Shown here: positions 1 to 45,479 of the stretch, piece by piece | How positions within the stretch are numbered: position 1 is the stretch's first letter | Layout: every line of letters begins with the position of its first letter | Assembly: GCA_050697055.1 (NCBI GenBank) | Contig: JBOGZE010000351.1 | Span: forward strand, 1-45,479 | DNA length: 45,479 bases | Direction: 5' to 3' | DNA from: Solirubrobacterales bacterium | GTDB taxonomy: Bacteria; Actinomycetota; Thermoleophilia; Solirubrobacterales; 70-9 | Translations under genes and position numbers: made by a program | The notes under the pieces: model-generated | The model's database searches: none | Told to the model about the DNA's origin: nothing | What the model saw: only the letters and a program-made list of their open reading frames with translations

Positions 1-699
<699 letters not shown>

Positions 700-754
700 T
701 GCGAGGGCGCTCCGATAGGAGCGACCCGTTGGACGCCGAGGGAGGCGGCGTCTG

Positions 755-1426
755 ATGGGAGTTCAAGCGATCCTCTTCGACATCGACGGCACCCTGATCA
801 GCACCGGCGGCGCCAGCGACCGGGCTTGGAAGCGGGCCTTCAAGGAGCTCCACGACGTCGACGTAGACGTCCCCGCGGTGACCGGGAAGGGGGTCCCCGA
901 TCCGGAGGTGGGGCGCGTCTCCTTCAAGGCGGCGCTGGGGCGCGAGCCCACCGACGAGGAGGCCGAGGCGCTGATGCGCCGGCGGCTCGACCACCTGCCC
1001 GAGGAAGTGGAGAACTCGTCCGGCTTCGTGGTCAAGGACGGGGTGGTGGAGCTGCTCGAGAGGCTGATCGATGACGGGGTGGTGCTCGGGCTGACCACGG
1101 GCAACGTCGAGGAGGCCGCCCACATCAAGCTGTCCCGGGCGAACCTGAACCGGTTCTTCTCCTTCGGCGGCTACGGCTCGGACTCGCCCGACCGCACCGA
1201 GCTGACCAAGAAGGCGCTGGAGCGCGGCAGGCTCGTCTCCGGCAGGACGCTCGACCGCGAGTGCTGCTTCTCCTGCGGCGACACCCCCCGCGACGTCGAG
1301 GCGGGCCACGGCGCCGGGATCAGGGTCGTCGGGGTGGCGACCGGCGAGTACACGGTCGATCAGCTGCTCGACGCCGGCGCCGACGCCGCGGTCGCCTCGC
1401 TGCGGGAGGGCATGCCGCTGCTTTAG
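755..1426 (+). CDS. HAD-superfamily hydrolase (phosphatase-like)
   Basis: N-terminal DxDGT motif (ILFDIDGTLIS) and C-terminal GDTPRDVEAG motif. GAGGGAGG RBS lies about 10 nt upstream. Confidence 0.8.
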   Translation: MGVQAILFDIDGTLISTGGASDRAWKRAFKELHDVDVDVPAVTGKGVPDPEVGRVSFKAALGREPTDEEAEALMRRRLDHLPEEVENSSGFVVKDGVVELLERLIDDGVVLGLTTGNVEEAAHIKLSRANLNRFFSFGGYGSDSPDRTELTKKALERGRLVSGRTLDRECCFSCGDTPRDVEAGHGAGIRVVGVATGEYTVDQLLDAGADAAVASLREGMPLL

Positions 1427-1436
1427 GCCGGGACTA

Positions 1437-1823
1437 CTAGGACTGGCCGACCCCGAGGACGTTGCCGTCCGGGTCCTTCATGAAGGCGATCTTGTCGCCG
1501 TCGGGGGTGGTGGCGATCCCTTTCTCATCGGTCTTCAGCGGCCCCTGGTCGTACTGCTCGAAGCTGACTCCGTTTCCGGCGAGCTCGTCCACCACCGCCT
1601 CCAGGTCATCGACCTCCCAGCCGAGCAGGGTGGCCCCAGACGGCTTTGCGCTCGGGGATGGATAGACGTGCACCGAGGTCCCGTCCCCGCACTCGTACGT
1701 GACTCCCCCGTCGCCTGTCTCCTCGCCACCGGTTAGTCCCAGCTTGCCCTCGTAGAACTCCTTCGCCCGCCCGATGTCCGAGACGCCGACCGCCGGGTTG
1801 ACCTTGCTGTCGCTCAAGCTCAT
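1437..1823 (-). CDS. VOC/glyoxalase-bleomycin resistance family protein
   Basis: 128 aa. VGVSDIGRAKEFYEGKLGL N-terminus is typical of the VOC fold. GC3-rich codons. Confidence 0.7.
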   Translation of the reverse strand: MSLSDSKVNPAVGVSDIGRAKEFYEGKLGLTGGEETGDGGVTYECGDGTSVHVYPSPSAKPSGATLLGWEVDDLEAVVDELAGNGVSFEQYDQGPLKTDEKGIATTPDGDKIAFMKDPDGNVLGVGQS

Positions 1824-1850
1824 CAGTTCTCCTCCTGGTTCGTATGTCTG

Positions 1851-1879
1851 CCCCGGTGCCTATTTCAAACCTACCGGGG
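1851..1879 (-). terminator. candidate hairpin after the response-regulator gene
   Basis: CCCCGGT (1851-1857) pairs with ACCGGGG (1873-1879) around a 15-nt loop, just downstream of the stop at 1884. No U-tract. Confidence 0.3.
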
Positions 1880-1883
1880 ACGC

Positions 1884-2534
1884 TCAGTCGACCAGCCGCC
1901 GGCTGACAGCCCAGCGGCTGAGCTCGTGACGGTTGGAGAGCTGGAGTTTGCGAAGCACCGAGCTGACGTGGGCCTCGACGGTCTTCGCCGAGATGCTGAG
2001 GCGGTGGGCGATCTCCTTGTAGAGATAGCCGCGGGCGAGCAGGCGGAGCACCTCGCGCTCGCGGGGGGTGAGCTGGTCGAGCTCGGGGTCGACCTCCTCG
2101 GCGGGAATCTCTCCGGCGAAGGCGTCGAGGACGAAGCCGGCGAGCCGGGGCGAGAAGACCGCGTCGTCTTCGCGGACGCGGGCGACGGCGTCGGCGAGCT
2201 CCTCGCCGGTGATCGTCTTGGTGACGTAGCCGCGGGCCCCGGCCCTGACGATCGCGATCACGTCCTTGGGATCGTCGGAGACCGAGAGCGCCAGGAAGCG
2301 CTGCTGGGGGCGCGACTTGCTCACCTGCTCGATCACCTCGACGCCGCCGCCCCCCGGCATATGGACGTCGAGCAGGACCACGTCGGGCCCCAGCTCGTTG
2401 ACCGCGCGGACCGCCTCCTCGACCGTCTCCGCCTCTCCGAGCACCTCGACCATCTCGCCCAGCTCGGCCCGGACACCGCTTCGGAAGATCCGGTGGTCGT
2501 CGACGATCACCACGCTCGGGGTGCGCTTGCTCAT
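1884..2534 (-). CDS. two-component response regulator, NarL/LuxR family
   Basis: Receiver domain (VVIVDDH...VLLDVHMPGG) plus LuxR HTH (LTPREREVLRLLARGYLYKEIAHRLSISAKTVEAHVSSVLRKL). ATGA overlap with the upstream kinase gene. Confidence 0.88.
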   Translation of the reverse strand: MSKRTPSVVIVDDHRIFRSGVRAELGEMVEVLGEAETVEEAVRAVNELGPDVVLLDVHMPGGGGVEVIEQVSKSRPQQRFLALSVSDDPKDVIAIVRAGARGYVTKTITGEELADAVARVREDDAVFSPRLAGFVLDAFAGEIPAEEVDPELDQLTPREREVLRLLARGYLYKEIAHRLSISAKTVEAHVSSVLRKLQLSNRHELSRWAVSRRLVD

Positions 2535-3769
2535 CCCTCGCCCGCCTTCATCTCGAGCTCGACCTCGGTCCCGCTCTCGGGCGCGCTGCGGATCTCGGCG
2601 CGGCCGCCGTGCCTGCGCATGCGTCCGATTATCGACTCGCGCAGGCCGCGGCGGTCGGCGGGTACCGCCTCGGGGTCGAAGCCGGGGCCGCGGTCGTCGA
2701 CGAAAACTCGCGCCGCGCCGTTCTCGATCTCCGCGTAGAGCCTCACCTCGCCGCCGTCAGCGCCGAACTTGGCGGCGTTGGTGAGCGCCTCGCGGGTCGC
2801 CGCCACCAGGGCGTCGAGGCGCTCGTCGAGCGGCGCGTCACCGACCACCACCGCCTCGACCGGAGCGCCGTGGGTCTCCTCCACCTCCTCGGCGGCCGCC
2901 CGGAGGGCGTCGGCGAGGCGCTCGCCGGGCCTCGCCTCGGAACCCGCCAGCCAGGAGCGGAGCTCTCGCTCCTGGTGGCGGGCCAGCTTCGCGACCTCGG
3001 CCGGGTCGTTGGAGCGCCGCTGCACCAGGGCGAGCGTCTGCAAAACGGAGTCGTGCAGGTGAGCGGCGACCTCCGCCCGCTCCTGGGAGCGGATCCGCGC
3101 CGACCGCTCCACCGTCAGCCGCCGCAACAAGTCCCACCAGATCGGCGCCGAGATCAGAGCCACCGCGATCGCCACCACCAGGCCGGCGAGGGCCGCGTCG
3201 CCGGCGGCGTCGAGGACGCCGTTCGCCCAAAGGAAGAGCAGCCCGGCACCCAGGACCAGGGCGACGCCGAAGCCCGCCCGCGAGAGACGCCCGGCCCGCT
3301 CCCGCCGCAGCTCGGTCTCGGCGCTGAGGTCGGGGGGGCCGGCGCGGACTTTGGCGGCCGCCTGGTCCTCCGGCCCGGGCCGGGACAGACTCCAGAGCAG
3401 GGCCACCCCAAAGGCGGCCAGGGTGAGGGGCCAGACGAGGGCGTCGCTCCACCAGAAGCCAAGCTGGCGGAAGCTGAGCAGCACGCTCAGCGCCAGGAAG
3501 GCGACCCCAGTGGCGATCCGCCAGCTCCCACGCCGCCGGCGTGAACGCTCCAGCCGGACGCCGCCCGCCCCGGGGGCGGCCGGGATCAGGGCCCAGGCGA
3601 GCAGATAACCAACAGCAGCGATCCCGCTGCTGCCGATCGTGATCACGACCATGCCGACTCGGGTGACGATCGGGTCGACCCCGAGGCTCCGGGCGAAGCC
3701 GGCGCAGACCCCGCCGAGGATCGCCCGGTTCGGGTCGCGGCGCAGCCCTGGGTTGCGGCCGTTGCTCAC
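2531..3769 (-). CDS. PspC-domain sensor histidine kinase (LiaS/NarX-type HisKA_3)
   Basis: PspC motif (RDPNRAILGGVCAGFARSLGVDPIVTRVG), several TM helices, H-box (AAHLHDSVLQTLALV), and ATPase boxes (REALTNAAKF, DDRGPGFD). The track start at 4216 was rejected because it overlaps two upstream genes. An in-frame GTG at 3769 was chosen; the start is uncertain. Confidence 0.75.
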   Translation of the reverse strand: MSNGRNPGLRRDPNRAILGGVCAGFARSLGVDPIVTRVGMVVITIGSSGIAAVGYLLAWALIPAAPGAGGVRLERSRRRRGSWRIATGVAFLALSVLLSFRQLGFWWSDALVWPLTLAAFGVALLWSLSRPGPEDQAAAKVRAGPPDLSAETELRRERAGRLSRAGFGVALVLGAGLLFLWANGVLDAAGDAALAGLVVAIAVALISAPIWWDLLRRLTVERSARIRSQERAEVAAHLHDSVLQTLALVQRRSNDPAEVAKLARHQERELRSWLAGSEARPGERLADALRAAAEEVEETHGAPVEAVVVGDAPLDERLDALVAATREALTNAAKFGADGGEVRLYAEIENGAARVFVDDRGPGFDPEAVPADRRGLRESIIGRMRRHGGRAEIRSAPESGTEVELEMKAGEG

Positions 3770-3786
3770 GGAAGCATTGTCGACCG

Positions 3787-3966
3787 TCAGCGCTGGCGGG
3801 CGCCGATCCCGCTGGCGACCAGGGCGGCGCCGGCGCAGGCCGCGAGGGCGGCCCCAAGCCAGCCCGGCTCGAGGTCGATCGTGCCCTCCTCCTGGAGCAG
3901 CAACAGGACGCCGAGCATGGCGATCGCGAGGCCGGTGCCCAGGGAGCCCAGTTCCGGCCTTCTCAT
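3787..3966 (-). CDS. small two-TM membrane protein (59 aa, below the ORF-track cutoff)
   Basis: MRRPELGSLGTGLAIAMLGVLLLLQEEGTIDLEPGWLGAALAACAGAALVASGIGARQR. The ATG at 3966 overlaps the upstream stop as ATGA. Strong GC3 bias. Confidence 0.55.
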   Translation of the reverse strand: MRRPELGSLGTGLAIAMLGVLLLLQEEGTIDLEPGWLGAALAACAGAALVASGIGARQR

Positions 3967-5204
3967 CGGGCGCAGGCCTCCCGTTGTGATTCGTCCTCCA
4001 GGTCGTCCCGGTCGCGCCAGTCACGATCGTCGACCTCATCCGGGTCGCGGTCGGTGACCACGAGCTGGCCGAGCTGCAGCTCCGCGTCAAGCTCGAGGCG
4101 CGGAGCTTGGCCGGACGGCTCGTTGTTGTCGAGCTCGACGTCGACGCCGTCGCTCGATTCGCCGCGCACCAGCAGCTCGCCGGCCTTCGCCTTCGCGTCG
4201 GCGTCCACGCAGACATTGGAGGGAACGGAGACGATCATCTGCCCGATCCCCAGCTCGCTGCCGAGCGAGGCGGTCTGGCCCTTCGCCCAGGGGAGGCCGC
4301 GCAGGTCGACGATCAGCTGGCCGACGCCGAGCTCGTAGCCGTCGGTCGGCAGCTCGGCAAACGCAGTGGGCGTGTGCTCGCGCTTGCCGATGCCGCCCTC
4401 GAAGTGGATGTCGGCCGCGGCCACGGCCCCCGCCGGGAGCGCCAGCAGCAGGGCGGCGGCGAGCAGCCAGGGGCTCGCTCGCCGGGCGTGGGCAATGAAG
4501 GCGGTGGCCGCCAGCGCCAGCCCGAGGGCGATGACCACGCCCGCCACCACGCTGCCGTTGCCGGTCGCGGTGACGAAGCCGGCGATCGCGGCGACGGCGG
4601 TGGCGCCGAGGATCGCGGCGCCGATCAGGATCGCGATCGCGATCCCCCGGACCAGCCGCGAGGGCGCTCCGGGCTCCTCGCCCTGAGCCGCCTCGCCGGC
4701 CTCGCGCTTCGCCGCAGACGACGCGGACGGCTCGGACGGCACCGAGCTCTCGGCGCGGGGGCCGCCCAGCGGGCGCCCCCTGATGGCCCGATAGGCCAAC
4801 ACGCCCACGAGGATCAGCAGGCCGATCCAGAGTGGGCCAGCGAATCCCCACCACCAGCCGTGGCCCCAGCCCCAGCCCCAGAACGGACCGGGGAGGGCGA
4901 CCAGCACCGCTAGCACAAGGAGCACGATCGCCGCGGTCGGCGGCCTGCGGCCGCTGACCGGCTTTCCAGTGCCGTCGTCCTCGGGAACAACCACCGCCAT
5001 CACCAGGTAGGCGAGCACGCCGAGGCCGCCGAAGAAGGCGGCGACGACGAATCCAAGCCGCACCAGTGTCGGGTCGACCCTCAGGTACTCGCCGAGGCCG
5101 CCGGCGACGCCCCAGAGCGTCCGCTCGTTGGCGGAGCGGAGCAGGCGCCGGTCGGTGGTGGTGTTCTCGTCGGTCTGCTTTGCGTTCTTCTTCTGTTCGC
5201 TCAT
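3963..5204 (-). CDS. PspC-domain membrane protein with LiaF-like C-terminal domain
   Basis: N-terminal PspC motif (RSANERTLWGVAGGLGEYLRVDPTLVRLGFV), multiple TM helices, and a C-terminal beta-rich repeat (GVGQLIVDLRG...GIGQMIVSVP...LGQLVVTD) like LiaF/DUF2154. Confidence 0.8.
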   Translation of the reverse strand: MSEQKKNAKQTDENTTTDRRLLRSANERTLWGVAGGLGEYLRVDPTLVRLGFVVAAFFGGLGVLAYLVMAVVVPEDDGTGKPVSGRRPPTAAIVLLVLAVLVALPGPFWGWGWGHGWWWGFAGPLWIGLLILVGVLAYRAIRGRPLGGPRAESSVPSEPSASSAAKREAGEAAQGEEPGAPSRLVRGIAIAILIGAAILGATAVAAIAGFVTATGNGSVVAGVVIALGLALAATAFIAHARRASPWLLAAALLLALPAGAVAAADIHFEGGIGKREHTPTAFAELPTDGYELGVGQLIVDLRGLPWAKGQTASLGSELGIGQMIVSVPSNVCVDADAKAKAGELLVRGESSDGVDVELDNNEPSGQAPRLELDAELQLGQLVVTDRDPDEVDDRDWRDRDDLEDESQREACAR

Positions 5205-5248
5205 GGCGACGACGATGACGGCTTGTGCTCGATGCGTCTATTGGGAAT

Positions 5249-5269
5249 CACCCCTAGCGCACCCCTAGC
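5249..5269 (+). repeat. tandem direct repeat CACCCCTAGC x2 (11-nt period)
   Basis: Copies at 5249-5258 and 5260-5269 are identical and separated by one G. Confidence 0.8.
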
Positions 5270-5270
5270 C

Positions 5271-5318
5271 GGGGTCAGGTCGTGCATTGCCACATGTCGT
5301 ATTGCAAGACCTGACCCC
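5271..5318 (+). promoter_or_regulatory. perfect 11-bp inverted repeat (leader hairpin or operator) upstream of the small CxxC ORF
   Basis: GGGGTCAGGTC (5271-5281) pairs with GACCTGACCCC (5308-5318) around a relatively AT-rich 26-nt spacer. It ends 17 nt before the GTG at 5335. Confidence 0.5.
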
Positions 5319-5334
5319 GGGTTAAGCTCGGCCC

Positions 5335-5502
5335 GTGCCCAAGCGGATCGTTCCCAGCCACTTCAACAAGGACGGCAAGCCGAAGCGGGGCTACGTGAAG
5401 GAGGAGGTGGCCCGCGCCGAGGCGGCTCGGCTGGGAATGACCTACTACCGCTGCGACTTCTGCGATCGCTTCCACCTCGCGAGCGCGAGCGAGGGGCGTT
5501 AG
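5335..5502 (+). CDS. small basic CxxC protein (55 aa, below the ORF-track cutoff)
   Basis: VPKRIVPSHFNKDGKPKRGYVKEEVARAEAARLGMTYYRCDFCDRFHLASASEGR. GTG start and very strong GC3 bias. Confidence 0.5.
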   Translation: MPKRIVPSHFNKDGKPKRGYVKEEVARAEAARLGMTYYRCDFCDRFHLASASEGR

Positions 5503-5893
5503 CCGCCGGCCTGCTCGGCGAGCTTGCGCCAGCTCTCGGGGTGCTCCCGCAGCCAGTGCTCGACGCTGATCGGCTCGTGGCCAGCGATCTCCCTGACGGC
5601 GTGTAGACGATCCGCTCGACGCCGGCGACGCCGCCACGTCGACCGCGCTCAGGTGCTGGGCGAGGCGGTCCTCCTCTTCGCGGCCCGAGACCAGATACAG
5701 GGTGGTGACTCCCGTCAGCGCCTTCCGCATCCCCTCTGTGTCGCTGTAGGAAGCGGCGACGGCAGTCCCGCACCCGGCAGATCGGGCGCCCTGTCCGCGT
5801 CCCGGATGATCAGGCGCTGGTCGACTCCCCGCTCGGCGAGCCGGCACGCGACCCGCCGCCGAGTTCACCCGTGGCACCGGTGACGCCGAGCAT
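5499..5893 (-). pseudogene. NmrA-like NAD(P)-binding protein relic (frameshifts plus internal deletion)
   Basis: Pieces of one protein lie in different frames: MLGVTGATGELGG (Rossmann GxxGxxG), GMRKALTGVTTLYLVSGREEEDRLAQHLSAVDVA, GVERIVYT, then REIAGHEPISVEHWLREHPESWRKLAEQAGG-stop. About 130 codons remain where this family normally has about 280. Confidence 0.6.
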
Positions 5894-5975
5894 CCCCGGA
5901 TCATTCACCATCGCGCGATCTGCTCGCCCGGACGCTTTCGGCGAAGCGCCTCGAGGAGCTCGCGCAGCTACTGTC

Positions 5976-6437
5976 TCAGGCCACTGCGACCTGGGCGTGC
6001 TCGAGCACGCACGCTTCGACGGCGTCGGGCTCGACGTGCAGGAGGGGCAGCCCAAGGGCCCGTGCCTTGCTCGGCAAGTCCAAGCTGATCCAGCGAGACA
6101 CCCGATTGGGCAGGGTCGAGATGATGACCTCGTCGTAGTCGCCGGCGTATACGGCGTCGTGGACGGCGGCAACCGGATTGGGATCGCCAACATGCCCGCT
6201 GACCTCCGACCTGGCCGCGAGTGAGAGCCGCGGCAGCGCGGCGCGCAGATTGGCATCCGCCTCCTCGCGGCCGTGGTCCTCGGGATCGACGAGGCGGTGC
6301 AGCCCGGTGGGGGATGCGGGAACCACGAGGTGGAAGCTCGCCGCACTACGGTCGGCCCGAGCCCTGACTGCCTCCAGCAGGGCCGGGGTGGCGGCGGTGC
6401 GGTTGGCGACTATGAGGACGCGGGCGGTGTCTTCCAT
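5976..6437 (-). CDS. hypothetical protein, USP/adenine-nucleotide-alpha-hydrolase-like fold (tentative)
   Basis: MEDTARVLIVANRTAATPALLEAVRARA...FHLVVPA pattern. ATG at 6437 is preceded by a GGAGG RBS. The longer track start was rejected. Confidence 0.55.
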   Translation of the reverse strand: MEDTARVLIVANRTAATPALLEAVRARADRSAASFHLVVPASPTGLHRLVDPEDHGREEADANLRAALPRLSLAARSEVSGHVGDPNPVAAVHDAVYAGDYDEVIISTLPNRVSRWISLDLPSKARALGLPLLHVEPDAVEACVLEHAQVAVA

Positions 6438-6620
6438 CTGGGCCTCCGAGGTGTCGGGATTGTGGCAATTGCAACAACGCAAGACGGATCAATCTACCGG
6501 CCACCGGCCATGGACGTATAGATATTCAAATGAGTGTCCTGATGACTCTTTTATGGATTCATTTTCTGACTCTCCGCGCGAAGGTCCGAGCGGCAGCCCG
6601 AATCGCGTAGCTTCGATCAG

Positions 6621-7184
6621 ATGAAGACCCTGTTCGTGATCCGTCACGGGCAGACCGAGGCCTCTGCCCGCGGTGTCTACTCGAGCCGGGCGGAGATTCC
6701 ACTGACCGAGGAGGGCCGCGCGCAGGCAGGCCGCGCGGCCGAGCGCCTCCGTGACGCCGGCATCGACGCGATCCGCGCGAGCCCGCTGGATCGCGCACTG
6801 GAGACGGCGCGGCTGATCGCCACCGCGGTCGGAGCGCCGCTGGTGGTTGACGAGCGCCTGCGCGAGGTCGATTACGGACCGCTCGAGGGCCTCGACCGGG
6901 CGCAGGCGGAGGAGCGGTTCGGGGCCGCTTACACGGGCTGGCGCGACCGTCCTTTCGGCGGGGAATTATCGGGGATGGAGCCGCTCGCCCACGCGCTCGT
7001 CCGAGCTCGCTCAGCCGTGGACGATGCGGTCGCCGACGCCCGCCGACCGCTGCTGGTTGCACACCAGGGCATCCTCCGAGTGGTGCTGATCGCCCTGGGG
7101 CAGATCAGACGAGATCAGTACTTCGAGACCAGGATTCCGGAGGCGGAGCCTCGCGAGATCCTCCTTCCGAACAGTAGGAGCTAG
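6621..7184 (+). CDS. histidine phosphatase (phosphoglycerate mutase-like) family protein
   Basis: The RHG catalytic motif (LFVIRHGQTEA) and overall length are typical of the family. Confidence 0.85.
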   Translation: MKTLFVIRHGQTEASARGVYSSRAEIPLTEEGRAQAGRAAERLRDAGIDAIRASPLDRALETARLIATAVGAPLVVDERLREVDYGPLEGLDRAQAEERFGAAYTGWRDRPFGGELSGMEPLAHALVRARSAVDDAVADARRPLLVAHQGILRVVLIALGQIRRDQYFETRIPEAEPREILLPNSRS

Positions 7185-7915
7185 CTCGCCAGCGCCGGCA
7201 GCCGCTCTCCGAGCCTGCGCATGGCGCCGATGCCGGGTGCGTCGCCGTCGACGTCGATCGGCGCCACCCCATCGCGATCGGCTCTGGCGACGGCGGAGTC
7301 CTCGGGCACCTCGACGATCTCGTAACTGCCCAGCGCCGAGCGAATCACGTCACGGTCCTCATCGCTTTGGACCCGGTTCGCGATCACCATCACCCGCGCC
7401 TCCTTCGCCGCGGCCGACTTAGCCGCCCGGCGTGCGACCTCGATCGACTTCGGGGTCGGGTTGGTGACCACCAGGACGAGGTCGACCGAGCCCTCCTTCA
7501 TCTTGGTGAGCGTGCCGATTCCGGCCTCCAGGTCGCAGATGACCGCGCGCTCGGCGTCGTCCAGCTCGACCAGGAGCGCGTCGGGCGTGACGCCGCAGCA
7601 GGCGCAACCCGAGTCGAGGCCGTCCACGCGTGAGGCCACGATCAGGCGCACACCGTCGGGCGCGTCGGCGCCGAAGCGCTCTACCACTGCCTCGGCTGAC
7701 TCGGCGTGCTCGATCTTGCCGCCGTCGAGCGCCTGGCGAATCCCCGCGAGGCGCTCGGTCTCCTCGGGCCCGACCCCGAGCGAGATCCCGAGCATCGGGT
7801 TCACGTCGGCATCGAGCGCGAGCACGGTGCGGCCGGAGCGGGCGAGGGTCCGGGCGATCATGCCCGAGACCGTGGTCTTGCCGGCTCCGCCCTTTCCTGC
7901 GACCGCGACCTTCAT
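7181..7915 (-). CDS. CooC-type (MinD/ParA-class) P-loop ATPase with CxC metal motif
   Basis: Deviant Walker A (VAGKGGAGKTT), a LALDADVNP block, a GCAC Cys-x-Cys motif (DSGCACCGV), and DLEAG. These resemble nickel-insertion ATPase CooC. Confidence 0.75.
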   Translation of the reverse strand: MKVAVAGKGGAGKTTVSGMIARTLARSGRTVLALDADVNPMLGISLGVGPEETERLAGIRQALDGGKIEHAESAEAVVERFGADAPDGVRLIVASRVDGLDSGCACCGVTPDALLVELDDAERAVICDLEAGIGTLTKMKEGSVDLVLVVTNPTPKSIEVARRAAKSAAAKEARVMVIANRVQSDEDRDVIRSALGSYEIVEVPEDSAVARADRDGVAPIDVDGDAPGIGAMRRLGERLPALAS

Positions 7916-7922
7916 CGACCGA

Positions 7923-8735
7923 TCACTCCTCCGATGACCCGAGATTCATGTGCGGCGAGAGTCTACGCCCCTCGAGATCGTCCGCCAGGCGCTCGATCGC
8001 GTGCACTGCGAGGGCGTCCGGGGCGGCATCGAGCAGGGCGACGCCGCGGCGCTCGGCTGCGGCCACCTCAGGGTCGAGGGGGATTGATGCCATCACGGGC
8101 TTGCCGATCAGCAGCTCCACCCGGCGCCGGTCAGCCGCGCCGCGCACCTTGCTGGCGACGAACCGGACGTCGGCGCCGGGGAGGAAGGCGCGCGCCACCC
8201 GGGCGACCCGGCGCCCGGCCAGGGCCGAGGGCCAGGTCGGTTCGACCACAACCAGATACCTCCGGGCGAAGGCGGCGAAGCCCGCGCCGACCTGGCGCGG
8301 GCCCGCGGGCACGTCGCCGATCAGGGCCCAGTTCCGGAACGTCTTCGCACGGTCCAGGCGGTTGACCGCATCGTGATAAGCGAGCACCGACCCCTGGATG
8401 TTGGAGAGCCCGTCCCGATCCGCCTTTCCCAGCGTCAACAGTCTCACGCCGTCGGGAGCCTCGGTCGAGAAGCGCTGGATCGCCCGGACCGGACCGATGC
8501 CGGACTTCAGCCGCCAGCGGAACCCCTCGTAGTTCTCGGCGGCCTGATTAAGCGGTGGCTCGGCCGGCTCCTCCGCACCGAGCGACAGCGTCAGTCCGGG
8601 CATCGGATCGGAATCCAGGGCCAGCACCCTGTGCCCACGGCGAGCGAGGATCCGCGCGAGCGTTCCGGCGATCACCGACTTTCCCGCGCCGCCCTTGCCC
8701 GTGACCGCGATCCAGAGCCTGGGGTCGCGGCTCAT
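7923..8735 (-). CDS. CooC/ParA-like P-loop ATPase lacking the CxC motif
   Basis: Walker A (VTGKGGAGKSV) and LALDSDP are present. The equivalent region reads GLSNIQGS with no Cys pair. ATGA overlap with the ftsH-like stop. Confidence 0.7.
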   Translation of the reverse strand: MSRDPRLWIAVTGKGGAGKSVIAGTLARILARRGHRVLALDSDPMPGLTLSLGAEEPAEPPLNQAAENYEGFRWRLKSGIGPVRAIQRFSTEAPDGVRLLTLGKADRDGLSNIQGSVLAYHDAVNRLDRAKTFRNWALIGDVPAGPRQVGAGFAAFARRYLVVVEPTWPSALAGRRVARVARAFLPGADVRFVASKVRGAADRRRVELLIGKPVMASIPLDPEVAAAERRGVALLDAAPDALAVHAIERLADDLEGRRLSPHMNLGSSEE

Positions 8736-11428
8736 CCCGCCGCGTGCGCTGGCCCCCGGGAAGCGGCAGCGCGGACGGGCTGACCCCCGATTTCGTCGAC
8801 GTCCTCGAGGGTCAGGGTCTCGCGATCGAGGAGGGCCTCGGCGACGCGGTCGAGCGTCTTGCGAGACTGGCGAAGCACGTCTTCAGCAAGCAGTTCGGCC
8901 TCACGCACGAGCTTGCGCGCCTCCTCGTCGATCATACGCGCGGTCTCCTCCGAGTAAGAGACCCGCCCGTTGGCAGTGGCCTCATCCGGGTAATTGATCG
9001 CTCCGAGCGTGTCGCTCATGCCGAGCTCGGCGACCATGCGGCGGGCGATCGCCCCCACCGCGGCCAGGTCGCTCGCGGCCCCGTCGCTGAGCTCTCCGAA
9101 GACGAGTTCCTCGGCGGCGCGGCCGCCGAGGAAGGTGGCCATCCGCTCGAGCAGCAGCGAGCGGGAATGGATCAGGCGATCGTCTTCCTCGGCGTGCCAG
9201 GTGGTGCCAGCGAAGCGGCCGCGGCCGACGATCGAGATCTTGTGGAGCATCCGCCCGCCCGGCAGGGCGCGGGCCACAAGGCCGTGTCCTGCCTCGTGGT
9301 AGGCCACCATCCGGCGCTCGTCATCGGAGAGACGCCGGCTTCCGCCGATGCCGAGGCCCACCCGCTCCAGCGCCTCCTCCAGGATCTCCTGGGGGATGCT
9401 CTTCAGCCCGCGGCGGGCGGCGAGCAGTGCCGCTTCGTTCATGATCCCGGCGAGCTCCGCGCCGGAGAGGCCGCGCGTCAGGGTCGCGATCGTCTCCAGG
9501 TCGGCGTCCTTCTTCAGCCGCTTTCCCTGCGTGTGCAGGTTCAAAATCGCCAACCTTGCTTCGCGGTCAGGCAGATCGAGCTCGATCGTGCGGTCGAAGC
9601 GGCCGGGCCGCGTCAGGGCCGGGTCGAGCACGTCGGGCCGGTTCGTCGCGGCCATCACGATCACGCCCGAGCGCTGACCGAAGCCGTCCAGCTCGACCAG
9701 GAGCTGGTTGAGGGTCTGCTGTCGCTCCGAGTGATCGTTGAGCGAAAGGCCGCGCCGCGCGCCGATCGCGTCAAGCTCGTCGATGAACAGGATCGCTGGC
9801 GCCGTCCCGCGTGCTTGCGCGAACAGGTCGCGAACCCGTCCGGCGCCCTCCCCCACGTAGACCTCGACGAACTCGGTGGCAGAAGCGGAGACGAAGGCGG
9901 CGTTGGCCTCCCCCGCAACCGCGCGGGCCAGCAGCGTCTTACCGGTGCCGGGGGGCCCGGAGATCAGGTAGCCGCGAGGGATTCGGGCGCCAAGCTCCTC
10001 GAAGCGAGCCGGATCCGCCAGATACTCCCGAACCTCGCGAAGCTCCTCGATCGCGCCGTCCACTCCGGCCACGTCGCCGAACGTCACGCGCTCCTCCCCA
10101 AGCAGAGCCTGACCGATGCGCCGGTCGCGCATCGAGAGCCTGCGCTGTCGCTCCGGCGCCTCGCGGATGCGGGTTACCGCCTCCTCGAGGTCGTCCTGCG
10201 AGATCGCGCCCTTGCTCGCGCGGCCGGCTCGTAGCGCCGCCTCGTTCATCAGTCCGGCTAGGTCCGCCCCAGTCATGCCCACGGCACGGCGAGCGATCGC
10301 GTCGAGGTCCACCTTCGACGCGAGCGCCTTGGAACGGGCGTGCACCCGAAGGATCTCCAGCCGTCCCTGCTCGTCGGGAAGCTCGAGGCCGACGGCGCGG
10401 TCGAAGCGTCCGGGGCGCAGCAGGGCCGGATCGAGCACGTCCGGGCGGTTGGTGGCCCCGATCACGATCACCCCCTGCGCGGGCGAGAAGCCGTCGATCT
10501 CCGCCAGAAGCTGGTTCAGAGCCTGGTTCTGCTCCTCGGAGGAGGTGCCCGCCCCGCCCGACTGCCCGCCGCCAATTCGCCGGCGCCCAACCGCGTCGAG
10601 CTCATCGATGAAGACGATCGCGGGTGCGTTCTCGCGAGCCTCCTTGAACAGGTCCCGCACCCGGGCGGCGCCGACGCCCACATATAGCTCCACGAAGTCG
10701 GAGCCCGAGATCGAGTAGAAGGCGGCGCCCGCCTCGCCGGCGAGCGCCCGGGCCATCAGCGTCTTGCCGCAACCGGGGGGACCGAACAGCAGGACTCCCT
10801 TCGGGATCTGTGCGCCGAGGCTGGCGAAGCGGTCGGGGTCCGAGAGGAAGGTCGAGATCTCGCGCAGCTCCTCGACCGCTCCCTCCTGCCCCGCCACGTC
10901 GTCGAAGGTGACGTTGTGCTCCTCGGCGACGACGCGCCGGGCTCCGCTGCGCACCCCGAACAGCCCCGTGCCGCTGCGCCAGGAGATGATGAAGTAGATG
11001 AAGATCACCACCAGGATCAGGGCCGGGAGCAGGAACGTGAGGGGCCCCACCAGGCTCTTCGCGAACTGCTGGTTGATCGTGGTCGGGATCTGGTTGTCGA
11101 GCAGGATCTGCGAGAGCTGCTCACGCAGGGCCTCCGACTTGAAGTACGGGAGGTTGTAGGCCTGCGCCGTCCCGTTGTCGGCCTGATAGTCGCCGACGAC
11201 GTAGGCGTCCTGGTCGAGGATCTCGGCGTTGTTGATCCGGCCGGCCTCCGCCAAGGAGACAAAGCTGTCGAGCCGGAGTCGGTCGCCGTCCACGCTCGGG
11301 CGCGAGGCGGCCAGGACGCCGAAGTAGGCGACCAGCAGCACTCCGACGACCAGGACCGACCAGAATCCAAGGCTGCCGGGTATGCGACGTCCGGCGCGCC
11401 GCTGCTGGTTGCCTGGTTGATCGCTCAC
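8732..11428 (-). CDS. ftsH: FtsH-family membrane metalloprotease with two tandem AAA+ modules
   Basis: Two N-terminal TM helices flank an external domain. AAA-1 is at aa 172-425 ([37 protein letters not shown]). AAA-2 is at aa 447-695 ([37 protein letters not shown]). The M41 domain has HEAGH (nt 9284-9298) and LGGRAAEE. Confidence 0.9.
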
Positions 11429-11492
11429 GTGGCCAAGGCTACTAGCAGGTCCCTGAGCCGCCGGAAGCGGGCACCCATATGCGTCCGAGCCG

Positions 11493-13196
11493 CTAGGGGC
11501 CTCGTCGGGCGCGCAGGGCGTAGGCGATCACGAAGATGACGAGCGCCACCACTCCGGCGAAGAAGACATACATGAGGAGGTTGGCCCCCGAATCGCTCGA
11601 GGTGTCGAGCGGGTTGCCGATCGGACCCTCGTCGGGGTTGGCCCGCGCCTCGTCGGGGAGGAAGGAGCGCTTGTCGAGGATCCCCGACCCCTTCACGTAT
11701 ATCCAGCCGTCGTAGACCGAGGATACGTAGGCGAAGGCTCCCTGGGGGAAGACGAGCGGCACCACCGGCAGGTCGCGTGCCAGCAGTCGCAGCTCGTCGG
11801 CCACCGCGCTGCGCCGCGCCTCGACGGTCGGCGCATCGGACACCTTCGCGGCGAGCTCGTCGAAGCGGGCGCTGCGATACCCGCTGTAGTTCAGGGCCGA
11901 CCGAAACGGGTTACCGAACACGGCGGGCAGGAACGAGGGGTCGTAGGACGCAAGGGGCGGCGCGCTCCAGATCGCGGCCTGGAAGTTGGGGGAGCCGCCA
12001 TTCGCGCCAACCGAACGCGCGAGGCTTCTGAATGGCAGCTCGACCAGTTCCGCCCCGGCCCCCGCCCGCTGGAGGGCCCCCACGACCTGCCGCCCGATCT
12101 CTGTCCTCACCGGATCGTTCTTGGGCGCCAGGATGCGCAGTGGCGGCAGGCCTAGCTCCGCGAAGCCAACGCGCGCGCCAGCCTCGTCCAGGTTGTGCAG
12201 CTTCTCGTCCGGAGACCAGGGCGATGACGGGTGGAGGTAGCCGTCCTCGGCCGGGACGTTGGAGGTTCCCCCGCCCGCTCCCAGGCCGGAGATGGCGTCG
12301 GTGATCCGGTCGAGATCCAGCGCGCTCGCAATGGTGCGCCTCGCCGCCGGGTCGTCGAATGGCGGGCGGGTCAGATTGAACATCAGGACCGTTCCGAGGT
12401 AGGAGTCGCCTTCGGCGATCCGCACGCCGAGGCCGCGCACCGCGCCGGCGGCTTGGTCATCGAGGCTCGCGGGCACCATGTCCACTCGTCGGTCTCGCAG
12501 AGCGGCGAACGTTCGCTCGGCCGTCCTGATGACCGGCACCTCGATCGTACGCACGAGGGGCTGCCCGCGGAAGTAATCGCGGTTCGCCGTGAACGTGTAG
12601 CTCTTTCCCGGGATGTGGCCGGTCAGCCGGTAGGGGCCGCTCCCGACGGGAAGTCCCGGCGGCGCCAAGGTGTCCCCCGAGAGGCCTTGCCAGATATGCC
12701 GCGGGAGGACCGGCACATCCGACAGCGGCTGGTCGAAGAAGCCGAGGGAGGGGTGCTTCAGATCGATCACCAGCGTGCGGTCATCCACCGTGTGCAGGGA
12801 TTCGATGTCCTCGAGCTCCTGGGAGAGGCGGGGATGCGGGTGGGCCGCCACGAACTCGAACGTGAACTGGACGTCGGACGCGGTCAGCGGCCGCCCGTCC
12901 TGCCAGCGGATGCCGGGCCGCAGCCGAATCGTGATCCGCCGGCCGTCGGCGCTCCGGGTGACCGATTCGGCCAGCCAGGGTCGGGGAACGCCCTCGGCGT
13001 CACGCCACATCACGGTGTCGTAGATCAGGGTGACGAGCGGATAGCCGACCTCGAACGTGTAGGGGGTGAGGCTGCCGTCCTCCTGCGGGAAGGGGATGCG
13101 GACCACCTCCGCCCTGTCCTCCGCCGCCGCGGGCGCGGCAGCCAGGGATGTCGCGATCAGCGCGGCGAGCGCGAGTCCCTGGCAGCGACGGAGCAT
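11493..13196 (-). CDS. ABC-type solute-binding protein family 5 (peptide/nickel type) with C-terminal TM anchor
   Basis: Signal peptide (LALAALIATSLAAAPAAA), SBP_bac_5-like blocks (LAESVTRSADGRRITIRLRPGIRWQDGRPLTASDV), and a hydrophobic C-terminal helix followed by RARRGP. Confidence 0.8.
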   Translation of the reverse strand: MLRRCQGLALAALIATSLAAAPAAAEDRAEVVRIPFPQEDGSLTPYTFEVGYPLVTLIYDTVMWRDAEGVPRPWLAESVTRSADGRRITIRLRPGIRWQDGRPLTASDVQFTFEFVAAHPHPRLSQELEDIESLHTVDDRTLVIDLKHPSLGFFDQPLSDVPVLPRHIWQGLSGDTLAPPGLPVGSGPYRLTGHIPGKSYTFTANRDYFRGQPLVRTIEVPVIRTAERTFAALRDRRVDMVPASLDDQAAGAVRGLGVRIAEGDSYLGTVLMFNLTRPPFDDPAARRTIASALDLDRITDAISGLGAGGGTSNVPAEDGYLHPSSPWSPDEKLHNLDEAGARVGFAELGLPPLRILAPKNDPVRTEIGRQVVGALQRAGAGAELVELPFRSLARSVGANGGSPNFQAAIWSAPPLASYDPSFLPAVFGNPFRSALNYSGYRSARFDELAAKVSDAPTVEARRSAVADELRLLARDLPVVPLVFPQGAFAYVSSVYDGWIYVKGSGILDKRSFLPDEARANPDEGPIGNPLDTSSDSGANLLMYVFFAGVVALVIFVIAYALRARRGP

Positions 13197-13229
13197 GGGC
13201 GGGTCAGGATAATTGGCCGCTTCCGGGGC

Positions 13230-14021
13230 TCAGCCCGGGAGCGCCGCCGCCGCGTAGGCGATCTGGATCGGCTTGCACCAGATCGCCACCGAGCGCGCCG
13301 AGGCCTCGTCGAAGCCGGCGGGAAGGATGTAGTTCTGGTCGCCGAGGGTCGACTTGAGCAGGCCTATCTGGACGTGTGGGGCGGCCAGCACCTGCTCGGT
13401 GGTCCGCGGGCGGGGCGCGCTCGTCAGCCACACGAACAGCTGCGTGTTGGCGGCCGTCTGAAAGCCCTCGAATCTCAACGCCAGCCTGCCATCCGGAAGG
13501 CGATAGAGGATGGCGTTCCCTTTGCCGCGGCGCTCCACCTTGTAGAAGCTGCCGCGGGCAAGCTCGGCTCCCGGATTCATCTCGGGCAGCGGCCGCTCAT
13601 GCAGGGGACTGTCGACCTGTTGCTCGACGGTCAACCGCCACGGGGCCGAGGCGCCGACCGCCAGCTCGATCTGGCCGGTGTCGATCGAGGGCTTGCCGCC
13701 ATCCCCCGGGCAGGCGTCGTCGGCGAAGCGCCGTCCGTTGGCGGTCAGCTCGAACGCCCCGGCCGAGCAATGCCAGCGCGCACGCCATTGGAGCGCCTCG
13801 TCGGCCACGGTGACGCTGGTCGATGAATCAGCCGAGCCGTGCAGGGAGGCGAGTGGCTCCCAGCGAGGGGCGGCGTGCTCTGCTTGCTCCCTCCGCTGGG
13901 CGGCGACCTGGGTCTCGACCGCCGAGAAGGCGTCCGAACCGGACGATTTCTCGTCGCCGCCCCCGCAACCCGGGAGCGCGAGCGAGGTCAGGATCAGGCC
14001 CAGCGCCGCACTGCGGTTCAC
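13230..14021 (-). CDS. lipoprotein with C-terminal DM13-like domain
   Basis: GTG at 14021 overlaps the upstream stop (GTGA). Lipobox LALPGC. The C-terminus (GSFYKVERRGKGNAILYRLPDGRLALRFEGFQT...LFVWL...SVAIWC) resembles DM13. Confidence 0.6.
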   Translation of the reverse strand: MNRSAALGLILTSLALPGCGGGDEKSSGSDAFSAVETQVAAQRREQAEHAAPRWEPLASLHGSADSSTSVTVADEALQWRARWHCSAGAFELTANGRRFADDACPGDGGKPSIDTGQIELAVGASAPWRLTVEQQVDSPLHERPLPEMNPGAELARGSFYKVERRGKGNAILYRLPDGRLALRFEGFQTAANTQLFVWLTSAPRPRTTEQVLAAPHVQIGLLKSTLGDQNYILPAGFDEASARSVAIWCKPIQIAYAAAALPG

Positions 14022-15478
14022 TGATCGGCACCGTCGGCCTTCGCGTGGGCAACAACCAGGTCGCCGACCCTCTCGCCCTGCCGGAGCCCGGCGGCGCTGT
14101 CCCAGGGCCAGTGGATCCCGCCCCAGATCCGCGCCTTCGCCGCCTGGCTGGCCTTCTGGTGCCAGTCGTCGGTGTCCTCCGGGAAGAGGTAGCTGAGCAC
14201 CTGGGCCACCGCCGCCGAGTAGGTTGCGTGCCCAGAGGTGTAGGCGGGGAAGAACGGAGTCGGCACCAGCGGCTTCCACTTCGGGTCGGCGCCCGTGTCG
14301 CGGATCGAGTTCTCCGGCCTTGGGTACCACCACTTGTACTTCGTCGCCCAGGCGGCGACGCCCGCGTCCGCCATCGCGACCGAGGCGAGGGCGAATACGC
14401 GGGCCGCCTCCGGGGTGGTGAGGTTGCGGTCACGAAGGTAGTTGACGATCACGCCCTCCCAGATCCCCGCCGGCAGCGGCGTCCCCTGGCCCCCCGCCCA
14501 GAACAGGGCGGCCTCCTTCTGGACGGGGGTGAGGTTGTCCTCAGCGCTGATCACGCGCTGCACCCCTTTCATGAACCTGGGGGAGCGATAGCGCGGCGGG
14601 GGCGGTGGCTGGAACCGCTCGGGTGAGCCAATCACCCAGGTCCGCCAGGCGCCTGCCAGCGGTTCCACCGGCCGGGCGGCCGAGCCGGGCGGCGGGTCCC
14701 AGTAGGCCGGCGTGTGCGGGGGACGGGTGCCGTCCCACTGGCGCGAGATGCCGTCGGTCCTGGCGTAGGCGATCACCCTGTCGGCGACCTGGCGGCCGAG
14801 GTCGAGGCCCGCCTGAACGTCGCTCGGATAGGCGACCCCTGCCTTCACCCGCGACTGCGCCGCCTGCTGCGCGTCTTGGTCGAGGCGCTGCGCCGGATGC
14901 TCCGGGAACAGATAGTGGAGCACCCGCGAGGCGGCGCCCGCGATCGCGGCGTGCTCGGAGGGATAGGAGGGGTCCGGCGGGGCCTCGACCAGCGGGTCCT
15001 CGCTCGGGGCCTCCCGCGCGTACCGCTGCTTCCAGGACCAGGCGGAGACGGCGGCGTCGTAGATCGCCACGGCGACATAGGCATAGGCGCGCGAGGAGTA
15101 GGGCGGGTCCTTCGGCCGTTGGGAGACGAACTCCATCGCGTCCTCCATCCACGGGGCCATCGCCGGCTGCTCATCCCAGTGCCGGGCCTCGTCCTCCTGG
15201 TTGGGAGTGCGCGAGCTGACCGCCTGCTCGAGCTGCTCCAAGTCTCTGCTCGCGGCCTCGCTTCCCGCGGCGGGTGGCGGGGGCACCTCGATCTCGGACC
15301 CCCAGGAGAGCACCCAGGTCTTCCACTGACCGGCCGAGGGTTCCGCGGGCTGGGCGGAGGAATCGCCACCGTTCCCGCAGCCGGCGACCGCGACGATCAA
15401 CCCTGTCGCGAGCGCGAGCACCAGCCGCGTCCCTGTGACCCTCGCTCTCACCGGCGCATTATCACCGTCGGGAACCAT
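14018..15478 (-). CDS. PAP2-superfamily / vanadium-haloperoxidase-like secreted lipoprotein
   Basis: Lipobox (IVAVAGC). The C-terminal half has an intact PAP2 signature (KYKWWYPRP ... TSGHATY ... ARIWGGIHWPWD). The N-terminal half is a degenerate copy (YPSEHAAI ... SRVKAGVAYPSD). Confidence 0.75.
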   Translation of the reverse strand: MVPDGDNAPVRARVTGTRLVLALATGLIVAVAGCGNGGDSSAQPAEPSAGQWKTWVLSWGSEIEVPPPPAAGSEAASRDLEQLEQAVSSRTPNQEDEARHWDEQPAMAPWMEDAMEFVSQRPKDPPYSSRAYAYVAVAIYDAAVSAWSWKQRYAREAPSEDPLVEAPPDPSYPSEHAAIAGAASRVLHYLFPEHPAQRLDQDAQQAAQSRVKAGVAYPSDVQAGLDLGRQVADRVIAYARTDGISRQWDGTRPPHTPAYWDPPPGSAARPVEPLAGAWRTWVIGSPERFQPPPPPRYRSPRFMKGVQRVISAEDNLTPVQKEAALFWAGGQGTPLPAGIWEGVIVNYLRDRNLTTPEAARVFALASVAMADAGVAAWATKYKWWYPRPENSIRDTGADPKWKPLVPTPFFPAYTSGHATYSAAVAQVLSYLFPEDTDDWHQKASQAAKARIWGGIHWPWDSAAGLRQGERVGDLVVAHAKADGADQ

Positions 15479-15579
15479 CCGGTAAATGCGTCCCGCATGC
15501 ACAGATTTGCTGGGCTTGGCAGGGCGGCCAGCCCTCCATCGTCCTCCCGCGCGTCACCCCGACGATACAGTCGCGGGCG

Positions 15580-16035
15580 GTGGTAGACGGGCCAAGCACC
15601 TCTCCGATCGCACCGGCCGCGCCCGACCGGGCTCCGGCGCGCGGCACCACGCTTCGGTGGCGGGTGCTGCTCGTCGCCCTCGGCGTCTGCTCGGCCCTCC
15701 CCCCCTACATCGGGCCGACGATCGGGCTCGAGCTCGACGTCTCCTCCGCGACCGAGGTAGTCGATCACGTTCTGCCCTCTCTGGTCGTGATTGGCTTCGG
15801 CGGCCTAGCCGGGTGGCTGGCCCGCACCGGCTCGGAGGGCAGTGCCCTCGACGTGTTCGCGGTCGGGATGTGCTTCCTCGCCGGTGCCTGGTCGACGCTG
15901 ACGCACCTCCCCCTCTGGTTCGACGCGGGCCAGAGCGACACCCCCTGGGGATCGGTGATCCTCCACGGCACCCTCGGTCCGATCCTCACCGTGCTCTCGG
16001 GTTGGCTCCTGCTGCGCGCCACCGAGGGCGAATGA
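15580..16035 (+). CDS. hypothetical integral membrane protein
   Basis: About four hydrophobic helices. Its stop overlaps the next ATG as ATGA. The start codon is uncertain. Confidence 0.5.
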   Translation: MVDGPSTSPIAPAAPDRAPARGTTLRWRVLLVALGVCSALPPYIGPTIGLELDVSSATEVVDHVLPSLVVIGFGGLAGWLARTGSEGSALDVFAVGMCFLAGAWSTLTHLPLWFDAGQSDTPWGSVILHGTLGPILTVLSGWLLLRATEGE

Positions 16036-16766
16036 GTCGCGCCAAGGCCTGGTTCCTCGGCGGGGGGCCCGGAGCCCCCGATCTGCTCACCCTGCGGGCG
16101 ACGCGGGCAATCGCCGAGGCAGACATCGTCATCTGGGGCAGCCGGCACGTGATGGAGGGGGTGGTGACCGAGCATGCGCAGCCCAGCGCCGAGCTGATCC
16201 CGTGGCCGCCCGCCACCATGGAGGACCTGCTCGGCGCCTACGAGAGGGCGGCGGAGAACGACCTTGTCGTCGCCAGGCTGATCGGAGGGGACCCGGCCGT
16301 CTACGTGAGCATGAGCGAGGAGATCGAGCGGGCGCGCGAGCTCGAGTTGCCCTACGAGGTCGTGCCAGGGGTCGGCGCTCTCAGCGCCGCCGCCGCCGCA
16401 CTCGGGGGCGAGCTGGTCACCGCGCGCACCGACGAGACCCTGCTGATCGTTTCTCCCAAGGCCGAGATCGAGCGACTCGCCGATCCGGCGGTGACGATCG
16501 CCGTGTACATGGCCGGCCGCAGCGAGGTCGACCTGCAGCAACGGTTGCTCGCCGGCGGCTATCCGCCCGAGACTCCTTGCGCTGTCTTCAGCCGGCTTAC
16601 CTGGCCGGACGAAGCCGCGCTCGAGTGCCGGCTGGACCAGCTGGCCGATCGGCTGGACGAGCTGGGGGCGGAGCTGGGCGATGAGAATTTCGGGCGCCAG
16701 ACGCTTCTGCTCGCAGGCCCAACGGTGGGTCGAGGCTCACATCCGCCCGCCTGCAGAGACTTATAA
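16032..16766 (+). CDS. tetrapyrrole (precorrin/CobM-CbiF-like) SAM-dependent methyltransferase
   Basis: WFLGGGPGAPDLLTLRATRAIAEADIVIWG ... GGDPAVY ... YEVVPGVGALSAAAAALG are TP_methylase blocks. The ATG at 16032 was chosen over the long track ORF. Confidence 0.75.
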   Translation: MSRAKAWFLGGGPGAPDLLTLRATRAIAEADIVIWGSRHVMEGVVTEHAQPSAELIPWPPATMEDLLGAYERAAENDLVVARLIGGDPAVYVSMSEEIERARELELPYEVVPGVGALSAAAAALGGELVTARTDETLLIVSPKAEIERLADPAVTIAVYMAGRSEVDLQQRLLAGGYPPETPCAVFSRLTWPDEAALECRLDQLADRLDELGAELGDENFGRQTLLLAGPTVGRGSHPPACRDL

Positions 16767-16888
16767 GGGAGGTTTGGCCGCATATAGAAAATCGTGGGTG
16801 TATGCGGTGCACATCTACCCCCGGGCGCCCGAAGGGTGTAGGTTCGGCTGACCGACTACTTCGACTCGTTAGAGAAAGGGGTACCCCC

Positions 16889-17692
16889 GTGGTTAGTCGG
16901 TTCAGGAGGTCCGCTGGGGGAGCGAGACAGCGGCGCGCATTGATCCTCATCGCGCTCGCAACGGCCCTATTGGTGCCCGCTGCGATCGCATGGGCTTGTA
17001 ACCCACAGGCCCACCTCTCGCTCAACAGCAGCTCGTACGGCCCGGGTGACACCATCACGGTGACGGGGTCGTACTTCTCGAACGGCGACAACATCTCGGT
17101 AAGCACTACCGGCTCGTCGGACTCGAAGGTCGTCAGCGGTGGAGGGTTCGTGGCGCAACTGACTGCGCCCAGCAGCGCAGGCTCCTACACCGTGACGGCT
17201 TCGCGTACCGACGGCTATCGCGCCGGTCTGCCGAAGACCGCGTCGTTCGAGGTCGTCGAACCGACCTCTCCCAACGCACCGTCGAGTGGTGGCAGCTCGT
17301 CGTTCAGGCAGCCGCGCACCCCGCACGTACAGCCGCGCACCCCGCACGTGGCGGGAGTTGGCGGCGGCGGCGGCACGGTGCAAGACCAGTCGGGCCAGCC
17401 GGTGTTCGCTGGCTCCGTCGCGCCTTCCTCGTCCGGAGGAGGAGCATTCTTCGGCGGGACGGCCTCGGCCGCTGGCGCGACCCGGCCCTCGGAGCAGTCC
17501 GCAGTGTCTGATGTCTGGAGCGGGTTCGCACCCGGCAAGGCCGCCTCGCTGACAAGCGCGGCGGGGATGCCGGATGGCGGCGCCGGCTCACAGCTCAGCC
17601 TCGGAATCGTGTTGCTCGCGCTGGGTCTGTTGGCGCTGGTCGGCGGTCTGACGACCGCAGAGGTAATGCGTCGTCGGGCGCCTGGCGCCTGA
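16889..17692 (+). CDS. secreted protein with C-terminal TM anchor, Pro/Ser/Gly-rich linker
   Basis: GTG at 16889 lies 7 nt after an AGAAAGGGG RBS. Signal peptide (ALILIALATALLVPAAIAWA), an Ig-like N-domain, and a C-terminal helix followed by RRRAPGA. Confidence 0.6.
   Translation: MVSRFRRSAGGARQRRALILIALATALLVPAAIAWACNPQAHLSLNSSSYGPGDTITVTGSYFSNGDNISVSTTGSSDSKVVSGGGFVAQLTAPSSAGSYTVTASRTDGYRAGLPKTASFEVVEPTSPNAPSSGGSSSFRQPRTPHVQPRTPHVAGVGGGGGTVQDQSGQPVFAGSVAPSSSGGGAFFGGTASAAGATRPSEQSAVSDVWSGFAPGKAASLTSAAGMPDGGAGSQLSLGIVLLALGLLALVGGLTTAEVMRRRAPGA
17309..17350 (+). repeat. 21-bp tandem duplication inside the CDS (encodes QPRTPHV x2)
   Basis: cagccgcgcaccccgcacgta followed by cagccgcgcaccccgcacgtg, 20/21 identical. 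Confidence 0.9.
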
Positions 17693-17708
17693 TAGGCGCA
17701 ACGTGTTC

Positions 17709-17736
17709 GGCCGGGGGCCGATCTCGACCCCCGGCC
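17709..17736 (+). terminator. GC-rich hairpin, candidate intrinsic terminator
   Basis: GGCCGGGGG (17709-17717) pairs with CCCCCGGCC (17728-17736) around a 10-nt loop, 17 nt after the stop at 17692. No clear U-tract. Confidence 0.4.
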
Positions 17737-17742
17737 CGGACA

Positions 17743-17756
17743 CGAATCCGGATTCG
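17743..17756. promoter_or_regulatory. perfect 14-bp palindrome CGAATCCGGATTCG (candidate operator)
   Basis: Self-complementary. It lies 62 nt upstream of the FG-GAP gene start. The core GAATC-N2-GATTC recurs at 23001-23014. Confidence 0.4.
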
Positions 17757-17817
17757 GACCAGGCATTCGAGAGGCTTCAACTCACAGGGAGACGCAGAAA
17801 GGGTTCGACTCACGCGA

Positions 17818-20472
17818 GTGGAGGAGAAGTTGGCAGGTGAACGGACACCGGTGAATACGCCGTGGAGGCTCGGGGGCTTGCTGGCGGCGTTCCTCGTCGC
17901 CCTCCTGATCTCGGCCCTCACGGCCGCCGCAGCGTCCGCTGCCCCGGGCGTGCCCCGCACCTATACCTACAAGGCGATCGACAGCGGAGCGCCCGCCGGC
18001 GGTTCCTCGTTCGGCTGGGGCGTTGCCAGCGCCGACCTCACCGGCGACGGCAAGCCCGATCTGATCGTCGCTCAGGGCACGGGCGCCCAGGCGAGCAGCG
18101 CCCCGACTCACGTCTTCGTCTACGACGGCGTCACCGGAGCCCTCCTCGAAACGATCAACCCGCCCGAGGCGAACTTCGACGGCAGCGACCCGGTGATCGG
18201 GTTCGTCTACGTCGAGACCATGCCCGACATCGGCGGCTGTCCCGGTGGCGACGGCGGGGACTCGGACCTGATCTGCGATGCCTCTGCGATCAGCGGCGGG
18301 GACGGAATCCCCGAGATCATCATCGGAGCGAGGGAGCTTCAGGTCGACGCGAATGCAACGGCCGCGAATCAGGACGCCCAGCGAGGGGCGGGGGATCCAA
18401 AAATCGGTCGCGGCTACGTCATCGACGGCGCCAGTGCCGGAGCCGGCAACGAGGTGGTGCTGAAGCGGATCGACATGCCGCTCGCCGACCGCCAGCTGAC
18501 CACCGCGCTCGGCGGCGGGGCCGCTCAGTTCGCGCGGGTGATGATGGTTCCCCAGGGCCTCCCCCCCTGCGCCGGTCCGGCATCGGAGGTCAACGACCTC
18601 GGCGTTGGTCCCTGTCCGAGCGATCCGAGCATCTACCCGCAGTCGGTCAAGATTGGCGACGTCACCGGCGGCGGGCGGCCCGATCTCATCCTGACGGCGC
18701 GCAACTTCCGCGAAGCGCTCGCGGTCAACAACGAGCTGCAGACCATAACCGTGCGCGCCACGGCCGGGGAGTACACCCTGACCTTCGGTGCCGATACGAC
18801 GGCCAACATCCCGTTCAACGCCACGGCGGCTGCGGTGGACGCGGCGCTGGAGGGGCTCCCGAGCATCGGCGCCGGCAACGTGACAGTGAGCGGCGGTCCC
18901 GGCAACGCCGGCGGCACCAGCCCTTATTCGGTGACGTTCGGTGGTGCGCTGGGGAACACCGACGTCGCGCAGCTGATCGGCAACAACGTGAGCTTGACCG
19001 GCGGAACGCCGAGCTCCAGCGTGACCGTGAACACTTCGGTGCAGGGCCGACCGGGCGGCACTACGGCGCCTACGGGCAGCCAATGCGCAACCGCAACCGG
19101 ACCACCCGGGAGCTGCACCGCGGGCAAGGCCTGGGTGTACAGGGGCGAGGACATCGCCGGTACCGACCCGCATGTGATCCTGGACACGGCGGCCTACGCG
19201 GTCCAGAACCCCTTCCCGCAGAACACCTCGGGCACCGAGTTCGGGGGCAACGTCTGGCGGGTGGGGGAGGTCAGCAACCCGCCGGATGCGAAGCCGGACT
19301 TCGTGGTCGCCGCTCGCAACACCAGCTATCCGTTGACCAGTCCCGATAACAACCTTCAGCCCGCGGTCGGCGTCGCCTATGAGTTCAGCGGGGCAAACGG
19401 CGCCCGGGTCCAGGTCTTTCCCCATCCGCAGCCGCAGCCGCGCGCGACCTTCAGCGCATCCTTCAATTCCGGTCGCCCCGCGGGCGACCTTGGCGACACC
19501 GGGCTGCCGGACGTGGTCCTGCCGGCCCCGCTTCAGAACAACCTGATGACCGATGACGGGATCGCCTACGTCTTCCGCGGGGACGTCGCCGGCAGCGGCG
19601 GCGGCGGCCAGCAGAGCTGGCAGTTCGCCCAGATGAACGACCCCAACCCGGTAGTCGGAGGGGGCTTCGGGAGCTCGACGACCGGTGTCGGGGATCTGGT
19701 CGGTGGCGTGGGTGCGGCCCAGAACGAGATGATGATCGGCAGCTGGGCGCCGTTCGACCCCTTTACCGAGGCGACTAAGGACATCATCGGCGACGTCCAC
19801 ATCGTCAACCCGCAGTTCGGGGTCAACTTCCAGACGATCACCGACCCGACCGGAGAGCCGGGCGCGGGATTCGGGATCGGGATGACCCCCATGGGCGATC
19901 TCAACGGTGACGGGTTCCTCGATTTCGGGATCACGGCGTATCTCTCGGATGCGCCTCCCGGGGGGCTCCAGGGGCAGGGCCGCGCCTACATCCTCTACAG
20001 CGACAACACGCCGCTGCCCACCCCCGCGCAGGCGCTGAAGTCGGGTGACTGCACGAACGAGAAGGACGGGACCAGCGGCGCCGACGTTCTCACCGGGACT
20101 GATCACGGCGATGTGATCTTCGCGAAGAAGGGCGATGACGCGATCCAGGCGCTCGCGGCCAACGACTGCGTCGACGCCGGCGCCGGCAACGACAGGGCCA
20201 GCGGTGACGACGGGAACGACAGCCTGGTCGCCGGAGACGGCCGAGACCGGCTAGTCGGAGGCCTCGGCGACGATCAGCTCTTCGGGGAAAAGGGGCGCGA
20301 CGTCCTCAAGGACCCCGGCGGCAGGAACACCTTCGTCGGCGGTGGCGGCAAGGACGTGATCAGGGCCCGCAACGGGGACAAGGACACGATCTCCTGTGGC
20401 AAGGGGAGGGATAAGGTCAAGGCCGACCGCCAGGATCGCATCGATGTCGACTGCGAGAGCGTGCGGACCTAG
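17818..20472 (+). CDS. secreted FG-GAP (integrin-alpha-like) repeat protein with C-terminal RTX-type calcium-binding repeats
   Basis: Signal peptide. Repeated FG...GD.(T/N)GDG.PD motifs (FGWGVASADLTGDGKPDLIV, GDVTGGGRPDLIL, MGDLNGDGFLDF). C-terminal GxxGxD nonapeptide-like repeats (GAGNDRASGDDGNDSLVAGDGRDRLVGGLGDDQLFG). Confidence 0.8.
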   Translation: MEEKLAGERTPVNTPWRLGGLLAAFLVALLISALTAAAASAAPGVPRTYTYKAIDSGAPAGGSSFGWGVASADLTGDGKPDLIVAQGTGAQASSAPTHVFVYDGVTGALLETINPPEANFDGSDPVIGFVYVETMPDIGGCPGGDGGDSDLICDASAISGGDGIPEIIIGARELQVDANATAANQDAQRGAGDPKIGRGYVIDGASAGAGNEVVLKRIDMPLADRQLTTALGGGAAQFARVMMVPQGLPPCAGPASEVNDLGVGPCPSDPSIYPQSVKIGDVTGGGRPDLILTARNFREALAVNNELQTITVRATAGEYTLTFGADTTANIPFNATAAAVDAALEGLPSIGAGNVTVSGGPGNAGGTSPYSVTFGGALGNTDVAQLIGNNVSLTGGTPSSSVTVNTSVQGRPGGTTAPTGSQCATATGPPGSCTAGKAWVYRGEDIAGTDPHVILDTAAYAVQNPFPQNTSGTEFGGNVWRVGEVSNPPDAKPDFVVAARNTSYPLTSPDNNLQPAVGVAYEFSGANGARVQVFPHPQPQPRATFSASFNSGRPAGDLGDTGLPDVVLPAPLQNNLMTDDGIAYVFRGDVAGSGGGGQQSWQFAQMNDPNPVVGGGFGSSTTGVGDLVGGVGAAQNEMMIGSWAPFDPFTEATKDIIGDVHIVNPQFGVNFQTITDPTGEPGAGFGIGMTPMGDLNGDGFLDFGITAYLSDAPPGGLQGQGRAYILYSDNTPLPTPAQALKSGDCTNEKDGTSGADVLTGTDHGDVIFAKKGDDAIQALAANDCVDAGAGNDRASGDDGNDSLVAGDGRDRLVGGLGDDQLFGEKGRDVLKDPGGRNTFVGGGGKDVIRARNGDKDTISCGKGRDKVKADRQDRIDVDCESVRT

Positions 20473-20474
20473 CG

Positions 20475-22112
20475 TTGGCGACCGCGCATGAGCAACAAAA
20501 CGCTCCTGACACCGCCGCGACCAAGCCGCTGCCGCCGGTGCGCCAGAGCGGCGGGGGACGCGCGATCTGGATTCTGGTCGGCATAGCGCTGATCCTGCTC
20601 GGCGGCGGCGCGATCGTCATCTCGGGCTCGTACGACGAGCCGCGCGAGGTCGAGGCCTTGGGGCGTGTGGTCCCCGTCAACGAGGGTGCGACCAACGGCC
20701 TTGACCTGAGCGCGCACAACTCGCCTGCCCTGGTGCGCAACCCGGCCGACGCTTCCAACGTCGTCGTCGGCAACCGCATCGACGATCCGCGCTACTCCTG
20801 CGCGGTTCACGTCTCCTTCGACGGCGGCGGCCACTGGGCTCAGACGCCGATCCCGGTGCCCCCGGGGGAGGAACCCAAGTGCTACGCCCCGGATGTCGCC
20901 TTCGGGCCGAACGGAACCCTGTACTTCGCCTACACGACGCTCAAGGGGCGGGCGAACGCGCCTCACGCCGTCTGGCTCTCGCGGTCCCGGGACGGCGGCA
21001 AGACGCTCTCCCGGCCGAACCAGACGCCGCTCCCCGTGAACTCGTTCCAGCCGCGACTGGCCGCCGACCCGAGCAAGGCGGGCCAGATTTACCTGACCTG
21101 GCTCGCCGCCGGGGACCTTGGCCTCTACAGCTTCACCCAGCCGGGGAATCCCATTCAGGTCATGCGCAGCGACGACAACGGCAACACCTGGACCGAGCCA
21201 GTGCAGGTGTCGAGCTCCGATCGGGAACGGGTCGTCGCCCCCTCGCCGGCGATCGGGCCCGACGGGCAGCTGTACGTCGTCTACCTGGACCTGGACGGCG
21301 ATCGCCTCGACTACCACGGCGAGCACCGCGGCAAGGGCGGCCCCCCGTTCGACCGCAACTGGTCGCTCGTGCTGGCGCGCTCCACGGATGACGGCGACAC
21401 CTGGGAGGAGTCGGTCGTCGCCGACGGAGTGGTGCCCGCCGAGCGCTTCATCGTCTACAGCCCGCCGTACCCGGCGGTGGCCGTGGACCGGGACAGCGGC
21501 CGGATCTACGCGGGCTTCACCGATGCCCGGCTCGGGGACCCGGACGTCTACGTCTGGTCGCTCCCCAGCGGGGGCGAGGACTGGAGTGGCCCGACCAGGG
21601 TCAACGACACCGCCGAGGAGGACGGGAGCGCGCAGTATCTGCCGGCGCTCTCGGTCGCTCCCGACGGGCGTCTCGATGTCCTCTACTACGACCGTCGCGA
21701 CGATTCGAAGAACGTGCTGAACCAGGTCTCCTACCAGGCGTCCTTCGATCAGGGCGATTCCTTCACCGACCGCGTCAACCTCTCGGATCGAGCCTTCAGC
21801 TCGCGAGTCGGGTTCGGCAGCGAGCGCGGGCTACCTGACCTGGGCAACCGGCTCGGCCTGGTCTCGGGCGATGACGGAAGCCTCGCCGTCTGGACCGACA
21901 CTCGCGCCGGGACCCCGAGGACCGGCAAGCAGGACCTGGCTCGGGGCATAGTCGCCGTCAACGACCCCCCACGCCTCGCCGGCTGGCTCGAGTTCCTGCT
22001 CCGCTGGGGCGGCATCGTGACGATTCTGGCCGGGGCCTACCTCGTGCTGGCCCGCGGCGTCGGGCTTGGGACCGGACGAGCGCACGGTGCCCGAAGCTCG
22101 CTCTCACCCTGA
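20475..22112 (+). CDS. BNR/Asp-box repeat (sialidase-fold) protein with N- and C-terminal TM helices
   Basis: Asp-box motifs SxDxGxTW (SFDGGGHWAQ, SRDGGKTLS, SDDNGNTWTE, STDDGDTWEE). TTG start 3 nt after the upstream stop; the start is uncertain. Confidence 0.75.
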   Translation: MATAHEQQNAPDTAATKPLPPVRQSGGGRAIWILVGIALILLGGGAIVISGSYDEPREVEALGRVVPVNEGATNGLDLSAHNSPALVRNPADASNVVVGNRIDDPRYSCAVHVSFDGGGHWAQTPIPVPPGEEPKCYAPDVAFGPNGTLYFAYTTLKGRANAPHAVWLSRSRDGGKTLSRPNQTPLPVNSFQPRLAADPSKAGQIYLTWLAAGDLGLYSFTQPGNPIQVMRSDDNGNTWTEPVQVSSSDRERVVAPSPAIGPDGQLYVVYLDLDGDRLDYHGEHRGKGGPPFDRNWSLVLARSTDDGDTWEESVVADGVVPAERFIVYSPPYPAVAVDRDSGRIYAGFTDARLGDPDVYVWSLPSGGEDWSGPTRVNDTAEEDGSAQYLPALSVAPDGRLDVLYYDRRDDSKNVLNQVSYQASFDQGDSFTDRVNLSDRAFSSRVGFGSERGLPDLGNRLGLVSGDDGSLAVWTDTRAGTPRTGKQDLARGIVAVNDPPRLAGWLEFLLRWGGIVTILAGAYLVLARGVGLGTGRAHGARSSLSP

Positions 22113-22682
22113 GCCGCTAGGGCCGCCCGCCTCCTCGCAACAGCGCAGGAAGAATCCGAGCATCCAGCAGCGCTTCAGCTCGAGCGCCGTCACCCCCGGC
22201 GGGGGCCCCGGCTTACCGTTCTCGTCGGGGGCGAGCTGGTGGATGGAGTCGAGCGCCAAGTAGTGGCGGACGTGCCCCCCGGGTCCGGGGATCCGCCAGC
22301 TCGGGGCCTCACCGGGATCCGGCCGGCGCTCGGGCTCGGCACGGGCCAGCTCGCTGGCCATGCCTACTGCGTCGTCGGCGTTGTCGCCCAGCTCCCCCCG
22401 CAGCCAGGCGATCGGCTGGCGGGCGGGCTCGAACAGCTCCACCTCGACAGTCCGGCACGCGTAGCCGACCAGCGCCAGCCGGTCGGCCAGCTCCATCGCC
22501 GCCGGCGCACGGTCCTCGTCCTCCCCGGTGACCCTGCGCAGGGCGCCTTCGAGCTCGTTCCTCGCGCGCTCGGGCAATTCGTCGAGGCGCTCGATTGCCG
22601 CGCCGAGGATTCGACCGACCAGGTGCTCGCGAACGAGCTTGGTGTCGACACGCATCGACTGCGATTGACCGCCCTGCTCCAT
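22104..22682 (-). CDS. hypothetical protein
   Basis: ATG at 22682 lies 10 nt downstream of the zinc-ribbon gene stop. Acidic helical protein with no recognised motif. Confidence 0.45.
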   Translation of the reverse strand: MEQGGQSQSMRVDTKLVREHLVGRILGAAIERLDELPERARNELEGALRRVTGEDEDRAPAAMELADRLALVGYACRTVEVELFEPARQPIAWLRGELGDNADDAVGMASELARAEPERRPDPGEAPSWRIPGPGGHVRHYLALDSIHQLAPDENGKPGPPPGVTALELKRCWMLGFFLRCCEEAGGPSGSG

Positions 22683-22692
22683 CGTCGCCGGC

Positions 22693-22932
22693 CTACTCGT
22701 TCGCCCGATGCGAGACGACGTGGTTGATCCGCTTGCAGCCCGGGCAGATCCCCGCATAGGACTCGCCCGAGAGCATCTCCTGGATCCGCTCGGGGAGCGG
22801 GGGCGGCTCGCGACCCTCGGCCTTCGCGTCTGCGGCGAGCGTCTCGTAGCGAGGCTCATGCTCGTGTGCCTCGTACCCGATCGGGGTCCCGCACCAGGGG
22901 CAGAACTGTGGGGCTGTCGGGGAACCTTCCAT
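22693..22932 (-). CDS. small zinc-ribbon protein
   Basis: Two CxxC pairs (CPWCG ... CPGCK) in 79 aa. Confidence 0.5.
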   Translation of the reverse strand: MEGSPTAPQFCPWCGTPIGYEAHEHEPRYETLAADAKAEGREPPPLPERIQEMLSGESYAGICPGCKRINHVVSHRANE

Positions 22933-23000
22933 CGAGTGACGGGCGCTCTTGGTGTTGCCAGGCTAACGCGAACCGATGCCCTCCCGCTCGAATGAGCTCA

Positions 23001-23014
23001 TGAATCCCGATTCA
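23001..23014. promoter_or_regulatory. near-palindrome TGAATCCCGATTCA (candidate operator)
   Basis: Arms TGAATC and GATTCA. Extra AGATTC half-sites at 23035-23040 and 23065-23070. It sits in an AT-rich island upstream of the gene at 23121. Confidence 0.35.
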
Positions 23015-23120
23015 AATCTCCGTTGGTCTCATAAAGATTCCCCGGTGTGACTGAAATGACAGTGAGATTCCTGATATGCATCGGCCGGGTTTGCTTTGGG
23101 AAGAGAGAGGGGCATAGGGG

Positions 23121-24752
23121 TTGGCTAAGGCGATAGGTCCGGGATCGCAGGCGGCATGGTTCGTAGTTGCGGCCGTGGGGCTGCTGGTGATCGTGCTCGT
23201 CTTCGCCCTTGGGCTGTTCAAGCGGCTCGACGCCGCCGACCAGGTGCTCGACGGTGCCCGTCCGGCCTTCACCGAGGAACGCGTGCAGGGGGACATCGCC
23301 GGGATCAGCATCGTCTCCTCGATCACCGACCTGGCGGAGCCGATCGCCACCGACAGGAGCGGCACGGCGGCGGCCGAGGTGCCGAAGCTGGTCGCGTTCG
23401 TCTCCGAGCAGACGGGCCTGCCGCAGGCCCAGGTGCTGGCGCTGCTCGAGCAGAACTTCCCCCACACCACCGCGCTGCTGCAGGCGATTCCGCTGTCGGC
23501 GGTCACGACCGAGATCCCCAAGCTGATCGCCTTCCTCTCGCAGACGCTCGGCATCACCGAGGAGCAGGTGCTGGCGGCGATCCAGCAGAACTTCCCCGGC
23601 CTGGCGCAGTCGATCACCGCGCTGCCGGCCGTCACCGATGGCTGGCACAACGTCCCGGGCACCGAGAACCTGACCCGCTTCAACGGCGATCAGGTGACCG
23701 ACGTGCCGGACGTGCGCGACTACCTCTCCGAGGATCTGATTCCGGCGGTGGCGCGCCAGCAGGACAACTTCCAGAAGCTCGACGACCTCCCGGGCGGGCC
23801 CACCGCGATCCCGCCGCTGCTCTTGGTGCTCGGCGTGGGCGTGCTCGGCTTCGGGCTGTGGATGGCGCGCCCGGCCCAGGCCGATGCCCGCCGCAGGCCG
23901 ATCGCCTGGATCGTCGTGGTCGCGGCCGGCCTGATCGTGGTGGTGCTCGTGGCCGGGGTCATACAGGCCTTCTCCCGCCTCAATGCCGGGCAGGATCTGA
24001 TTGACGACCTGCAACCCGCCTTCACCCAGGAACGGGTCGAGGGTGCCCGCGCCGGGATCAACATCGTCTCCTCGATCACCGACCTGGTGGACCCGATCGC
24101 CACCGAGAGCGGCACCGCCGCGGCCGAGGTGCCGAAGCTGGTCGCCTTCGTCTCCGAGCAGACGGGCCTGCCGCAGGCCCAGGTGCTGGCGCTGCTCGAG
24201 CAGAACTTCCCCCACACCACGGCGCTGCTGCAGGCGATCCCGCTCTCCGACGTGAACGCCGAGGTCCCCAAGCTGATCGCCTTCCTCTCGCAGACCCTCG
24301 GCATCTCCCAGGAGCAGGTGCTGGCGGCGATCCAGCAGAACTTCCCCGGCCTGGCGCAATCGATCACCGCGCTGCCGGCCGTCACCGACGGCTGGGACCA
24401 GGTCCCGGGCACCGAGGACCTGACGCGCTTCAACGGTGATCAGGTGACCGACGTGCCGGACGTGCGCAACTACTTCTCTGAAGACGTCGTCCCCGTGCTC
24501 GAGAGCCAGCAAGGGAACTTCGAGGACACGGCGGACCCGTTCCCCGACCTGGACGTCTTCCCGCCGCTGCTGCTCGGGGTGGGCATCCTGGTGATCCTCT
24601 ACGGCTCGATCATGGCCGTATGGGCGGCGCGCGAGCTCCGCAGCGCAGGTCCTCCGAGCGGGGGCGGTCCGAGCGGGGAGGGCCACAACGGCGACGGCCC
24701 CAAGAAGGCCGGCCCGAACCGCCGCAAGGTGGCCGAGAAGGCCACCGCCTGA
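23121..24752 (+). CDS. four-TM membrane protein made of two ~250-aa tandem repeats
   Basis: TTG start after a GAGAGAGGGG RBS. The pattern TM, ~200-aa domain, TM occurs twice. The opposite-strand 562-aa ORF is a shadow. Confidence 0.75.
   Translation: MAKAIGPGSQAAWFVVAAVGLLVIVLVFALGLFKRLDAADQVLDGARPAFTEERVQGDIAGISIVSSITDLAEPIATDRSGTAAAEVPKLVAFVSEQTGLPQAQVLALLEQNFPHTTALLQAIPLSAVTTEIPKLIAFLSQTLGITEEQVLAAIQQNFPGLAQSITALPAVTDGWHNVPGTENLTRFNGDQVTDVPDVRDYLSEDLIPAVARQQDNFQKLDDLPGGPTAIPPLLLVLGVGVLGFGLWMARPAQADARRRPIAWIVVVAAGLIVVVLVAGVIQAFSRLNAGQDLIDDLQPAFTQERVEGARAGINIVSSITDLVDPIATESGTAAAEVPKLVAFVSEQTGLPQAQVLALLEQNFPHTTALLQAIPLSDVNAEVPKLIAFLSQTLGISQEQVLAAIQQNFPGLAQSITALPAVTDGWDQVPGTEDLTRFNGDQVTDVPDVRNYFSEDVVPVLESQQGNFEDTADPFPDLDVFPPLLLGVGILVILYGSIMAVWAARELRSAGPPSGGGPSGEGHNGDGPKKAGPNRRKVAEKATA
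23217..24500 (+). repeat. internal tandem duplication, period ~750 bp, with near-identical core
   Basis: 23371... and 24121... share about 125 nt with only a few mismatches (cggccgaggtgccgaagctggtcgc.ttcgtctccgagcagacgggcctgccgcaggcccaggtgctggcgctgctcgagcagaacttcccccacaccac). Copy 1 is about 23217-23750 and copy 2 about 23970-24500. Confidence 0.9.
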
Positions 24753-24759
24753 GCCTCGC

Positions 24760-25875
24760 TCAGCAGATCCGCGGCAGCGGGTCGCCGGCGAGCATGTCGA
24801 CCACGCGGGAGCCGCCGAAGGAGGTCTCGAGCAGGACCAGTCCGGGAGGCTCGGGCGTGACCTCGGCGACCGTAACGGCGTCGGCCCCGAGAGGGTGCGA
24901 GCGGAGCACGTCCAGGGCGGCGGCCTCGGCGTCGGGGGCGACCACGGCCGCCAGCTTGCCCTCGTTGGCGACGTAGAGCGGGTCGAGGCCGAGGATCTCG
25001 CAGGCGCCCGTGACCTCGGCCCTCACCGGCAGCGACGCCTCGTCGATGACGATGCCGAGCTCCGCCGCCAGGGCCAGCTCGGTGAGCACGGTGGCGAGGC
25101 CGCCACGGGTGGGATCGCGGAGGCAGCGGACGCCGTCGGGGACCGCCTCGAGCAGGGTCGTGACCAGCCCGTGCAGCGGGGCGGTGTCCGACTCCAGCTC
25201 GACCTCGAGCTCGAGATCGCCGCGGGCGATCATGATCGCCATCCCGTGGTCGCCGATCGAGCCCGAGACGATCACCCGGTCCCCGGCCTGGATCCTCCCC
25301 GGGGAGAGCTCGACGTCGGGCCCGAGGACACCGACGCCCGAGGTGTTGATGTAGAGACCGTCGGCCTTGCCACGTTCGACCACCTTGGTATCCCCGGTGG
25401 CGACCTCGACCTCGGCCGCCTTGGCGGCGGCGCCCATCGAAACGGCGATCTTCTCCAGGTCCGCAACCGGCAGCCCTTCCTCGACGATGAACCCGGCGGA
25501 CAGCGCCAGCGGCCTCGCCCCCGCCATCGCCAGGTCGTTCACGGTCCCGTTGACGGCCAGCTCGCCGATGTCGCCGCCGGGAAAGAACAGCGGCCGGACG
25601 ACGAAGGAGTCGGTGGTGAAGGCCAGCCGCGGCCCCGCACCGTCGCCGGGGCTGAGCAGGGCGCTGTCCGTGAGCGGCTCCAGGCGGGGGTTCCGCAGCG
25701 CGCGAAGGAACAGGGCCTCGATCAGGTCGTGACTCGACTTGCCGCCGGCGCCGTGCGAGAGCGTGATCTGCTGATCGAGAAGCTTGCGCCGGGGACGGCG
25801 ACGGCGCGCCTCGATCGCGTCCAGAACCTCCTCCTCGGAACGGCCCGGGCGGGTGCCGTCAGCCTCGCCGGGCAT
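24760..25875 (-). CDS. hypE: hydrogenase maturation protein HypE
   Basis: ITLSHGAGGK, AIR-synthase-like fold blocks, and C-terminal PRIC. The ATG at 25875 overlaps the hypD stop (ATGA). Confidence 0.93.
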   Translation of the reverse strand: MPGEADGTRPGRSEEEVLDAIEARRRRPRRKLLDQQITLSHGAGGKSSHDLIEALFLRALRNPRLEPLTDSALLSPGDGAGPRLAFTTDSFVVRPLFFPGGDIGELAVNGTVNDLAMAGARPLALSAGFIVEEGLPVADLEKIAVSMGAAAKAAEVEVATGDTKVVERGKADGLYINTSGVGVLGPDVELSPGRIQAGDRVIVSGSIGDHGMAIMIARGDLELEVELESDTAPLHGLVTTLLEAVPDGVRCLRDPTRGGLATVLTELALAAELGIVIDEASLPVRAEVTGACEILGLDPLYVANEGKLAAVVAPDAEAAALDVLRSHPLGADAVTVAEVTPEPPGLVLLETSFGGSRVVDMLAGDPLPRIC

Positions 25876-27071
25876 CAGGTCGACGAGGCCTGGGGCGCGG
25901 CGGCGCTCTCCTCGGGGCGAGTCCCGGCGCCGTTCGCCCGGCGCCTGCGGCCCGCGTGGCGGCCGTAGTTGTAGTACGCCGCGCAGGCGCCCTCGCTCGA
26001 GACCATGCAGGTGCCGATCGGATGGTCGGGTGTGCAGGCGGTCCCGAAGACCTTGCACTCCCAGGGCTTGATCACGCCCTTCAGCACCTCGCCGCACTGG
26101 CAGGCCTTTGGGTCGGCGACGCGGACGCCGGGCACCTCGAAGCGGACCTCGGCGTCCCAGTCGGCGAACTCCGGTCGCAACTTCAGGGCGCTCTGCGAGA
26201 TGAAGCCGAGGCCGCGCCACTCGAAGGTGGTCCGGAGCTCCATCGTCTCGGCGATCGCCTGCAGCGCCAGGGGGTTCCCCTCGTCGCGGACCACCCGGCT
26301 GTACTGGTTCTCGACCTCGCTTCGCCCGTCGGCGAGCTGCCGCAGGATCATGTAGACGCCCTGGAGGACGTCGAGTGGCTCGAAGCCGGAGACGACCACC
26401 GGCTTTCCGTAGTCGTTGGCGATGAAGCGGTAGGGGCGAAGGCCGATCACGGTGGAGACGTGGCCGGGCCCGACGAAGCCCTCCAGCCGCAGGTCCGGCG
26501 AGTCGAGAATGGCCCGGATCGCGGGGATGATCGTGACGTGGTTGCAGAAGAGCGAGAAGTTCTTGATTCCCTCGATCCGGGCTCGCTTCAGGGTGAGCGC
26601 GGTCGAGGGCGTGGTCGTCTCGAACCCGATCGCGAAGAAGACAACCTCCCGGTCGGGGTGCTCGCGAGCGATCTTGAGGGCGTCGAGGGGCGAGTAGACC
26701 ATCCGCACGTCGGCGCCGCGAGCTTTGGCGTCGAGCAGCGATCCCTTGCTGGCGGGGACCCGCATCATGTCGCCGAACGTCGTGAAGATCACCTCGGGGC
26801 GCTCGGCGATCGCGATCGCGTCGTCCTGGCGGCCCATCGGGATCACGCAGACCGGGCACCCAGGGCCGTGGACGAGCTCGATCTCGTCGGGGAGCAAGTC
26901 CTCGACGCCGTGCTTGTAGATCGCATGGGTGTGGCCGCCGCACACCTCCATCAGCTTGTAGGTCCGCCCCGGCTCGACCATGCCCGCGATCCGCTCGGCG
27001 AGTTGGCGGGCGACATCGCCGGAGCGGTACTCGTCGACGAAGCGCATGCCACTGTTGCCCGAGAGGCTCAT
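25875..27071 (-). CDS. hypD: hydrogenase maturation protein HypD
   Basis: MEVCGGHTHAI, GPGCPVCV, GFETT, and a C-terminal CxxxxxxC.. Cys cluster (CQCGEVLKG...CKVFGTACTPDHPIGTCMVSSEGAC). Confidence 0.95.
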   Translation of the reverse strand: MSLSGNSGMRFVDEYRSGDVARQLAERIAGMVEPGRTYKLMEVCGGHTHAIYKHGVEDLLPDEIELVHGPGCPVCVIPMGRQDDAIAIAERPEVIFTTFGDMMRVPASKGSLLDAKARGADVRMVYSPLDALKIAREHPDREVVFFAIGFETTTPSTALTLKRARIEGIKNFSLFCNHVTIIPAIRAILDSPDLRLEGFVGPGHVSTVIGLRPYRFIANDYGKPVVVSGFEPLDVLQGVYMILRQLADGRSEVENQYSRVVRDEGNPLALQAIAETMELRTTFEWRGLGFISQSALKLRPEFADWDAEVRFEVPGVRVADPKACQCGEVLKGVIKPWECKVFGTACTPDHPIGTCMVSSEGACAAYYNYGRHAGRRRRANGAGTRPEESAAAPQASST

Positions 27072-28486
27072 GCCCGCTCCCCGATCGCCTCGAGCAGCAG
27101 GTGGTAGATGGTCGCCTGCGCCTCCTGGATCCGTGGGATGTAGTCGCTCGGGACGATGAACAGGTGGTCGAGCCAGTCGAGTGCGGCGAGCCGGCCGCCG
27201 TCGTAACCGGCGATCCCGATTGTCAGCATGTGCCGCCGGCGGGCCTCCTCGAGCCCGGCGACGAGGTTGGGGGAGTTGCCGCTGGTGGAGATCGCGACGG
27301 CTACGTCGTGCGCCCGGCCGAGCGGGATCAGCTGCCGGGCGAAGGCCTTGTCGAAGCCGACGTCGTTGCCGACGGCAGTGATCGTGGCGACGTCGTTGTT
27401 CAGCGCCGTCGCGGGCCAGCCGTGGGCCAATGCGTCGGTCGCGAGGTCCTGGGCGTCGGTCGAGGAACCCCCGTTCCCGAACGTGATCAGGTGGCCCCCG
27501 CGCTGGAGGCGCTGCCGGATCTCGGCGGCGCAGCGCTCGACGGCGCCGGTGTCGATCCCCGAGCGCAGCTCGATCACGTCGGCGGCCTTCTGGCGAGTGG
27601 ACGACTCGACATCGGCGAGGACCGAGTCGATGTCGGTCTCCTCGCCTTCCAGGAATGGATAGAGGAAGCCGGTCGGGTCATCCGCGCTTTGGCTTGATGC
27701 TCCCTCCGGGCGCTCGCCCACCGCCGGGTCGCGTTGGCCGGGAGGGACCTTCTCCAGGGCCACCCCCGCGTGGCAGAGCAGCTCGTCGCCGACTTCGACC
27801 CCCTCGACCAGGTCGACGGCGACATCTTCGTGGGCGCCGTCCTTCTCGATCGTCGCGGTGCCGTTGCTGACCGCGACTACGCGCGCCTGCACGGCGATGT
27901 CGCCGCAGGTGATGCAGGCGTCGTCGAGCAGCCCGGGGTGCTCGAAGAAGACGTGGACCAGCTCCCAGAGCACGTGGTAGGCCGTCTCCTGAGTCTCCTG
28001 AACGATCGTGGCGTCCTCGCTCGGGACCTGGAATTCGTATTCGGCGTCGGCCCCGTGGGAGGCTCCAGGGCCGACCATCGCGATCGTCAGCATCCCGCGG
28101 CGACGCGCCTCGAGCAGGAAGGCTGCGATCTCCTCGTCGCCCCGGTCATGAGAGATCGCGAGCGCGATGTCATCGGCTCGGGCCAGCAGGGTGAGCTCCG
28201 CGGCGCCGGTCGGGTCGTTGGTCGGTGCGAGCGCCGGCAGCGCGCGCTTGCCGACGATCACCGGGTGCATGAACTCGACCGCCGCGTGGGCGGCGTCGGT
28301 CGCCGCCGCCCCGGTGCCGAATGGGATCAGGGTCCCGCCACGGGCGAACGAGCGCGCCATCGCGTGGCAGGCCCGGGCGAGCCGGGTCGCCTCGGCGTCG
28401 AAGAAGCCGCGAACGACGCGCTCGCGCTCGGCGATCAGGGCGTCCAGGCGGCCGGCGCCGAGAGTGGTCGTGCTCGGCCGGGCAGC
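27068..28486 (-). CDS. fusion protein: degenerate SIS domain, HypC/HupF-like OB domain, intact SIS (GmhA-like) domain
   Basis: C-terminal SIS: GGHLITFGNGGSSTDAQ ... AISTSGNSPN ... PRIQEAQATIYH. N-terminal SIS-like: GGTLIPFGTGAAATDAAH ... AISHDRGD ... IVQETQETAYH. Middle: CITCGDIAVQARVVAV...VGDELLCHAGVALEKV, which aligns to the HypC encoded next door. TTG at 28486 is the first in-frame start after the hypC stop. ATGA overlap with hypD. Confidence 0.75.
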   Translation of the reverse strand, partial: AARPSTTTLGAGRLDALIAERERVVRGFFDAEATRLARACHAMARSFARGGTLIPFGTGAAATDAAHAAVEFMHPVIVGKRALPALAPTNDPTGAAELTLLARADDIALAISHDRGDEEIAAFLLEARRRGMLTIAMVGPGASHGADAEYEFQVPSEDATIVQETQETAYHVLWELVHVFFEHPGLLDDACITCGDIAVQARVVAVSNGTATIEKDGAHEDVAVDLVEGVEVGDELLCHAGVALEKVPPGQRDPAVGERPEGASSQSADDPTGFLYPFLEGEETDIDSVLADVESSTRQKAADVIELRSGIDTGAVERCAAEIRQRLQRGGHLITFGNGGSSTDAQDLATDALAHGWPATALNNDVATITAVGNDVGFDKAFARQLIPLGRAHDVAVAISTSGNSPNLVAGLEEARRRHMLTIGIAGYDGGRLAALDWLDHLFIVPSDYIPRIQEAQATIYHLLLEAIGERA

Positions 28487-28494
28487 CAATGGTC

Positions 28495-28773
28495 CTACTC
28501 GATCACGCTGGTCTTGAGCTCGGCCAGCTCCTGCTCGTAGGGAGCGCCCAGCGTCTCCAGAAACTGGCGCGTCTGCTTCGCTTCCTCCTCGTCGATCTTC
28601 GACATCGCGAAGCCGACGTGGATCAGAACCCAGTCGCCGATCTCGACCCCGTCCTCGCCCTCGGCCAGAAGGCCCACGTTCACGTTTCGGCGAACGCCGG
28701 AGACCTCGGCCTTGGCGATGTGGTGCTCGGAATCGACGAGTTCGACGATCTGGCCGGGAATGCCTAAACACAT
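28495..28773 (-). CDS. hypC: hydrogenase maturation chaperone HypC
   Basis: Canonical MCLGIPGQIVEL N-terminus, 92 aa. AAGGAGGAG RBS upstream. Confidence 0.93.
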   Translation of the reverse strand: MCLGIPGQIVELVDSEHHIAKAEVSGVRRNVNVGLLAEGEDGVEIGDWVLIHVGFAMSKIDEEEAKQTRQFLETLGAPYEQELAELKTSVIE

Positions 28774-28777
28774 CTTG

Positions 28778-30964
28778 CTAACTCCTCCTTGCCGCGATCG
28801 CGGCCTGTCCGTAGCTGACGCCGCCGTCATTGGGCGGCACTTCGCGATGCTCCAGGACGCGGAAGCCCAAGTCAACGAGTCGGCGCCGCGTGCCTTCGAG
28901 CAGACGAAGATTCTGAAAGCTTCCTCCTGAGAGTACGACGGTGCGCGCCTCCGCCGCCTCCCCGCAGACCGCCGCAGCCACGGCCGTGACGCCCTCGTGG
29001 AAGGCAGCGGCGATCTCGGCGTGCGGACGGCCTACGTCAAGGTCGTCGTGCACGGCCGCGACCAGGTCGGATCCCCTGATCACACCGGCCTCTGTCGAGC
29101 ACGGATATGGCTCCGCCTCCACTTGGCCGGCGAGCTGCTCGAGCTCGATCGCCGCCTGCCCCTCGTAGCTGACACGTTCGCGGACGCCGAGCAGCGCGGC
29201 AACGGCGTCGAAGAGACGCCCCATCCCGGAAGAGAGCGGCGCGTTCACCTTGAGGCTCTCTCGCACCCTGGTCCAGTCGGCGAAGGGAACGGGACGCCCG
29301 GCTCTCTCGAGGTAGGAGGCGGCGGCGCGCCAGGGCTCCCGGATCGCCGCCTCGCCGCCAGGTAGCGCCACCGGCTCCAGATGCGCGACCCGCTCGAAGC
29401 CCTCGAGGTCGCAGCGCAGGAGCTCTCCGCCCCAGAGGGTGCCGTCGGTGCCGTAACCGGTGCCGTCGAAGACCAGCGCCAGCGCCGGGCCGGCCTCCCC
29501 GTGCTCCGCCAGGCACGAGGCGGCATGGGCGTGGTGATGCTGGACCTCGATCAGCTCGCCGGGCTGCTCGCGCGCCCAGCGGGTGGAGAGGTAGTCGGGA
29601 TGCAGGTCGCAGGCGATCACCTCGGCCTGGATCGCCAGCATCTCCAGGTAGAGCTCGAGGTCGGTGCGGAACGCGCGCAGGGCGGCCCCGGAATCGAGAT
29701 CGCCGAGGTGGGGGGAGAGGAAGGCGCGATCGCCGCGGGCGACGCAGAAGGTGCTCTTCAACTCGGCGCCGGCTGCGACGATCGGGCGGCGCGCCGGGAG
29801 AGGAAGCGGCAGCGAGCCTGGCGCGAACCCGCGAGAGCGCCGGACCGGGAAGGCGGCGCGGACGACCGAGTCCTCGCAGCGACGGTGGATGGGCCGGTCG
29901 TGGCTGAGGAACGCGTCCGCGATCCCCCCGAGCCGCTCCCGGGCATCGTCGTCCTCGAATGCGATCGGCTCGTCCGAGTGGTTGCCGCTGGTCATCACCA
30001 GAGGCCCGTCGAAATCGGCGCAGAGCAGATGATGGAGGGGGGTGTACGGCAGCATCACCCCGACCCAGGGGCTGCCAGGCGCGATCGAGGCCGCCAGGGG
30101 CGCCCCCTCGGACCCGCGCGCGATCACGATCGGATGCTCGCGGGACTCCAGCAGCTCGCTCTCGTCGGGCTCGAGGTCCGCGAGCGCCCCGGGCATTGCG
30201 GCCATCACGGCAACCGGCTTCTCCTCGCGGTGCTTGCGCCGGCGCAGGCGGGCGACCGCCAGCTCGCTGGCCGCATCGCAGGCGAGGTGGTAGCCGCCGA
30301 GCCCCTTGACCGCAACGATTGCCCCGTCGTGGAGCAGCCGCACGGCCGCGGCCAGCGCCTCTTCGCCGACCGCCCCGTTCAGCGTGAGCTGGGGACCGCA
30401 GTCCGGACAGGCGATCGGCTCAGCGTGGAAGCGGCGATCGGCAGGATCCTCGTACTCGGAGCGGCAAGCCCGACACATCTCGAAACCGGCCATCGTCGTT
30501 TTGGGCCGGTCGTATGGCGTGCGCTGCACGATCGTGAACCGTGGCCCGCACTGCGTGCAGTTGATGAACGGGTAGCGGAACCGGCGATCGTCCGGATCGA
30601 ACAATTCGGCTAGGCATTGGACGCAGGTGGGGGCATCGGCCGGGACAAGGGCGCTGGCCTGGCCCTCGGCGCTCACCTCGATCCGGAAGTCTCGCTCGCC
30701 CCGCGGCTCGATCGCCTCGGCGACGATCGAATCGACGCGGGCGAGGGACGGCGCCTCCCTGGTCAGGGCGGCGGCGAACTCGTCGAGGGAGCCGGGCGGG
30801 CCCTCGGCCTCCACCACCACCCCCCGTCCATCGTTGAGCACGAATCCCGCGATCCCACTCCGGCTGGCGAGGCCGTGCACAAAGGGGCGGAAGCCGACGC
30901 CCTGGACTACCCCCGTGATCCGAAAGCGGCGCCGCCCCAGAAGATGCTGCGGCGCTACTGCCAT
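28778..30964 (-). CDS. hypF: carbamoyltransferase HypF
   Basis: Acylphosphatase domain (ITGVVQGVGFRPFV), two zinc-finger pairs (CVQC...CTQCGPRF, CRAC...CPDCGPQL), and YrdC-like and Kae1-like domains. Confidence 0.95.
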   Translation of the reverse strand: MAVAPQHLLGRRRFRITGVVQGVGFRPFVHGLASRSGIAGFVLNDGRGVVVEAEGPPGSLDEFAAALTREAPSLARVDSIVAEAIEPRGERDFRIEVSAEGQASALVPADAPTCVQCLAELFDPDDRRFRYPFINCTQCGPRFTIVQRTPYDRPKTTMAGFEMCRACRSEYEDPADRRFHAEPIACPDCGPQLTLNGAVGEEALAAAVRLLHDGAIVAVKGLGGYHLACDAASELAVARLRRRKHREEKPVAVMAAMPGALADLEPDESELLESREHPIVIARGSEGAPLAASIAPGSPWVGVMLPYTPLHHLLCADFDGPLVMTSGNHSDEPIAFEDDDARERLGGIADAFLSHDRPIHRRCEDSVVRAAFPVRRSRGFAPGSLPLPLPARRPIVAAGAELKSTFCVARGDRAFLSPHLGDLDSGAALRAFRTDLELYLEMLAIQAEVIACDLHPDYLSTRWAREQPGELIEVQHHHAHAASCLAEHGEAGPALALVFDGTGYGTDGTLWGGELLRCDLEGFERVAHLEPVALPGGEAAIREPWRAAASYLERAGRPVPFADWTRVRESLKVNAPLSSGMGRLFDAVAALLGVRERVSYEGQAAIELEQLAGQVEAEPYPCSTEAGVIRGSDLVAAVHDDLDVGRPHAEIAAAFHEGVTAVAAAVCGEAAEARTVVLSGGSFQNLRLLEGTRRRLVDLGFRVLEHREVPPNDGGVSYGQAAIAARRS

Positions 30965-30966
30965 GG

Positions 30967-31263
30967 TCAGGTGCCCGCTGAGGCCTTCTCCCTGCCGGGG
31001 GGCTCGCCGGCCCCGCCGGCGGGCTTCTTCCCGGTGACCTCTTCGAGGGCCCCGGCGACCTGCTCCAGGGCGCCGTTGATGTCACCGACCACCGGCCCGA
31101 TCGGCTCGGTCTGCTTCTCGATCGCGCGCACTCCGAAGGTGACCAGCCCGAGGGTGTGTGAGACGCGCCGCAGGATGGTGGCGATCGCGATCAGGTAGAC
31201 AGCCAAGACGACGACCAAGATCGCGAGCTCGACAAGGGTGAGGACGATCAACAGGGTCTCCAT
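30967..31263 (-). CDS. small single-pass membrane protein, paralogue 4 of 4 (98 aa)
   Basis: N-terminal hydrophobic helix, then LRRVSHTLGL... and a helical tail. Its stop lies 2 nt before the hypF ATG. Confidence 0.6.
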   Translation of the reverse strand: METLLIVLTLVELAILVVVLAVYLIAIATILRRVSHTLGLVTFGVRAIEKQTEPIGPVVGDINGALEQVAGALEEVTGKKPAGGAGEPPGREKASAGT

Positions 31264-31542
31264 CTACTTACCTTTCTCCTTTCGCGCGAGCGCCCCGTGG
31301 CGCTCTACCTCCTCCAGCAGCTCCAGTCCGAGCTCCCTCGTGTTTCCAAGCATGTGCGTCGTCTGCGTGTTCCCAGCGACCCGCTTGCCCATAGTCCAGA
31401 CGTCGTCGACGGCCCGCTCCACCTCGTTCACGGTGCGTCTCAGGGCCTCGAGCAGCGCCCAGACGGCCAGGGCGATGACCAGGCCGCCGGCCAGCGACGC
31501 CCACCAGGCGACCTCGACCGAGTTCGAGAGCGCGATCGGCAT
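31264..31542 (-). CDS. small single-pass membrane protein, paralogue 3 of 4 (92 aa)
   Basis: TM helix, then LRRTVNEVERAVDDVW...NTREL. Abuts the next gene with a 0-nt gap. Confidence 0.6.
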   Translation of the reverse strand: MPIALSNSVEVAWWASLAGGLVIALAVWALLEALRRTVNEVERAVDDVWTMGKRVAGNTQTTHMLGNTRELGLELLEEVERHGALARKEKGK

Positions 31543-31814
31543 CAGAGCTTGCCCTTCACGATCTCGAGATAGGCGACGGCGAGGCCGGGCACCACCGTTG
31601 CGAGATCCCGCGTGCGGGCGAGCTCGTCGACGCCGTCGAGGTTGCGGGCGATGCCCAGGCCCCCCTCGAGAATGTCGTCCGCGTAGCCGTCGATCTCCCT
31701 GGCGGGTCGGACGATTCGGTTGAAGAGGGCGAGAACCACCACCAGCAGCACCAGTCCGACCGCGAGCCCGATCAGGGAGAGCACGAAGATCCCGGTGGAG
31801 ACGGCGAGCATCAT
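31542..31814 (-). CDS. small single-pass membrane protein, paralogue 2 of 4 (90 aa)
   Basis: TM helix, then NRIVRPAREIDGYADDIL...RTRDL. Overlapping junctions: ATGA upstream and TGATG downstream. Confidence 0.6.
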   Translation of the reverse strand: MMLAVSTGIFVLSLIGLAVGLVLLVVVLALFNRIVRPAREIDGYADDILEGGLGIARNLDGVDELARTRDLATVVPGLAVAYLEIVKGKL

Positions 31815-32053
31815 CCCGTGAGGGCCTTCCGCGCTGCCGCGAGGCCGCGAGTGATCCGGTCGACCGCCAGGTTGGTGTTCTTCACTTCGTAAAGCGGATC
31901 GGTGTTCTTGCGGGTCCCGTCGAGCGCGGCGGTTATGTCATCCGCCTGGCGCACGATGCGCCGCCCGAGCCCGATGATCGTCAACAGCAGGGTCGCCGCG
32001 AGCACCACCACGACCACGGCGATCATCCAACCGATCAACCACCAGGCGGACAC
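31811..32053 (-). CDS. small single-pass membrane protein, paralogue 1 of 4 (80 aa)
   Basis: GTG start 3 nt after the DUF1059-like stop. TM helix, then RRIVRQADDITAALDG... Confidence 0.6.
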   Translation of the reverse strand: MSAWWLIGWMIAVVVVVLAATLLLTIIGLGRRIVRQADDITAALDGTRKNTDPLYEVKNTNLAVDRITRGLAAARKALTG

Positions 32054-32056
32054 GGG

Positions 32057-32260
32057 TCAGGCCTTCCCCGGCTCCGGCTCGCCCTCGTCCCGTATCACGC
32101 TTTGCGCATATCTGGCAAGGGTCTGCGCCTGGGTCAGGTCGACGCCGTGCTTCTTGCGAGCGTGCTCGACCGCCTGTTGCAGGACCTCCTCCTCGGTCTC
32201 GCCGACGATCTTGGCGTGGCAGGGCACCCCCGCGTCCGAGCACTGAAAGGTCTTCGCCAA
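32057..32260 (-). CDS. DUF1059-like small metal-binding protein (67 aa)
   Basis: AKTFQCSDAGVPCHAKIVGETEEEVLQQAVEHARKKHG matches the DUF1059 pattern. TTG at 32260 lies 5 nt after a GGAGGAG RBS and is preferred over the track start at 32317. Confidence 0.65.
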   Translation of the reverse strand: MAKTFQCSDAGVPCHAKIVGETEEEVLQQAVEHARKKHGVDLTQAQTLARYAQSVIRDEGEPEPGKA

Positions 32261-32310
32261 CTCTTCTCCTCCTCGCCCTGGAAGTTCGTGGATTTCCGAG
32301 GGCTTGGTCG

Positions 32311-32354
32311 AAACCACTATGTGCTTGGCACCACTAGTGGACGAGCACCACTAT
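32311..32354 (-). promoter_or_regulatory. three direct 10-bp repeats at exact 17-bp spacing upstream of the DUF1059-hyp operon
   Basis: On the minus strand: ATAGTGGTGC (32354-32345), CTAGTGGTGC (32337-32328), ATAGTGGTTT (32320-32311). The middle copy is embedded in the palindrome CCACTAGTGG. Confidence 0.55.
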
Positions 32355-32437
32355 ATCTCCCGGCGGCAGCGTCGAATAGGGGAATCGCTAAATCCGAGCG
32401 GGCGATTTCGATGGAACCCAGGAGCGGTCGCCCCTAG

Positions 32438-32610
32438 CCTGCCCTCTTCTCCGAGAAGGATCCGGCCGAGCTTCCCTGGGGCGACCTCGGCGCTGAGGTG
32501 GTGCTCGAGTCCACCGGGCTCTTCCGCAAGCGCGAGGAGGCTAATCGATACGCTGCGTGGAGCTCGCCGAGAAGGTCCTGCAGCCGGCAGCCGTCGGCGC
32601 GAGCGGCTAG
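32438..32610 (+). pseudogene. gap: glyceraldehyde-3-phosphate dehydrogenase relic (internal deletion)
   Basis: [35 protein letters not shown] (32438-32545) matches the GAPDH segment ..ERDPA.LPW..LGVD.V.ESTG.F. An in-frame TAG lies immediately upstream. A frame-shifted tail [13 protein letters not shown]...stop (to 32610) resembles the GAPDH C-terminus. Confidence 0.6.
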
Positions 32611-32642
32611 CGTGGGCCACCACCCGCGTCGTCTCGGGAGTC

Positions 32643-32658
32643 ATAGATAAACAGCTAT
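32643..32658 (+). promoter_or_regulatory. dyad ATAG-N8-CTAT upstream of glpX (candidate LysR/CbbR site)
   Basis: ATAGATAAACAGCTAT sits in an AT-rich island about 85 nt upstream of the glpX GTG. The same dyad type occurs at 34835-34852. Confidence 0.4.
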
Positions 32659-32742
32659 TAATTGGGACCAAGATCCCCTTGATTTCCAATGGAAGCCGGG
32701 GTAGGGTCGCGGCTCCCAAATGGTCGGAAGCGAGGAGAAGTT

Positions 32743-33801
32743 GTGAGCGTTGAGGTGACGTCGGCCGGGCCGATCCCGGTGGATCGCGCACCTGGCCCCG
32801 AGCGTGGCGGAGCGTCGCACGCTCTCTCCGCCCTGGAGCCGGTCGCCCTCGCCGCGACCCGGGCAGCGGCGCTCGCCTGCCAGGAATTCGTCGGCCGCGG
32901 GGACAAGACCGCCGCGGATGCCGCGGCGACCGAGGCGATGCGGTCGGAGCTCTCGACCGCCCCTGGCATCGGAACGGTGGTGATCGGCGAGGGAGAGAAG
33001 GACGAGGCGCCGATGCTCTACAACGGGGAGCAACTGGGCGTCGGCGGGCGCGAGTTCGACATCGCGGTCGATCCGCTGGAGTGCACGACCTTTTGCGCAA
33101 AGGGATTGCCCGGCTCACTCGCCACGATCGCGTTCGCGGAGCGGCGCACTCTGCTGCGGCCGGGTCCCTCCTTCTACATGGACAAGCTCGTGGTCGCCGC
33201 GCCCGCTCGCGACGCCATCGACATCACTGATCGCCCCGAGGCGAATGTCACCCGTATCGCTTCCGCCCTCGGCAAGGCGACTGCCGAGCTTCGCGTGGTG
33301 GTCTTGGACAAGCCCCGCCATGCCGAGCTGATCGGACGGTTGCATCGCACCGGGGTCTCCGTGATCACGCCGGCGGACGGCGACGTGGCGGGTGCGCTCC
33401 AGGCTCTGCTGCCTTCGCTGGAGGCCGACGCGCTGATGGGCATCGGGGGAACGCCCGAGGGCGTGATGACCGCGTGCGCCGCAAAGGCGGTCGGAGCGGG
33501 CATGCAGGCCCGGCTCGCCCCCCAGGATGAAGCGGAGGCTCAGGCGCTCGCCGAGGCGGGCTTGGACACCGATCAGGTCTTCGAGTTGGACGACCTCGTC
33601 GGCGGCTCGGCCTTCTTCGCCGCGACGGGAGTCACCGGCGGCTCCCTGCTCGGTCCCCCAAGGGAAGTGGATGGAGACCTGGTCACCCAGTCGATCCTCG
33701 TCTCCCAGCATTCAGTGAGCTTCGTGGAGGCCCGGCATGCGGGTCACGGGGGACCCACCACGACGACGGATCCATCGAGAGAACACATGGAGGTCGATTA
33801 G
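32743..33801 (+). CDS. glpX: class II fructose-1,6-/sedoheptulose-1,7-bisphosphatase (GlpX type)
   Basis: GRGDKTAADAAATEAMR, VIGEGEKDEAPML, DIAVDPLECTT, GIGGTPEGV. GTG at 32743 lies 5 nt after a GAGGAG RBS. Confidence 0.9.
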   Translation: MSVEVTSAGPIPVDRAPGPERGGASHALSALEPVALAATRAAALACQEFVGRGDKTAADAAATEAMRSELSTAPGIGTVVIGEGEKDEAPMLYNGEQLGVGGREFDIAVDPLECTTFCAKGLPGSLATIAFAERRTLLRPGPSFYMDKLVVAAPARDAIDITDRPEANVTRIASALGKATAELRVVVLDKPRHAELIGRLHRTGVSVITPADGDVAGALQALLPSLEADALMGIGGTPEGVMTACAAKAVGAGMQARLAPQDEAEAQALAEAGLDTDQVFELDDLVGGSAFFAATGVTGGSLLGPPREVDGDLVTQSILVSQHSVSFVEARHAGHGGPTTTTDPSREHMEVD

Positions 33802-33803
33802 CA

Positions 33804-34832
33804 ATGGAGAGAGCAGAGCTCGAGATGACCGCTCAGGCGATGGTGGCCGAGGGCAGGGGCATTCTCGCCGCCGACGAGAGCACGGGCACGATGGACAAGC
33901 GGCTCGAAGGCGTCGGGGTCGCACCCACCGAGGAGGCGCGCCACGCCTTCAGGAACATGGTGCTCACGGCCGACGGCGCCGGGCAGTTCATCAGCGGCGT
34001 GATCATGTACGACGAGACCCTCCGCCAGGCGACCTCCGACGGTATCCCCTTCCCGGAGTATCTGGCGCAGCGTGACGTGCTGCCGGGGATCAAGGTGGAC
34101 ACCGGCGCCAAGCCGCTCGCAGGCTACCCGGAGGAGACGGTCACCGAAGGGCTCGACGGCCTTCGGGAGCGCCTCGGCGAGTACCGTCAGCTCGGCGCGC
34201 GGTTCGCGAAGTGGCGGGCGGTGATCAAGATCGGCCCGGGGCTGCCGACCCTTGGCTGCATCGACGCGAACGCCCATGCGCTCGCCCGCTACGCGGCTCT
34301 CTGCCAGGAGGCCGGGATCGTCCCGATCGTGGAGCCCGAGGTGCTGATGGACGGCGATCACACCATCGATCGCTCGGAGGAGGTCACCACGGAGGTGCTT
34401 CGGGCGGTCTTCGGTCAACTCGCTGATCAGCGAGTGCGGCTCGAGGGGATCGTCCTGAAGCCGAACATGCTGCTCTCCGGTTATGACTGCCCGGAGCAGG
34501 CGAGCGTCGCGGAGGTCGCCGAGCGGACGCTGATCTGCTTTCGGCGCGTGGTGCCTGCCGCGGTGCCCGGGATCGCCTTCCTCTCCGGCGGACAGAGCGA
34601 CGACCTGGCGGCCGCGCACCTCGACGCCATGAACAGGCTCGGCGGAGTTCCCTGGGAGCTGACCTTCTCGTACGGCCGTGCGCTTCTGGCCGCGTGCCTG
34701 AAGACGTGGTCTGGCGACAGCTCCAGGGTTGACGAGGCTCAGGCCACCTATCTCCATCGCGCCCGCTGCACGGCGGCCGCCCGGAACGGCGAGTACAGCG
34801 AGTCGATGGAGAGAGAGCTGGTTGCTTTTTGA
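33804..34832 (+). CDS. fba: class I fructose-bisphosphate aldolase
   Basis: GILAADESTGTMDKRL and the Schiff-base Lys block LEGIVLKPNM are class I (PF00274-type) motifs. Confidence 0.9.
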   Translation: MERAELEMTAQAMVAEGRGILAADESTGTMDKRLEGVGVAPTEEARHAFRNMVLTADGAGQFISGVIMYDETLRQATSDGIPFPEYLAQRDVLPGIKVDTGAKPLAGYPEETVTEGLDGLRERLGEYRQLGARFAKWRAVIKIGPGLPTLGCIDANAHALARYAALCQEAGIVPIVEPEVLMDGDHTIDRSEEVTTEVLRAVFGQLADQRVRLEGIVLKPNMLLSGYDCPEQASVAEVAERTLICFRRVVPAAVPGIAFLSGGQSDDLAAAHLDAMNRLGGVPWELTFSYGRALLAACLKTWSGDSSRVDEAQATYLHRARCTAAARNGEYSESMERELVAF

Positions 34833-34834
34833 TA

Positions 34835-34852
34835 CATAGCTATATCTCTATG
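34835..34852 (+). promoter_or_regulatory. dyad CATAG-N8-CTATG at the head of the AT-rich fba-cbbL spacer
   Basis: CATAGCTATATCTCTATG contains the palindrome ATAGCTAT. The 122-bp spacer (34833-34954) is far more AT-rich than its surroundings. Confidence 0.4.
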
Positions 34853-34864
34853 AAAGAGGAGTGA

Positions 34865-36409
<1,545 letters not shown>

Positions 36410-36433
36410 CACCGCCAAGAAAGAGGCAGACCA

Positions 36434-36907
36434 ATGCGAGTCACACAGGGCACGTTCTCGTTCCTCCCCGACCTCACCGACGAGGAGATCGAGGCTCAGA
36501 TTCGGTACGCGCTCAGCAACGGATGGGCGATCGGGGTCGAGTACACCGACGACCCACACCCGCGCAACTCCTACTGGGAGATGTGGAGTCACCCCCTGTT
36601 CGATCTGGGGGAGGACGAGACCGAGGAGCCGATGCGCTTGATGCGCGAGTGTCGCACCGCGAATCCCAACCACTACATCAAGGTGACCGCCTACGACTCC
36701 AACTACGGCAGGCAGACGACCGCGCTCGCCTTCATCGTCAACCGCCCCGCGGATGAGCCCGGATTCAGGCTCGATCGAACGGATGTCGGCGACCGCCAGA
36801 TGGTCTACCGGCTCCAGCCCTACGCGACGCTCCGCGAGCCCGTCGGCCGCCGCTACGGCAACTCACCCGACGCGACCGGCGCAGCCAAGGACGGCGCCGG
36901 GTCCTGA
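36434..36907 (+). CDS. cbbS: RuBisCO small subunit (red-type, with C-terminal extension)
   Basis: [44 protein letters not shown] ... [26 protein letters not shown]. Confidence 0.93.
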
Positions 36908-36936
36908 GGACCCGACCTTCAACGAGGAAAACAGCG

Positions 36937-38046
36937 ATGGCCGACCAGGCATTCACCATGAATCGAAAGAGGCCCGGCGACTCCCGCGCGGCCACCCGGC
37001 CGCCCGAGGAGCCAAAGCCGACGGCCGAGATCGACCGCATCATGGCCGACGCCGCCGACTCCGAGGCGAGCGTGCAGACGATCTTGCGCGAGACCCACGT
37101 CAACCAGGTGCTCGAAGACCTGGATGCGGAGCTGGTCGCGCTCGAGCCGGTGAAGCGGCGCATCAACGAGATCGCCGCATTGTTGGTGATCGACCGGCTG
37201 CGCCAGGAGCACCGCCTGAGCTCGGAGCGTCCGACCCTCCACATGTCCTTCACGGGCAACCCCGGCACCGGCAAGACAACGGTCGCGCTGCGGATGGCCG
37301 AGATCCTGAATCGCCTCGGCTATCTCGAGAAAGGGCACGTCGTCTCGGTCACCCGTGACGAGCTCGTCGGGCAATACGTCGGCCACACCGCTCCGAAGAC
37401 CAAGGAGGTGATCAAGAGGGCCTACGGTGGAGTCCTCTTCATCGACGAGGCCTACTACCTGCATCGCCCGGAGAACGAACGCGACTACGGCGCGGAGGCG
37501 ATCGAGATCCTGCTCCAGGTGATGGAGGCGGACCGCGACAAGCTGGTGGTGATCCTGGCGGGTTACAAGGATCGGATGGACCAGTTCTTCGAGTCCAACC
37601 CCGGGATGGGCTCGCGGGTGGCCCACCACGTCGACTTCCCCGACTACGACGTGGGCGAGCTGATGGAGATCGCCGACCTGATGCTGGATCGCGCCTCCTA
37701 TCGACTCTCGCCAGATGCCGAGAAGGCACTTCGCGAGTACACCGAGCGACGGATCGAGCAGCCCCGGTTCGCCAACGGCCGCAGCATCCGCAACGCGATC
37801 GACCGCGCGCGGCTACGCCAGGCGAGCCGGTTGTTCGAGAGCGACGGTCAGCTGAGCAAGGATCAGCTGGTCACGATCGAGGCCGAGGACATCTACGCGA
37901 GCAGCGTCTTCGAGTCAAAGCATAAGGATAGCTCGATGAATAGCCCAGGAAGTTTTGCTTGCAATCCATCCATGTCACGGCTAGATTCGCCTGCCTTCCC
38001 GCGGGATGCGGGAGGCGCCGAGGCGACCGGCGAGAGTGCGAGCTAG
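36937..38046 (+). CDS. cbbX: CbbX-type AAA+ RuBisCO activase
   Basis: [60 protein letters not shown]. About 40 aa extra at the C-terminus. Confidence 0.9.
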
Positions 38047-38056
38047 GAGACGCGCA

Positions 38057-39091
38057 ATGCCACGACCAATCATCCTCGGAGTGGTCGGCGATTCGGCGGC
38101 CGGAAAGACGACCCTAACTCGCGGCCTCGTGCGCGCCTTCGGCAAGGACAAGGTGGCTCACGTCTGCACCGACGACTACCACCGATACGACCGCGAGCAA
38201 CGGGCCGAGATGAACATCACGCCGCTGAACCCTGCGTGCAACCACGTCGACATCATGGGCCAGGACCTCCGGCACCTCCGCGCCGGCGAGGCCATCCTGA
38301 AGCCCGTCTACAGCCATTCGGACGGCACCTTCCGCGCGCCGGTCTACGTCAGGCCTCACGCGTTCAGCGTGGTCGAGGGGCTGCTCGGTTACCACACGCC
38401 GGAAATGCGCGCGTGCTACGACGTTCGCGTCTATCTGAAGCCCCCGGAGGAACTGCGGCGGCATTGGAAGGTGCAGCGCGACTGCTCGCGCCGCGGCTAC
38501 ACCACCGACCAGGTCTTGGCTGAGCTCGATCGGCGCGAGCCCGACTCCGCCGCATACATCCGTCCCCAGGAGCGCTACGCCGACATGGTGGTCTCATTCA
38601 TGCAGGGCGAGACGGACAACCCGGACCGCCTCGACGCCGAGATCCTCCTCCGTGAGGGGCTTCCCCACCCCGACCTCTCGCCGTTCATCGGCAACGGGGG
38701 GCGGGGGATCACGCTCGAGGAAGGCGATCGCGAGCGGCTGGTGCAGATTCCGGGTGACATCGACCCGAATCGCGCCGCTGAGCTCGAGGAGGCGATCTGG
38801 GACAGGCTCCACTTCGCTCCGCACCTGCGCAGCCAGCGGCTGGGCGAGTTCACGATCGGCATCGATCTGCACCGCTCCGAGTCGCTCGCGCTGGTGCAGC
38901 TGCTGATCCTGTACCACATGGCGACCGCCCGCGCGGCCGTCGCCCTCGGGGGCGAGGGCACCCGAGCGGAGGGGCCCACCGACGAGCATCCGGTGATCGA
39001 TCCCGAGCTGGACCCAGACGCCGATTCCGACCCCAACGCCGGCTCCGACCCGGACGCCGGCCCCGACCAAGTCAGCGCGGTCGAGCAGTGA
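38057..39091 (+). CDS. prk: phosphoribulokinase
   Basis: [15 protein letters not shown]-loop, DDYHRYDR, and [11 protein letters not shown] at 38057 lies after an AGGAGA RBS. Acidic low-complexity C-terminal tail. Confidence 0.9.
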
Positions 39092-41145
39092 ACGCCGCCG
39101 CGACCAGGATGGGGATTGAAGCGCTCCACACCGACGAGCGGGTGGATCGCGTCTGCATCAACACGATCCGGACCCTGACGATGGACGCCGTCGAGAAGGC
39201 GAACTCGGGCCATCCCGGGATGCCGCTGGCGATGGCGCCCGTCGCGCATCTGCTCTACGCGCGCTACCTCAGGCACAACGCCGACGACCCGGGCTGGCCG
39301 GACCGCGACCGCTTCATCCTCTCGGCCGGGCATGGGTCGATGCTCCTCTACAGCGTGCTGCACCTGAGCGGCTACGGCCTCTCGCTGGAGGAGATCAAGC
39401 GCTTCCGCCAGTGGGACTCTCTCACACCGGGCCACCCCGAGCGCGTGCTCGGCGGCCACGCGACACCGGGAGTCGAGACGACTACGGGGCCGCTCGGCCA
39501 GGGGTTCGCGAACGGGGTCGGGATGGCGATCGCCGAGCGCTTCCTGCGGGATCGCTACGGGGCCGACCTCATGGACCACCGGGTGTTCGCGATCTGCTCG
39601 GACGGCGACATGATGGAGGGCGTCGCGTCGGAGGCCGCTTCGCTCGCCGGGCATCTGGGCCTTGGGCGCATCGTCTACCTCTACGACGACAACCACATCT
39701 CGATCGACGGCGGCACCGCCCTCAGCTTCGACACCGAGGACGTGGGTGCGCGCTTCCGCGCATACGGGTGGCACGTGGAAGAGGTCGATGACGCCAACGA
39801 CCAGGCGGCTTTGTCGATCGCGATCGAAGCGGGGATCGCCGACGAAGACCGCCCGTCCCTGATCCGGGTGCGCTCGATCATCGGCTGGCCGGCGCCGAAC
39901 GCCCAGAACACCGCGGCGGCGCACGGAGCCGCTCTGGGTGAGGACGAGGTGCGCGCCACGAAGGAGGCGCTCGGCTGGGACCCGGACCTGGAGTTCGAGG
40001 TGCCGGCGGAGGCTTACGAGGCATTCCATCCCGCGGCCGCCCGCGGCCAGTCCCTTCAGCGTCAATGGGAGGAGCGCCTGGCGAGCCGGCGCAAGAGCGA
40101 TCCCGAGTTGATGGCCGAGTGGGACCGCGCTTGGGAGGGCAAGCCCGCCGACGGCCTCGCCGACGCGCTGCCCTCGTTCGACCCCGCGGAGAAGGACGCC
40201 CTCGCCACCCGCACGGCGGGCAACGCCACGATGCAGGCGTTCGCGCCCTATTTCCCGACGATGCTCGGAGGGGCTGCGGATCTCGCCGAGTCGACCAAGA
40301 CCGAGTTCAAGGACGCGGAAGGCTTCAGCCGCAAGCGCGCGGGCCGGAACCTGCATTTCGGTGTGCGCGAGCACGCCATGGGGGCTGTCGTCAACGGCAT
40401 GGCCCTCCATGGCGGGATCGTGAAGCCATACGGCTCGACCTTCCTGATCTTCTCCGACTACATGCGCCCCGCGATCCGGCTCTCGGCGCTGATGCGGTTG
40501 CCGGTCGTGTGGGTCTTCTCGCACGACTCGGTCGGCCTCGGCGAGGACGGTCCGACCCACCAGCCGGTGGAGCACTATGCGGCGCTCCGGGCGATCCCCG
40601 GCCTCACGGTCATTCGCCCCGCAGACGCCGGCGAAACCGCCGAGGCGTGGCGGGTCGCGCTCGAGGAGTGCGACGGTCCCGCGTGCCTCCTACTGACGCG
40701 GCAGGGCGTGCCGGTGCTCGACCGCACGCGTCTGGCTGCGGCGGACGGGCTCGCTCGAGGCGCCTACGTGCTCTCGGAACCCACCGAGGGGCGGACCGAC
40801 GCGGTGATAGTCGCCACCGGTTCCGAGGTGGCGCTGGCGCTCGAGGCGCAGGAAGAGCTGCGCGAGCACGGGATCGCGGCGCGCGTGGTGTCGATGCCCT
40901 CGTGGGAGCTGCTGGACATGCAACCGGACGAGTACGTCGAGTCGCTCTTCCCGCCCGAGGTGCCGGTTGTCGCCGTGGAAGCGGGGATCGGGTTCGGGTG
41001 GGAGCGCTTTGCTGATCTCACTGTGTCGGTCGAGCGCTTCGGCGCATCTGCCCCCGGTGCGGAAGTACTGCGCCAGTTAGGGATTACCGCCGAGGCGGTG
41101 ACGGCAGCGGTCCGCGAGCTTGCCGAGCCGCCGATCGCGGCCTAG
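39088..41145 (+). CDS. tkt: transketolase
   Basis: [28 protein letters not shown], and [12 protein letters not shown]. The GTG start overlaps the prk stop (GTGA). Confidence 0.95.
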
Positions 41146-41150
41146 CCCGC

Positions 41151-41831
41151 GTGCCAGGCAAGGGGCGGACTCCGATTCAGGACCGACGCTCCGGTGGCGA
41201 GCGCGACGGAGGCCGACTGCGTGGCCCGACGAGCCTTCGCTCACGACTCGCCGAGGTCTTCCTTGTCACGGCGCAGGCGGCGGCGGCAGGCCGCGGCGTG
41301 CTCACATCGAGCGAGCTTGCGCGGCACGCCGGCCACAGCGAGGCACAGGTTCGCCGCGACCTCCAGGCCGTAGGAGCAACAGGCAAACGGGGAGTTGGCT
41401 ATGAGGTCGACCGCCTCCTCGCGCAACTGGAGAGCCGCCAGGGACCGAGCGGCCGGGTCGCGCTCGTTGGCGGGAACGGATTCGGGACAGCGCTGCTCGA
41501 GTCTCCACTACTGAAGACACTCGGCATCGAGGTGGCCGCTGTCTTCCAGCGGGATCCGCCGACGGGCCGGTCCGGGATCGAGCGGGAGATCCTGCCGCTG
41601 TCTCGCCTGGGCGACGAGGTTTCGGCCCGCAAGATCGAGGCCGCGGTGCTCGCCACTCCGGCGGGCGAGATTCAGGAGGCCTACGACGCCGTCTGCGCCG
41701 CGGGCGTGCGGCTTGTCGTGAGCTTCGCGGGCCAGCTACTCGAGAAGAGGGACGGCGTCGCGGTCTATTACGCTCAGGCGGCGGACCGCCTGCTTCGCGC
41801 TATTGCGCTTTCGTCCGCCCCGCCGGCTTAG
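41151..41831 (+). CDS. rex: Rex-like redox-sensing (NAD(H)-binding) transcriptional regulator
   Basis: Winged-helix block SSELARHAGHSEAQVRRDLQAVGATGKRGVGYEVDRLL, and Rossmann block VALVGGNGFGTALL ... VAAVFQRDP ... AVLATPAGEIQEAYDAVCAAGVRLVVSFA. Starts 6 nt after the tkt stop. Confidence 0.65.
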   Translation: MPGKGRTPIQDRRSGGERDGGRLRGPTSLRSRLAEVFLVTAQAAAAGRGVLTSSELARHAGHSEAQVRRDLQAVGATGKRGVGYEVDRLLAQLESRQGPSGRVALVGGNGFGTALLESPLLKTLGIEVAAVFQRDPPTGRSGIEREILPLSRLGDEVSARKIEAAVLATPAGEIQEAYDAVCAAGVRLVVSFAGQLLEKRDGVAVYYAQAADRLLRAIALSSAPPA

Positions 41832-42789
41832 ATGCCCTGCGGCCGCCGCGGGACCGCTCACGGCCGGCTCCATCCGTAAACCAGAATTGCTCGACGAGCC
41901 GCTTCGCCGCCTTGCTCGTGACGAAATCAAGGAAGTCCTGAACGGGCTCGCGCAGCAGACCCTTCGAGGGCCAGAGGGCGAACCACTGGCGCCGAGGCAG
42001 GGGCTCGCGAACGGAGACCGCAGCGAGTATGCCGTGCTCGAGCTCGAGGGCAGTTGCCGCCCTTGACTGAAGCGATACCCCGAGGCCCGCCCGGACGGCC
42101 TGCTTGATCGCCCCGTTGGAGCCCATGGTCAGCATCTGCGGCCGCAGTTCGTGGCGAGCCAGGAATTCCTCCGTCATCGTGCGCGTGCCCGACCCCTGCT
42201 CCCGCAGGAGCCACGGGCGCTCACCGAGCTCGTGGACCGGCACGGCGCGACGACGTGCAAGCGGGTCGTCGGGCGCCGTGATCAACATGATCGGGTTCTC
42301 CAGGAAGGCCTTCCCGGAGAGCTCGCCATCCGCTGGAGGCCGGCCCCCGATCGCGACGTCGGCCTCATGGCTCGCCACCTGCCGAAACACGCGCTCGCGA
42401 TTGCCGACGTCAAGTGTCACCCTCAGCTCCGGGCGTCGTGCTGAGAACTCCTGCACCAGCGGGGGGACGATGTGCTCGGCGGCAGTGGTGACCGCCGCGA
42501 TGCGCAATTCGCGTTCCACCGCGCCGGCCGCCTCGCGAGCCGCGCGGCCTCCCTGATCGAGGAGACCGATCACATGCGCGGCGTACGGCGCGAAAGCCTT
42601 GCCCGCGTCGCTGAGCTCGACAGAGCGGCCGGCACGCTCGGTCAACTCGACGCCGAGCTCCCTGGAGAGTGCCGAGACGGCTGCGGAAACGGAAGGCTGG
42701 GTGACATAGAGCTCGGTGGCAGCCCCGGTGACGGACCCCGTTTCGACGATCGCGACGAAACTGCGCAGCTGCGTCAGCGTTATAGCCAT
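41800..42789 (-). CDS. cbbR: LysR-family transcriptional regulator (CbbR-like by position)
   Basis: MAITLTQLRSFVAIVETGSVTGAATELYVTQPSVSAAVSALSRELG is a LysR HTH. The ATG at 42789 was chosen over the track start. The gene symbol is inferred from context only. Confidence 0.75.
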   Translation of the reverse strand: MAITLTQLRSFVAIVETGSVTGAATELYVTQPSVSAAVSALSRELGVELTERAGRSVELSDAGKAFAPYAAHVIGLLDQGGRAAREAAGAVERELRIAAVTTAAEHIVPPLVQEFSARRPELRVTLDVGNRERVFRQVASHEADVAIGGRPPADGELSGKAFLENPIMLITAPDDPLARRRAVPVHELGERPWLLREQGSGTRTMTEEFLARHELRPQMLTMGSNGAIKQAVRAGLGVSLQSRAATALELEHGILAAVSVREPLPRRQWFALWPSKGLLREPVQDFLDFVTSKAAKRLVEQFWFTDGAGRERSRGGRRASKPAGRTKAQ

Positions 42790-42889
42790 TTGCCTAACTA
42801 TAAACGGATTCCTTGAGAGAAACGTCCCTGTATATGGAATAGCTTGCGGGTATAGACTGCTCGTGCCGATCGCCACGAAAGGAGCGCCT
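42790..42889. promoter_or_regulatory. AT-rich divergent intergenic region between the LysR and CBS-pair genes
   Basis: 100 bp, markedly AT-rich, and contains ATAGCT (42839-42844) and TATAG elements. Divergent promoters and LysR autoregulatory sites are expected here. Confidence 0.5.
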
Positions 42890-43297
42890 GTGCTCGTCCG
42901 CGAGGGAATGAACCCAATCGTCGTCACCGTCGGCCCCGATCACACGCTGAGGGAGGCGGCGAAGCGAATGACCAAGTACCGGGTCGGGGCGGCGGTCGTG
43001 TTCGACAACGAGCAGCCCGCCCCCGGGATCATCACCGAGCGTGACCTGCTGCGCTCCAACGGCCGGGGCGAGGACATCGACAAGGAGCTGGTCCGCGATC
43101 ACCTCGCCGACCAGCTGATCTACGCCTACGCCGACTGGCCGCTCCAGAAGGCCGCCGAGGAGATGACCCGGGGGGGCTTTCGCCACGTCATCGTCCTCGA
43201 GCAGGGAACGCCAATCGGCATCCTCTCGATGCGTGACATCGTCCGCTGCTGGTTGACCGAGGGCGCGGGCGACGTTACTCCGGCCCCCGCCGGCTGA
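42890..43297 (+). CDS. CBS-pair domain protein
   Basis: Two CBS motifs (VGAAVVFDNEQPAPGIITERDLL and FRHVIVLEQGTPIGILSMRDIV). GTG lies 5 nt after an AAAGGAG RBS. Confidence 0.75.
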   Translation: MLVREGMNPIVVTVGPDHTLREAAKRMTKYRVGAAVVFDNEQPAPGIITERDLLRSNGRGEDIDKELVRDHLADQLIYAYADWPLQKAAEEMTRGGFRHVIVLEQGTPIGILSMRDIVRCWLTEGAGDVTPAPAG

Positions 43298-43425
43298 GAG
43301 CGACCCGCACCGCAGAATCTTCTATGGGACGCCGCCAAAAGGCGATGGATCTCGGCTGCACCCCGTCCTACTCTCTTCGCATGGGTAGATCCGCACCCCG
43401 AGGGAGCGCCCCAGGTTGGCCGTCG

Positions 43426-43761
43426 ATGCCGCCGGTTGCCGCCGATCAGGTCGCCCGCTCCTTCCTCTCACGCTCGCTCTGCTGCGCGGTCGAGGTCTGC
43501 TTGCCCACGGAGGCCGGCGCCGGCGTTGTTTCATGGCGCTGGGAGCCGTCGCTGGTCGTGCTCCGCGACGGCGAGGTCGGCGAGGTGGTCGAGGCGGTCG
43601 CCGAGACGATTCGCGCGCATCCCAACCGTGACGTCAGGATCGCCGGCTACGACCCGTCGCGGCTTAGGAGAGTGGCAAGCCCGCCACCCTTCGTCTGCTT
43701 CCAGGCGGGCGCCCGAGGGCCGCAGCCGCAAGAGCCAACGACTTCGCTGGCGCCGGTCTGA
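43426..43761 (+). CDS. RuBisCO small-subunit-like (RbcS-like) protein, highly divergent; start uncertain (alternative ATG at 43381)
   Basis: MPPVAADQVARSFLSRSLCCAVEV...SWRWEP...VVEAVAETIRAHPNRDVRIAGYDPSRLRRVA..FVC aligns by eye with the window's own CbbS ([27 protein letters not shown]...YWEMW...[34 protein letters not shown]). GC3-rich. Confidence 0.45.
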   Translation: MPPVAADQVARSFLSRSLCCAVEVCLPTEAGAGVVSWRWEPSLVVLRDGEVGEVVEAVAETIRAHPNRDVRIAGYDPSRLRRVASPPPFVCFQAGARGPQPQEPTTSLAPV

Positions 43762-43777
43762 GCGTTGGATCGCGTAC

Positions 43778-43839
43778 TTGACTTTCACCCCTCGCCGCGA
43801 TCTAGTATGTGCTCTGGACATCTAGAGGTCGCTCGCTAG
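43778..43839 (+). promoter_or_regulatory. candidate promoter and CTAG-rich repeats upstream of the hydrogenase genes
   Basis: TTGACT (43778-43783) and TAGTAT (43803-43808) with a long 19-nt spacer. Three CTAG-containing elements: CTAGTATGTGC (43802), CTAGAGGTCGC (43822), CTAGTCCCGCC (43836). Confidence 0.35.
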
Positions 43840-43865
43840 TCCCGCCGCGACGAGGAGAGAGAAGG

Positions 43866-45224
43866 GTGGCAACCACGCAGGTCGGCGGTATTCCGGTAGC
43901 CGAGAAGGCGGGCGACGTCTTCGGTGGCGCTACGCCGCGCGGCATCGGGGGGCTCGGCGGTTCGGACGAGGGCCCGCTCAGCGAGGTGCATGTCTTCTGG
44001 ATCGCGGGCATGAGCTGCGACGGGTGCTCCGTGGCCGCCACCGGCGCCACCTCACCCTCGGTCGAGGAGCTTCTCGCCGGTTCGATTCCCGGGATCCCGA
44101 AGGTGGTCCTCCACCATCCGGTGCTTTCGGTGTCGGCGGGCCACGGCTTCGTCGAGCCGTTCGCGAAGGCCGTCGCCGGCACTCTCGGGGCCCCTTACGT
44201 GGTGGTGCTCGAGGGGTCAATCCCGGATGACCAGAGATTCGAGACCGAGGGCTTCTTCTCCGGCCTCGGCCTCGGCGCCGACTGGCCCGAGGGCTTCGAC
44301 CCGCCCCGCGCTGCGGACCAGCCGCTTCGGATCACCGACTGGGTCAGGTGGATGGCCCCCGGGGCGGCGGCTTGCGTCGCGATCGGAACCTGCGCCACCT
44401 GGGGCGGGGTCCCGGCGGCCGCCGGAAACATAACCGGCTCGATGAGCCTGATGGACTTCCTCGGCCGGGACTACCGCTCGGCGCTGGGCGTGCCGGTGGT
44501 CAACGTCCCCGGCTGCTCCCCGATCGGCGACAACTTCACCGAGACCGTCGCCGCCGTCCTCATGTTCCTCCAGGGCGTCGGTCCGCTGCCGGAGCTCGAC
44601 GAGCTCGGCCGCCCGGCCTGGCTCTTCGGCGAGACGGTGCACCGGCACTGCCCCCGGGCCGGCTACTACGAGGAGGGCATATTCGCGGAGCAGGAGGGCG
44701 ACGAGGAGTGCCTGGTGCACATCGGCTGCTGGGGCCCGGTCGTCCAGTGCAACATCACCGAACGCGGGGCGATCAACCACATGGGCGGCTGCATGGTCGC
44801 CGGTGGCGCCTGCATCGGCTGCACCATGCCCGGCTTCCCCGACAAGTTCTCGCCCTTCTACAAGGCGCCACCCGGTTCGGCGCTCTCGGGGGCAATGGCG
44901 AGGACCTATGGCACCCACATCCGCAGGCTGCGGCGGCTGTCGCTACGGAGTCGCAACACCGAGCCACTGTGGGACCTGACGGGCCACGTGCCGAGCGCCT
45001 TCGCCCGGGAGGCCTCGAAGCCGTCGCTGACCGCGAGGCTGGAGGGGTTCTTCTACAAGAAGCTGCAGTACTGGGACACGGTAGACCAGGCCAAGCGCAA
45101 CAAGAAGCAGCCTGTCCCGGAGAGCCTCGACGTCCTCAAGTCCGGCCCGACTGGCGGACTCGCCGGCCAGGCGCCCCCAGGTGATGGAGAAGAGGCAGGA
45201 CCCGACGAGATACAGGTGGGTTAG
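43866..45224 (+). CDS. [NiFe]-hydrogenase small subunit, no Tat signal, long C-terminal extension
   Basis: FeS ligand blocks WIAGMSCDGCS, GTCATWGG, PGCSP, HRHCPRAGYYEEGIF, CLVHIGCWGPVVQC, GGCMVAGGACIGC. GTG at 43866 follows an AGGAGAGAGAAGG RBS. No RRxF motif. Confidence 0.9.
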   Translation: MATTQVGGIPVAEKAGDVFGGATPRGIGGLGGSDEGPLSEVHVFWIAGMSCDGCSVAATGATSPSVEELLAGSIPGIPKVVLHHPVLSVSAGHGFVEPFAKAVAGTLGAPYVVVLEGSIPDDQRFETEGFFSGLGLGADWPEGFDPPRAADQPLRITDWVRWMAPGAAACVAIGTCATWGGVPAAAGNITGSMSLMDFLGRDYRSALGVPVVNVPGCSPIGDNFTETVAAVLMFLQGVGPLPELDELGRPAWLFGETVHRHCPRAGYYEEGIFAEQEGDEECLVHIGCWGPVVQCNITERGAINHMGGCMVAGGACIGCTMPGFPDKFSPFYKAPPGSALSGAMARTYGTHIRRLRRLSLRSRNTEPLWDLTGHVPSAFAREASKPSLTARLEGFFYKKLQYWDTVDQAKRNKKQPVPESLDVLKSGPTGGLAGQAPPGDGEEAGPDEIQVG

Positions 45225-45227
45225 ACC

Positions 45228-45479
45228 ATGTGCTTCAAGAACCTCCCGATCACATTCGACAAGGACGGGAATGCTCGCCTGAAGGAAGGCGTCGCCGACC
45301 CGTACTCCTACACGGTGACGGAGACCCCGCCCCTCGCCGACGACGAGGGGAGGCTGAAGCGGCTGCTGGCGCGCAACGGCCACATCCGCCAGGTCGACTT
45401 CGACCCGGTGACTCGGGTCGCCGGCGCGCTCGCCTTCCACAGCGTGGTTGACCTCGAGAACCGCAAGGTGCTGGAGACC
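45228..45479 (+). CDS. [NiFe]-hydrogenase large subunit, N-terminal 84 codons (continues beyond the window)
   Basis: ATG lies 4 nt after the small-subunit stop. DFDPVTRVAGALAFHSVVDLENRKVLET aligns with the canonical DP.TR.EGH...V....GKV N-terminal block. The frame is open to the window end. Confidence 0.75.
   Translation, partial: MCFKNLPITFDKDGNARLKEGVADPYSYTVTETPPLADDEGRLKRLLARNGHIRQVDFDPVTRVAGALAFHSVVDLENRKVLET

Follow-up and report, generated by a model that had tools for sequence, protein, structure and literature searches.

A SIS/HypC-like/SIS protein encoded within a hyp operon as a putative accessory [NiFe]-hydrogenase maturation factor

The ORF and its operon

The window (i.e. the whole stretch of 45,479 nucleotides that was analysed) contains a minus-strand hyp operon in which an ORF of 473 aa is translationally coupled in the order hypF-hypC-ORF-hypD-hypE (Table 1). 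The initial annotation had described an ORF of 472 aa at positions 27068-28486. The ORF and its placement between hypC and hypD were upheld, with hypF, hypC, hypD and hypE all identified as neighbours, but the strand, start and length had to be corrected. In-frame translation of the minus strand gave the protein first described. A plus-strand reading of the same interval was full of stops and was ruled out. Position 28486 was rejected as a start, as the codon is GCT, and the TTG at 28489-28487 was used instead. The product was identical to database protein P0002 and, in an alignment, the N-terminal 'MA' of homologues fell at the same place as that of the TTG-start product. The TTG codon lies 5 nt past the hypC stop at 28495 and not 9 nt after hypC as first proposed. 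The ATGA overlap with hypD was correctly called, the TGA stop (27070-27068) lying on the hypD ATG (27071-27069), and hypD and hypE overlap by TGATG. All motifs quoted from the protein were found (i.e. GTGAAATDAAH at residues 58-68, ISHDRGD at 112-118, CITCGD at 192-197 and LLCHAGVAL at 237-245).

The annotated gene context was read from a 77%-identical relative. The genes for small hydrophobic and DUF1059 proteins upstream of hypF are conserved at related loci and are similar to the HylTM genes found in group 1l clusters. A cbb operon (RuBisCO) is adjacent in the same window. The sequence was found in DNA metagenome runs (cave, soil), with no RNA runs among those listed.

Table 1. Coordinates of the ORF, its domains and motifs, and neighbouring genes in the window
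Feature	Coordinates	Strand	Evidence or remark
Whole ORF, SIS-N / HypC-like / SIS-C, 473 aa	27068..28489	-	TTG start 28489, TGA stop 27070-27068
SIS-N (residues 14-186), GmhA fold	27932..28450	-	Alignment to B. pseudomallei GmhA; family conservation
HypC-like OB domain, HCL (residues 187-250)	27740..27931	-	PF01455, PDB HypC alignment, conservation, fold match
Invariant CxxC, Cys192 and Cys195	27905..27916	-	Conservation, PDB HypC alignment
Cys239-His240	27770..27775	-	Conservation, HypC alignment
Variable low-confidence linker (residues 251-272)	27674..27739	-	pLDDT, alignment
SIS-C (residues 273-473), nearest to GmhA	27071..27673	-	Pfam, NCBIfam, PDB profile, Foldseek, conservation
hypC, canonical (MCLGIPG...)	28495..28773	-	5 nt upstream of ORF; Pfam 90.9 bits; NCBIfam
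hypF	28778..30964	-	Pfam search
hypD	25875..27071	-	ATG overlaps ORF stop; Pfam search
hypE	24760..25875	-	ATG 25875, TGATG overlap with hypD
Four small hydrophobic proteins and DUF1059 protein	30967..32317	-	Upstream of hypF
[NiFe]-hydrogenase small subunit (43809-45224) and large-subunit start (45315 to window end)	43809..45479	+	

Domain architecture and residue conservation

The protein consists of an N-terminal SIS domain (SIS-N), a domain of HypC fold (HCL) and a C-terminal SIS domain (SIS-C), with domain calls well above chance. A three-part protein had been proposed in the initial annotation and was backed by profile and fold searches; the boundaries are listed in Table 1. Pfam SIS_2 matched the protein over two stretches (E 3.7e-24). 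The AF2 model (pLDDT 89.7, pTM 0.88) contained a five-strand barrel at residues 200-247. The linker between HCL and SIS-C had a pLDDT of <50 at residues 258-268 and differs in length across the family alignment. The top Foldseek matches were GmhA structures (TM ~0.9 on the target, rmsd 1.3-1.6 Å, one domain). The whole model was also aligned by Foldseek over both domains to GlmS/GFAT (TMq ~0.5, identity ~10%), whose isomerase module likewise has two SIS domains in one chain as a pseudo-dimer but belongs to another SIS subclass without a Zn site or an inserted OB domain.

GmhA is a homotetramer that isomerizes S7P to heptose-7-P. Its fold (SIS_2; TIGR00441; B. pseudomallei 2X3Y/2XBL, N. gonorrhoeae 5I01) is common to both SIS domains. 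In GmhA, Zn is bound by H64, E68, Q175 and H183, and half-of-sites behaviour is seen (PMC5705639). Each site receives Glu and His from one subunit and Gln from the other (PMC4697000). Substrate docked in a GmhA monomer model had contacts that included Gln and phosphate-loop residues, with Glu provided by the other monomer (PMC7705670); placing Gln and the phosphate loop in one subunit depends in part on this docking study.

SIS-N alone matched GmhA structures (E 1e-8). Alignment with B. pseudomallei GmhA placed Asp65, His68, Glu72, Gln164 and His172 at D61, H64, E68, Q175 and H183, respectively. Additional conserved residues were His75, Pro76, Lys81, Arg82, Trp175, Glu176 and His179, of which His75, Glu176 and His179 are extra as compared to GmhA. 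SIS-N was the most conserved part of the family, with H68, E72 and H172 retained in 77, 78 and 73 of 83 cases, respectively, while the phosphate loop at 113-117 was variable and reads ISHDRGD in this protein. The earlier description of SIS-N as eroded was thus accurate for the phosphate loop but not for the domain as a whole, since the Zn ligands His68, Glu72 and His172 are kept in what is the best-conserved part of the family.

SIS-C keeps GNGGS (338-342), ND.G (375-378), STSGNSPN (401-408), Arg453, Gln455, Glu456 and His463, and carries an FLYPF motif at 275-279. Q455 was conserved in 92 of 106 cases and STSGxS in at least 96 of 106, with positions 348 and 352 being variable. The domain had been regarded as an intact GmhA-like SIS domain. 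This was not borne out, as Asp348 and Asp352 replace His64 and Glu68 of GmhA and the NCBIfam score (TIGR00441, the GmhA equivalog) was 153.7 bits, short of the cut-off of 209.45.

At the level of sequence, SIS-N and SIS-C are complementary, half-degenerate copies, with the metal ligands in SIS-N and the phosphate loop, Gln455 and GNGGS in SIS-C. Because GmhA sites are built across subunits, the SIS-N/SIS-C pair should form one intact site. The tetrad and the STSGxS loop do not occur together in one domain, H68/E72/Q164/H172 being found with SHDRGD in SIS-N and STSGNS with Asp348/Asp352 in SIS-C. The GmhA Zn ligands, Asp61, GNGGS loop and phosphate loop are therefore kept by the two domains together but, in contrast to GmhA, are split over two non-identical domains of one chain, neither of which is complete, with a HypC-like domain inserted. 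Of 50 fused proteins, 37 had an intact primary site (i.e. H68/E72/H172/Q455), and Gln164 covaries with Asp348 and Asp352.

HCL matched Pfam HupF_HypC (PF01455) with 38.9 bits (gathering score 28.5, E 9e-10) and NCBIfam TIGR00074 with 34.2 bits, which is under the cut-off of 48. The family profile matched T. kodakarensis HypC in the PDB (E 9e-7). A free-standing HCL homologue was modelled as a five-strand barrel whose top Foldseek matches were HypC structures (rmsd 1.3 Å over 55 columns, 38% identity). The initial annotation had identified a HypC-like middle segment and had named failure of profile searches as grounds for abandoning it; the profile and fold searches instead support this segment. 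HCL shares the OB fold, a conserved His and a hyp-operon location with HypC/HybG/HupF (PF01455; T. kodakarensis HypC 2Z1C, HypC-HypD 3VYR) but differs in having a CxxC and a third Cys, and nothing seen in HCL clearly corresponds to the C-terminal helix of HypC. Canonical HypC is encoded separately by the gene adjoining the HCL-bearing ORF.

HypC requires its N-terminal Cys (Cys2, free after Met removal) to bind Fe(CN)2CO and HypD. HCL has an invariant Asp197 at this position, with the invariant cysteines of the CxxC motif (Cys192-x-x-Cys195-Gly-Asp197) five and two residues upstream, and free-standing HCL homologues carry 12-35 residues before the domain. Both observations confirm the earlier contention that HCL cannot use an N-terminal Cys. 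His240 aligns to the conserved HypC His (E. coli His51) and was invariant in 29 of 29 representatives. The preceding Cys239 is a third Cys whose place differs between subfamilies: none of 20 'CH' forms had an upstream Cys, and 45 of 47 'VH' forms had a Cys within 10 residues upstream. This compensatory relocation therefore implies a putative Cys3His metal site in HCL, which could be a purely structural zinc site.

Family distribution and association with hydrogenases

The protein belongs to a large, widespread and uncharacterised family. Among 8000 scored candidates, 7994 had E <= 0.001, and all 120 among the matches listed carried the three Pfam domains. At least 576 loci were confirmed on contigs taken from one genome per species. 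The three modules are found fused in every order or encoded by neighbouring genes, and split genes were confirmed by direct reading of the DNA. For the top 150 cluster representatives, the arrangements of SIS-N (N), HCL (H) and SIS-C (C) were N-C (58), C (40), N (16), N-H (14), N-H-C (13) and H-C (5). The fusion is thus not peculiar to this locus but represents one arrangement among many of three modules that are widespread as a set.

Linkage was counted for genes within 10 kb in 81 loci, a set retrieved with SIS-N motifs and so biased to conserved SIS-N. Most of these loci had hypD or hypE nearby, 65 had a canonical hypC and 53 a large subunit, with large-subunit motifs of 1h type in 33 loci and 1l-like in 11. 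HCL was found in 70 loci and was not seen in the other 11 within the DNA fetched around each. Across phyla, the family remains syntenic with hyp and hydrogenase genes. These counts link the family to group 1h and 1l-like hydrogenases. Hydrogenases of groups 1h, 1l and 2a take up atmospheric H2 and constitute the principal biological sink in the H2 cycle; with RuBisCO, they support 'living on air'.

Genes named 'gmhA' have been marked in group 1h/2a hydrogenase operons (PMC5900883; PMC11879354; MSMEG_2706, PMC5445863; MIP5345/5346, PMC3505973), which adds group 2a to the hydrogenases reported with the family. Judged by name and operon context, these genes appear to belong to the family. In the papers found on these operons, 'gmhA' appears only in operon figures and tables, labelled phosphoheptose isomerase or unlabelled, and no maturation role, complementary half-sites or HypC-like module is described, in agreement with the initial annotation, which placed such genes at hydrogenase loci. 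The presence of the family in these operons is therefore already on record. The family is not present in the E. coli and Frankia synton-1 hydrogenase systems (PMC11879354). As it is missing from many hydrogenase systems, any step that it performs is not universally needed.

Proposed function and alternative explanations

It seems fairly likely that the ORF encodes an accessory [NiFe]-hydrogenase maturation factor, from a family tied to the hyp and structural genes of oxygen-insensitive uptake hydrogenases of soil bacteria. On the basis of residue patterns, SIS-N and SIS-C would pack as a GmhA-type pseudo-dimer with one complete metal-plus-phosphosugar site, made of the ligands from SIS-N with Gln and the phosphate loop from SIS-C, and a second, altered site (i.e. 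Gln164, Asp348, Asp352 and His463). The half-of-sites behaviour of GmhA would be hard-wired by the two unequal SIS domains. HCL may bind a metal, most likely iron, through Cys3His in the position that Fe(CN)2CO occupies in HypC, and may dock on HypD or the large-subunit precursor as HypC does. Such docking would link assembly of the cofactor in air to the ligand or product of the SIS site. A conserved three-module factor inside the hyp operon would point to a missing step in the assembly of the NiFe(CN)2CO centre, and the genes may be required when such oxygen-insensitive hydrogenases are produced in a heterologous host.

The SIS pair could instead be a non-catalytic, DiaA-like oligomerisation platform that presents HCL to the Hyp machinery, and perhaps also canonical HypC or the large subunit, with the conserved 'active-site' residues serving structure or a structural metal. 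DiaA (DnaA initiator-associating protein) is a non-enzymatic GmhA paralogue of the same fold that binds DnaA, its structures were among the top-ranking matches by both sequence and fold, and SIS-C is without the catalytic Glu. The partners and context of DiaA are unrelated. DiaA is a precedent for reuse of the fold in protein binding, but catalytic residues decay in DiaA and HobA (PMC4697000), whereas the tetrad, Asp65, phosphate loop and GNGGS are all kept here and split complementarily across SIS-N and SIS-C. This is not expected of a pure scaffold, and this explanation is considered unlikely.

Conversion of a phosphosugar by the composite site, via a metal-bound enediol/aldehyde, to the CO ligand or another small precursor would be a HypX-independent, oxygen-compatible route if the product passed to iron on the HCL Cys3His site. 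Retention of the complete GmhA-type catalytic set, its physical fusion to a putative metal site of HypC fold and the restriction of the family to hydrogenase clusters of aerobes are consistent with this route, which, if true, would explain the company that the family keeps with hydrogenases matured in air. Long ORFs from the flanks were clustered and examples of the clusters were scanned with Pfam; no recurrent HypX-like ORF was seen within 10 kb of the 81 loci, which also accords with the route but is a weak test, as high GC gives many spurious ORFs. The route is purely conjectural, however, no SIS enzyme is known to release CO, and it is judged decidedly unlikely. The high-affinity hydrogenase gene set of S. 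avermitilis, moreover, includes hypX (PMC4767420); this species is shown for comparison only in a figure whose asterisks mark gmhA (PMC5900883).

Very improbable is a metabolite sensor, in which the SIS site would bind a pentose-phosphate or Calvin-cycle sugar phosphate without turnover and gate maturation through HCL according to carbon status. SIS domains sense sugar phosphates in RpiR/MurR regulators, and weak SIS matches to MurR/RpiR-type proteins were obtained. The conserved phosphate loop and the link of these hydrogenases to starvation and RuBisCO, with the cbb operon nearby, would also fit a sensor. The conserved Zn tetrad and Asp65 are not needed for sensing, however, there is no DNA-binding or signalling domain, and the Cys3His site is left unexplained.

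An ordinary GmhA (i.e. an isomerase of heptose biosynthesis merely sitting in the operon) is scarcely credible, despite the database name 'D-sedoheptulose 7-phosphate isomerase', gmhA as the best NCBIfam match and a heptose-pathway enzyme in PMC11879354, given the sub-threshold equivalog score, the separation of Zn tetrad and phosphate loop, the fusion to a HypC-like domain, the synteny described above and the finding of hyp genes as neighbours with no other heptose-pathway genes (gmhB, hldE/gmhC/gmhD, glycosyltransferases) among the window ORFs scanned. Both an ordinary GmhA and a pure DiaA-like scaffold are thus judged less likely than a maturation factor, and the 'D-sedoheptulose 7-phosphate isomerase' annotation is probably wrong for the family.

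The SIS/HypC-like/SIS gene and its operon

The ORF that the initial annotation placed at 27068-28486 was found on the minus strand, in a frame open down to a TGA at 27070-27068, translation of the plus strand over this region being closed by many stops. The start had to be moved, since the codon at 28486 is GCT and the nearest start is a TTG at 28489-28487; close homologues have an 'MA' N-terminus at the same site. This TTG lies 5 nt past the hypC stop codon (a TAG ending at 28495) and not the 9 nt first reported. The described ATGA overlap with hypD was present when gene order was read on the minus strand, and all of the motifs quoted previously were found in the 473-aa product, which is identical to one database protein.

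Positions of the hyp operon and of other features in the window
Feature	Position	Strand	Remark
P-loop NTPases and 898-aa protein	7181-11428	-	
543-aa ORF	23121-24752	+	converges on hypE
hypE	25875-24760	-	last in order hypF-hypC-ORF-hypD-hypE
hypD	27071-25875	-	TGATG overlap with hypE
SIS-N/HCL/SIS-C ORF	28489-27068	-	ATGA overlap with hypD
hypC	28773-28495	-	5-nt gap to ORF
hypF	30964-28778	-	4-nt gap to hypC
Small hydrophobic proteins and DUF1059 protein	30967-32317	-	upstream of hypF
Calvin-cycle operon, complete	32689-41145	+	between hyp and hydrogenase structural genes
LysR-type (CbbR-like) regulator	41800-42927	-	divergent
Hydrogenase small subunit	43809-45224	+	
Hydrogenase large subunit, start only	from 45315	+	

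The proposed architecture, i.e. an N-terminal SIS domain (SIS-N), a HypC-like domain (HCL) and a C-terminal SIS domain (SIS-C), was borne out by profile and fold searches. Pfam matched SIS_2 in two stretches (E 3.7e-24) and HupF_HypC at residues ~198-249 (38.9 bits; gathering score 28.5), while NCBIfam hypC_hupF fell short of its cut-off (34.2 against 48 bits). With a profile of 14 homologues, the C-terminal domain matched GmhA structures (E ~1e-36) and the middle domain matched Thermococcus kodakarensis HypC (E 9e-7); the N-terminal domain by itself matched GmhA (E 1e-8). The AF2 model, for which 120 homologues were used, was confident (pLDDT 89.7, pTM 0.88): besides two α/β domains it had a barrel of five strands at 200-247, and the linker at 258-268 was disordered. 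Its whole chain returned the tandem-SIS GlmS module in Foldseek. For the middle domain, a free-standing homologue from locus L020 was modelled with a pLDDT of 84 and had HypC structures as its best PDB matches (3VYR, with 38% identity and an rmsd of 1.3 A over 55 columns). Because of these Pfam, profile, AF2 and Foldseek results, the observation is real and far beyond chance.

Complementary SIS halves, the HypC-like module and a candidate role

In Burkholderia pseudomallei GmhA, the catalytic zinc ligands are H64, E68, Q175 and H183, D61 is also important, and adjacent-site pairs show half-of-sites behaviour (PMC5705639). The site draws Glu and His from one subunit and Gln from its neighbour (PMC4697000); docking into a monomer model gave substrate contacts with the Gln and with phosphate-loop and GNGG-loop residues, the Glu being supplied by the other monomer (PMC7705670). 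On alignment, Asp65, His68, Glu72, Gln164 and His172 of SIS-N correspond to D61, H64, E68, Q175 and H183, respectively. SIS-C has Asp348 and Asp352 at the GmhA His and Glu positions and retains Gln455 and His463. Conservation was examined in unbiased cluster representatives. Among 83 SIS-N sequences, H68 (77), E72 (78), H75 (81) and H172 (73) were conserved and phosphate-loop positions 113-117 were freely variable. Among 106 SIS-C sequences, GNGGS, ND.G, STSGxSxN, R453, Q455 and E456 were near-invariant and positions 348 and 352 variable (D, A, L and others). The set of His68, Glu72, His172 and Gln455 was intact in 37 of 50 two-domain proteins, with Asp (32) or His (5) at position 65. Gln164 occurred together with Asp348, Asp352 and His463 in 19 of the 50, the reciprocal site being otherwise scrambled.

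The simplest reading is that SIS-N and SIS-C pair as a pseudo-heterodimer whose two sites differ. The first would be a complete GmhA-type site, combining the SIS-N metal ligands with the Gln, phosphate loop and GNGGS loop of SIS-C, and the second would be altered or dead, so that the half-of-sites behaviour of GmhA would have become fixed in evolution. The same helical faces of SIS-N also bear family-specific conserved residues (His75, Pro76, Glu176, His179 and Glu183), which make up two ExxH-like motifs and could extend the metal site.

In the HCL, His240 aligned with the conserved His of T. kodakarensis HypC and Asp197 with its essential Cys2 position. Cys192, Cys195, Asp197 and His240 were invariant in 28-29 of 29 representatives, and remained so when 31 fused and free-standing sequences were aligned. 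As the initial annotation had proposed, the domain thus does without an N-terminal Cys. This is a family trait and no side effect of fusion, since free-standing forms also carry 12-35 residues ahead of the domain. A third Cys directly precedes the His in 'CH' forms (20 cases, none with an upstream Cys) and lies up to 10 residues upstream of the CxxC in 45 of 47 'VH' forms. This compensatory relocation argues for a four-ligand Cys3His metal site where HypC holds iron. The HCL is an additional component and no replacement for HypC, as a canonical HypC (MCLGIPG...) is separately encoded alongside it.

Hydrogenase-linked family membership, architecture and conservation patterns are established. 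The protein is most likely an accessory maturation factor, whose 3D packing, metal identity, partners and chemistry are inferred: a single composite site of the SIS pair would bind both metal and phosphosugar, and the HypC-fold domain, carrying its Cys3His-bound metal, would dock either to the HypCD scaffold or to the large subunit. A scaffold like DiaA, which Foldseek returned with GmhA for the single domains, is unlikely. A ligand-supplying enzyme, e.g. in a HypX-independent CO route, is somewhat less likely again, and a metabolite sensor is improbable. That the protein is an ordinary GmhA is scarcely credible; gmhA was its best NCBIfam model, at 153.7 bits against a cut-off of 209.45.

Family distribution and linkage to hydrogenase genes

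A word-indexed protein search scored the 8000 candidates with most words in common with the query, of which 7994 had E <= 0.001. All 120 matches listed had the same three Pfam domains and were named 'SIS domain-containing protein' or 'D-sedoheptulose 7-phosphate isomerase', the nearest relatives among them being from Solirubrobacterales MAGs. In a one-genome-per-species collection, relatives were encoded in at least 576 stretches from Actinomycetota (Solirubrobacterales, Gaiellales, Amycolatopsis, Streptosporangium, Kutzneria and others), Chloroflexota and Gemmatimonadota. Five arrangements of SIS-N (N), HCL (H) and SIS-C (C) were read in these loci: N-H-C as a single ORF; N-H with a separate C; N with H-C; three separate genes; and N fused to C, the HypC-like gene lying elsewhere and adjoining canonical hypC. 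When representatives of 50%-identity clusters were searched exhaustively with HMMER, free of motif bias, the top 150 included N-C 58, C 40, N 16, N-H 14, N-H-C 13 and H-C 5. A 'Rosetta-stone' pattern of this kind speaks for three modules that work together as a single unit. The window's ORF is an ordinary member of the family.

Most loci of a set of 81 had hypD or hypE within 10 kb; 70 had a CxxC-type HypC-like module, 65 canonical hypC, 53 a gene for the hydrogenase large subunit and 50 one for a HycI-type protease. The large subunits were of two motif types sharing only ~40% identity. RICGICGDNH/DPCLPCGVH (33 loci) is what we take to be the group 5/1h signature, and many 1h-type loci had the N/H/C trio directly upstream of hhyS. 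RACGVCGGVH/DPCMPCTTH (11 loci), the type in the window's closest relatives, was accompanied by a Rieske protein and a set of small hydrophobic proteins. As these traits fit the published description of group 1l hydrogenases (bioRxiv 10.1101/2020.08.06.239558), this type is tentatively termed 1l-like.

In the papers searched, gmhA-like genes were mentioned only in passing: PMC5900883 marks a 'putative phosphoheptose isomerase (gmhA)' in a synteny figure for group 1h, PMC5445863 has MSMEG_2706 gmhA as an entry in a table of microarray data, and PMC3505973 gives two adjacent 'phosphoheptose isomerase' genes of Mycobacterium indicus pranii with best matches in Ralstonia eutropha H16. No such gene was mentioned in those reviews and functional studies of Hhy and Huc that were checked, and no description of complementary half-sites, a CxxC HypC-like module or a maturation role was found in the literature searched. 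The family is an unstudied variant made of known folds and merits direct experiment.

Neighbouring genes

The Calvin-cycle operon encodes a glpX-type FBPase, both RuBisCO subunits, a CbbX-like AAA protein, phosphoribulokinase and transketolase, and the same region codes for one Rex-like and one CBS protein; in the close relative L081, hydrogenase genes take the operon's place. The arrangement points to CO2 fixation driven by H2 ('atmospheric chemosynthesis'). The hydrogenase small subunits of the window (43809-45224) and of L081 (4669-6192) are unusually long, at 471-507 aa, with a ~70-residue N-terminal extension ahead of the Oxidored_q6 domain. Upstream of hypF, translational coupling links the genes of four small hydrophobic proteins of 80-98 aa; these and a DUF1059 protein form a set kept in Solirubrobacterales and Gaiellales loci; the hydrophobic proteins resemble the HylTM proteins reported for group 1l hydrogenases. 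A Gemmatimonadaceae locus (L022) has one such protein between the small and large subunit genes.

In several Solirubrobacterales genomes (L007; also L004, L006, L009, L011 and L013), the hypF-hypC-SIS/HypC/SIS-hypD-hypE operon lies away from the 1l-like hydrogenase. In L007 (5695-7449, 16485-18668), it is near a different NiFe large subunit, which may be group 3-type, and a Pyr_redox_2/Fer4_20 protein; the operon may serve more than one hydrogenase. An ORF of ~400-450 aa between SIS-C and the maturation protease gene (L017, 11280-12641, with homologues in 32 loci) recurs in actinomycete 1h-type loci. It had no Pfam match; it could be a further conserved accessory gene, or else a spurious frame in high-GC DNA. 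The 543-aa ORF (very high third-position GC, 0.93) lacked a convincing Pfam family, and a 517-aa homologue occupies the same place in L081. Elsewhere in the window, two adjacent CbiA/ParA/Mrp-type P-loop NTPases lie beside the 898-aa protein, which is FtsH-like, with two AAA domains and a Peptidase_M41 domain and without an obvious membrane anchor call.

Follow-up and report, generated by a model that had tools for sequence, protein, structure and literature searches.

Five short genes run head to tail into hypF on the minus strand of the window, the whole stretch of 45,479 nucleotides analyzed here, and their open reading frames were confirmed at the sizes given in the preliminary description. 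The first gene of the operon, at 32057-32260, encodes a DUF1059 protein of 67 aa and has a TTG start with a GGAGGAG ribosome-binding site 5' of it. Four genes for single-pass membrane proteins follow, which we assigned to classes A (31811-32053, 80 aa, GTG start), B (31542-31814, 90 aa), C (31264-31542, 92 aa) and D (30967-31263, 98 aa), the last being the most divergent of the four. The junctions from the DUF1059 gene through A, B, C and D to hypF were exactly as had been claimed: a 3-nt gap, ATGA, TGATG, 0 nt and 2 nt. The hypF gene (28778-30964; TIGR00143, E = 4e-222), which encodes a carbamoyltransferase, thus lies 2 nt downstream of D. Further along the same strand are an ORF at 27068-28771 with HypC-like and HypC/SIS-domain parts (Pfam HupF_HypC and SIS_2), hypD (25875-27071; PF01924, E = 1e-159) and hypE (24760-25875, start approximate), the last located by tblastn with the HypE protein of the related locus L001 (81% identity over 24763-25860). 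The HypC-like and HypC/SIS region is a single ORF in the window and two genes in L001 and a second related locus, L002, as seen by tblastn to L001.

The small genes are real: their composition is of the coding type (GC3 of 0.88-0.92 and GC2 of 0.37-0.48), dN/dS of A-D against three related loci is 0.17-0.42, and A-D have more than 1,300 database homologues. A search of the minus strand within the five-gene block revealed no terminator-like site, and none of the promoter, terminator and repeat signals sought in the 430-bp divergent intergenic region was convincing. No Rfam family was detected in the window. The block stands back to back with a complete Calvin-cycle operon that includes RuBisCO. 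The genes for the hydrogenase small and large subunits are about 11.5 kb from the block, beyond the Calvin-cycle operon; A-D are instead co-oriented and translationally coupled with hypF.

A family of single-pass membrane proteins

Each of the four proteins has one N-terminal hydrophobic helix (19-residue Kyte-Doolittle mean of 2.0-3.2) followed by two to three Arg/Lys residues, and the Kyte-Doolittle analysis showed no second hydrophobic segment in any of them, in agreement with the earlier view of A-D as single-pass membrane proteins with a basic turn and helical tails. Lys and Arg are richer after the helix than before it in 129 of 145 family representatives. The AlphaFold2 monomer model of B is a single continuous helix covering residues 2-89 (pLDDT 81.5). 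A-D contain no Cys, no other obvious redox ligand and no conserved His; lacking Cys and any obvious redox ligand, they cannot themselves relay electrons.

The four proteins had been described as paralogues. Profile-profile comparison gave probabilities of 97.9% for A-B, 98.4% for A-C, 99.0% for B-C, 95.2% for A-D and 85% for C-D, and the B-D comparison was not significant. When only the tails were compared, A-B, A-C and B-C still scored 83-96%. By this measure A, B and C are firm paralogues, tails included, and to that extent the description stood; D is just a distant member, tied in mainly via A.

To follow the family further, we used a profile, A2, made from this window and its close Solirubrobacterales homologues only. 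At E <= 1e-3 it retrieved 776 representative clusters from a library of 1.84 billion representative proteins. One of the proteins found in this library-wide search, P0232 (E = 1.3e-9), is a class C relative whose gene lies between the genes for the small and the large subunit of a hydrogenase. Loci of this interposed kind have five small genes, and the A2 model matched four of the five proteins (positions 1, 2, 4 and 5) both in L014 and in L016. Class A corresponds to interposed gene 1 of these two loci (its best phmmer match is L014 position 1, reciprocal in 32 representative clusters), class B to gene 4, class C to gene 2, and class D to gene 5 and, more weakly, to gene 3. The mapping of classes was reciprocal over 149 representatives. 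A PDB sequence search with the family profile returned only designed coiled coils and other compositional matches, and NCBIfam had no match for A-D. Five apparent two-class fusions (P0010, P0138, P0141, P0180 and P0313) were considered as evidence of interaction and rejected, since their linkers resemble out-of-frame translation, which is expected from indel errors at overlapping stop/start codons.

Three gene arrangements and one hydrogenase clade

We compared the arrangement of the family genes across relatives. Eleven Thermoleophilia loci share a layout in which the small- and large-subunit genes run in one direction and the DUF1059 gene, A, B, C and D run divergently from them. In the window and nine related loci A-D are translationally coupled to hypF in one operon. 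In the Gaiellaceae loci L011 and L012, the gene after D is of the HypC/SIS type and is not hypF.

Other layouts place the family differently. In the type I loci L014, L015 and L016, where P0232 and its relatives are found, five genes of about 90-110 aa, together with a probably spurious 34-codon ORF, lie between the small- and large-subunit genes, and a further contig reads hypF...hypE, small subunit, five small genes, large subunit, Rieske, HycI. In type II loci the family genes are directly upstream of the small-subunit gene. In layouts that fit the published "1m" description, B, D and DUF1059 stand beside the adjacent small- and large-subunit genes; A and C are also within this cluster at L020, and at L018 A and another, cut-off small ORF are found at the locus edge. 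All four classes, A, B, C and D, recur in each of three cluster layouts. We take the placement of the block ahead of the hyp genes to be a Thermoleophilia-specific rearrangement. The suggested link to hypF and maturation did not hold beyond a lineage-specific gene order, since D leads into a HypC/SIS-type gene in some Gaiellaceae and elsewhere the genes are between the structural genes or directly upstream of them.

Hydrogenase genes were present within the fetched stretch at all sampled family loci except L019 and L017. At L019 there is no hydrogenase gene within 8 kb upstream of the family member, and the contig ends about 1.2 kb downstream. L017 has B, D and DUF1059 without an adjacent hydrogenase, yet its CbiA and DUF1059 neighbours are of the cluster type. 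Overall, the family turned up in [NiFe] hydrogenase clusters of the group 1l/1m clade at all sampled loci but one. The three group 1h clusters examined, those of Streptomyces, C. necator pHG1 and M. intracellulare, contain no family members. When plasmids were searched by tblastn with the B protein and with a large subunit of 1l type, the only clusters to turn up were of group 1h.

The window encodes a [NiFe] hydrogenase of the group 1l/1m clade on the plus strand. Its small subunit (43809-45224; identified with Pfam, start codon uncertain) is the presumed docking partner of the membrane proteins, and the gene for the large subunit, of which the first 55 codons are present (45315-45479; 78% identity by tblastn with the large subunit of L001), runs off the window. 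In group 1l enzymes the proximal cluster was reported to be bound by four Cys and the small subunit to be extended at its C-terminus by about 100 aa (Ortiz et al., 10.1101/2020.08.06.239558), and both traits are present in the window small subunit. The proximal-cluster motif is CDGC, as against CDGD in the group 1h enzymes of C. necator and M. intracellulare, and the C-terminus extends about 75 aa beyond the group 1h ends, the first 50 or so residues being common to all three layouts; the conserved segment of this tail reads N-x-E-P-x-W-D...V-P-S...F-Y-x-x-L. In tblastn the identity to small subunits of group 1h was 45-51%, and the match stopped near residue 390. No conserved twin-arginine signal was seen in the small subunit when it was aligned with group 1h and with types I-III, as had been noted for this hydrogenase.

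Group 1l is further defined by a large subunit less than about 40% identical to group 1h. With 55 codons in the window, this comparison was made via L001, the closest full locus (small subunit 74% identical), whose large subunit shows 39-41% identity to group 1h and 63% to the interposed-gene type. Across layouts, the large subunits of family-carrying clusters are 53-63% identical to one another, 37-41% identical to group 1h, and have distinct L1/L2 motifs. By pairwise identity, those of the window's relatives are nearer the interposed-gene (1l-type) lineage (63%) than the 1m-like loci (53-56%). The A-D family tracks the group 1l/1m clade of enzymes rather than the maturation genes or group 1h. 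The earlier idea that these proteins belong to the hydrogenase was right.

The DUF1059 gene

The first gene of the block had been called DUF1059-like from its Cys/His pattern, and its product indeed matches PF06348 well above the gathering cut-off (E = 1.5e-13; 51.2 bits against 21.1). The C-x6-C-H and H-x4-HGV motifs of the window protein are also present in L018, L020 and L021. In clusters of types II and III the DUF1059 gene adjoins members of the family; the type I and group 1h loci that were fetched lack it. Of the three layouts, two combine it with the membrane genes. A PDB sequence search gave no solved relative.

Relationship to described systems

The preliminary description had put the block forward as a candidate for an undescribed system. 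[quoted passage not shown] A 2026 paper presented an AlphaFold model in which HylTM1-5 are predicted to form tube-like membrane scaffolds with the distal cluster near the membrane (PMC13554262). Judged by the profile matches to P0232 and to the interposed proteins of L014 and L016, A-D are homologues of the HylTM-type proteins interposed in group 1l-type loci and belong to this already described family; the equation rests on loci of the published architecture (L014-L016 and the further contig), not on the Hymenobacter roseosalivarius type sequences. Besides falling into one family by profile search, the two sets share size and plan (an N-terminal transmembrane helix and a helical tail), the clade of enzyme that they accompany (four Cys at the proximal cluster, a small subunit with an extension, and identity to group 1h of about 40%) and a proposed role as membrane anchor.

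The differences are in number, place and order. The window has four genes, not five, the third, D-like gene being without a counterpart, and they are not between the subunit genes but in a divergent, DUF1059-headed operon that runs into hypF. Their order A, B, C, D corresponds to L014 positions 1, 4, 2, 5. The C-terminal tri-Cys motif reported for HylTM4 is missing from all window members, and the published text gives the five proteins as only 12-30% identical, not as one paralogous family with conserved classes.

Group 1m clusters were described by Ray et al. in 2022 as containing DUF1059 and two small single-helix proteins (PMC9561532). The window likewise has adjacent subunit genes with DUF1059 and small single-helix proteins (82-92 aa in the likeness to 1m), CooC/CbiA-type NTPases and an Actinobacteriota host. 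It differs in having four small proteins, not two. A 1m cluster is further marked by TPR, NifU-type and BirA-like genes; neither a TPR nor a NifU gene was seen next to the block in the part of the window genes that was scanned. Loci that fit the 1m description keep B and D beside DUF1059, with both remaining classes (L020) or at least A (L018) elsewhere in the cluster. What is new is the arrangement of four family genes and DUF1059 at the head of a hyp operon, which is not in the papers found; neither the rule of four classes nor the alternation between DUF1059 and a fifth membrane gene is stated in them.

A proposed membrane stalk

We propose that A-D are probably structural subunits and not maturation factors, forming an N-out, C-in helical stalk that docks the cytosolic hydrogenase to the membrane. 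A structural role appears most likely because the four classes recur in three layouts and D is not followed by hypF in some Gaiellaceae. The short N-terminus of each protein would be outside, and the basic collar with the helical tail of about 50-60 residues would be in the cytoplasm. One copy of each class may assemble into a hetero-oligomeric helical bundle; that the four classes persist through three gene arrangements argues for a fixed hetero-oligomer, and the overlapping stop/start codons would favour equimolar synthesis of A-D. The cytoplasmic end of the stalk would dock close to the distal FeS cluster, on the C-terminal extension that marks the small subunits of this clade, and would keep a Tat-less, cytoplasmic, O2-tolerant, H2-oxidising enzyme at the membrane. 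Electrons could then pass to the quinone pool, either directly or via the Rieske-type protein whose gene, in relatives, adjoins that of the large subunit. Of the functions suggested earlier, a tether or scaffold for a cytosolic hydrogenase is the best reading, as inferred from homology, layouts and topology.

In classical membrane-bound group 1 hydrogenases, the small subunit has as its membrane partner a cytochrome b anchor of the HyaC/HoxZ type, which couples the uptake [NiFe] enzyme to the quinone pool. Such anchors are multi-helix haem proteins that serve periplasmic, Tat-exported enzymes, whereas A-D are single-helix proteins without conserved haem ligands and the enzyme here is cytoplasmic. 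A functional precedent established by experiment is HucM, the membrane-associated coiled-coil tube of the mycobacterial group 2a hydrogenase Huc (Grinter et al. 2023, PMC10017518). Like the proposed stalk, HucM is a small extra subunit encoded with the structural genes, and its helical C-terminal part connects a high-affinity enzyme in the cytoplasm with both the membrane and the quinone pool. It has no detectable sequence relationship to A-D; the resemblance lies in a possible mode of working and not in family. Moreover, HucM is a homotetramer that is peripheral on the membrane, whereas the block encodes four different proteins, all of them with true transmembrane helices.

This precedent raises the possibility, which we consider doubtful, that the tails of A-D form a hydrophobic-lined tube that organises several small-large subunit dimers and carries menaquinone as HucM does (PMC10017518). 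The tube-like structures of the published AlphaFold model (PMC13554262), the coiled-coil-like character of the tails (the AlphaFold2 monomer and the PDB matches to designed coiled coils) and the conservation of four distinct classes over the layouts are consistent with such a conduit; the lack of sequence similarity between HucM and A-D, and the true N-terminal transmembrane helices that HucM lacks, are not in its favour. It refines the anchor explanation rather than opposing it.

A maturation role would be a different matter. A-D and DUF1059 might constitute a membrane platform for Hyp maturation or metal hand-off, receiving Ni or Fe from a transporter or localising HypF/C/D/E, and would then not be part of the finished enzyme. 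The coupling of A-D to hypF in the window and nine related loci would fit this, as would the conserved Cys/His of DUF1059 and the CooC/CbiA-type NTPase and peptide/Ni-type ABC transporter genes that are often nearby. We nevertheless think it unlikely, because the family genes are between the structural genes in type I and directly upstream of the small subunit in type II, hypF is not adjacent in L011 and L012, and the same Hyp set serves group 1h enzymes without these proteins. The metal hand-off device that had been suggested earlier found no support in A-D, which have neither Cys nor conserved His.

That A-D are generic DUF948-like membrane stress proteins, beside hypF by chance, is very improbable: the matches to DUF948 (PF06103), the relationship guessed at earlier, are weak (D, E = 1e-3, 19.6 bits; C, E = 0.09, 13.4 bits; A and B, no match) and fall far short of the 37.2-bit cut-off, matches at E of about 1e-3 were seen in just 2 of 127 diverse family members, and hydrogenase genes are found at all sampled loci apart from the two noted above. 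DUF948 proteins resemble A-D in being small, bacterial and built of an N-terminal transmembrane helix and a coiled-coil tail; A-D fall outside the family by its membership cut-off. The literature searched yielded nothing that links DUF948 to hydrogenase, nor anything on group 1h together with transmembrane proteins and hypF.

Returning to the stalk, we can extend it, speculatively and with little confidence, to all group 1l/1m hydrogenases. These may share a heteromeric stalk that contains a single copy of each of the anciently diverged classes A, B, C and D and to which a variable fifth element is added, and the coupling may be quinone-conducting or redox-active and not a passive tether. Equally tentative candidates for the fifth element are the second D-like protein in the interposed layout, the tri-Cys tail of class C in some lineages, and DUF1059 in the layouts described here. 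If true, the shared stalk would be a heteromeric, truly transmembrane counterpart of HucM.

Electron transfer from atmospheric H2 into the respiratory chain by cytoplasmic, O2-tolerant, high-affinity hydrogenases has been solved only for Huc, via HucM. Enzymes of group 1l/1m dominate some desert soils (10.1101/2020.08.06.239558), and for them the HylTM anchor is a proposal from prediction. To this proposal the present locus adds that the small proteins are one family with four conserved classes kept through three gene arrangements, that this family follows the 1l/1m clade and neither the maturation genes nor group 1h, and that DUF1059 is a recurrent companion. Because the block is back to back with the RuBisCO-containing operon, the organism looks like a hydrogen-driven CO2 fixer, and it would be a natural subject for testing the anchor.

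The gene block ahead of hypF

We read the open reading frames of the window and found five short genes on the minus strand followed by hypF: a DUF1059 gene (32057-32260, 67 aa; TTG start 6 nt past GGAGGAG), A (31811-32053, 80 aa), B (31542-31814, 90 aa), C (31264-31542, 92 aa), D (30967-31263, 98 aa) and hypF itself (28778-30964, minus strand; NCBIfam HypF match). The preliminary description had given the successive junctions as a 3-nt gap, ATGA, TGATG, 0 nt and 2 nt, with which the sequence agreed exactly, and had assigned the first gene to DUF1059, as did Pfam (E = 1.5e-13). A, C and D are each preceded by a purine-rich Shine-Dalgarno-like stretch, and a search of the minus strand inside the block found no terminator-like hairpin. 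The G+C content of the window is about 70%; GC3 (0.88-0.92) and GC2 (0.37-0.48) of A-D resemble those of the surrounding certain genes, and dN/dS against three related loci was 0.17-0.42. A-D are real genes on which purifying selection acts.

On the 3' side of hypF lie a 567-aa ORF (27068-28771, minus strand), in which a HypC-like segment is read together with a second HypC domain and a SIS domain, and then hypD and hypE. This HypC/SIS region is split into two genes (92 aa and about 460 aa) in the related loci L001 and L002, and the HypC and SIS genes are also separate in C. necator pHG1. Convergent with hypE is a 543-aa ORF (23121-24752, plus strand; GC3 0.93) for which Pfam gave no credible match; a 517-aa gene of L001 (17219-18772), comparable in size, occupies the same position.

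Anatomy and paralogy of A-D

Each of A-D has one N-terminal hydrophobic helix, followed by two or three basic residues and a tail of about 50-75 residues in which no second hydrophobic segment was found. Lys and Arg were richer after the helix than before it in 129 of 145 representative family members, which predicts that the short N-terminus is outside and the tail cytoplasmic. The family consensus reads W-rich interface, transmembrane helix, R..R.I, A.DI, G, N(T/L), L..T, and none of A-D contains a cysteine. When class profiles were compared with hhalign, A-B scored 97.9%, A-C 98.4%, B-C 99.0%, A-D 95.2% and C-D 85%, with no significant match for B-D; A-B, A-C and B-C kept 83-96% once the transmembrane helix was removed. 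These scores make A, B and C firm paralogues and D a distant member.

AlphaFold2 predicted B as a single continuous helix (residues 2-89; pLDDT 81.5, pTM 0.38), a model typical of a subunit that would be ordered only within a bundle. The PDB matches to the family profile were designed coiled coils only. The guess that these proteins are DUF948-like did not survive: C and D scored 13.4 and 19.6 bits (the latter the best) against a cut-off of 37.2, and in individual scans DUF948 was touched by two of 127 diverse members (E about 1e-3), with no Pfam cut-off of any kind reached by the 127.

Relatives and the link to HylTM proteins

Over 1,300 homologues were found in a word-indexed search, and those with a named source came from Solirubrobacterales MAGs. 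In eleven Thermoleophilia loci the genes of the [NiFe] hydrogenase small (SSU) and large (LSU) subunits are transcribed divergently from the block, in the order LSU<-SSU<- and ->DUF1059->A->B->C->D->hypF-hypC-HypC/SIS-hypD-hypE, with two kinds of exception. The Gaiellaceae loci L011 and L012 have a HypC/SIS-type gene after D and no hypF at that place, and L013 (1651-4132), from a Solirubrobacteraceae MAG, has two tandem copies of the four-gene block, so that eight family genes separate DUF1059 from hypF. In the window, a complete Calvin-cycle operon (32689-41145, plus strand; glpX-type FBPase, class I aldolase, RuBisCO large and small subunits, CbbX-like AAA, phosphoribulokinase and transketolase) separates the DUF1059/membrane-protein/hyp operon from the structural genes, the SSU gene beginning at 43809. 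None of the related loci has this insert, the two units being directly divergent in all of them; its place between the units is a physical link of H2 oxidation with CO2 fixation.

A profile of the window proteins and their close Solirubrobacterales homologues (A2) matched 776 clusters among 1.84 billion representative proteins (E <= 1e-3), almost all of 75-140 aa. One match, P0232 (E = 1.3e-9), belongs to an organism of lower G+C content, and it and its relatives sit in loci L014, L015 and L016, where five small membrane-protein genes lie between the SSU and LSU genes (L014 and L015 also show a 34-codon ORF there, probably spurious). An additional contig reads hypF...hypE-SSU-[95, 93, 94, 96, 93 aa]-LSU-178 aa-Rieske-HycI. 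This interposed layout is the arrangement of group 1l [NiFe] hydrogenases described by Ortiz et al. (10.1101/2020.08.06.239558), whose membrane proteins are named HylTM1-5 and were proposed there as a membrane anchor docking on the extended C-terminus of the SSU. Thus, the claim of an undescribed system fails, the same family being already in the literature. A2 directly matched positions 1, 2, 4 and 5 of the interposed sets, and position 3 of L014 was matched by a broader profile including P0232 (A3). Best and second-best matches, reciprocal for 149 representatives, mapped A to position 1, C to position 2, B to position 4 and D to position 5, with position 3 weaker; these positions follow the gene order in L014/L016 and may differ from the published HylTM1-5 numbers of H. 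roseosalivarius.

Some class C members (P0182, P0202, P0250, P0261) end in a CPGCPxC-type tri-cysteine motif, which Ortiz et al. reported for 'HylTM4'. The motif is absent from C of the window and from the L014/L016 proteins, so that a part in FeS or metal binding, if there is one, would be confined to certain lineages.

In a third, 1m-like layout (high-G+C actinobacterial loci L018, L020, L021 and partly L017), B, D and DUF1059 lie directly upstream of or near SSU-LSU, close to TPR, NifU-type, HycI and several CbiA/CooC genes. For group 1m clusters, Ray et al. (PMC9561532) listed DUF1059 and two small single-helix proteins. L020 has class A and C genes elsewhere in the same cluster, and at the edge of L018 are a class A gene and another small ORF, truncated by the locus end. 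L017 has B, D and DUF1059 next to CbiA genes, and the 16 kb fetched there contain no hydrogenase gene. In the interposed layout there is one D-like gene more, and the DNA fetched for it contains no DUF1059. All three layouts thus include the four classes.

Apparent two-class fusions (B-C, A-C, A-B) occur in P0010, P0138, P0141, P0180, P0313 and L019 (8001-8639, B-C). The linkers are Arg/Pro-rich and look like out-of-frame translation; indels or assembly errors at overlapping stop/start codons, rather than true fusion, probably account for these ORFs. In L019 the 8 kb upstream contain no hydrogenase gene, and only about 1.2 kb of contig follow downstream.

Association with one hydrogenase clade

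The SSU of the window is 45-51% identical to group 1h SSUs, the match ending near residue 390 of 471. Beyond it is a C-terminal extension whose first ~50 residues are conserved across all three layouts in the alignment. The SSU has CDGC where group 1h of C. necator and M. intracellulare has CDGD, matching the four-Cys trait by which Ortiz et al. set group 1l apart from group 1h with its Asp. It has no conserved twin-arginine signal, in line with the earlier statement that the hydrogenase lacks a Tat signal.

Three group 1h LSUs were 77-79% identical to one another, with the L1 motif RICGICGDNH. LSUs of family-bearing loci were 37-41% identical to these and 53-63% identical across layout lineages, with the motifs RACGVCGGVH (L1) and DPCMPCTTH (L2). 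The LSU of L001, the closest full relative of the window, grouped with the interposed type (63% identity), and that of the Gaiellaceae locus L011 with the 1m-like loci (78-81%). No family member or DUF1059 was found in the three group 1h clusters; the family therefore tracks the 1l/1m enzyme clade.

Proposed role of A-D

Comparison of the loci establishes family membership, four conserved classes and association with one hydrogenase clade, and also that the position of the block relative to structural and maturation genes varies. We infer that A-D would be structural subunits of an N-out, C-in hetero-oligomeric helical stalk, which would dock on the C-terminal extension of the SSU, keep the cytoplasmic enzyme at the membrane and let electrons be delivered to quinone. 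The earlier idea of a tether is therefore reasonable, yet it has already been put forward in print for this family, as a proposal: in an AlphaFold model of HylTM1-5, two tube-like scaffolds attach the cytosolic (HylLS)2 core to the membrane (2026, PMC13554262). The only analogue established by experiment is HucM of Huc, a membrane-associated coiled-coil tube carrying menaquinone (PMC10017518), a protein unrelated to A-D. Coupling of the block to hypF and the presence of DUF1059 would instead fit a maturation platform, with A-D and DUF1059 serving the Hyp machinery; we consider this improbable, since the other two layouts and the Gaiellaceae loci weaken it and A-D lack metal ligands. Absent from the papers found are the four-gene, DUF1059-headed, hyp-linked arrangement and the view of the small proteins as one family, with four classes common to the 1l-type, 1m-like and window layouts.

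Other genes around the cluster

The window also carries two CbiA/CooC-type NTPase genes followed by a gene for an 898-aa protein that combines two AAA domains with an FtsH-type M41 peptidase domain (7181-11428, minus strand). The related cluster L020 likewise has a pair of CbiA genes, together with FtsH-like and BNR-repeat genes; CbiA genes are common to the L001 and L002 stretches, and L001 has a BNR-repeat gene. Clusters of the 1l type and 1m-like ones (L014 13757-14149, L016 4167-4622, L020 6134-6529) also share a protein of 130-150 aa with the conserved motif WRDEILQ(V/L)M(Y/F)W...FADEFA(G/D)LT...HG(E/D)C and then a short Cys-rich stretch (e.g. GPDCPHC). No Pfam family was recorded for it, and its L020 copy adjoins PadR and CbiA genes. 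Downstream of the hyp genes, the window encodes two large proteins, one with FG-GAP/RTX repeats (884 aa) and one with BNR repeats (545 aa), at 17818-22112 on the plus strand, and the L001 and L002 clusters are flanked by similar FG-GAP and BNR genes.

Follow-up and report, generated by a model that had tools for sequence, protein, structure and literature searches.

The window analysed here, a 45,479-nucleotide stretch of DNA from a Solirubrobacterales bacterium, carries near its end a gene for a stand-alone protein of 126 residues that has the signature residues and, in a structural model, the fold of RbcS, the small subunit of RuBisCO. Its closest structural counterparts are the RbcS-derived SSUL modules of cyanobacteria and it is referred to below as the SSUL-like protein. 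It belongs to a family whose genes recur beside cbbR, cbb and CBS-pair genes. By analogy with SSUL, the leading explanation, at about even odds, is that the protein is an accessory factor within the Calvin-cycle regulon, one that binds RuBisCO or has a regulatory role, and not a second small subunit. The features of the window that bear on this proposal are as follows.

5976-6482, minus strand: homologue of the ~150-aa TT0030-like protein, 58-62% identical by BLASTP to the copies in loci L002, L003, L004, L006 and L008; PDB 2IEL, E 4e-17
34955-38046, plus strand: cbbL (34955-36409), cbbS (36434-36907) and cbbX (36937-38046), which encode the presumed target, a red-type form I RuBisCO with its activase; Pfam, with NCBIfam CbbX TIGR02880 above cut-off
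41800-42789, minus strand: cbbR-type LysR regulator (Pfam HTH_1 and LysR_substrate), 57-64% identical to the LysR proteins encoded beside the SSUL-like genes of L002, L003 and L007
42890-43297, plus strand: stand-alone CBS-pair protein, 135 aa (Pfam CBS, E 7e-24), with a GTG start after GAAAGGAG
43343-43374, plus strand: promoter-like conserved elements of the SSUL-like gene, from an alignment of the window, L001, L010 and L012
43381-43761, plus strand: SSUL-like gene, encoding a 126-aa stand-alone protein of predicted RbcS/SSUL fold; ORF and start, family, fold and RbcS similarity
43866-45224, plus strand: NiFe-hydrogenase small subunit; Pfam and NCBIfam

The SSUL-like gene runs from an ATG at 43381 to a TGA at 43759-43761 and lies, where a first-pass annotation of the sequence had placed it, between the cbbR and CBS-pair genes and that of the hydrogenase small subunit. 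Alternative starts are found at 43324 (the mechanical ORF) and 43426 (the gene caller's choice); 43381 is the start common to relatives, and in L001 a stop codon closes the 43324 frame and the ATG at 43426 is deleted. An N-terminal extension, suggested by peptide-like conservation 5' of 43381 (MDLGC..Y), was ruled out by this stop codon and by an indel of 1 nt that distinguishes L010 from L012, which marks the stretch upstream of the start as non-coding. The ORF is a real gene. Its GC content by codon position (0.69/0.61/0.80) is coding-like and all indels relative to the closest relative are multiples of 3. The earlier impression of a gene that looks expressed and not decayed stands; its GC3, which had been called good, is below that of the neighbouring genes (0.81-0.95). 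Against its closest relative the gene has a dN/dS of 0.45, a value that adds to the coding evidence yet points to just moderate constraint, and conservation is concentrated in a core of residues ~18-107 between weakly conserved N- and C-terminal tails.

Alignment of the four loci upstream of the start revealed the sequence CGATGGA (43343-43349), followed after 19 nt by a -10-like hexamer, TAnnCT (43369-43374; CATGCT in L010). A gap of 6 nt separates the hexamer from the start codon, which implies a leaderless transcript. Conservation and spacing alone suggest that the gene is transcribed from a leaderless promoter of its own. A scan with the E. coli-type sigma-70 consensus gave nothing meaningful around the gene, including at these elements, and the same was true of a terminator scan and Rfam.

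The ORF had initially been regarded as an orphan. This view has to be abandoned, as homologous sequences in ~45 protein clusters form a family, all of them labelled "hypothetical" or without a name. Of the 31 representatives retrieved at E<=1e-3, ~25 proved to be true short relatives, and a further search added 15 clusters. All members are stand-alone proteins of 80-170 aa and none is fused to another domain. Since no Pfam or NCBIfam model is passed by the family, it is invisible to annotation. Four proteins considered as multi-SSUL scaffolds (P0009, P0010, P0028 and P0032) were rejected as unrelated repeat proteins matched via short motifs, and P0026 was rejected as a frame-shifted fragment. 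The only named genome found with a copy is a Thermoleophilaceae MAG; pattern searches retrieved one GTDB genome with the subfamily-b alignment and three metagenome loci with the subfamily-a alignment, and scans of genome and metagenome contigs with the two closest sequences gave no match. The family sits in chemolithoautotrophy islands of high-GC Actinomycetota that are hydrogen- or CO-oxidising.

Two cysteines are near-invariant in the family, C35 (39/41) and C106 (36/41), separated by 71 residues, and neither is present in CbbS. Subfamily b has three near-invariant cysteines, the third at the end of bB, and often a histidine after the last. Between loci the SSUL-like proteins are only 34-40% identical, compared with 62% for CbbS and 84-85% for CbbL of the same loci; by this measure the SSUL-like gene evolves about twice as fast as CbbS.

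A likeness to the CbbS encoded upstream had been pointed out along the ORF, and it was borne out by several comparisons. BLASTP against the window's CbbS gave E 4e-4 (26% identity over 47 aa) in the very block first quoted, ETIRAHPNRDVRIAGYD. Profile-profile alignment of the family with CbbS extended this to 75 collinear columns and reproduced the pairing of the N-terminal helix and of the W-x-W blocks. In this alignment, made with hhalign against just four CbbS sequences, the E-value was 0.0028 and the probability 11%, which is supportive in register and weak taken alone. Pfam RuBisCO_small (PF00101) matched the ORF with E 0.002-0.004 (17.7-18.4 bits, the gathering score of 27 bits not being reached) and was matched independently by 9 of 27 family members, all sub-threshold, with a best E of 1.3e-4. 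Among PDB sequences, 35 of the 36 matches to the family profile were RbcS or SSUL (best E 0.001), the similarity to SSUL being marginal at this level (E 0.03-0.7). When the family HMM was run against all six-frame ORFs of the fetched loci, bona fide CbbS was the sole non-family match. The profile of subfamily b alone found no RbcS among PDB sequences, and the family's sequence-level RbcS signal is seen to stem from the other subfamilies.

The hallmark positions of RbcS are conserved almost throughout the family: E38 (40/41), W54 (41/41), P81 (38/41), R86 (41/41) and Y90 (41/41). The SSUL-like protein has the complete pattern, with the Glu in bA, the Trp before bB and P-x3-[VI]-R-[IL]-x-[GA]-[YF] at aB/bC. 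These sequence comparisons confirm that the remote similarity to RbcS is real and beyond chance.

An AlphaFold2 model of the protein built from 41 sequences had a pLDDT of 85.6, with the core above 90, and showed the topology aA-bA-bB-aB-bC-bD (alpha-beta-beta-alpha-beta-beta; H18-30, E34-45, E49-60, H66-79, E85-91, E104-107). A Foldseek search of the PDB with this model returned RbcS or SSUL for all of the best 50 matches, with a best E of 3.5e-5. The lowest rmsd and the highest target-normalised TM-scores were those of SSUL domains (6z1g_A, 0.77 and 3.4 A; 6has_A, 0.72 and 3.5 A). As modelled, the SSUL-like protein has an RbcS-like fold. Profile similarity, this structural match and the occurrence of the gene in related clusters, the checks put forward in the first-pass annotation, all came out in favour of a highly divergent RbcS-like protein.

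The genomic neighbourhood of the SSUL-like gene was compared over 14 loci, the window included. A cbbR-type LysR gene lies no more than two genes away in seven of them (window, L002, L003, L004/5, L007, L011 and L012), and in L011 and L012 the SSUL-like gene is directly upstream of it on the same strand. A CBS-pair gene is adjacent in 6/14 loci and in L008 is translationally coupled to the SSUL-like gene. The CBS-pair protein of the window, whose relatives in the PDB are MJ1225 and ST2348, is 68-79% identical to those encoded beside the SSUL-like genes of L003, L006 and L008, and on this evidence its gene is a recurrent partner. In the window cbbR is divergent from the CBS/SSUL-like pair, and the 100-bp intergenic region between cbbR and the CBS-pair gene contains no dyad-symmetric T-N11-A LysR box. 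The TT0030-like gene adjoins the SSUL-like and CBS genes in other loci and is 37 kb away in the window; its product belongs to no Pfam or NCBIfam family, and a 160-aa neighbour matched no NCBIfam model.

RuBisCO genes are present on five of the contigs, as cbbL-cbbS-cbbX in the window, L002, L004 and L007 and as a cut cbbS with cbbX in L003. In L010 the SSUL-like gene is present and the 10 kb examined downstream contains no RuBisCO gene. The solved RbcL structures closest to the window's CbbL are red-type enzymes, and the last gene of the cbb operon encodes a Rex-like redox repressor. None of the genes annotated in the window and the other loci is a carboxysome shell gene, and the description of the cluster as non-carboxysomal was correct: its RuBisCO is red-type and is accompanied by CbbX. 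The adjacent energy module varies from locus to locus, being either hydrogenase/hyp genes or CoxD/E/G with XdhC, and relatives are found also in clusters that have CO-dehydrogenase accessory genes and lack a hydrogenase gene within 10 kb; the cbb link persists.

The known proteins most like the SSUL-like protein are the cyanobacterial SSUL modules, which occur in CcmM and in the Rca-like activase (PDB 6HBA, 6MR1, 6HAS, 6Z1G). Like the SSUL-like protein, they are domains of ~85-90 residues derived from RbcS, with the order alpha-beta-beta-alpha-beta-beta, and, as is probable for it too, they do not serve as the small subunit of the catalytic complex. Conserved cysteines occur in both, and in both cases RuBisCO and an activase are encoded alongside; SSUL modules also gave the best superposition on the model (TM 0.72-0.77, rmsd 3.4-3.5 A). 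SSUL modules have their binding site in a groove between RbcL dimers, and their binding depends on redox state through a disulfide (PMC8580825; bioRxiv 10.1101/2020.05.16.099382). There are also clear differences. SSUL modules come in tandem arrays of 3-5 or as fusions with an AAA+ or gamma-CA-like domain, whereas members of the present family are single-copy and stand-alone. SSUL serves form IB RuBisCO in the beta-carboxysome; the SSUL-like family is actinobacterial, accompanies CbbX and a red-type form I enzyme in clusters where no carboxysome genes were seen, and unlike SSUL has cbbR and a CBS pair as partner genes. The disulfide of the Nostoc Rca SSUL joins Cys360 and Cys380, a spacing of 20 residues, whereas C35 and C106 are 71 apart and apparently at other positions. 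As the SSUL-like protein is monovalent, it cannot cross-link RuBisCO in the manner of CcmM unless it is oligomerised.

The mechanism proposed by this analogy is that the SSUL-like gene would belong to the cbb regulon and be transcribed from its own putative leaderless promoter, just 3' of the CBS-pair gene that is divergent from cbbR. Its product would most likely dock on red-type CbbL8S8, or on a CbbL assembly intermediate, much as SSUL does on form IB RuBisCO, and would there be an accessory adaptor or regulator and not a small subunit of the catalytic complex. Control by redox or energy state is suggested by the near-invariant cysteines and by the CBS-pair partner, which is of the adenylate-sensing type.

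The tightest linkage of the SSUL-like gene is to cbbR and the CBS-pair gene and not to cbbL or cbbS, and a purely regulatory partner would fit this linkage equally well. In that case the protein would make no contact with RuBisCO. Acting together with CbbR, the CBS-pair protein or both, it might for example be a co-regulator or anti-activator relaying redox or adenylate status to cbb transcription. The proximity of cbbR in half of the loci (adjacent or one gene off, with the SSUL-like gene directly upstream of it in L011 and L012), the pairing with the CBS gene in six, the coupling in L008, the Rex-like repressor at the end of the cbb operon and the cysteines are all in keeping with such a role. 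Genes adjoining a LysR regulator are, however, usually its targets rather than its partners. The SSUL-like protein also has no DNA-binding or known LysR-interacting feature, and the retention of an RbcS core signature and fold is most simply explained by a retained interaction related to RbcL. A purely regulatory role is considered rather unlikely on balance.

The possibility that the SSUL-like protein occupies the RbcS site of CbbL8 itself, conditionally or during assembly, as an alternative small subunit, placeholder or assembly chaperone, was also considered. It shares with RbcS/CbbS (PF00101) the fold, the hallmark positions and collinearity over ~75 residues, and SSUL is able to bind the RbcL8 core (PMC8580825). 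The ~17 residues before helix A are about as long as the N-terminal arm of RbcS, and W-S-x-P-P / L-P-P-W is found where RbcS has S-F/Y-L-P-D/P. This is only a faint echo of the conserved motif of the CbbS arm, TQGTFS[FY]LPD, an arm that makes contact with RbcL; residues 1-17 are weakly conserved, with a pLDDT of 62-69, and several family members begin inside helix A, although those gene calls are perhaps truncated. In red-type RuBisCO the C-terminal hairpin of CbbS is important for assembly. Beyond its Pfam domain the window's CbbS continues for ~50 conserved residues, corresponding to this bE-bF hairpin, for which the SSUL-like protein has no counterpart: it ends ~20 residues past bD in a tail that is unconserved and of low confidence in the model. 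CbbS also lacks Cys35 and Cys106, and its gene is adjacent to cbbL. The SSUL-like gene, by contrast, is adjacent to cbbL in none of the 14 loci, lies in the window 6.5 kb downstream of cbbS, past cbbR and behind its own promoter-like region, and evolves much faster than cbbS, a normal copy of which is retained in every cbb cluster examined. A role at the RbcS site is therefore improbable, and of the three functions offered in the first-pass annotation (alternative small subunit, assembly factor or RuBisCO-binding adaptor) the alternative small subunit is the least likely, given the missing hairpin, the faster evolution and the separation from cbbL; the other two are still candidate roles.

The association with hydrogenase that had been remarked on holds for the window, where the gene adjoins that of the hydrogenase small subunit; across loci it is cbbR, the cbb genes and the CBS-pair gene, and not hydrogenase, with which the link recurs. 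If the protein instead served the lithotrophic energy module, for instance as a small cysteine protein, metal- or redox-active, in the maturation or electron transfer of NiFe-hydrogenase or CO dehydrogenase, its RbcS fold would be an evolutionary relic. Its position directly upstream of the hydrogenase gene in the window and L001, the presence alongside it of hypF or hypC/hypD in L003, L006, L009 and the P0047 contig, and the three cysteines and trailing histidine of subfamily b would suit this role. Yet the hydrogenase gene is preceded by its own conserved promoter-like segment (43762-43865), and in L001 it has ~97% nucleotide identity to that of the window, against ~80% for the SSUL-like ORF. 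Furthermore, L002, L004 and L007 have cbbR-cbbLSX next to the SSUL-like gene and lack a hydrogenase gene within 10 kb, and it is the energy module that varies while the cbb link is constant. The hydrogenase small subunit is probably a neighbour and not a functional partner, and service to the energy module is very unlikely.

Finally, a spurious or decaying ORF of a high-GC genome, for which the lower GC3, the dN/dS and the weakly conserved tails might speak, is effectively refuted by the conservation of invariant residues across ~45 clusters, the confident model, the exclusively in-frame indels and the conserved synteny and promoter-like upstream region.

The preferred reading, an accessory RuBisCO-binding or regulatory factor, allows a more speculative functional analogy with CP12 and the CBS-CP12 fusions of cyanobacteria, which likewise are small, carry cysteines, belong to the Calvin-cycle regulon and are linked to a CBS pair. 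By this analogy the SSUL-like protein may sequester a Calvin-cycle enzyme in a redox- or adenylate-dependent way. CP12 has an unrelated fold, being intrinsically disordered, and targets PRK and GAPDH; in CBS-CP12 the two parts are fused, whereas CBS and SSUL-like proteins are encoded by separate genes. It is conceivable, if doubtful, that the SSUL-like protein and its CBS-pair partner bind red-type RuBisCO reversibly in response to cysteine redox state and adenylate charge, and so switch, protect or cluster the enzyme. If this were true, trace-gas-oxidising Actinomycetota would have a CP12-like or carboxysome-independent condensation module with RuBisCO itself as its target, and small-subunit-derived adaptors would have arisen outside the cyanobacteria, for red-type enzymes.

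Literature searches for SSUL- or RbcS-like proteins in connection with form IE RuBisCO, actinobacteria, cbbR or hydrogenase returned cyanobacterial carboxysome papers alone, and in the literature found the SSUL adaptors described so far are just beta-carboxysome proteins of cyanobacteria acting on form IB RuBisCO. A family of free-standing SSUL-like proteins, linked to cbbR, a CBS sensor and red-type RuBisCO/CbbX, would add to the small-subunit superfamily a lineage, an enzyme type and an architecture that are all new to it. Its carriers are hydrogen- or CO-oxidising actinobacteria, the type of organism invoked for atmospheric chemosynthesis, and the SSUL-like protein would be a candidate means by which chemolithoautotrophs without carboxysomes control RuBisCO post-translationally or organise it.

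The small-subunit-like (SSUL-like) ORF stands in the following setting, in which the + strand genes before cbbR, from FBPase through the Rex-like gene, form a Calvin-cycle operon.

5976-6482, -, TT0030-like gene, 37 kb from the ORF
25.9-31.0 kb, hypD, hypC-containing ORF and hypF
32689-33801, +, glpX-type FBPase gene
33804-34832, +, class I aldolase gene
34955-36409, +, cbbL
36434-36907, +, cbbS
36937-38046, +, cbbX (NCBIfam TIGR02880, above cut-off)
between cbbX and the Rex-like gene, +, prk, then tkt
41151-41831, +, Rex-like redox-sensing repressor gene, last in the cbb operon
41800-42789, -, cbbR-type LysR gene, convergent with the operon
42790-42889, cbbR-CBS intergenic region, 100 bp
42890-43297, +, stand-alone CBS-pair gene, GTG start after GAAAGGAG
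43381-43761, +, SSUL-like ORF, 126 aa, ATG to TGA
43866-45224, NiFe-hydrogenase small-subunit gene, directly past the ORF

The solved RbcL structures nearest to the window's CbbL are red-type (Galdieria, Rhodobacter sphaeroides and Cupriavidus). The 3' ends of the Rex-like gene and the convergent cbbR overlap by ~30 bp, and this pairing recurs in L003 and the P0047 contig, both of which carry relatives of the ORF. Between hypF and hypD, 27068-28771 (-) holds a 567-aa ORF with HupF/HypC (292-343) and SIS (408-554) domains; this may be an unusual fusion, or else the ORF is over-extended. At 7181-11428 (-) two CbiA/ParA-like ATPase genes adjoin a gene whose 898-aa product has an M41 peptidase domain and two AAA domains. 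Locus L010 has ParA-like and PadR-like genes of a similar kind near its SSUL-like gene (2051-6571, -).

The resemblance of the ORF product to the RuBisCO small subunit (RbcS; CbbS in the window) is genuine. BLASTP aligned 47 residues with the CbbS encoded in the window (E 4e-4), in the block that the first-pass annotation had picked out. The Pfam search it proposed (RuBisCO_small, PF00101) gave a sub-threshold match of 18 bits (E 0.002-0.004; gathering score 27 bits), and PF00101 was matched individually by 9 of 27 family members. When a profile of these 27 was compared with PDB sequences, 35 of the 36 matches were RbcS or SSUL proteins. Their best E value was 0.001, and the alignments are collinear between helix A and strand C. 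An HMM of 41 family sequences, run on six-frame ORFs of all fetched loci, matched outside the family only genuine CbbS, those of L004 and L007. The family-invariant W54, R86 and Y90 and the near-invariant E38 and P81 stand at RbcS hallmark positions.

AlphaFold2 gave a pLDDT of 58.7 with two sequences and of 85.6 with 41 (core >90), the latter with the topology aA(18-30)-bA(34-45)-bB(49-60)-aB(66-79)-bC(85-91)-bD(104-107). As the first-pass annotation had suggested, the models were compared with the PDB using Foldseek, and for both all of the top 50 matches were RbcS or SSUL. The best superpositions were with SSUL domains (6z1g_A, TM 0.77, 3.4 A; 6has_A, 0.72, 3.5 A), which normalisation by the shorter SSUL target favours. 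An RbcS-like fold is highly probable for the ORF product.

HMMER, run exhaustively over 1.84 billion representatives with a two-sequence profile, found 31 at E<=1e-3, ~25 of them genuine short relatives, and a word-indexed search using an alignment of the first relatives added 15 further clusters, all named 'hypothetical protein' or unnamed. With these relatives the orphan status first assigned to the ORF falls away, while the RbcS-like fold and the relatives in related clusters stand. The first-pass observation is confirmed, and the interpretation given with it is supported in part. The family is rare; pattern scans of 185,579 species genomes gave one match only. No fusion partners were found in the family, which passed no Pfam threshold and matched no NCBIfam model, and a full-text literature search for related proteins found only cyanobacterial SSUL work. 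The family is classified in the RbcS/SSUL superfamily; what is new is that its members stand alone, occur in actinobacteria, go with red-type RuBisCO and are linked to cbbR and CBS. One contig, L003, carries two paralogues of different subfamilies (6566-6985 and 10001-10507, both +). In subfamily b, P0027, P0035 (L003 10001-10507) and P0047 have a ~60-residue low-complexity C-terminal extension, absent from the window protein, which ends in a conserved hydrophobic/amphipathic stretch, APLWWRVLAGALSLLRA, and is reminiscent of a membrane anchor or of a peptide of the encapsulation type.

Synteny was surveyed in 14 loci, and the conservation check proposed for related clusters revealed linkage with cbbR (7/14), the CBS pair (6/14) and cbb genes (5 contigs). 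L002, L004/L005 and L007 (a Thermoleophilaceae MAG, JAXDIG010000039) share the order TT0030-like, SSUL-like, convergent cbbR, then fba, cbbL, cbbS, cbbX, prk and COXG, with XdhC/CoxI additionally in L004 and L007 and no hydrogenase gene within 10 kb. L003 runs (cbbS), cbbX, prk, tkt, Rex-like, cbbR(-), SSUL-like, hypF, a 160-aa gene(-), the second SSUL-like gene, CBS(-) and TT0030-like(-), one paralogue thus lying between cbbR and hypF and the other convergent with CBS; the P0047 and P0027 contigs have a similar gene order. The order is CBS, SSUL-like, 400-aa ORF on the P0034 contig; TT0030-like, CBS, SSUL-like in L008, where the last two overlap by one base; and hypD, hypC, hypC (-), then GntR and SSUL-like in L009. 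In L011 and L012 the gene immediately downstream of the SSUL-like gene, in the same orientation, is cbbR-like, and in L010 the SSUL-like gene is followed further on by CoxE, a CoxD-like gene and HycI, with no RuBisCO gene within the 10 kb examined.

L010 and L012 hold close relatives from subfamily a. The L010 gene (436-771) comes right after tRNA-Gly (50-123), and that of L012 (~1147-1482) after an IS66 transposase fragment (375-947). Sequence common to the two loci extends slightly beyond the stop codon, after which they diverge, which suggests a rearrangement or an island boundary. The TT0030-like protein (~150 aa, VLLVANRTA...HLLVPATPRGLH; 58-87% identity across loci) has a homologue in Thermus thermophilus, the hypothetical protein TT0030 (PDB 2IEL, E 4e-17), and matched no Pfam or NCBIfam family. 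Its gene adjoins SSUL-like or CBS genes in loci other than the window, with copies at L002 5624-6073, L003 10938-11390, L004 3428-3901, L006 1999-2451 and L008 266-742.

The recurrent partners of the SSUL-like gene are cbbR, the CBS pair and cbb genes, and a cbb-related function is likely. The main rival to RuBisCO binding is a purely regulatory role as partner of CbbR or the CBS protein, beside whose genes the family recurs. Hydrogenase or CODH maturation is a weaker alternative role; genes of this kind neighbour some members, and it is the energy module (H2 or CO) that varies between loci.

The ORF product differs from a RuBisCO small subunit at both ends. The cognate CbbS and its orthologues have a conserved N-terminal arm, MR[IV]TQGTFS[FY]LPD, and a conserved C-terminal extension of ~50 residues, whereas residues 1-17 of the ORF product are poorly conserved and modelled with modest confidence, with at most faint W-S-x-P-P / L-P-P-W motifs, and its chain stops 20 residues past bD with an unconserved tail. 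Cys35 (39/41) and Cys106 (36/41) are near-invariant in the family and both are missing from CbbS; subfamily b has a further Cys where bB ends, and a His often follows its last Cys. The strand topology would place these residues along one edge of the sheet, where they may form a disulfide or a metal site. That the protein is an alternative or placeholder small subunit, to which the shared fold could point, is again a weaker reading.

Identity of window proteins to their counterparts in loci L002 and L007
CbbL, 84-85%
CbbX, 74%
PRK, 68-69%
CbbS, 62%
LysR, 57-59%
SSUL-like protein, 36-40%

Against the CBS-bearing loci L003 and L008 the figures are 69-79% for CBS and 34-41% for the SSUL-like protein. 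As L003 has two SSUL-like copies, the gap may come partly from paralogous subfamilies.

The nearest relative of the ORF is P0002 (76% identity), from the 1-kb Logan contig L001, where its gene lies upstream of the same hydrogenase gene. DNA identity to L001 is ~97% in the hydrogenase gene and ~80% in the ORF, which therefore evolves comparatively fast. A spurious ORF is another of the weaker readings. Against P0002 the indels all have lengths that are multiples of three, and dN/dS is 0.45; 43381-43761 is a real gene with its start at 43381. This ATG is common to the window and L001. Two other starts were rejected: the frame from ATG 43324 is stopped in L001, and ATG 43426, the gene-caller choice, is deleted there. 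Upstream of the start, a 1-nt indel between L010 and L012 marks the stretch as non-coding, yet parts are conserved.

43343-43349, CGATGGA, conserved upstream element (alignment of four loci)
43369-43374, -10-like hexamer, TAnnCT in 3/4 loci and CATGCT in L010

The hexamer's end lies 6 nt ahead of the start codon (ATG or GTG) in each of the four loci. We read these elements as a putative actinobacterial-type promoter for a leaderless mRNA; a consensus promoter scan of the upstream region, using an E. coli-type consensus, gave no match. CTAT / TATGG-like motifs occur upstream of the ORF (43320-43350: TTCTATGGGAC, CGATGGATC) and in the AT-richer cbbR-CBS intergenic region (42790-42889: CTATAAAC, GTATATGGAAT, GGTATAGAC), and might represent a shared operator; the intergenic region yielded no dyad-symmetric T-N11-A box. 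Past the ORF, 43762-43865 includes TTGACT ... TAGTAT as well as a near-palindrome flanked by CTAG. This segment is nearly identical in L001 despite the ~20% divergence of the ORF just upstream, and probably serves as promoter and operator of the hydrogenase gene.

The analysis establishes a protein of RbcS fold, its conserved family without fusion partners and the synteny with the cbb regulon. That this protein works as an accessory adaptor or regulator by binding RuBisCO we consider about as likely as not. SSUL modules bind in the groove between RbcL dimers, and their binding is redox-modulated by a disulfide (PMC8580825; bioRxiv 10.1101/2020.05.16.099382). The lack of a conserved RbcS N-terminal arm motif and of a red-type hairpin, together with the SSUL size, makes it more probable that the ORF product would dock in this groove as SSUL modules do. 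Being monovalent, it would need to oligomerise for a scaffold role. The CBS-pair protein is of the MJ1225 / ST2348 type, and such proteins sense adenine nucleotides. In combination with the conserved cysteines this suggests that energy or redox state controls the ORF product.
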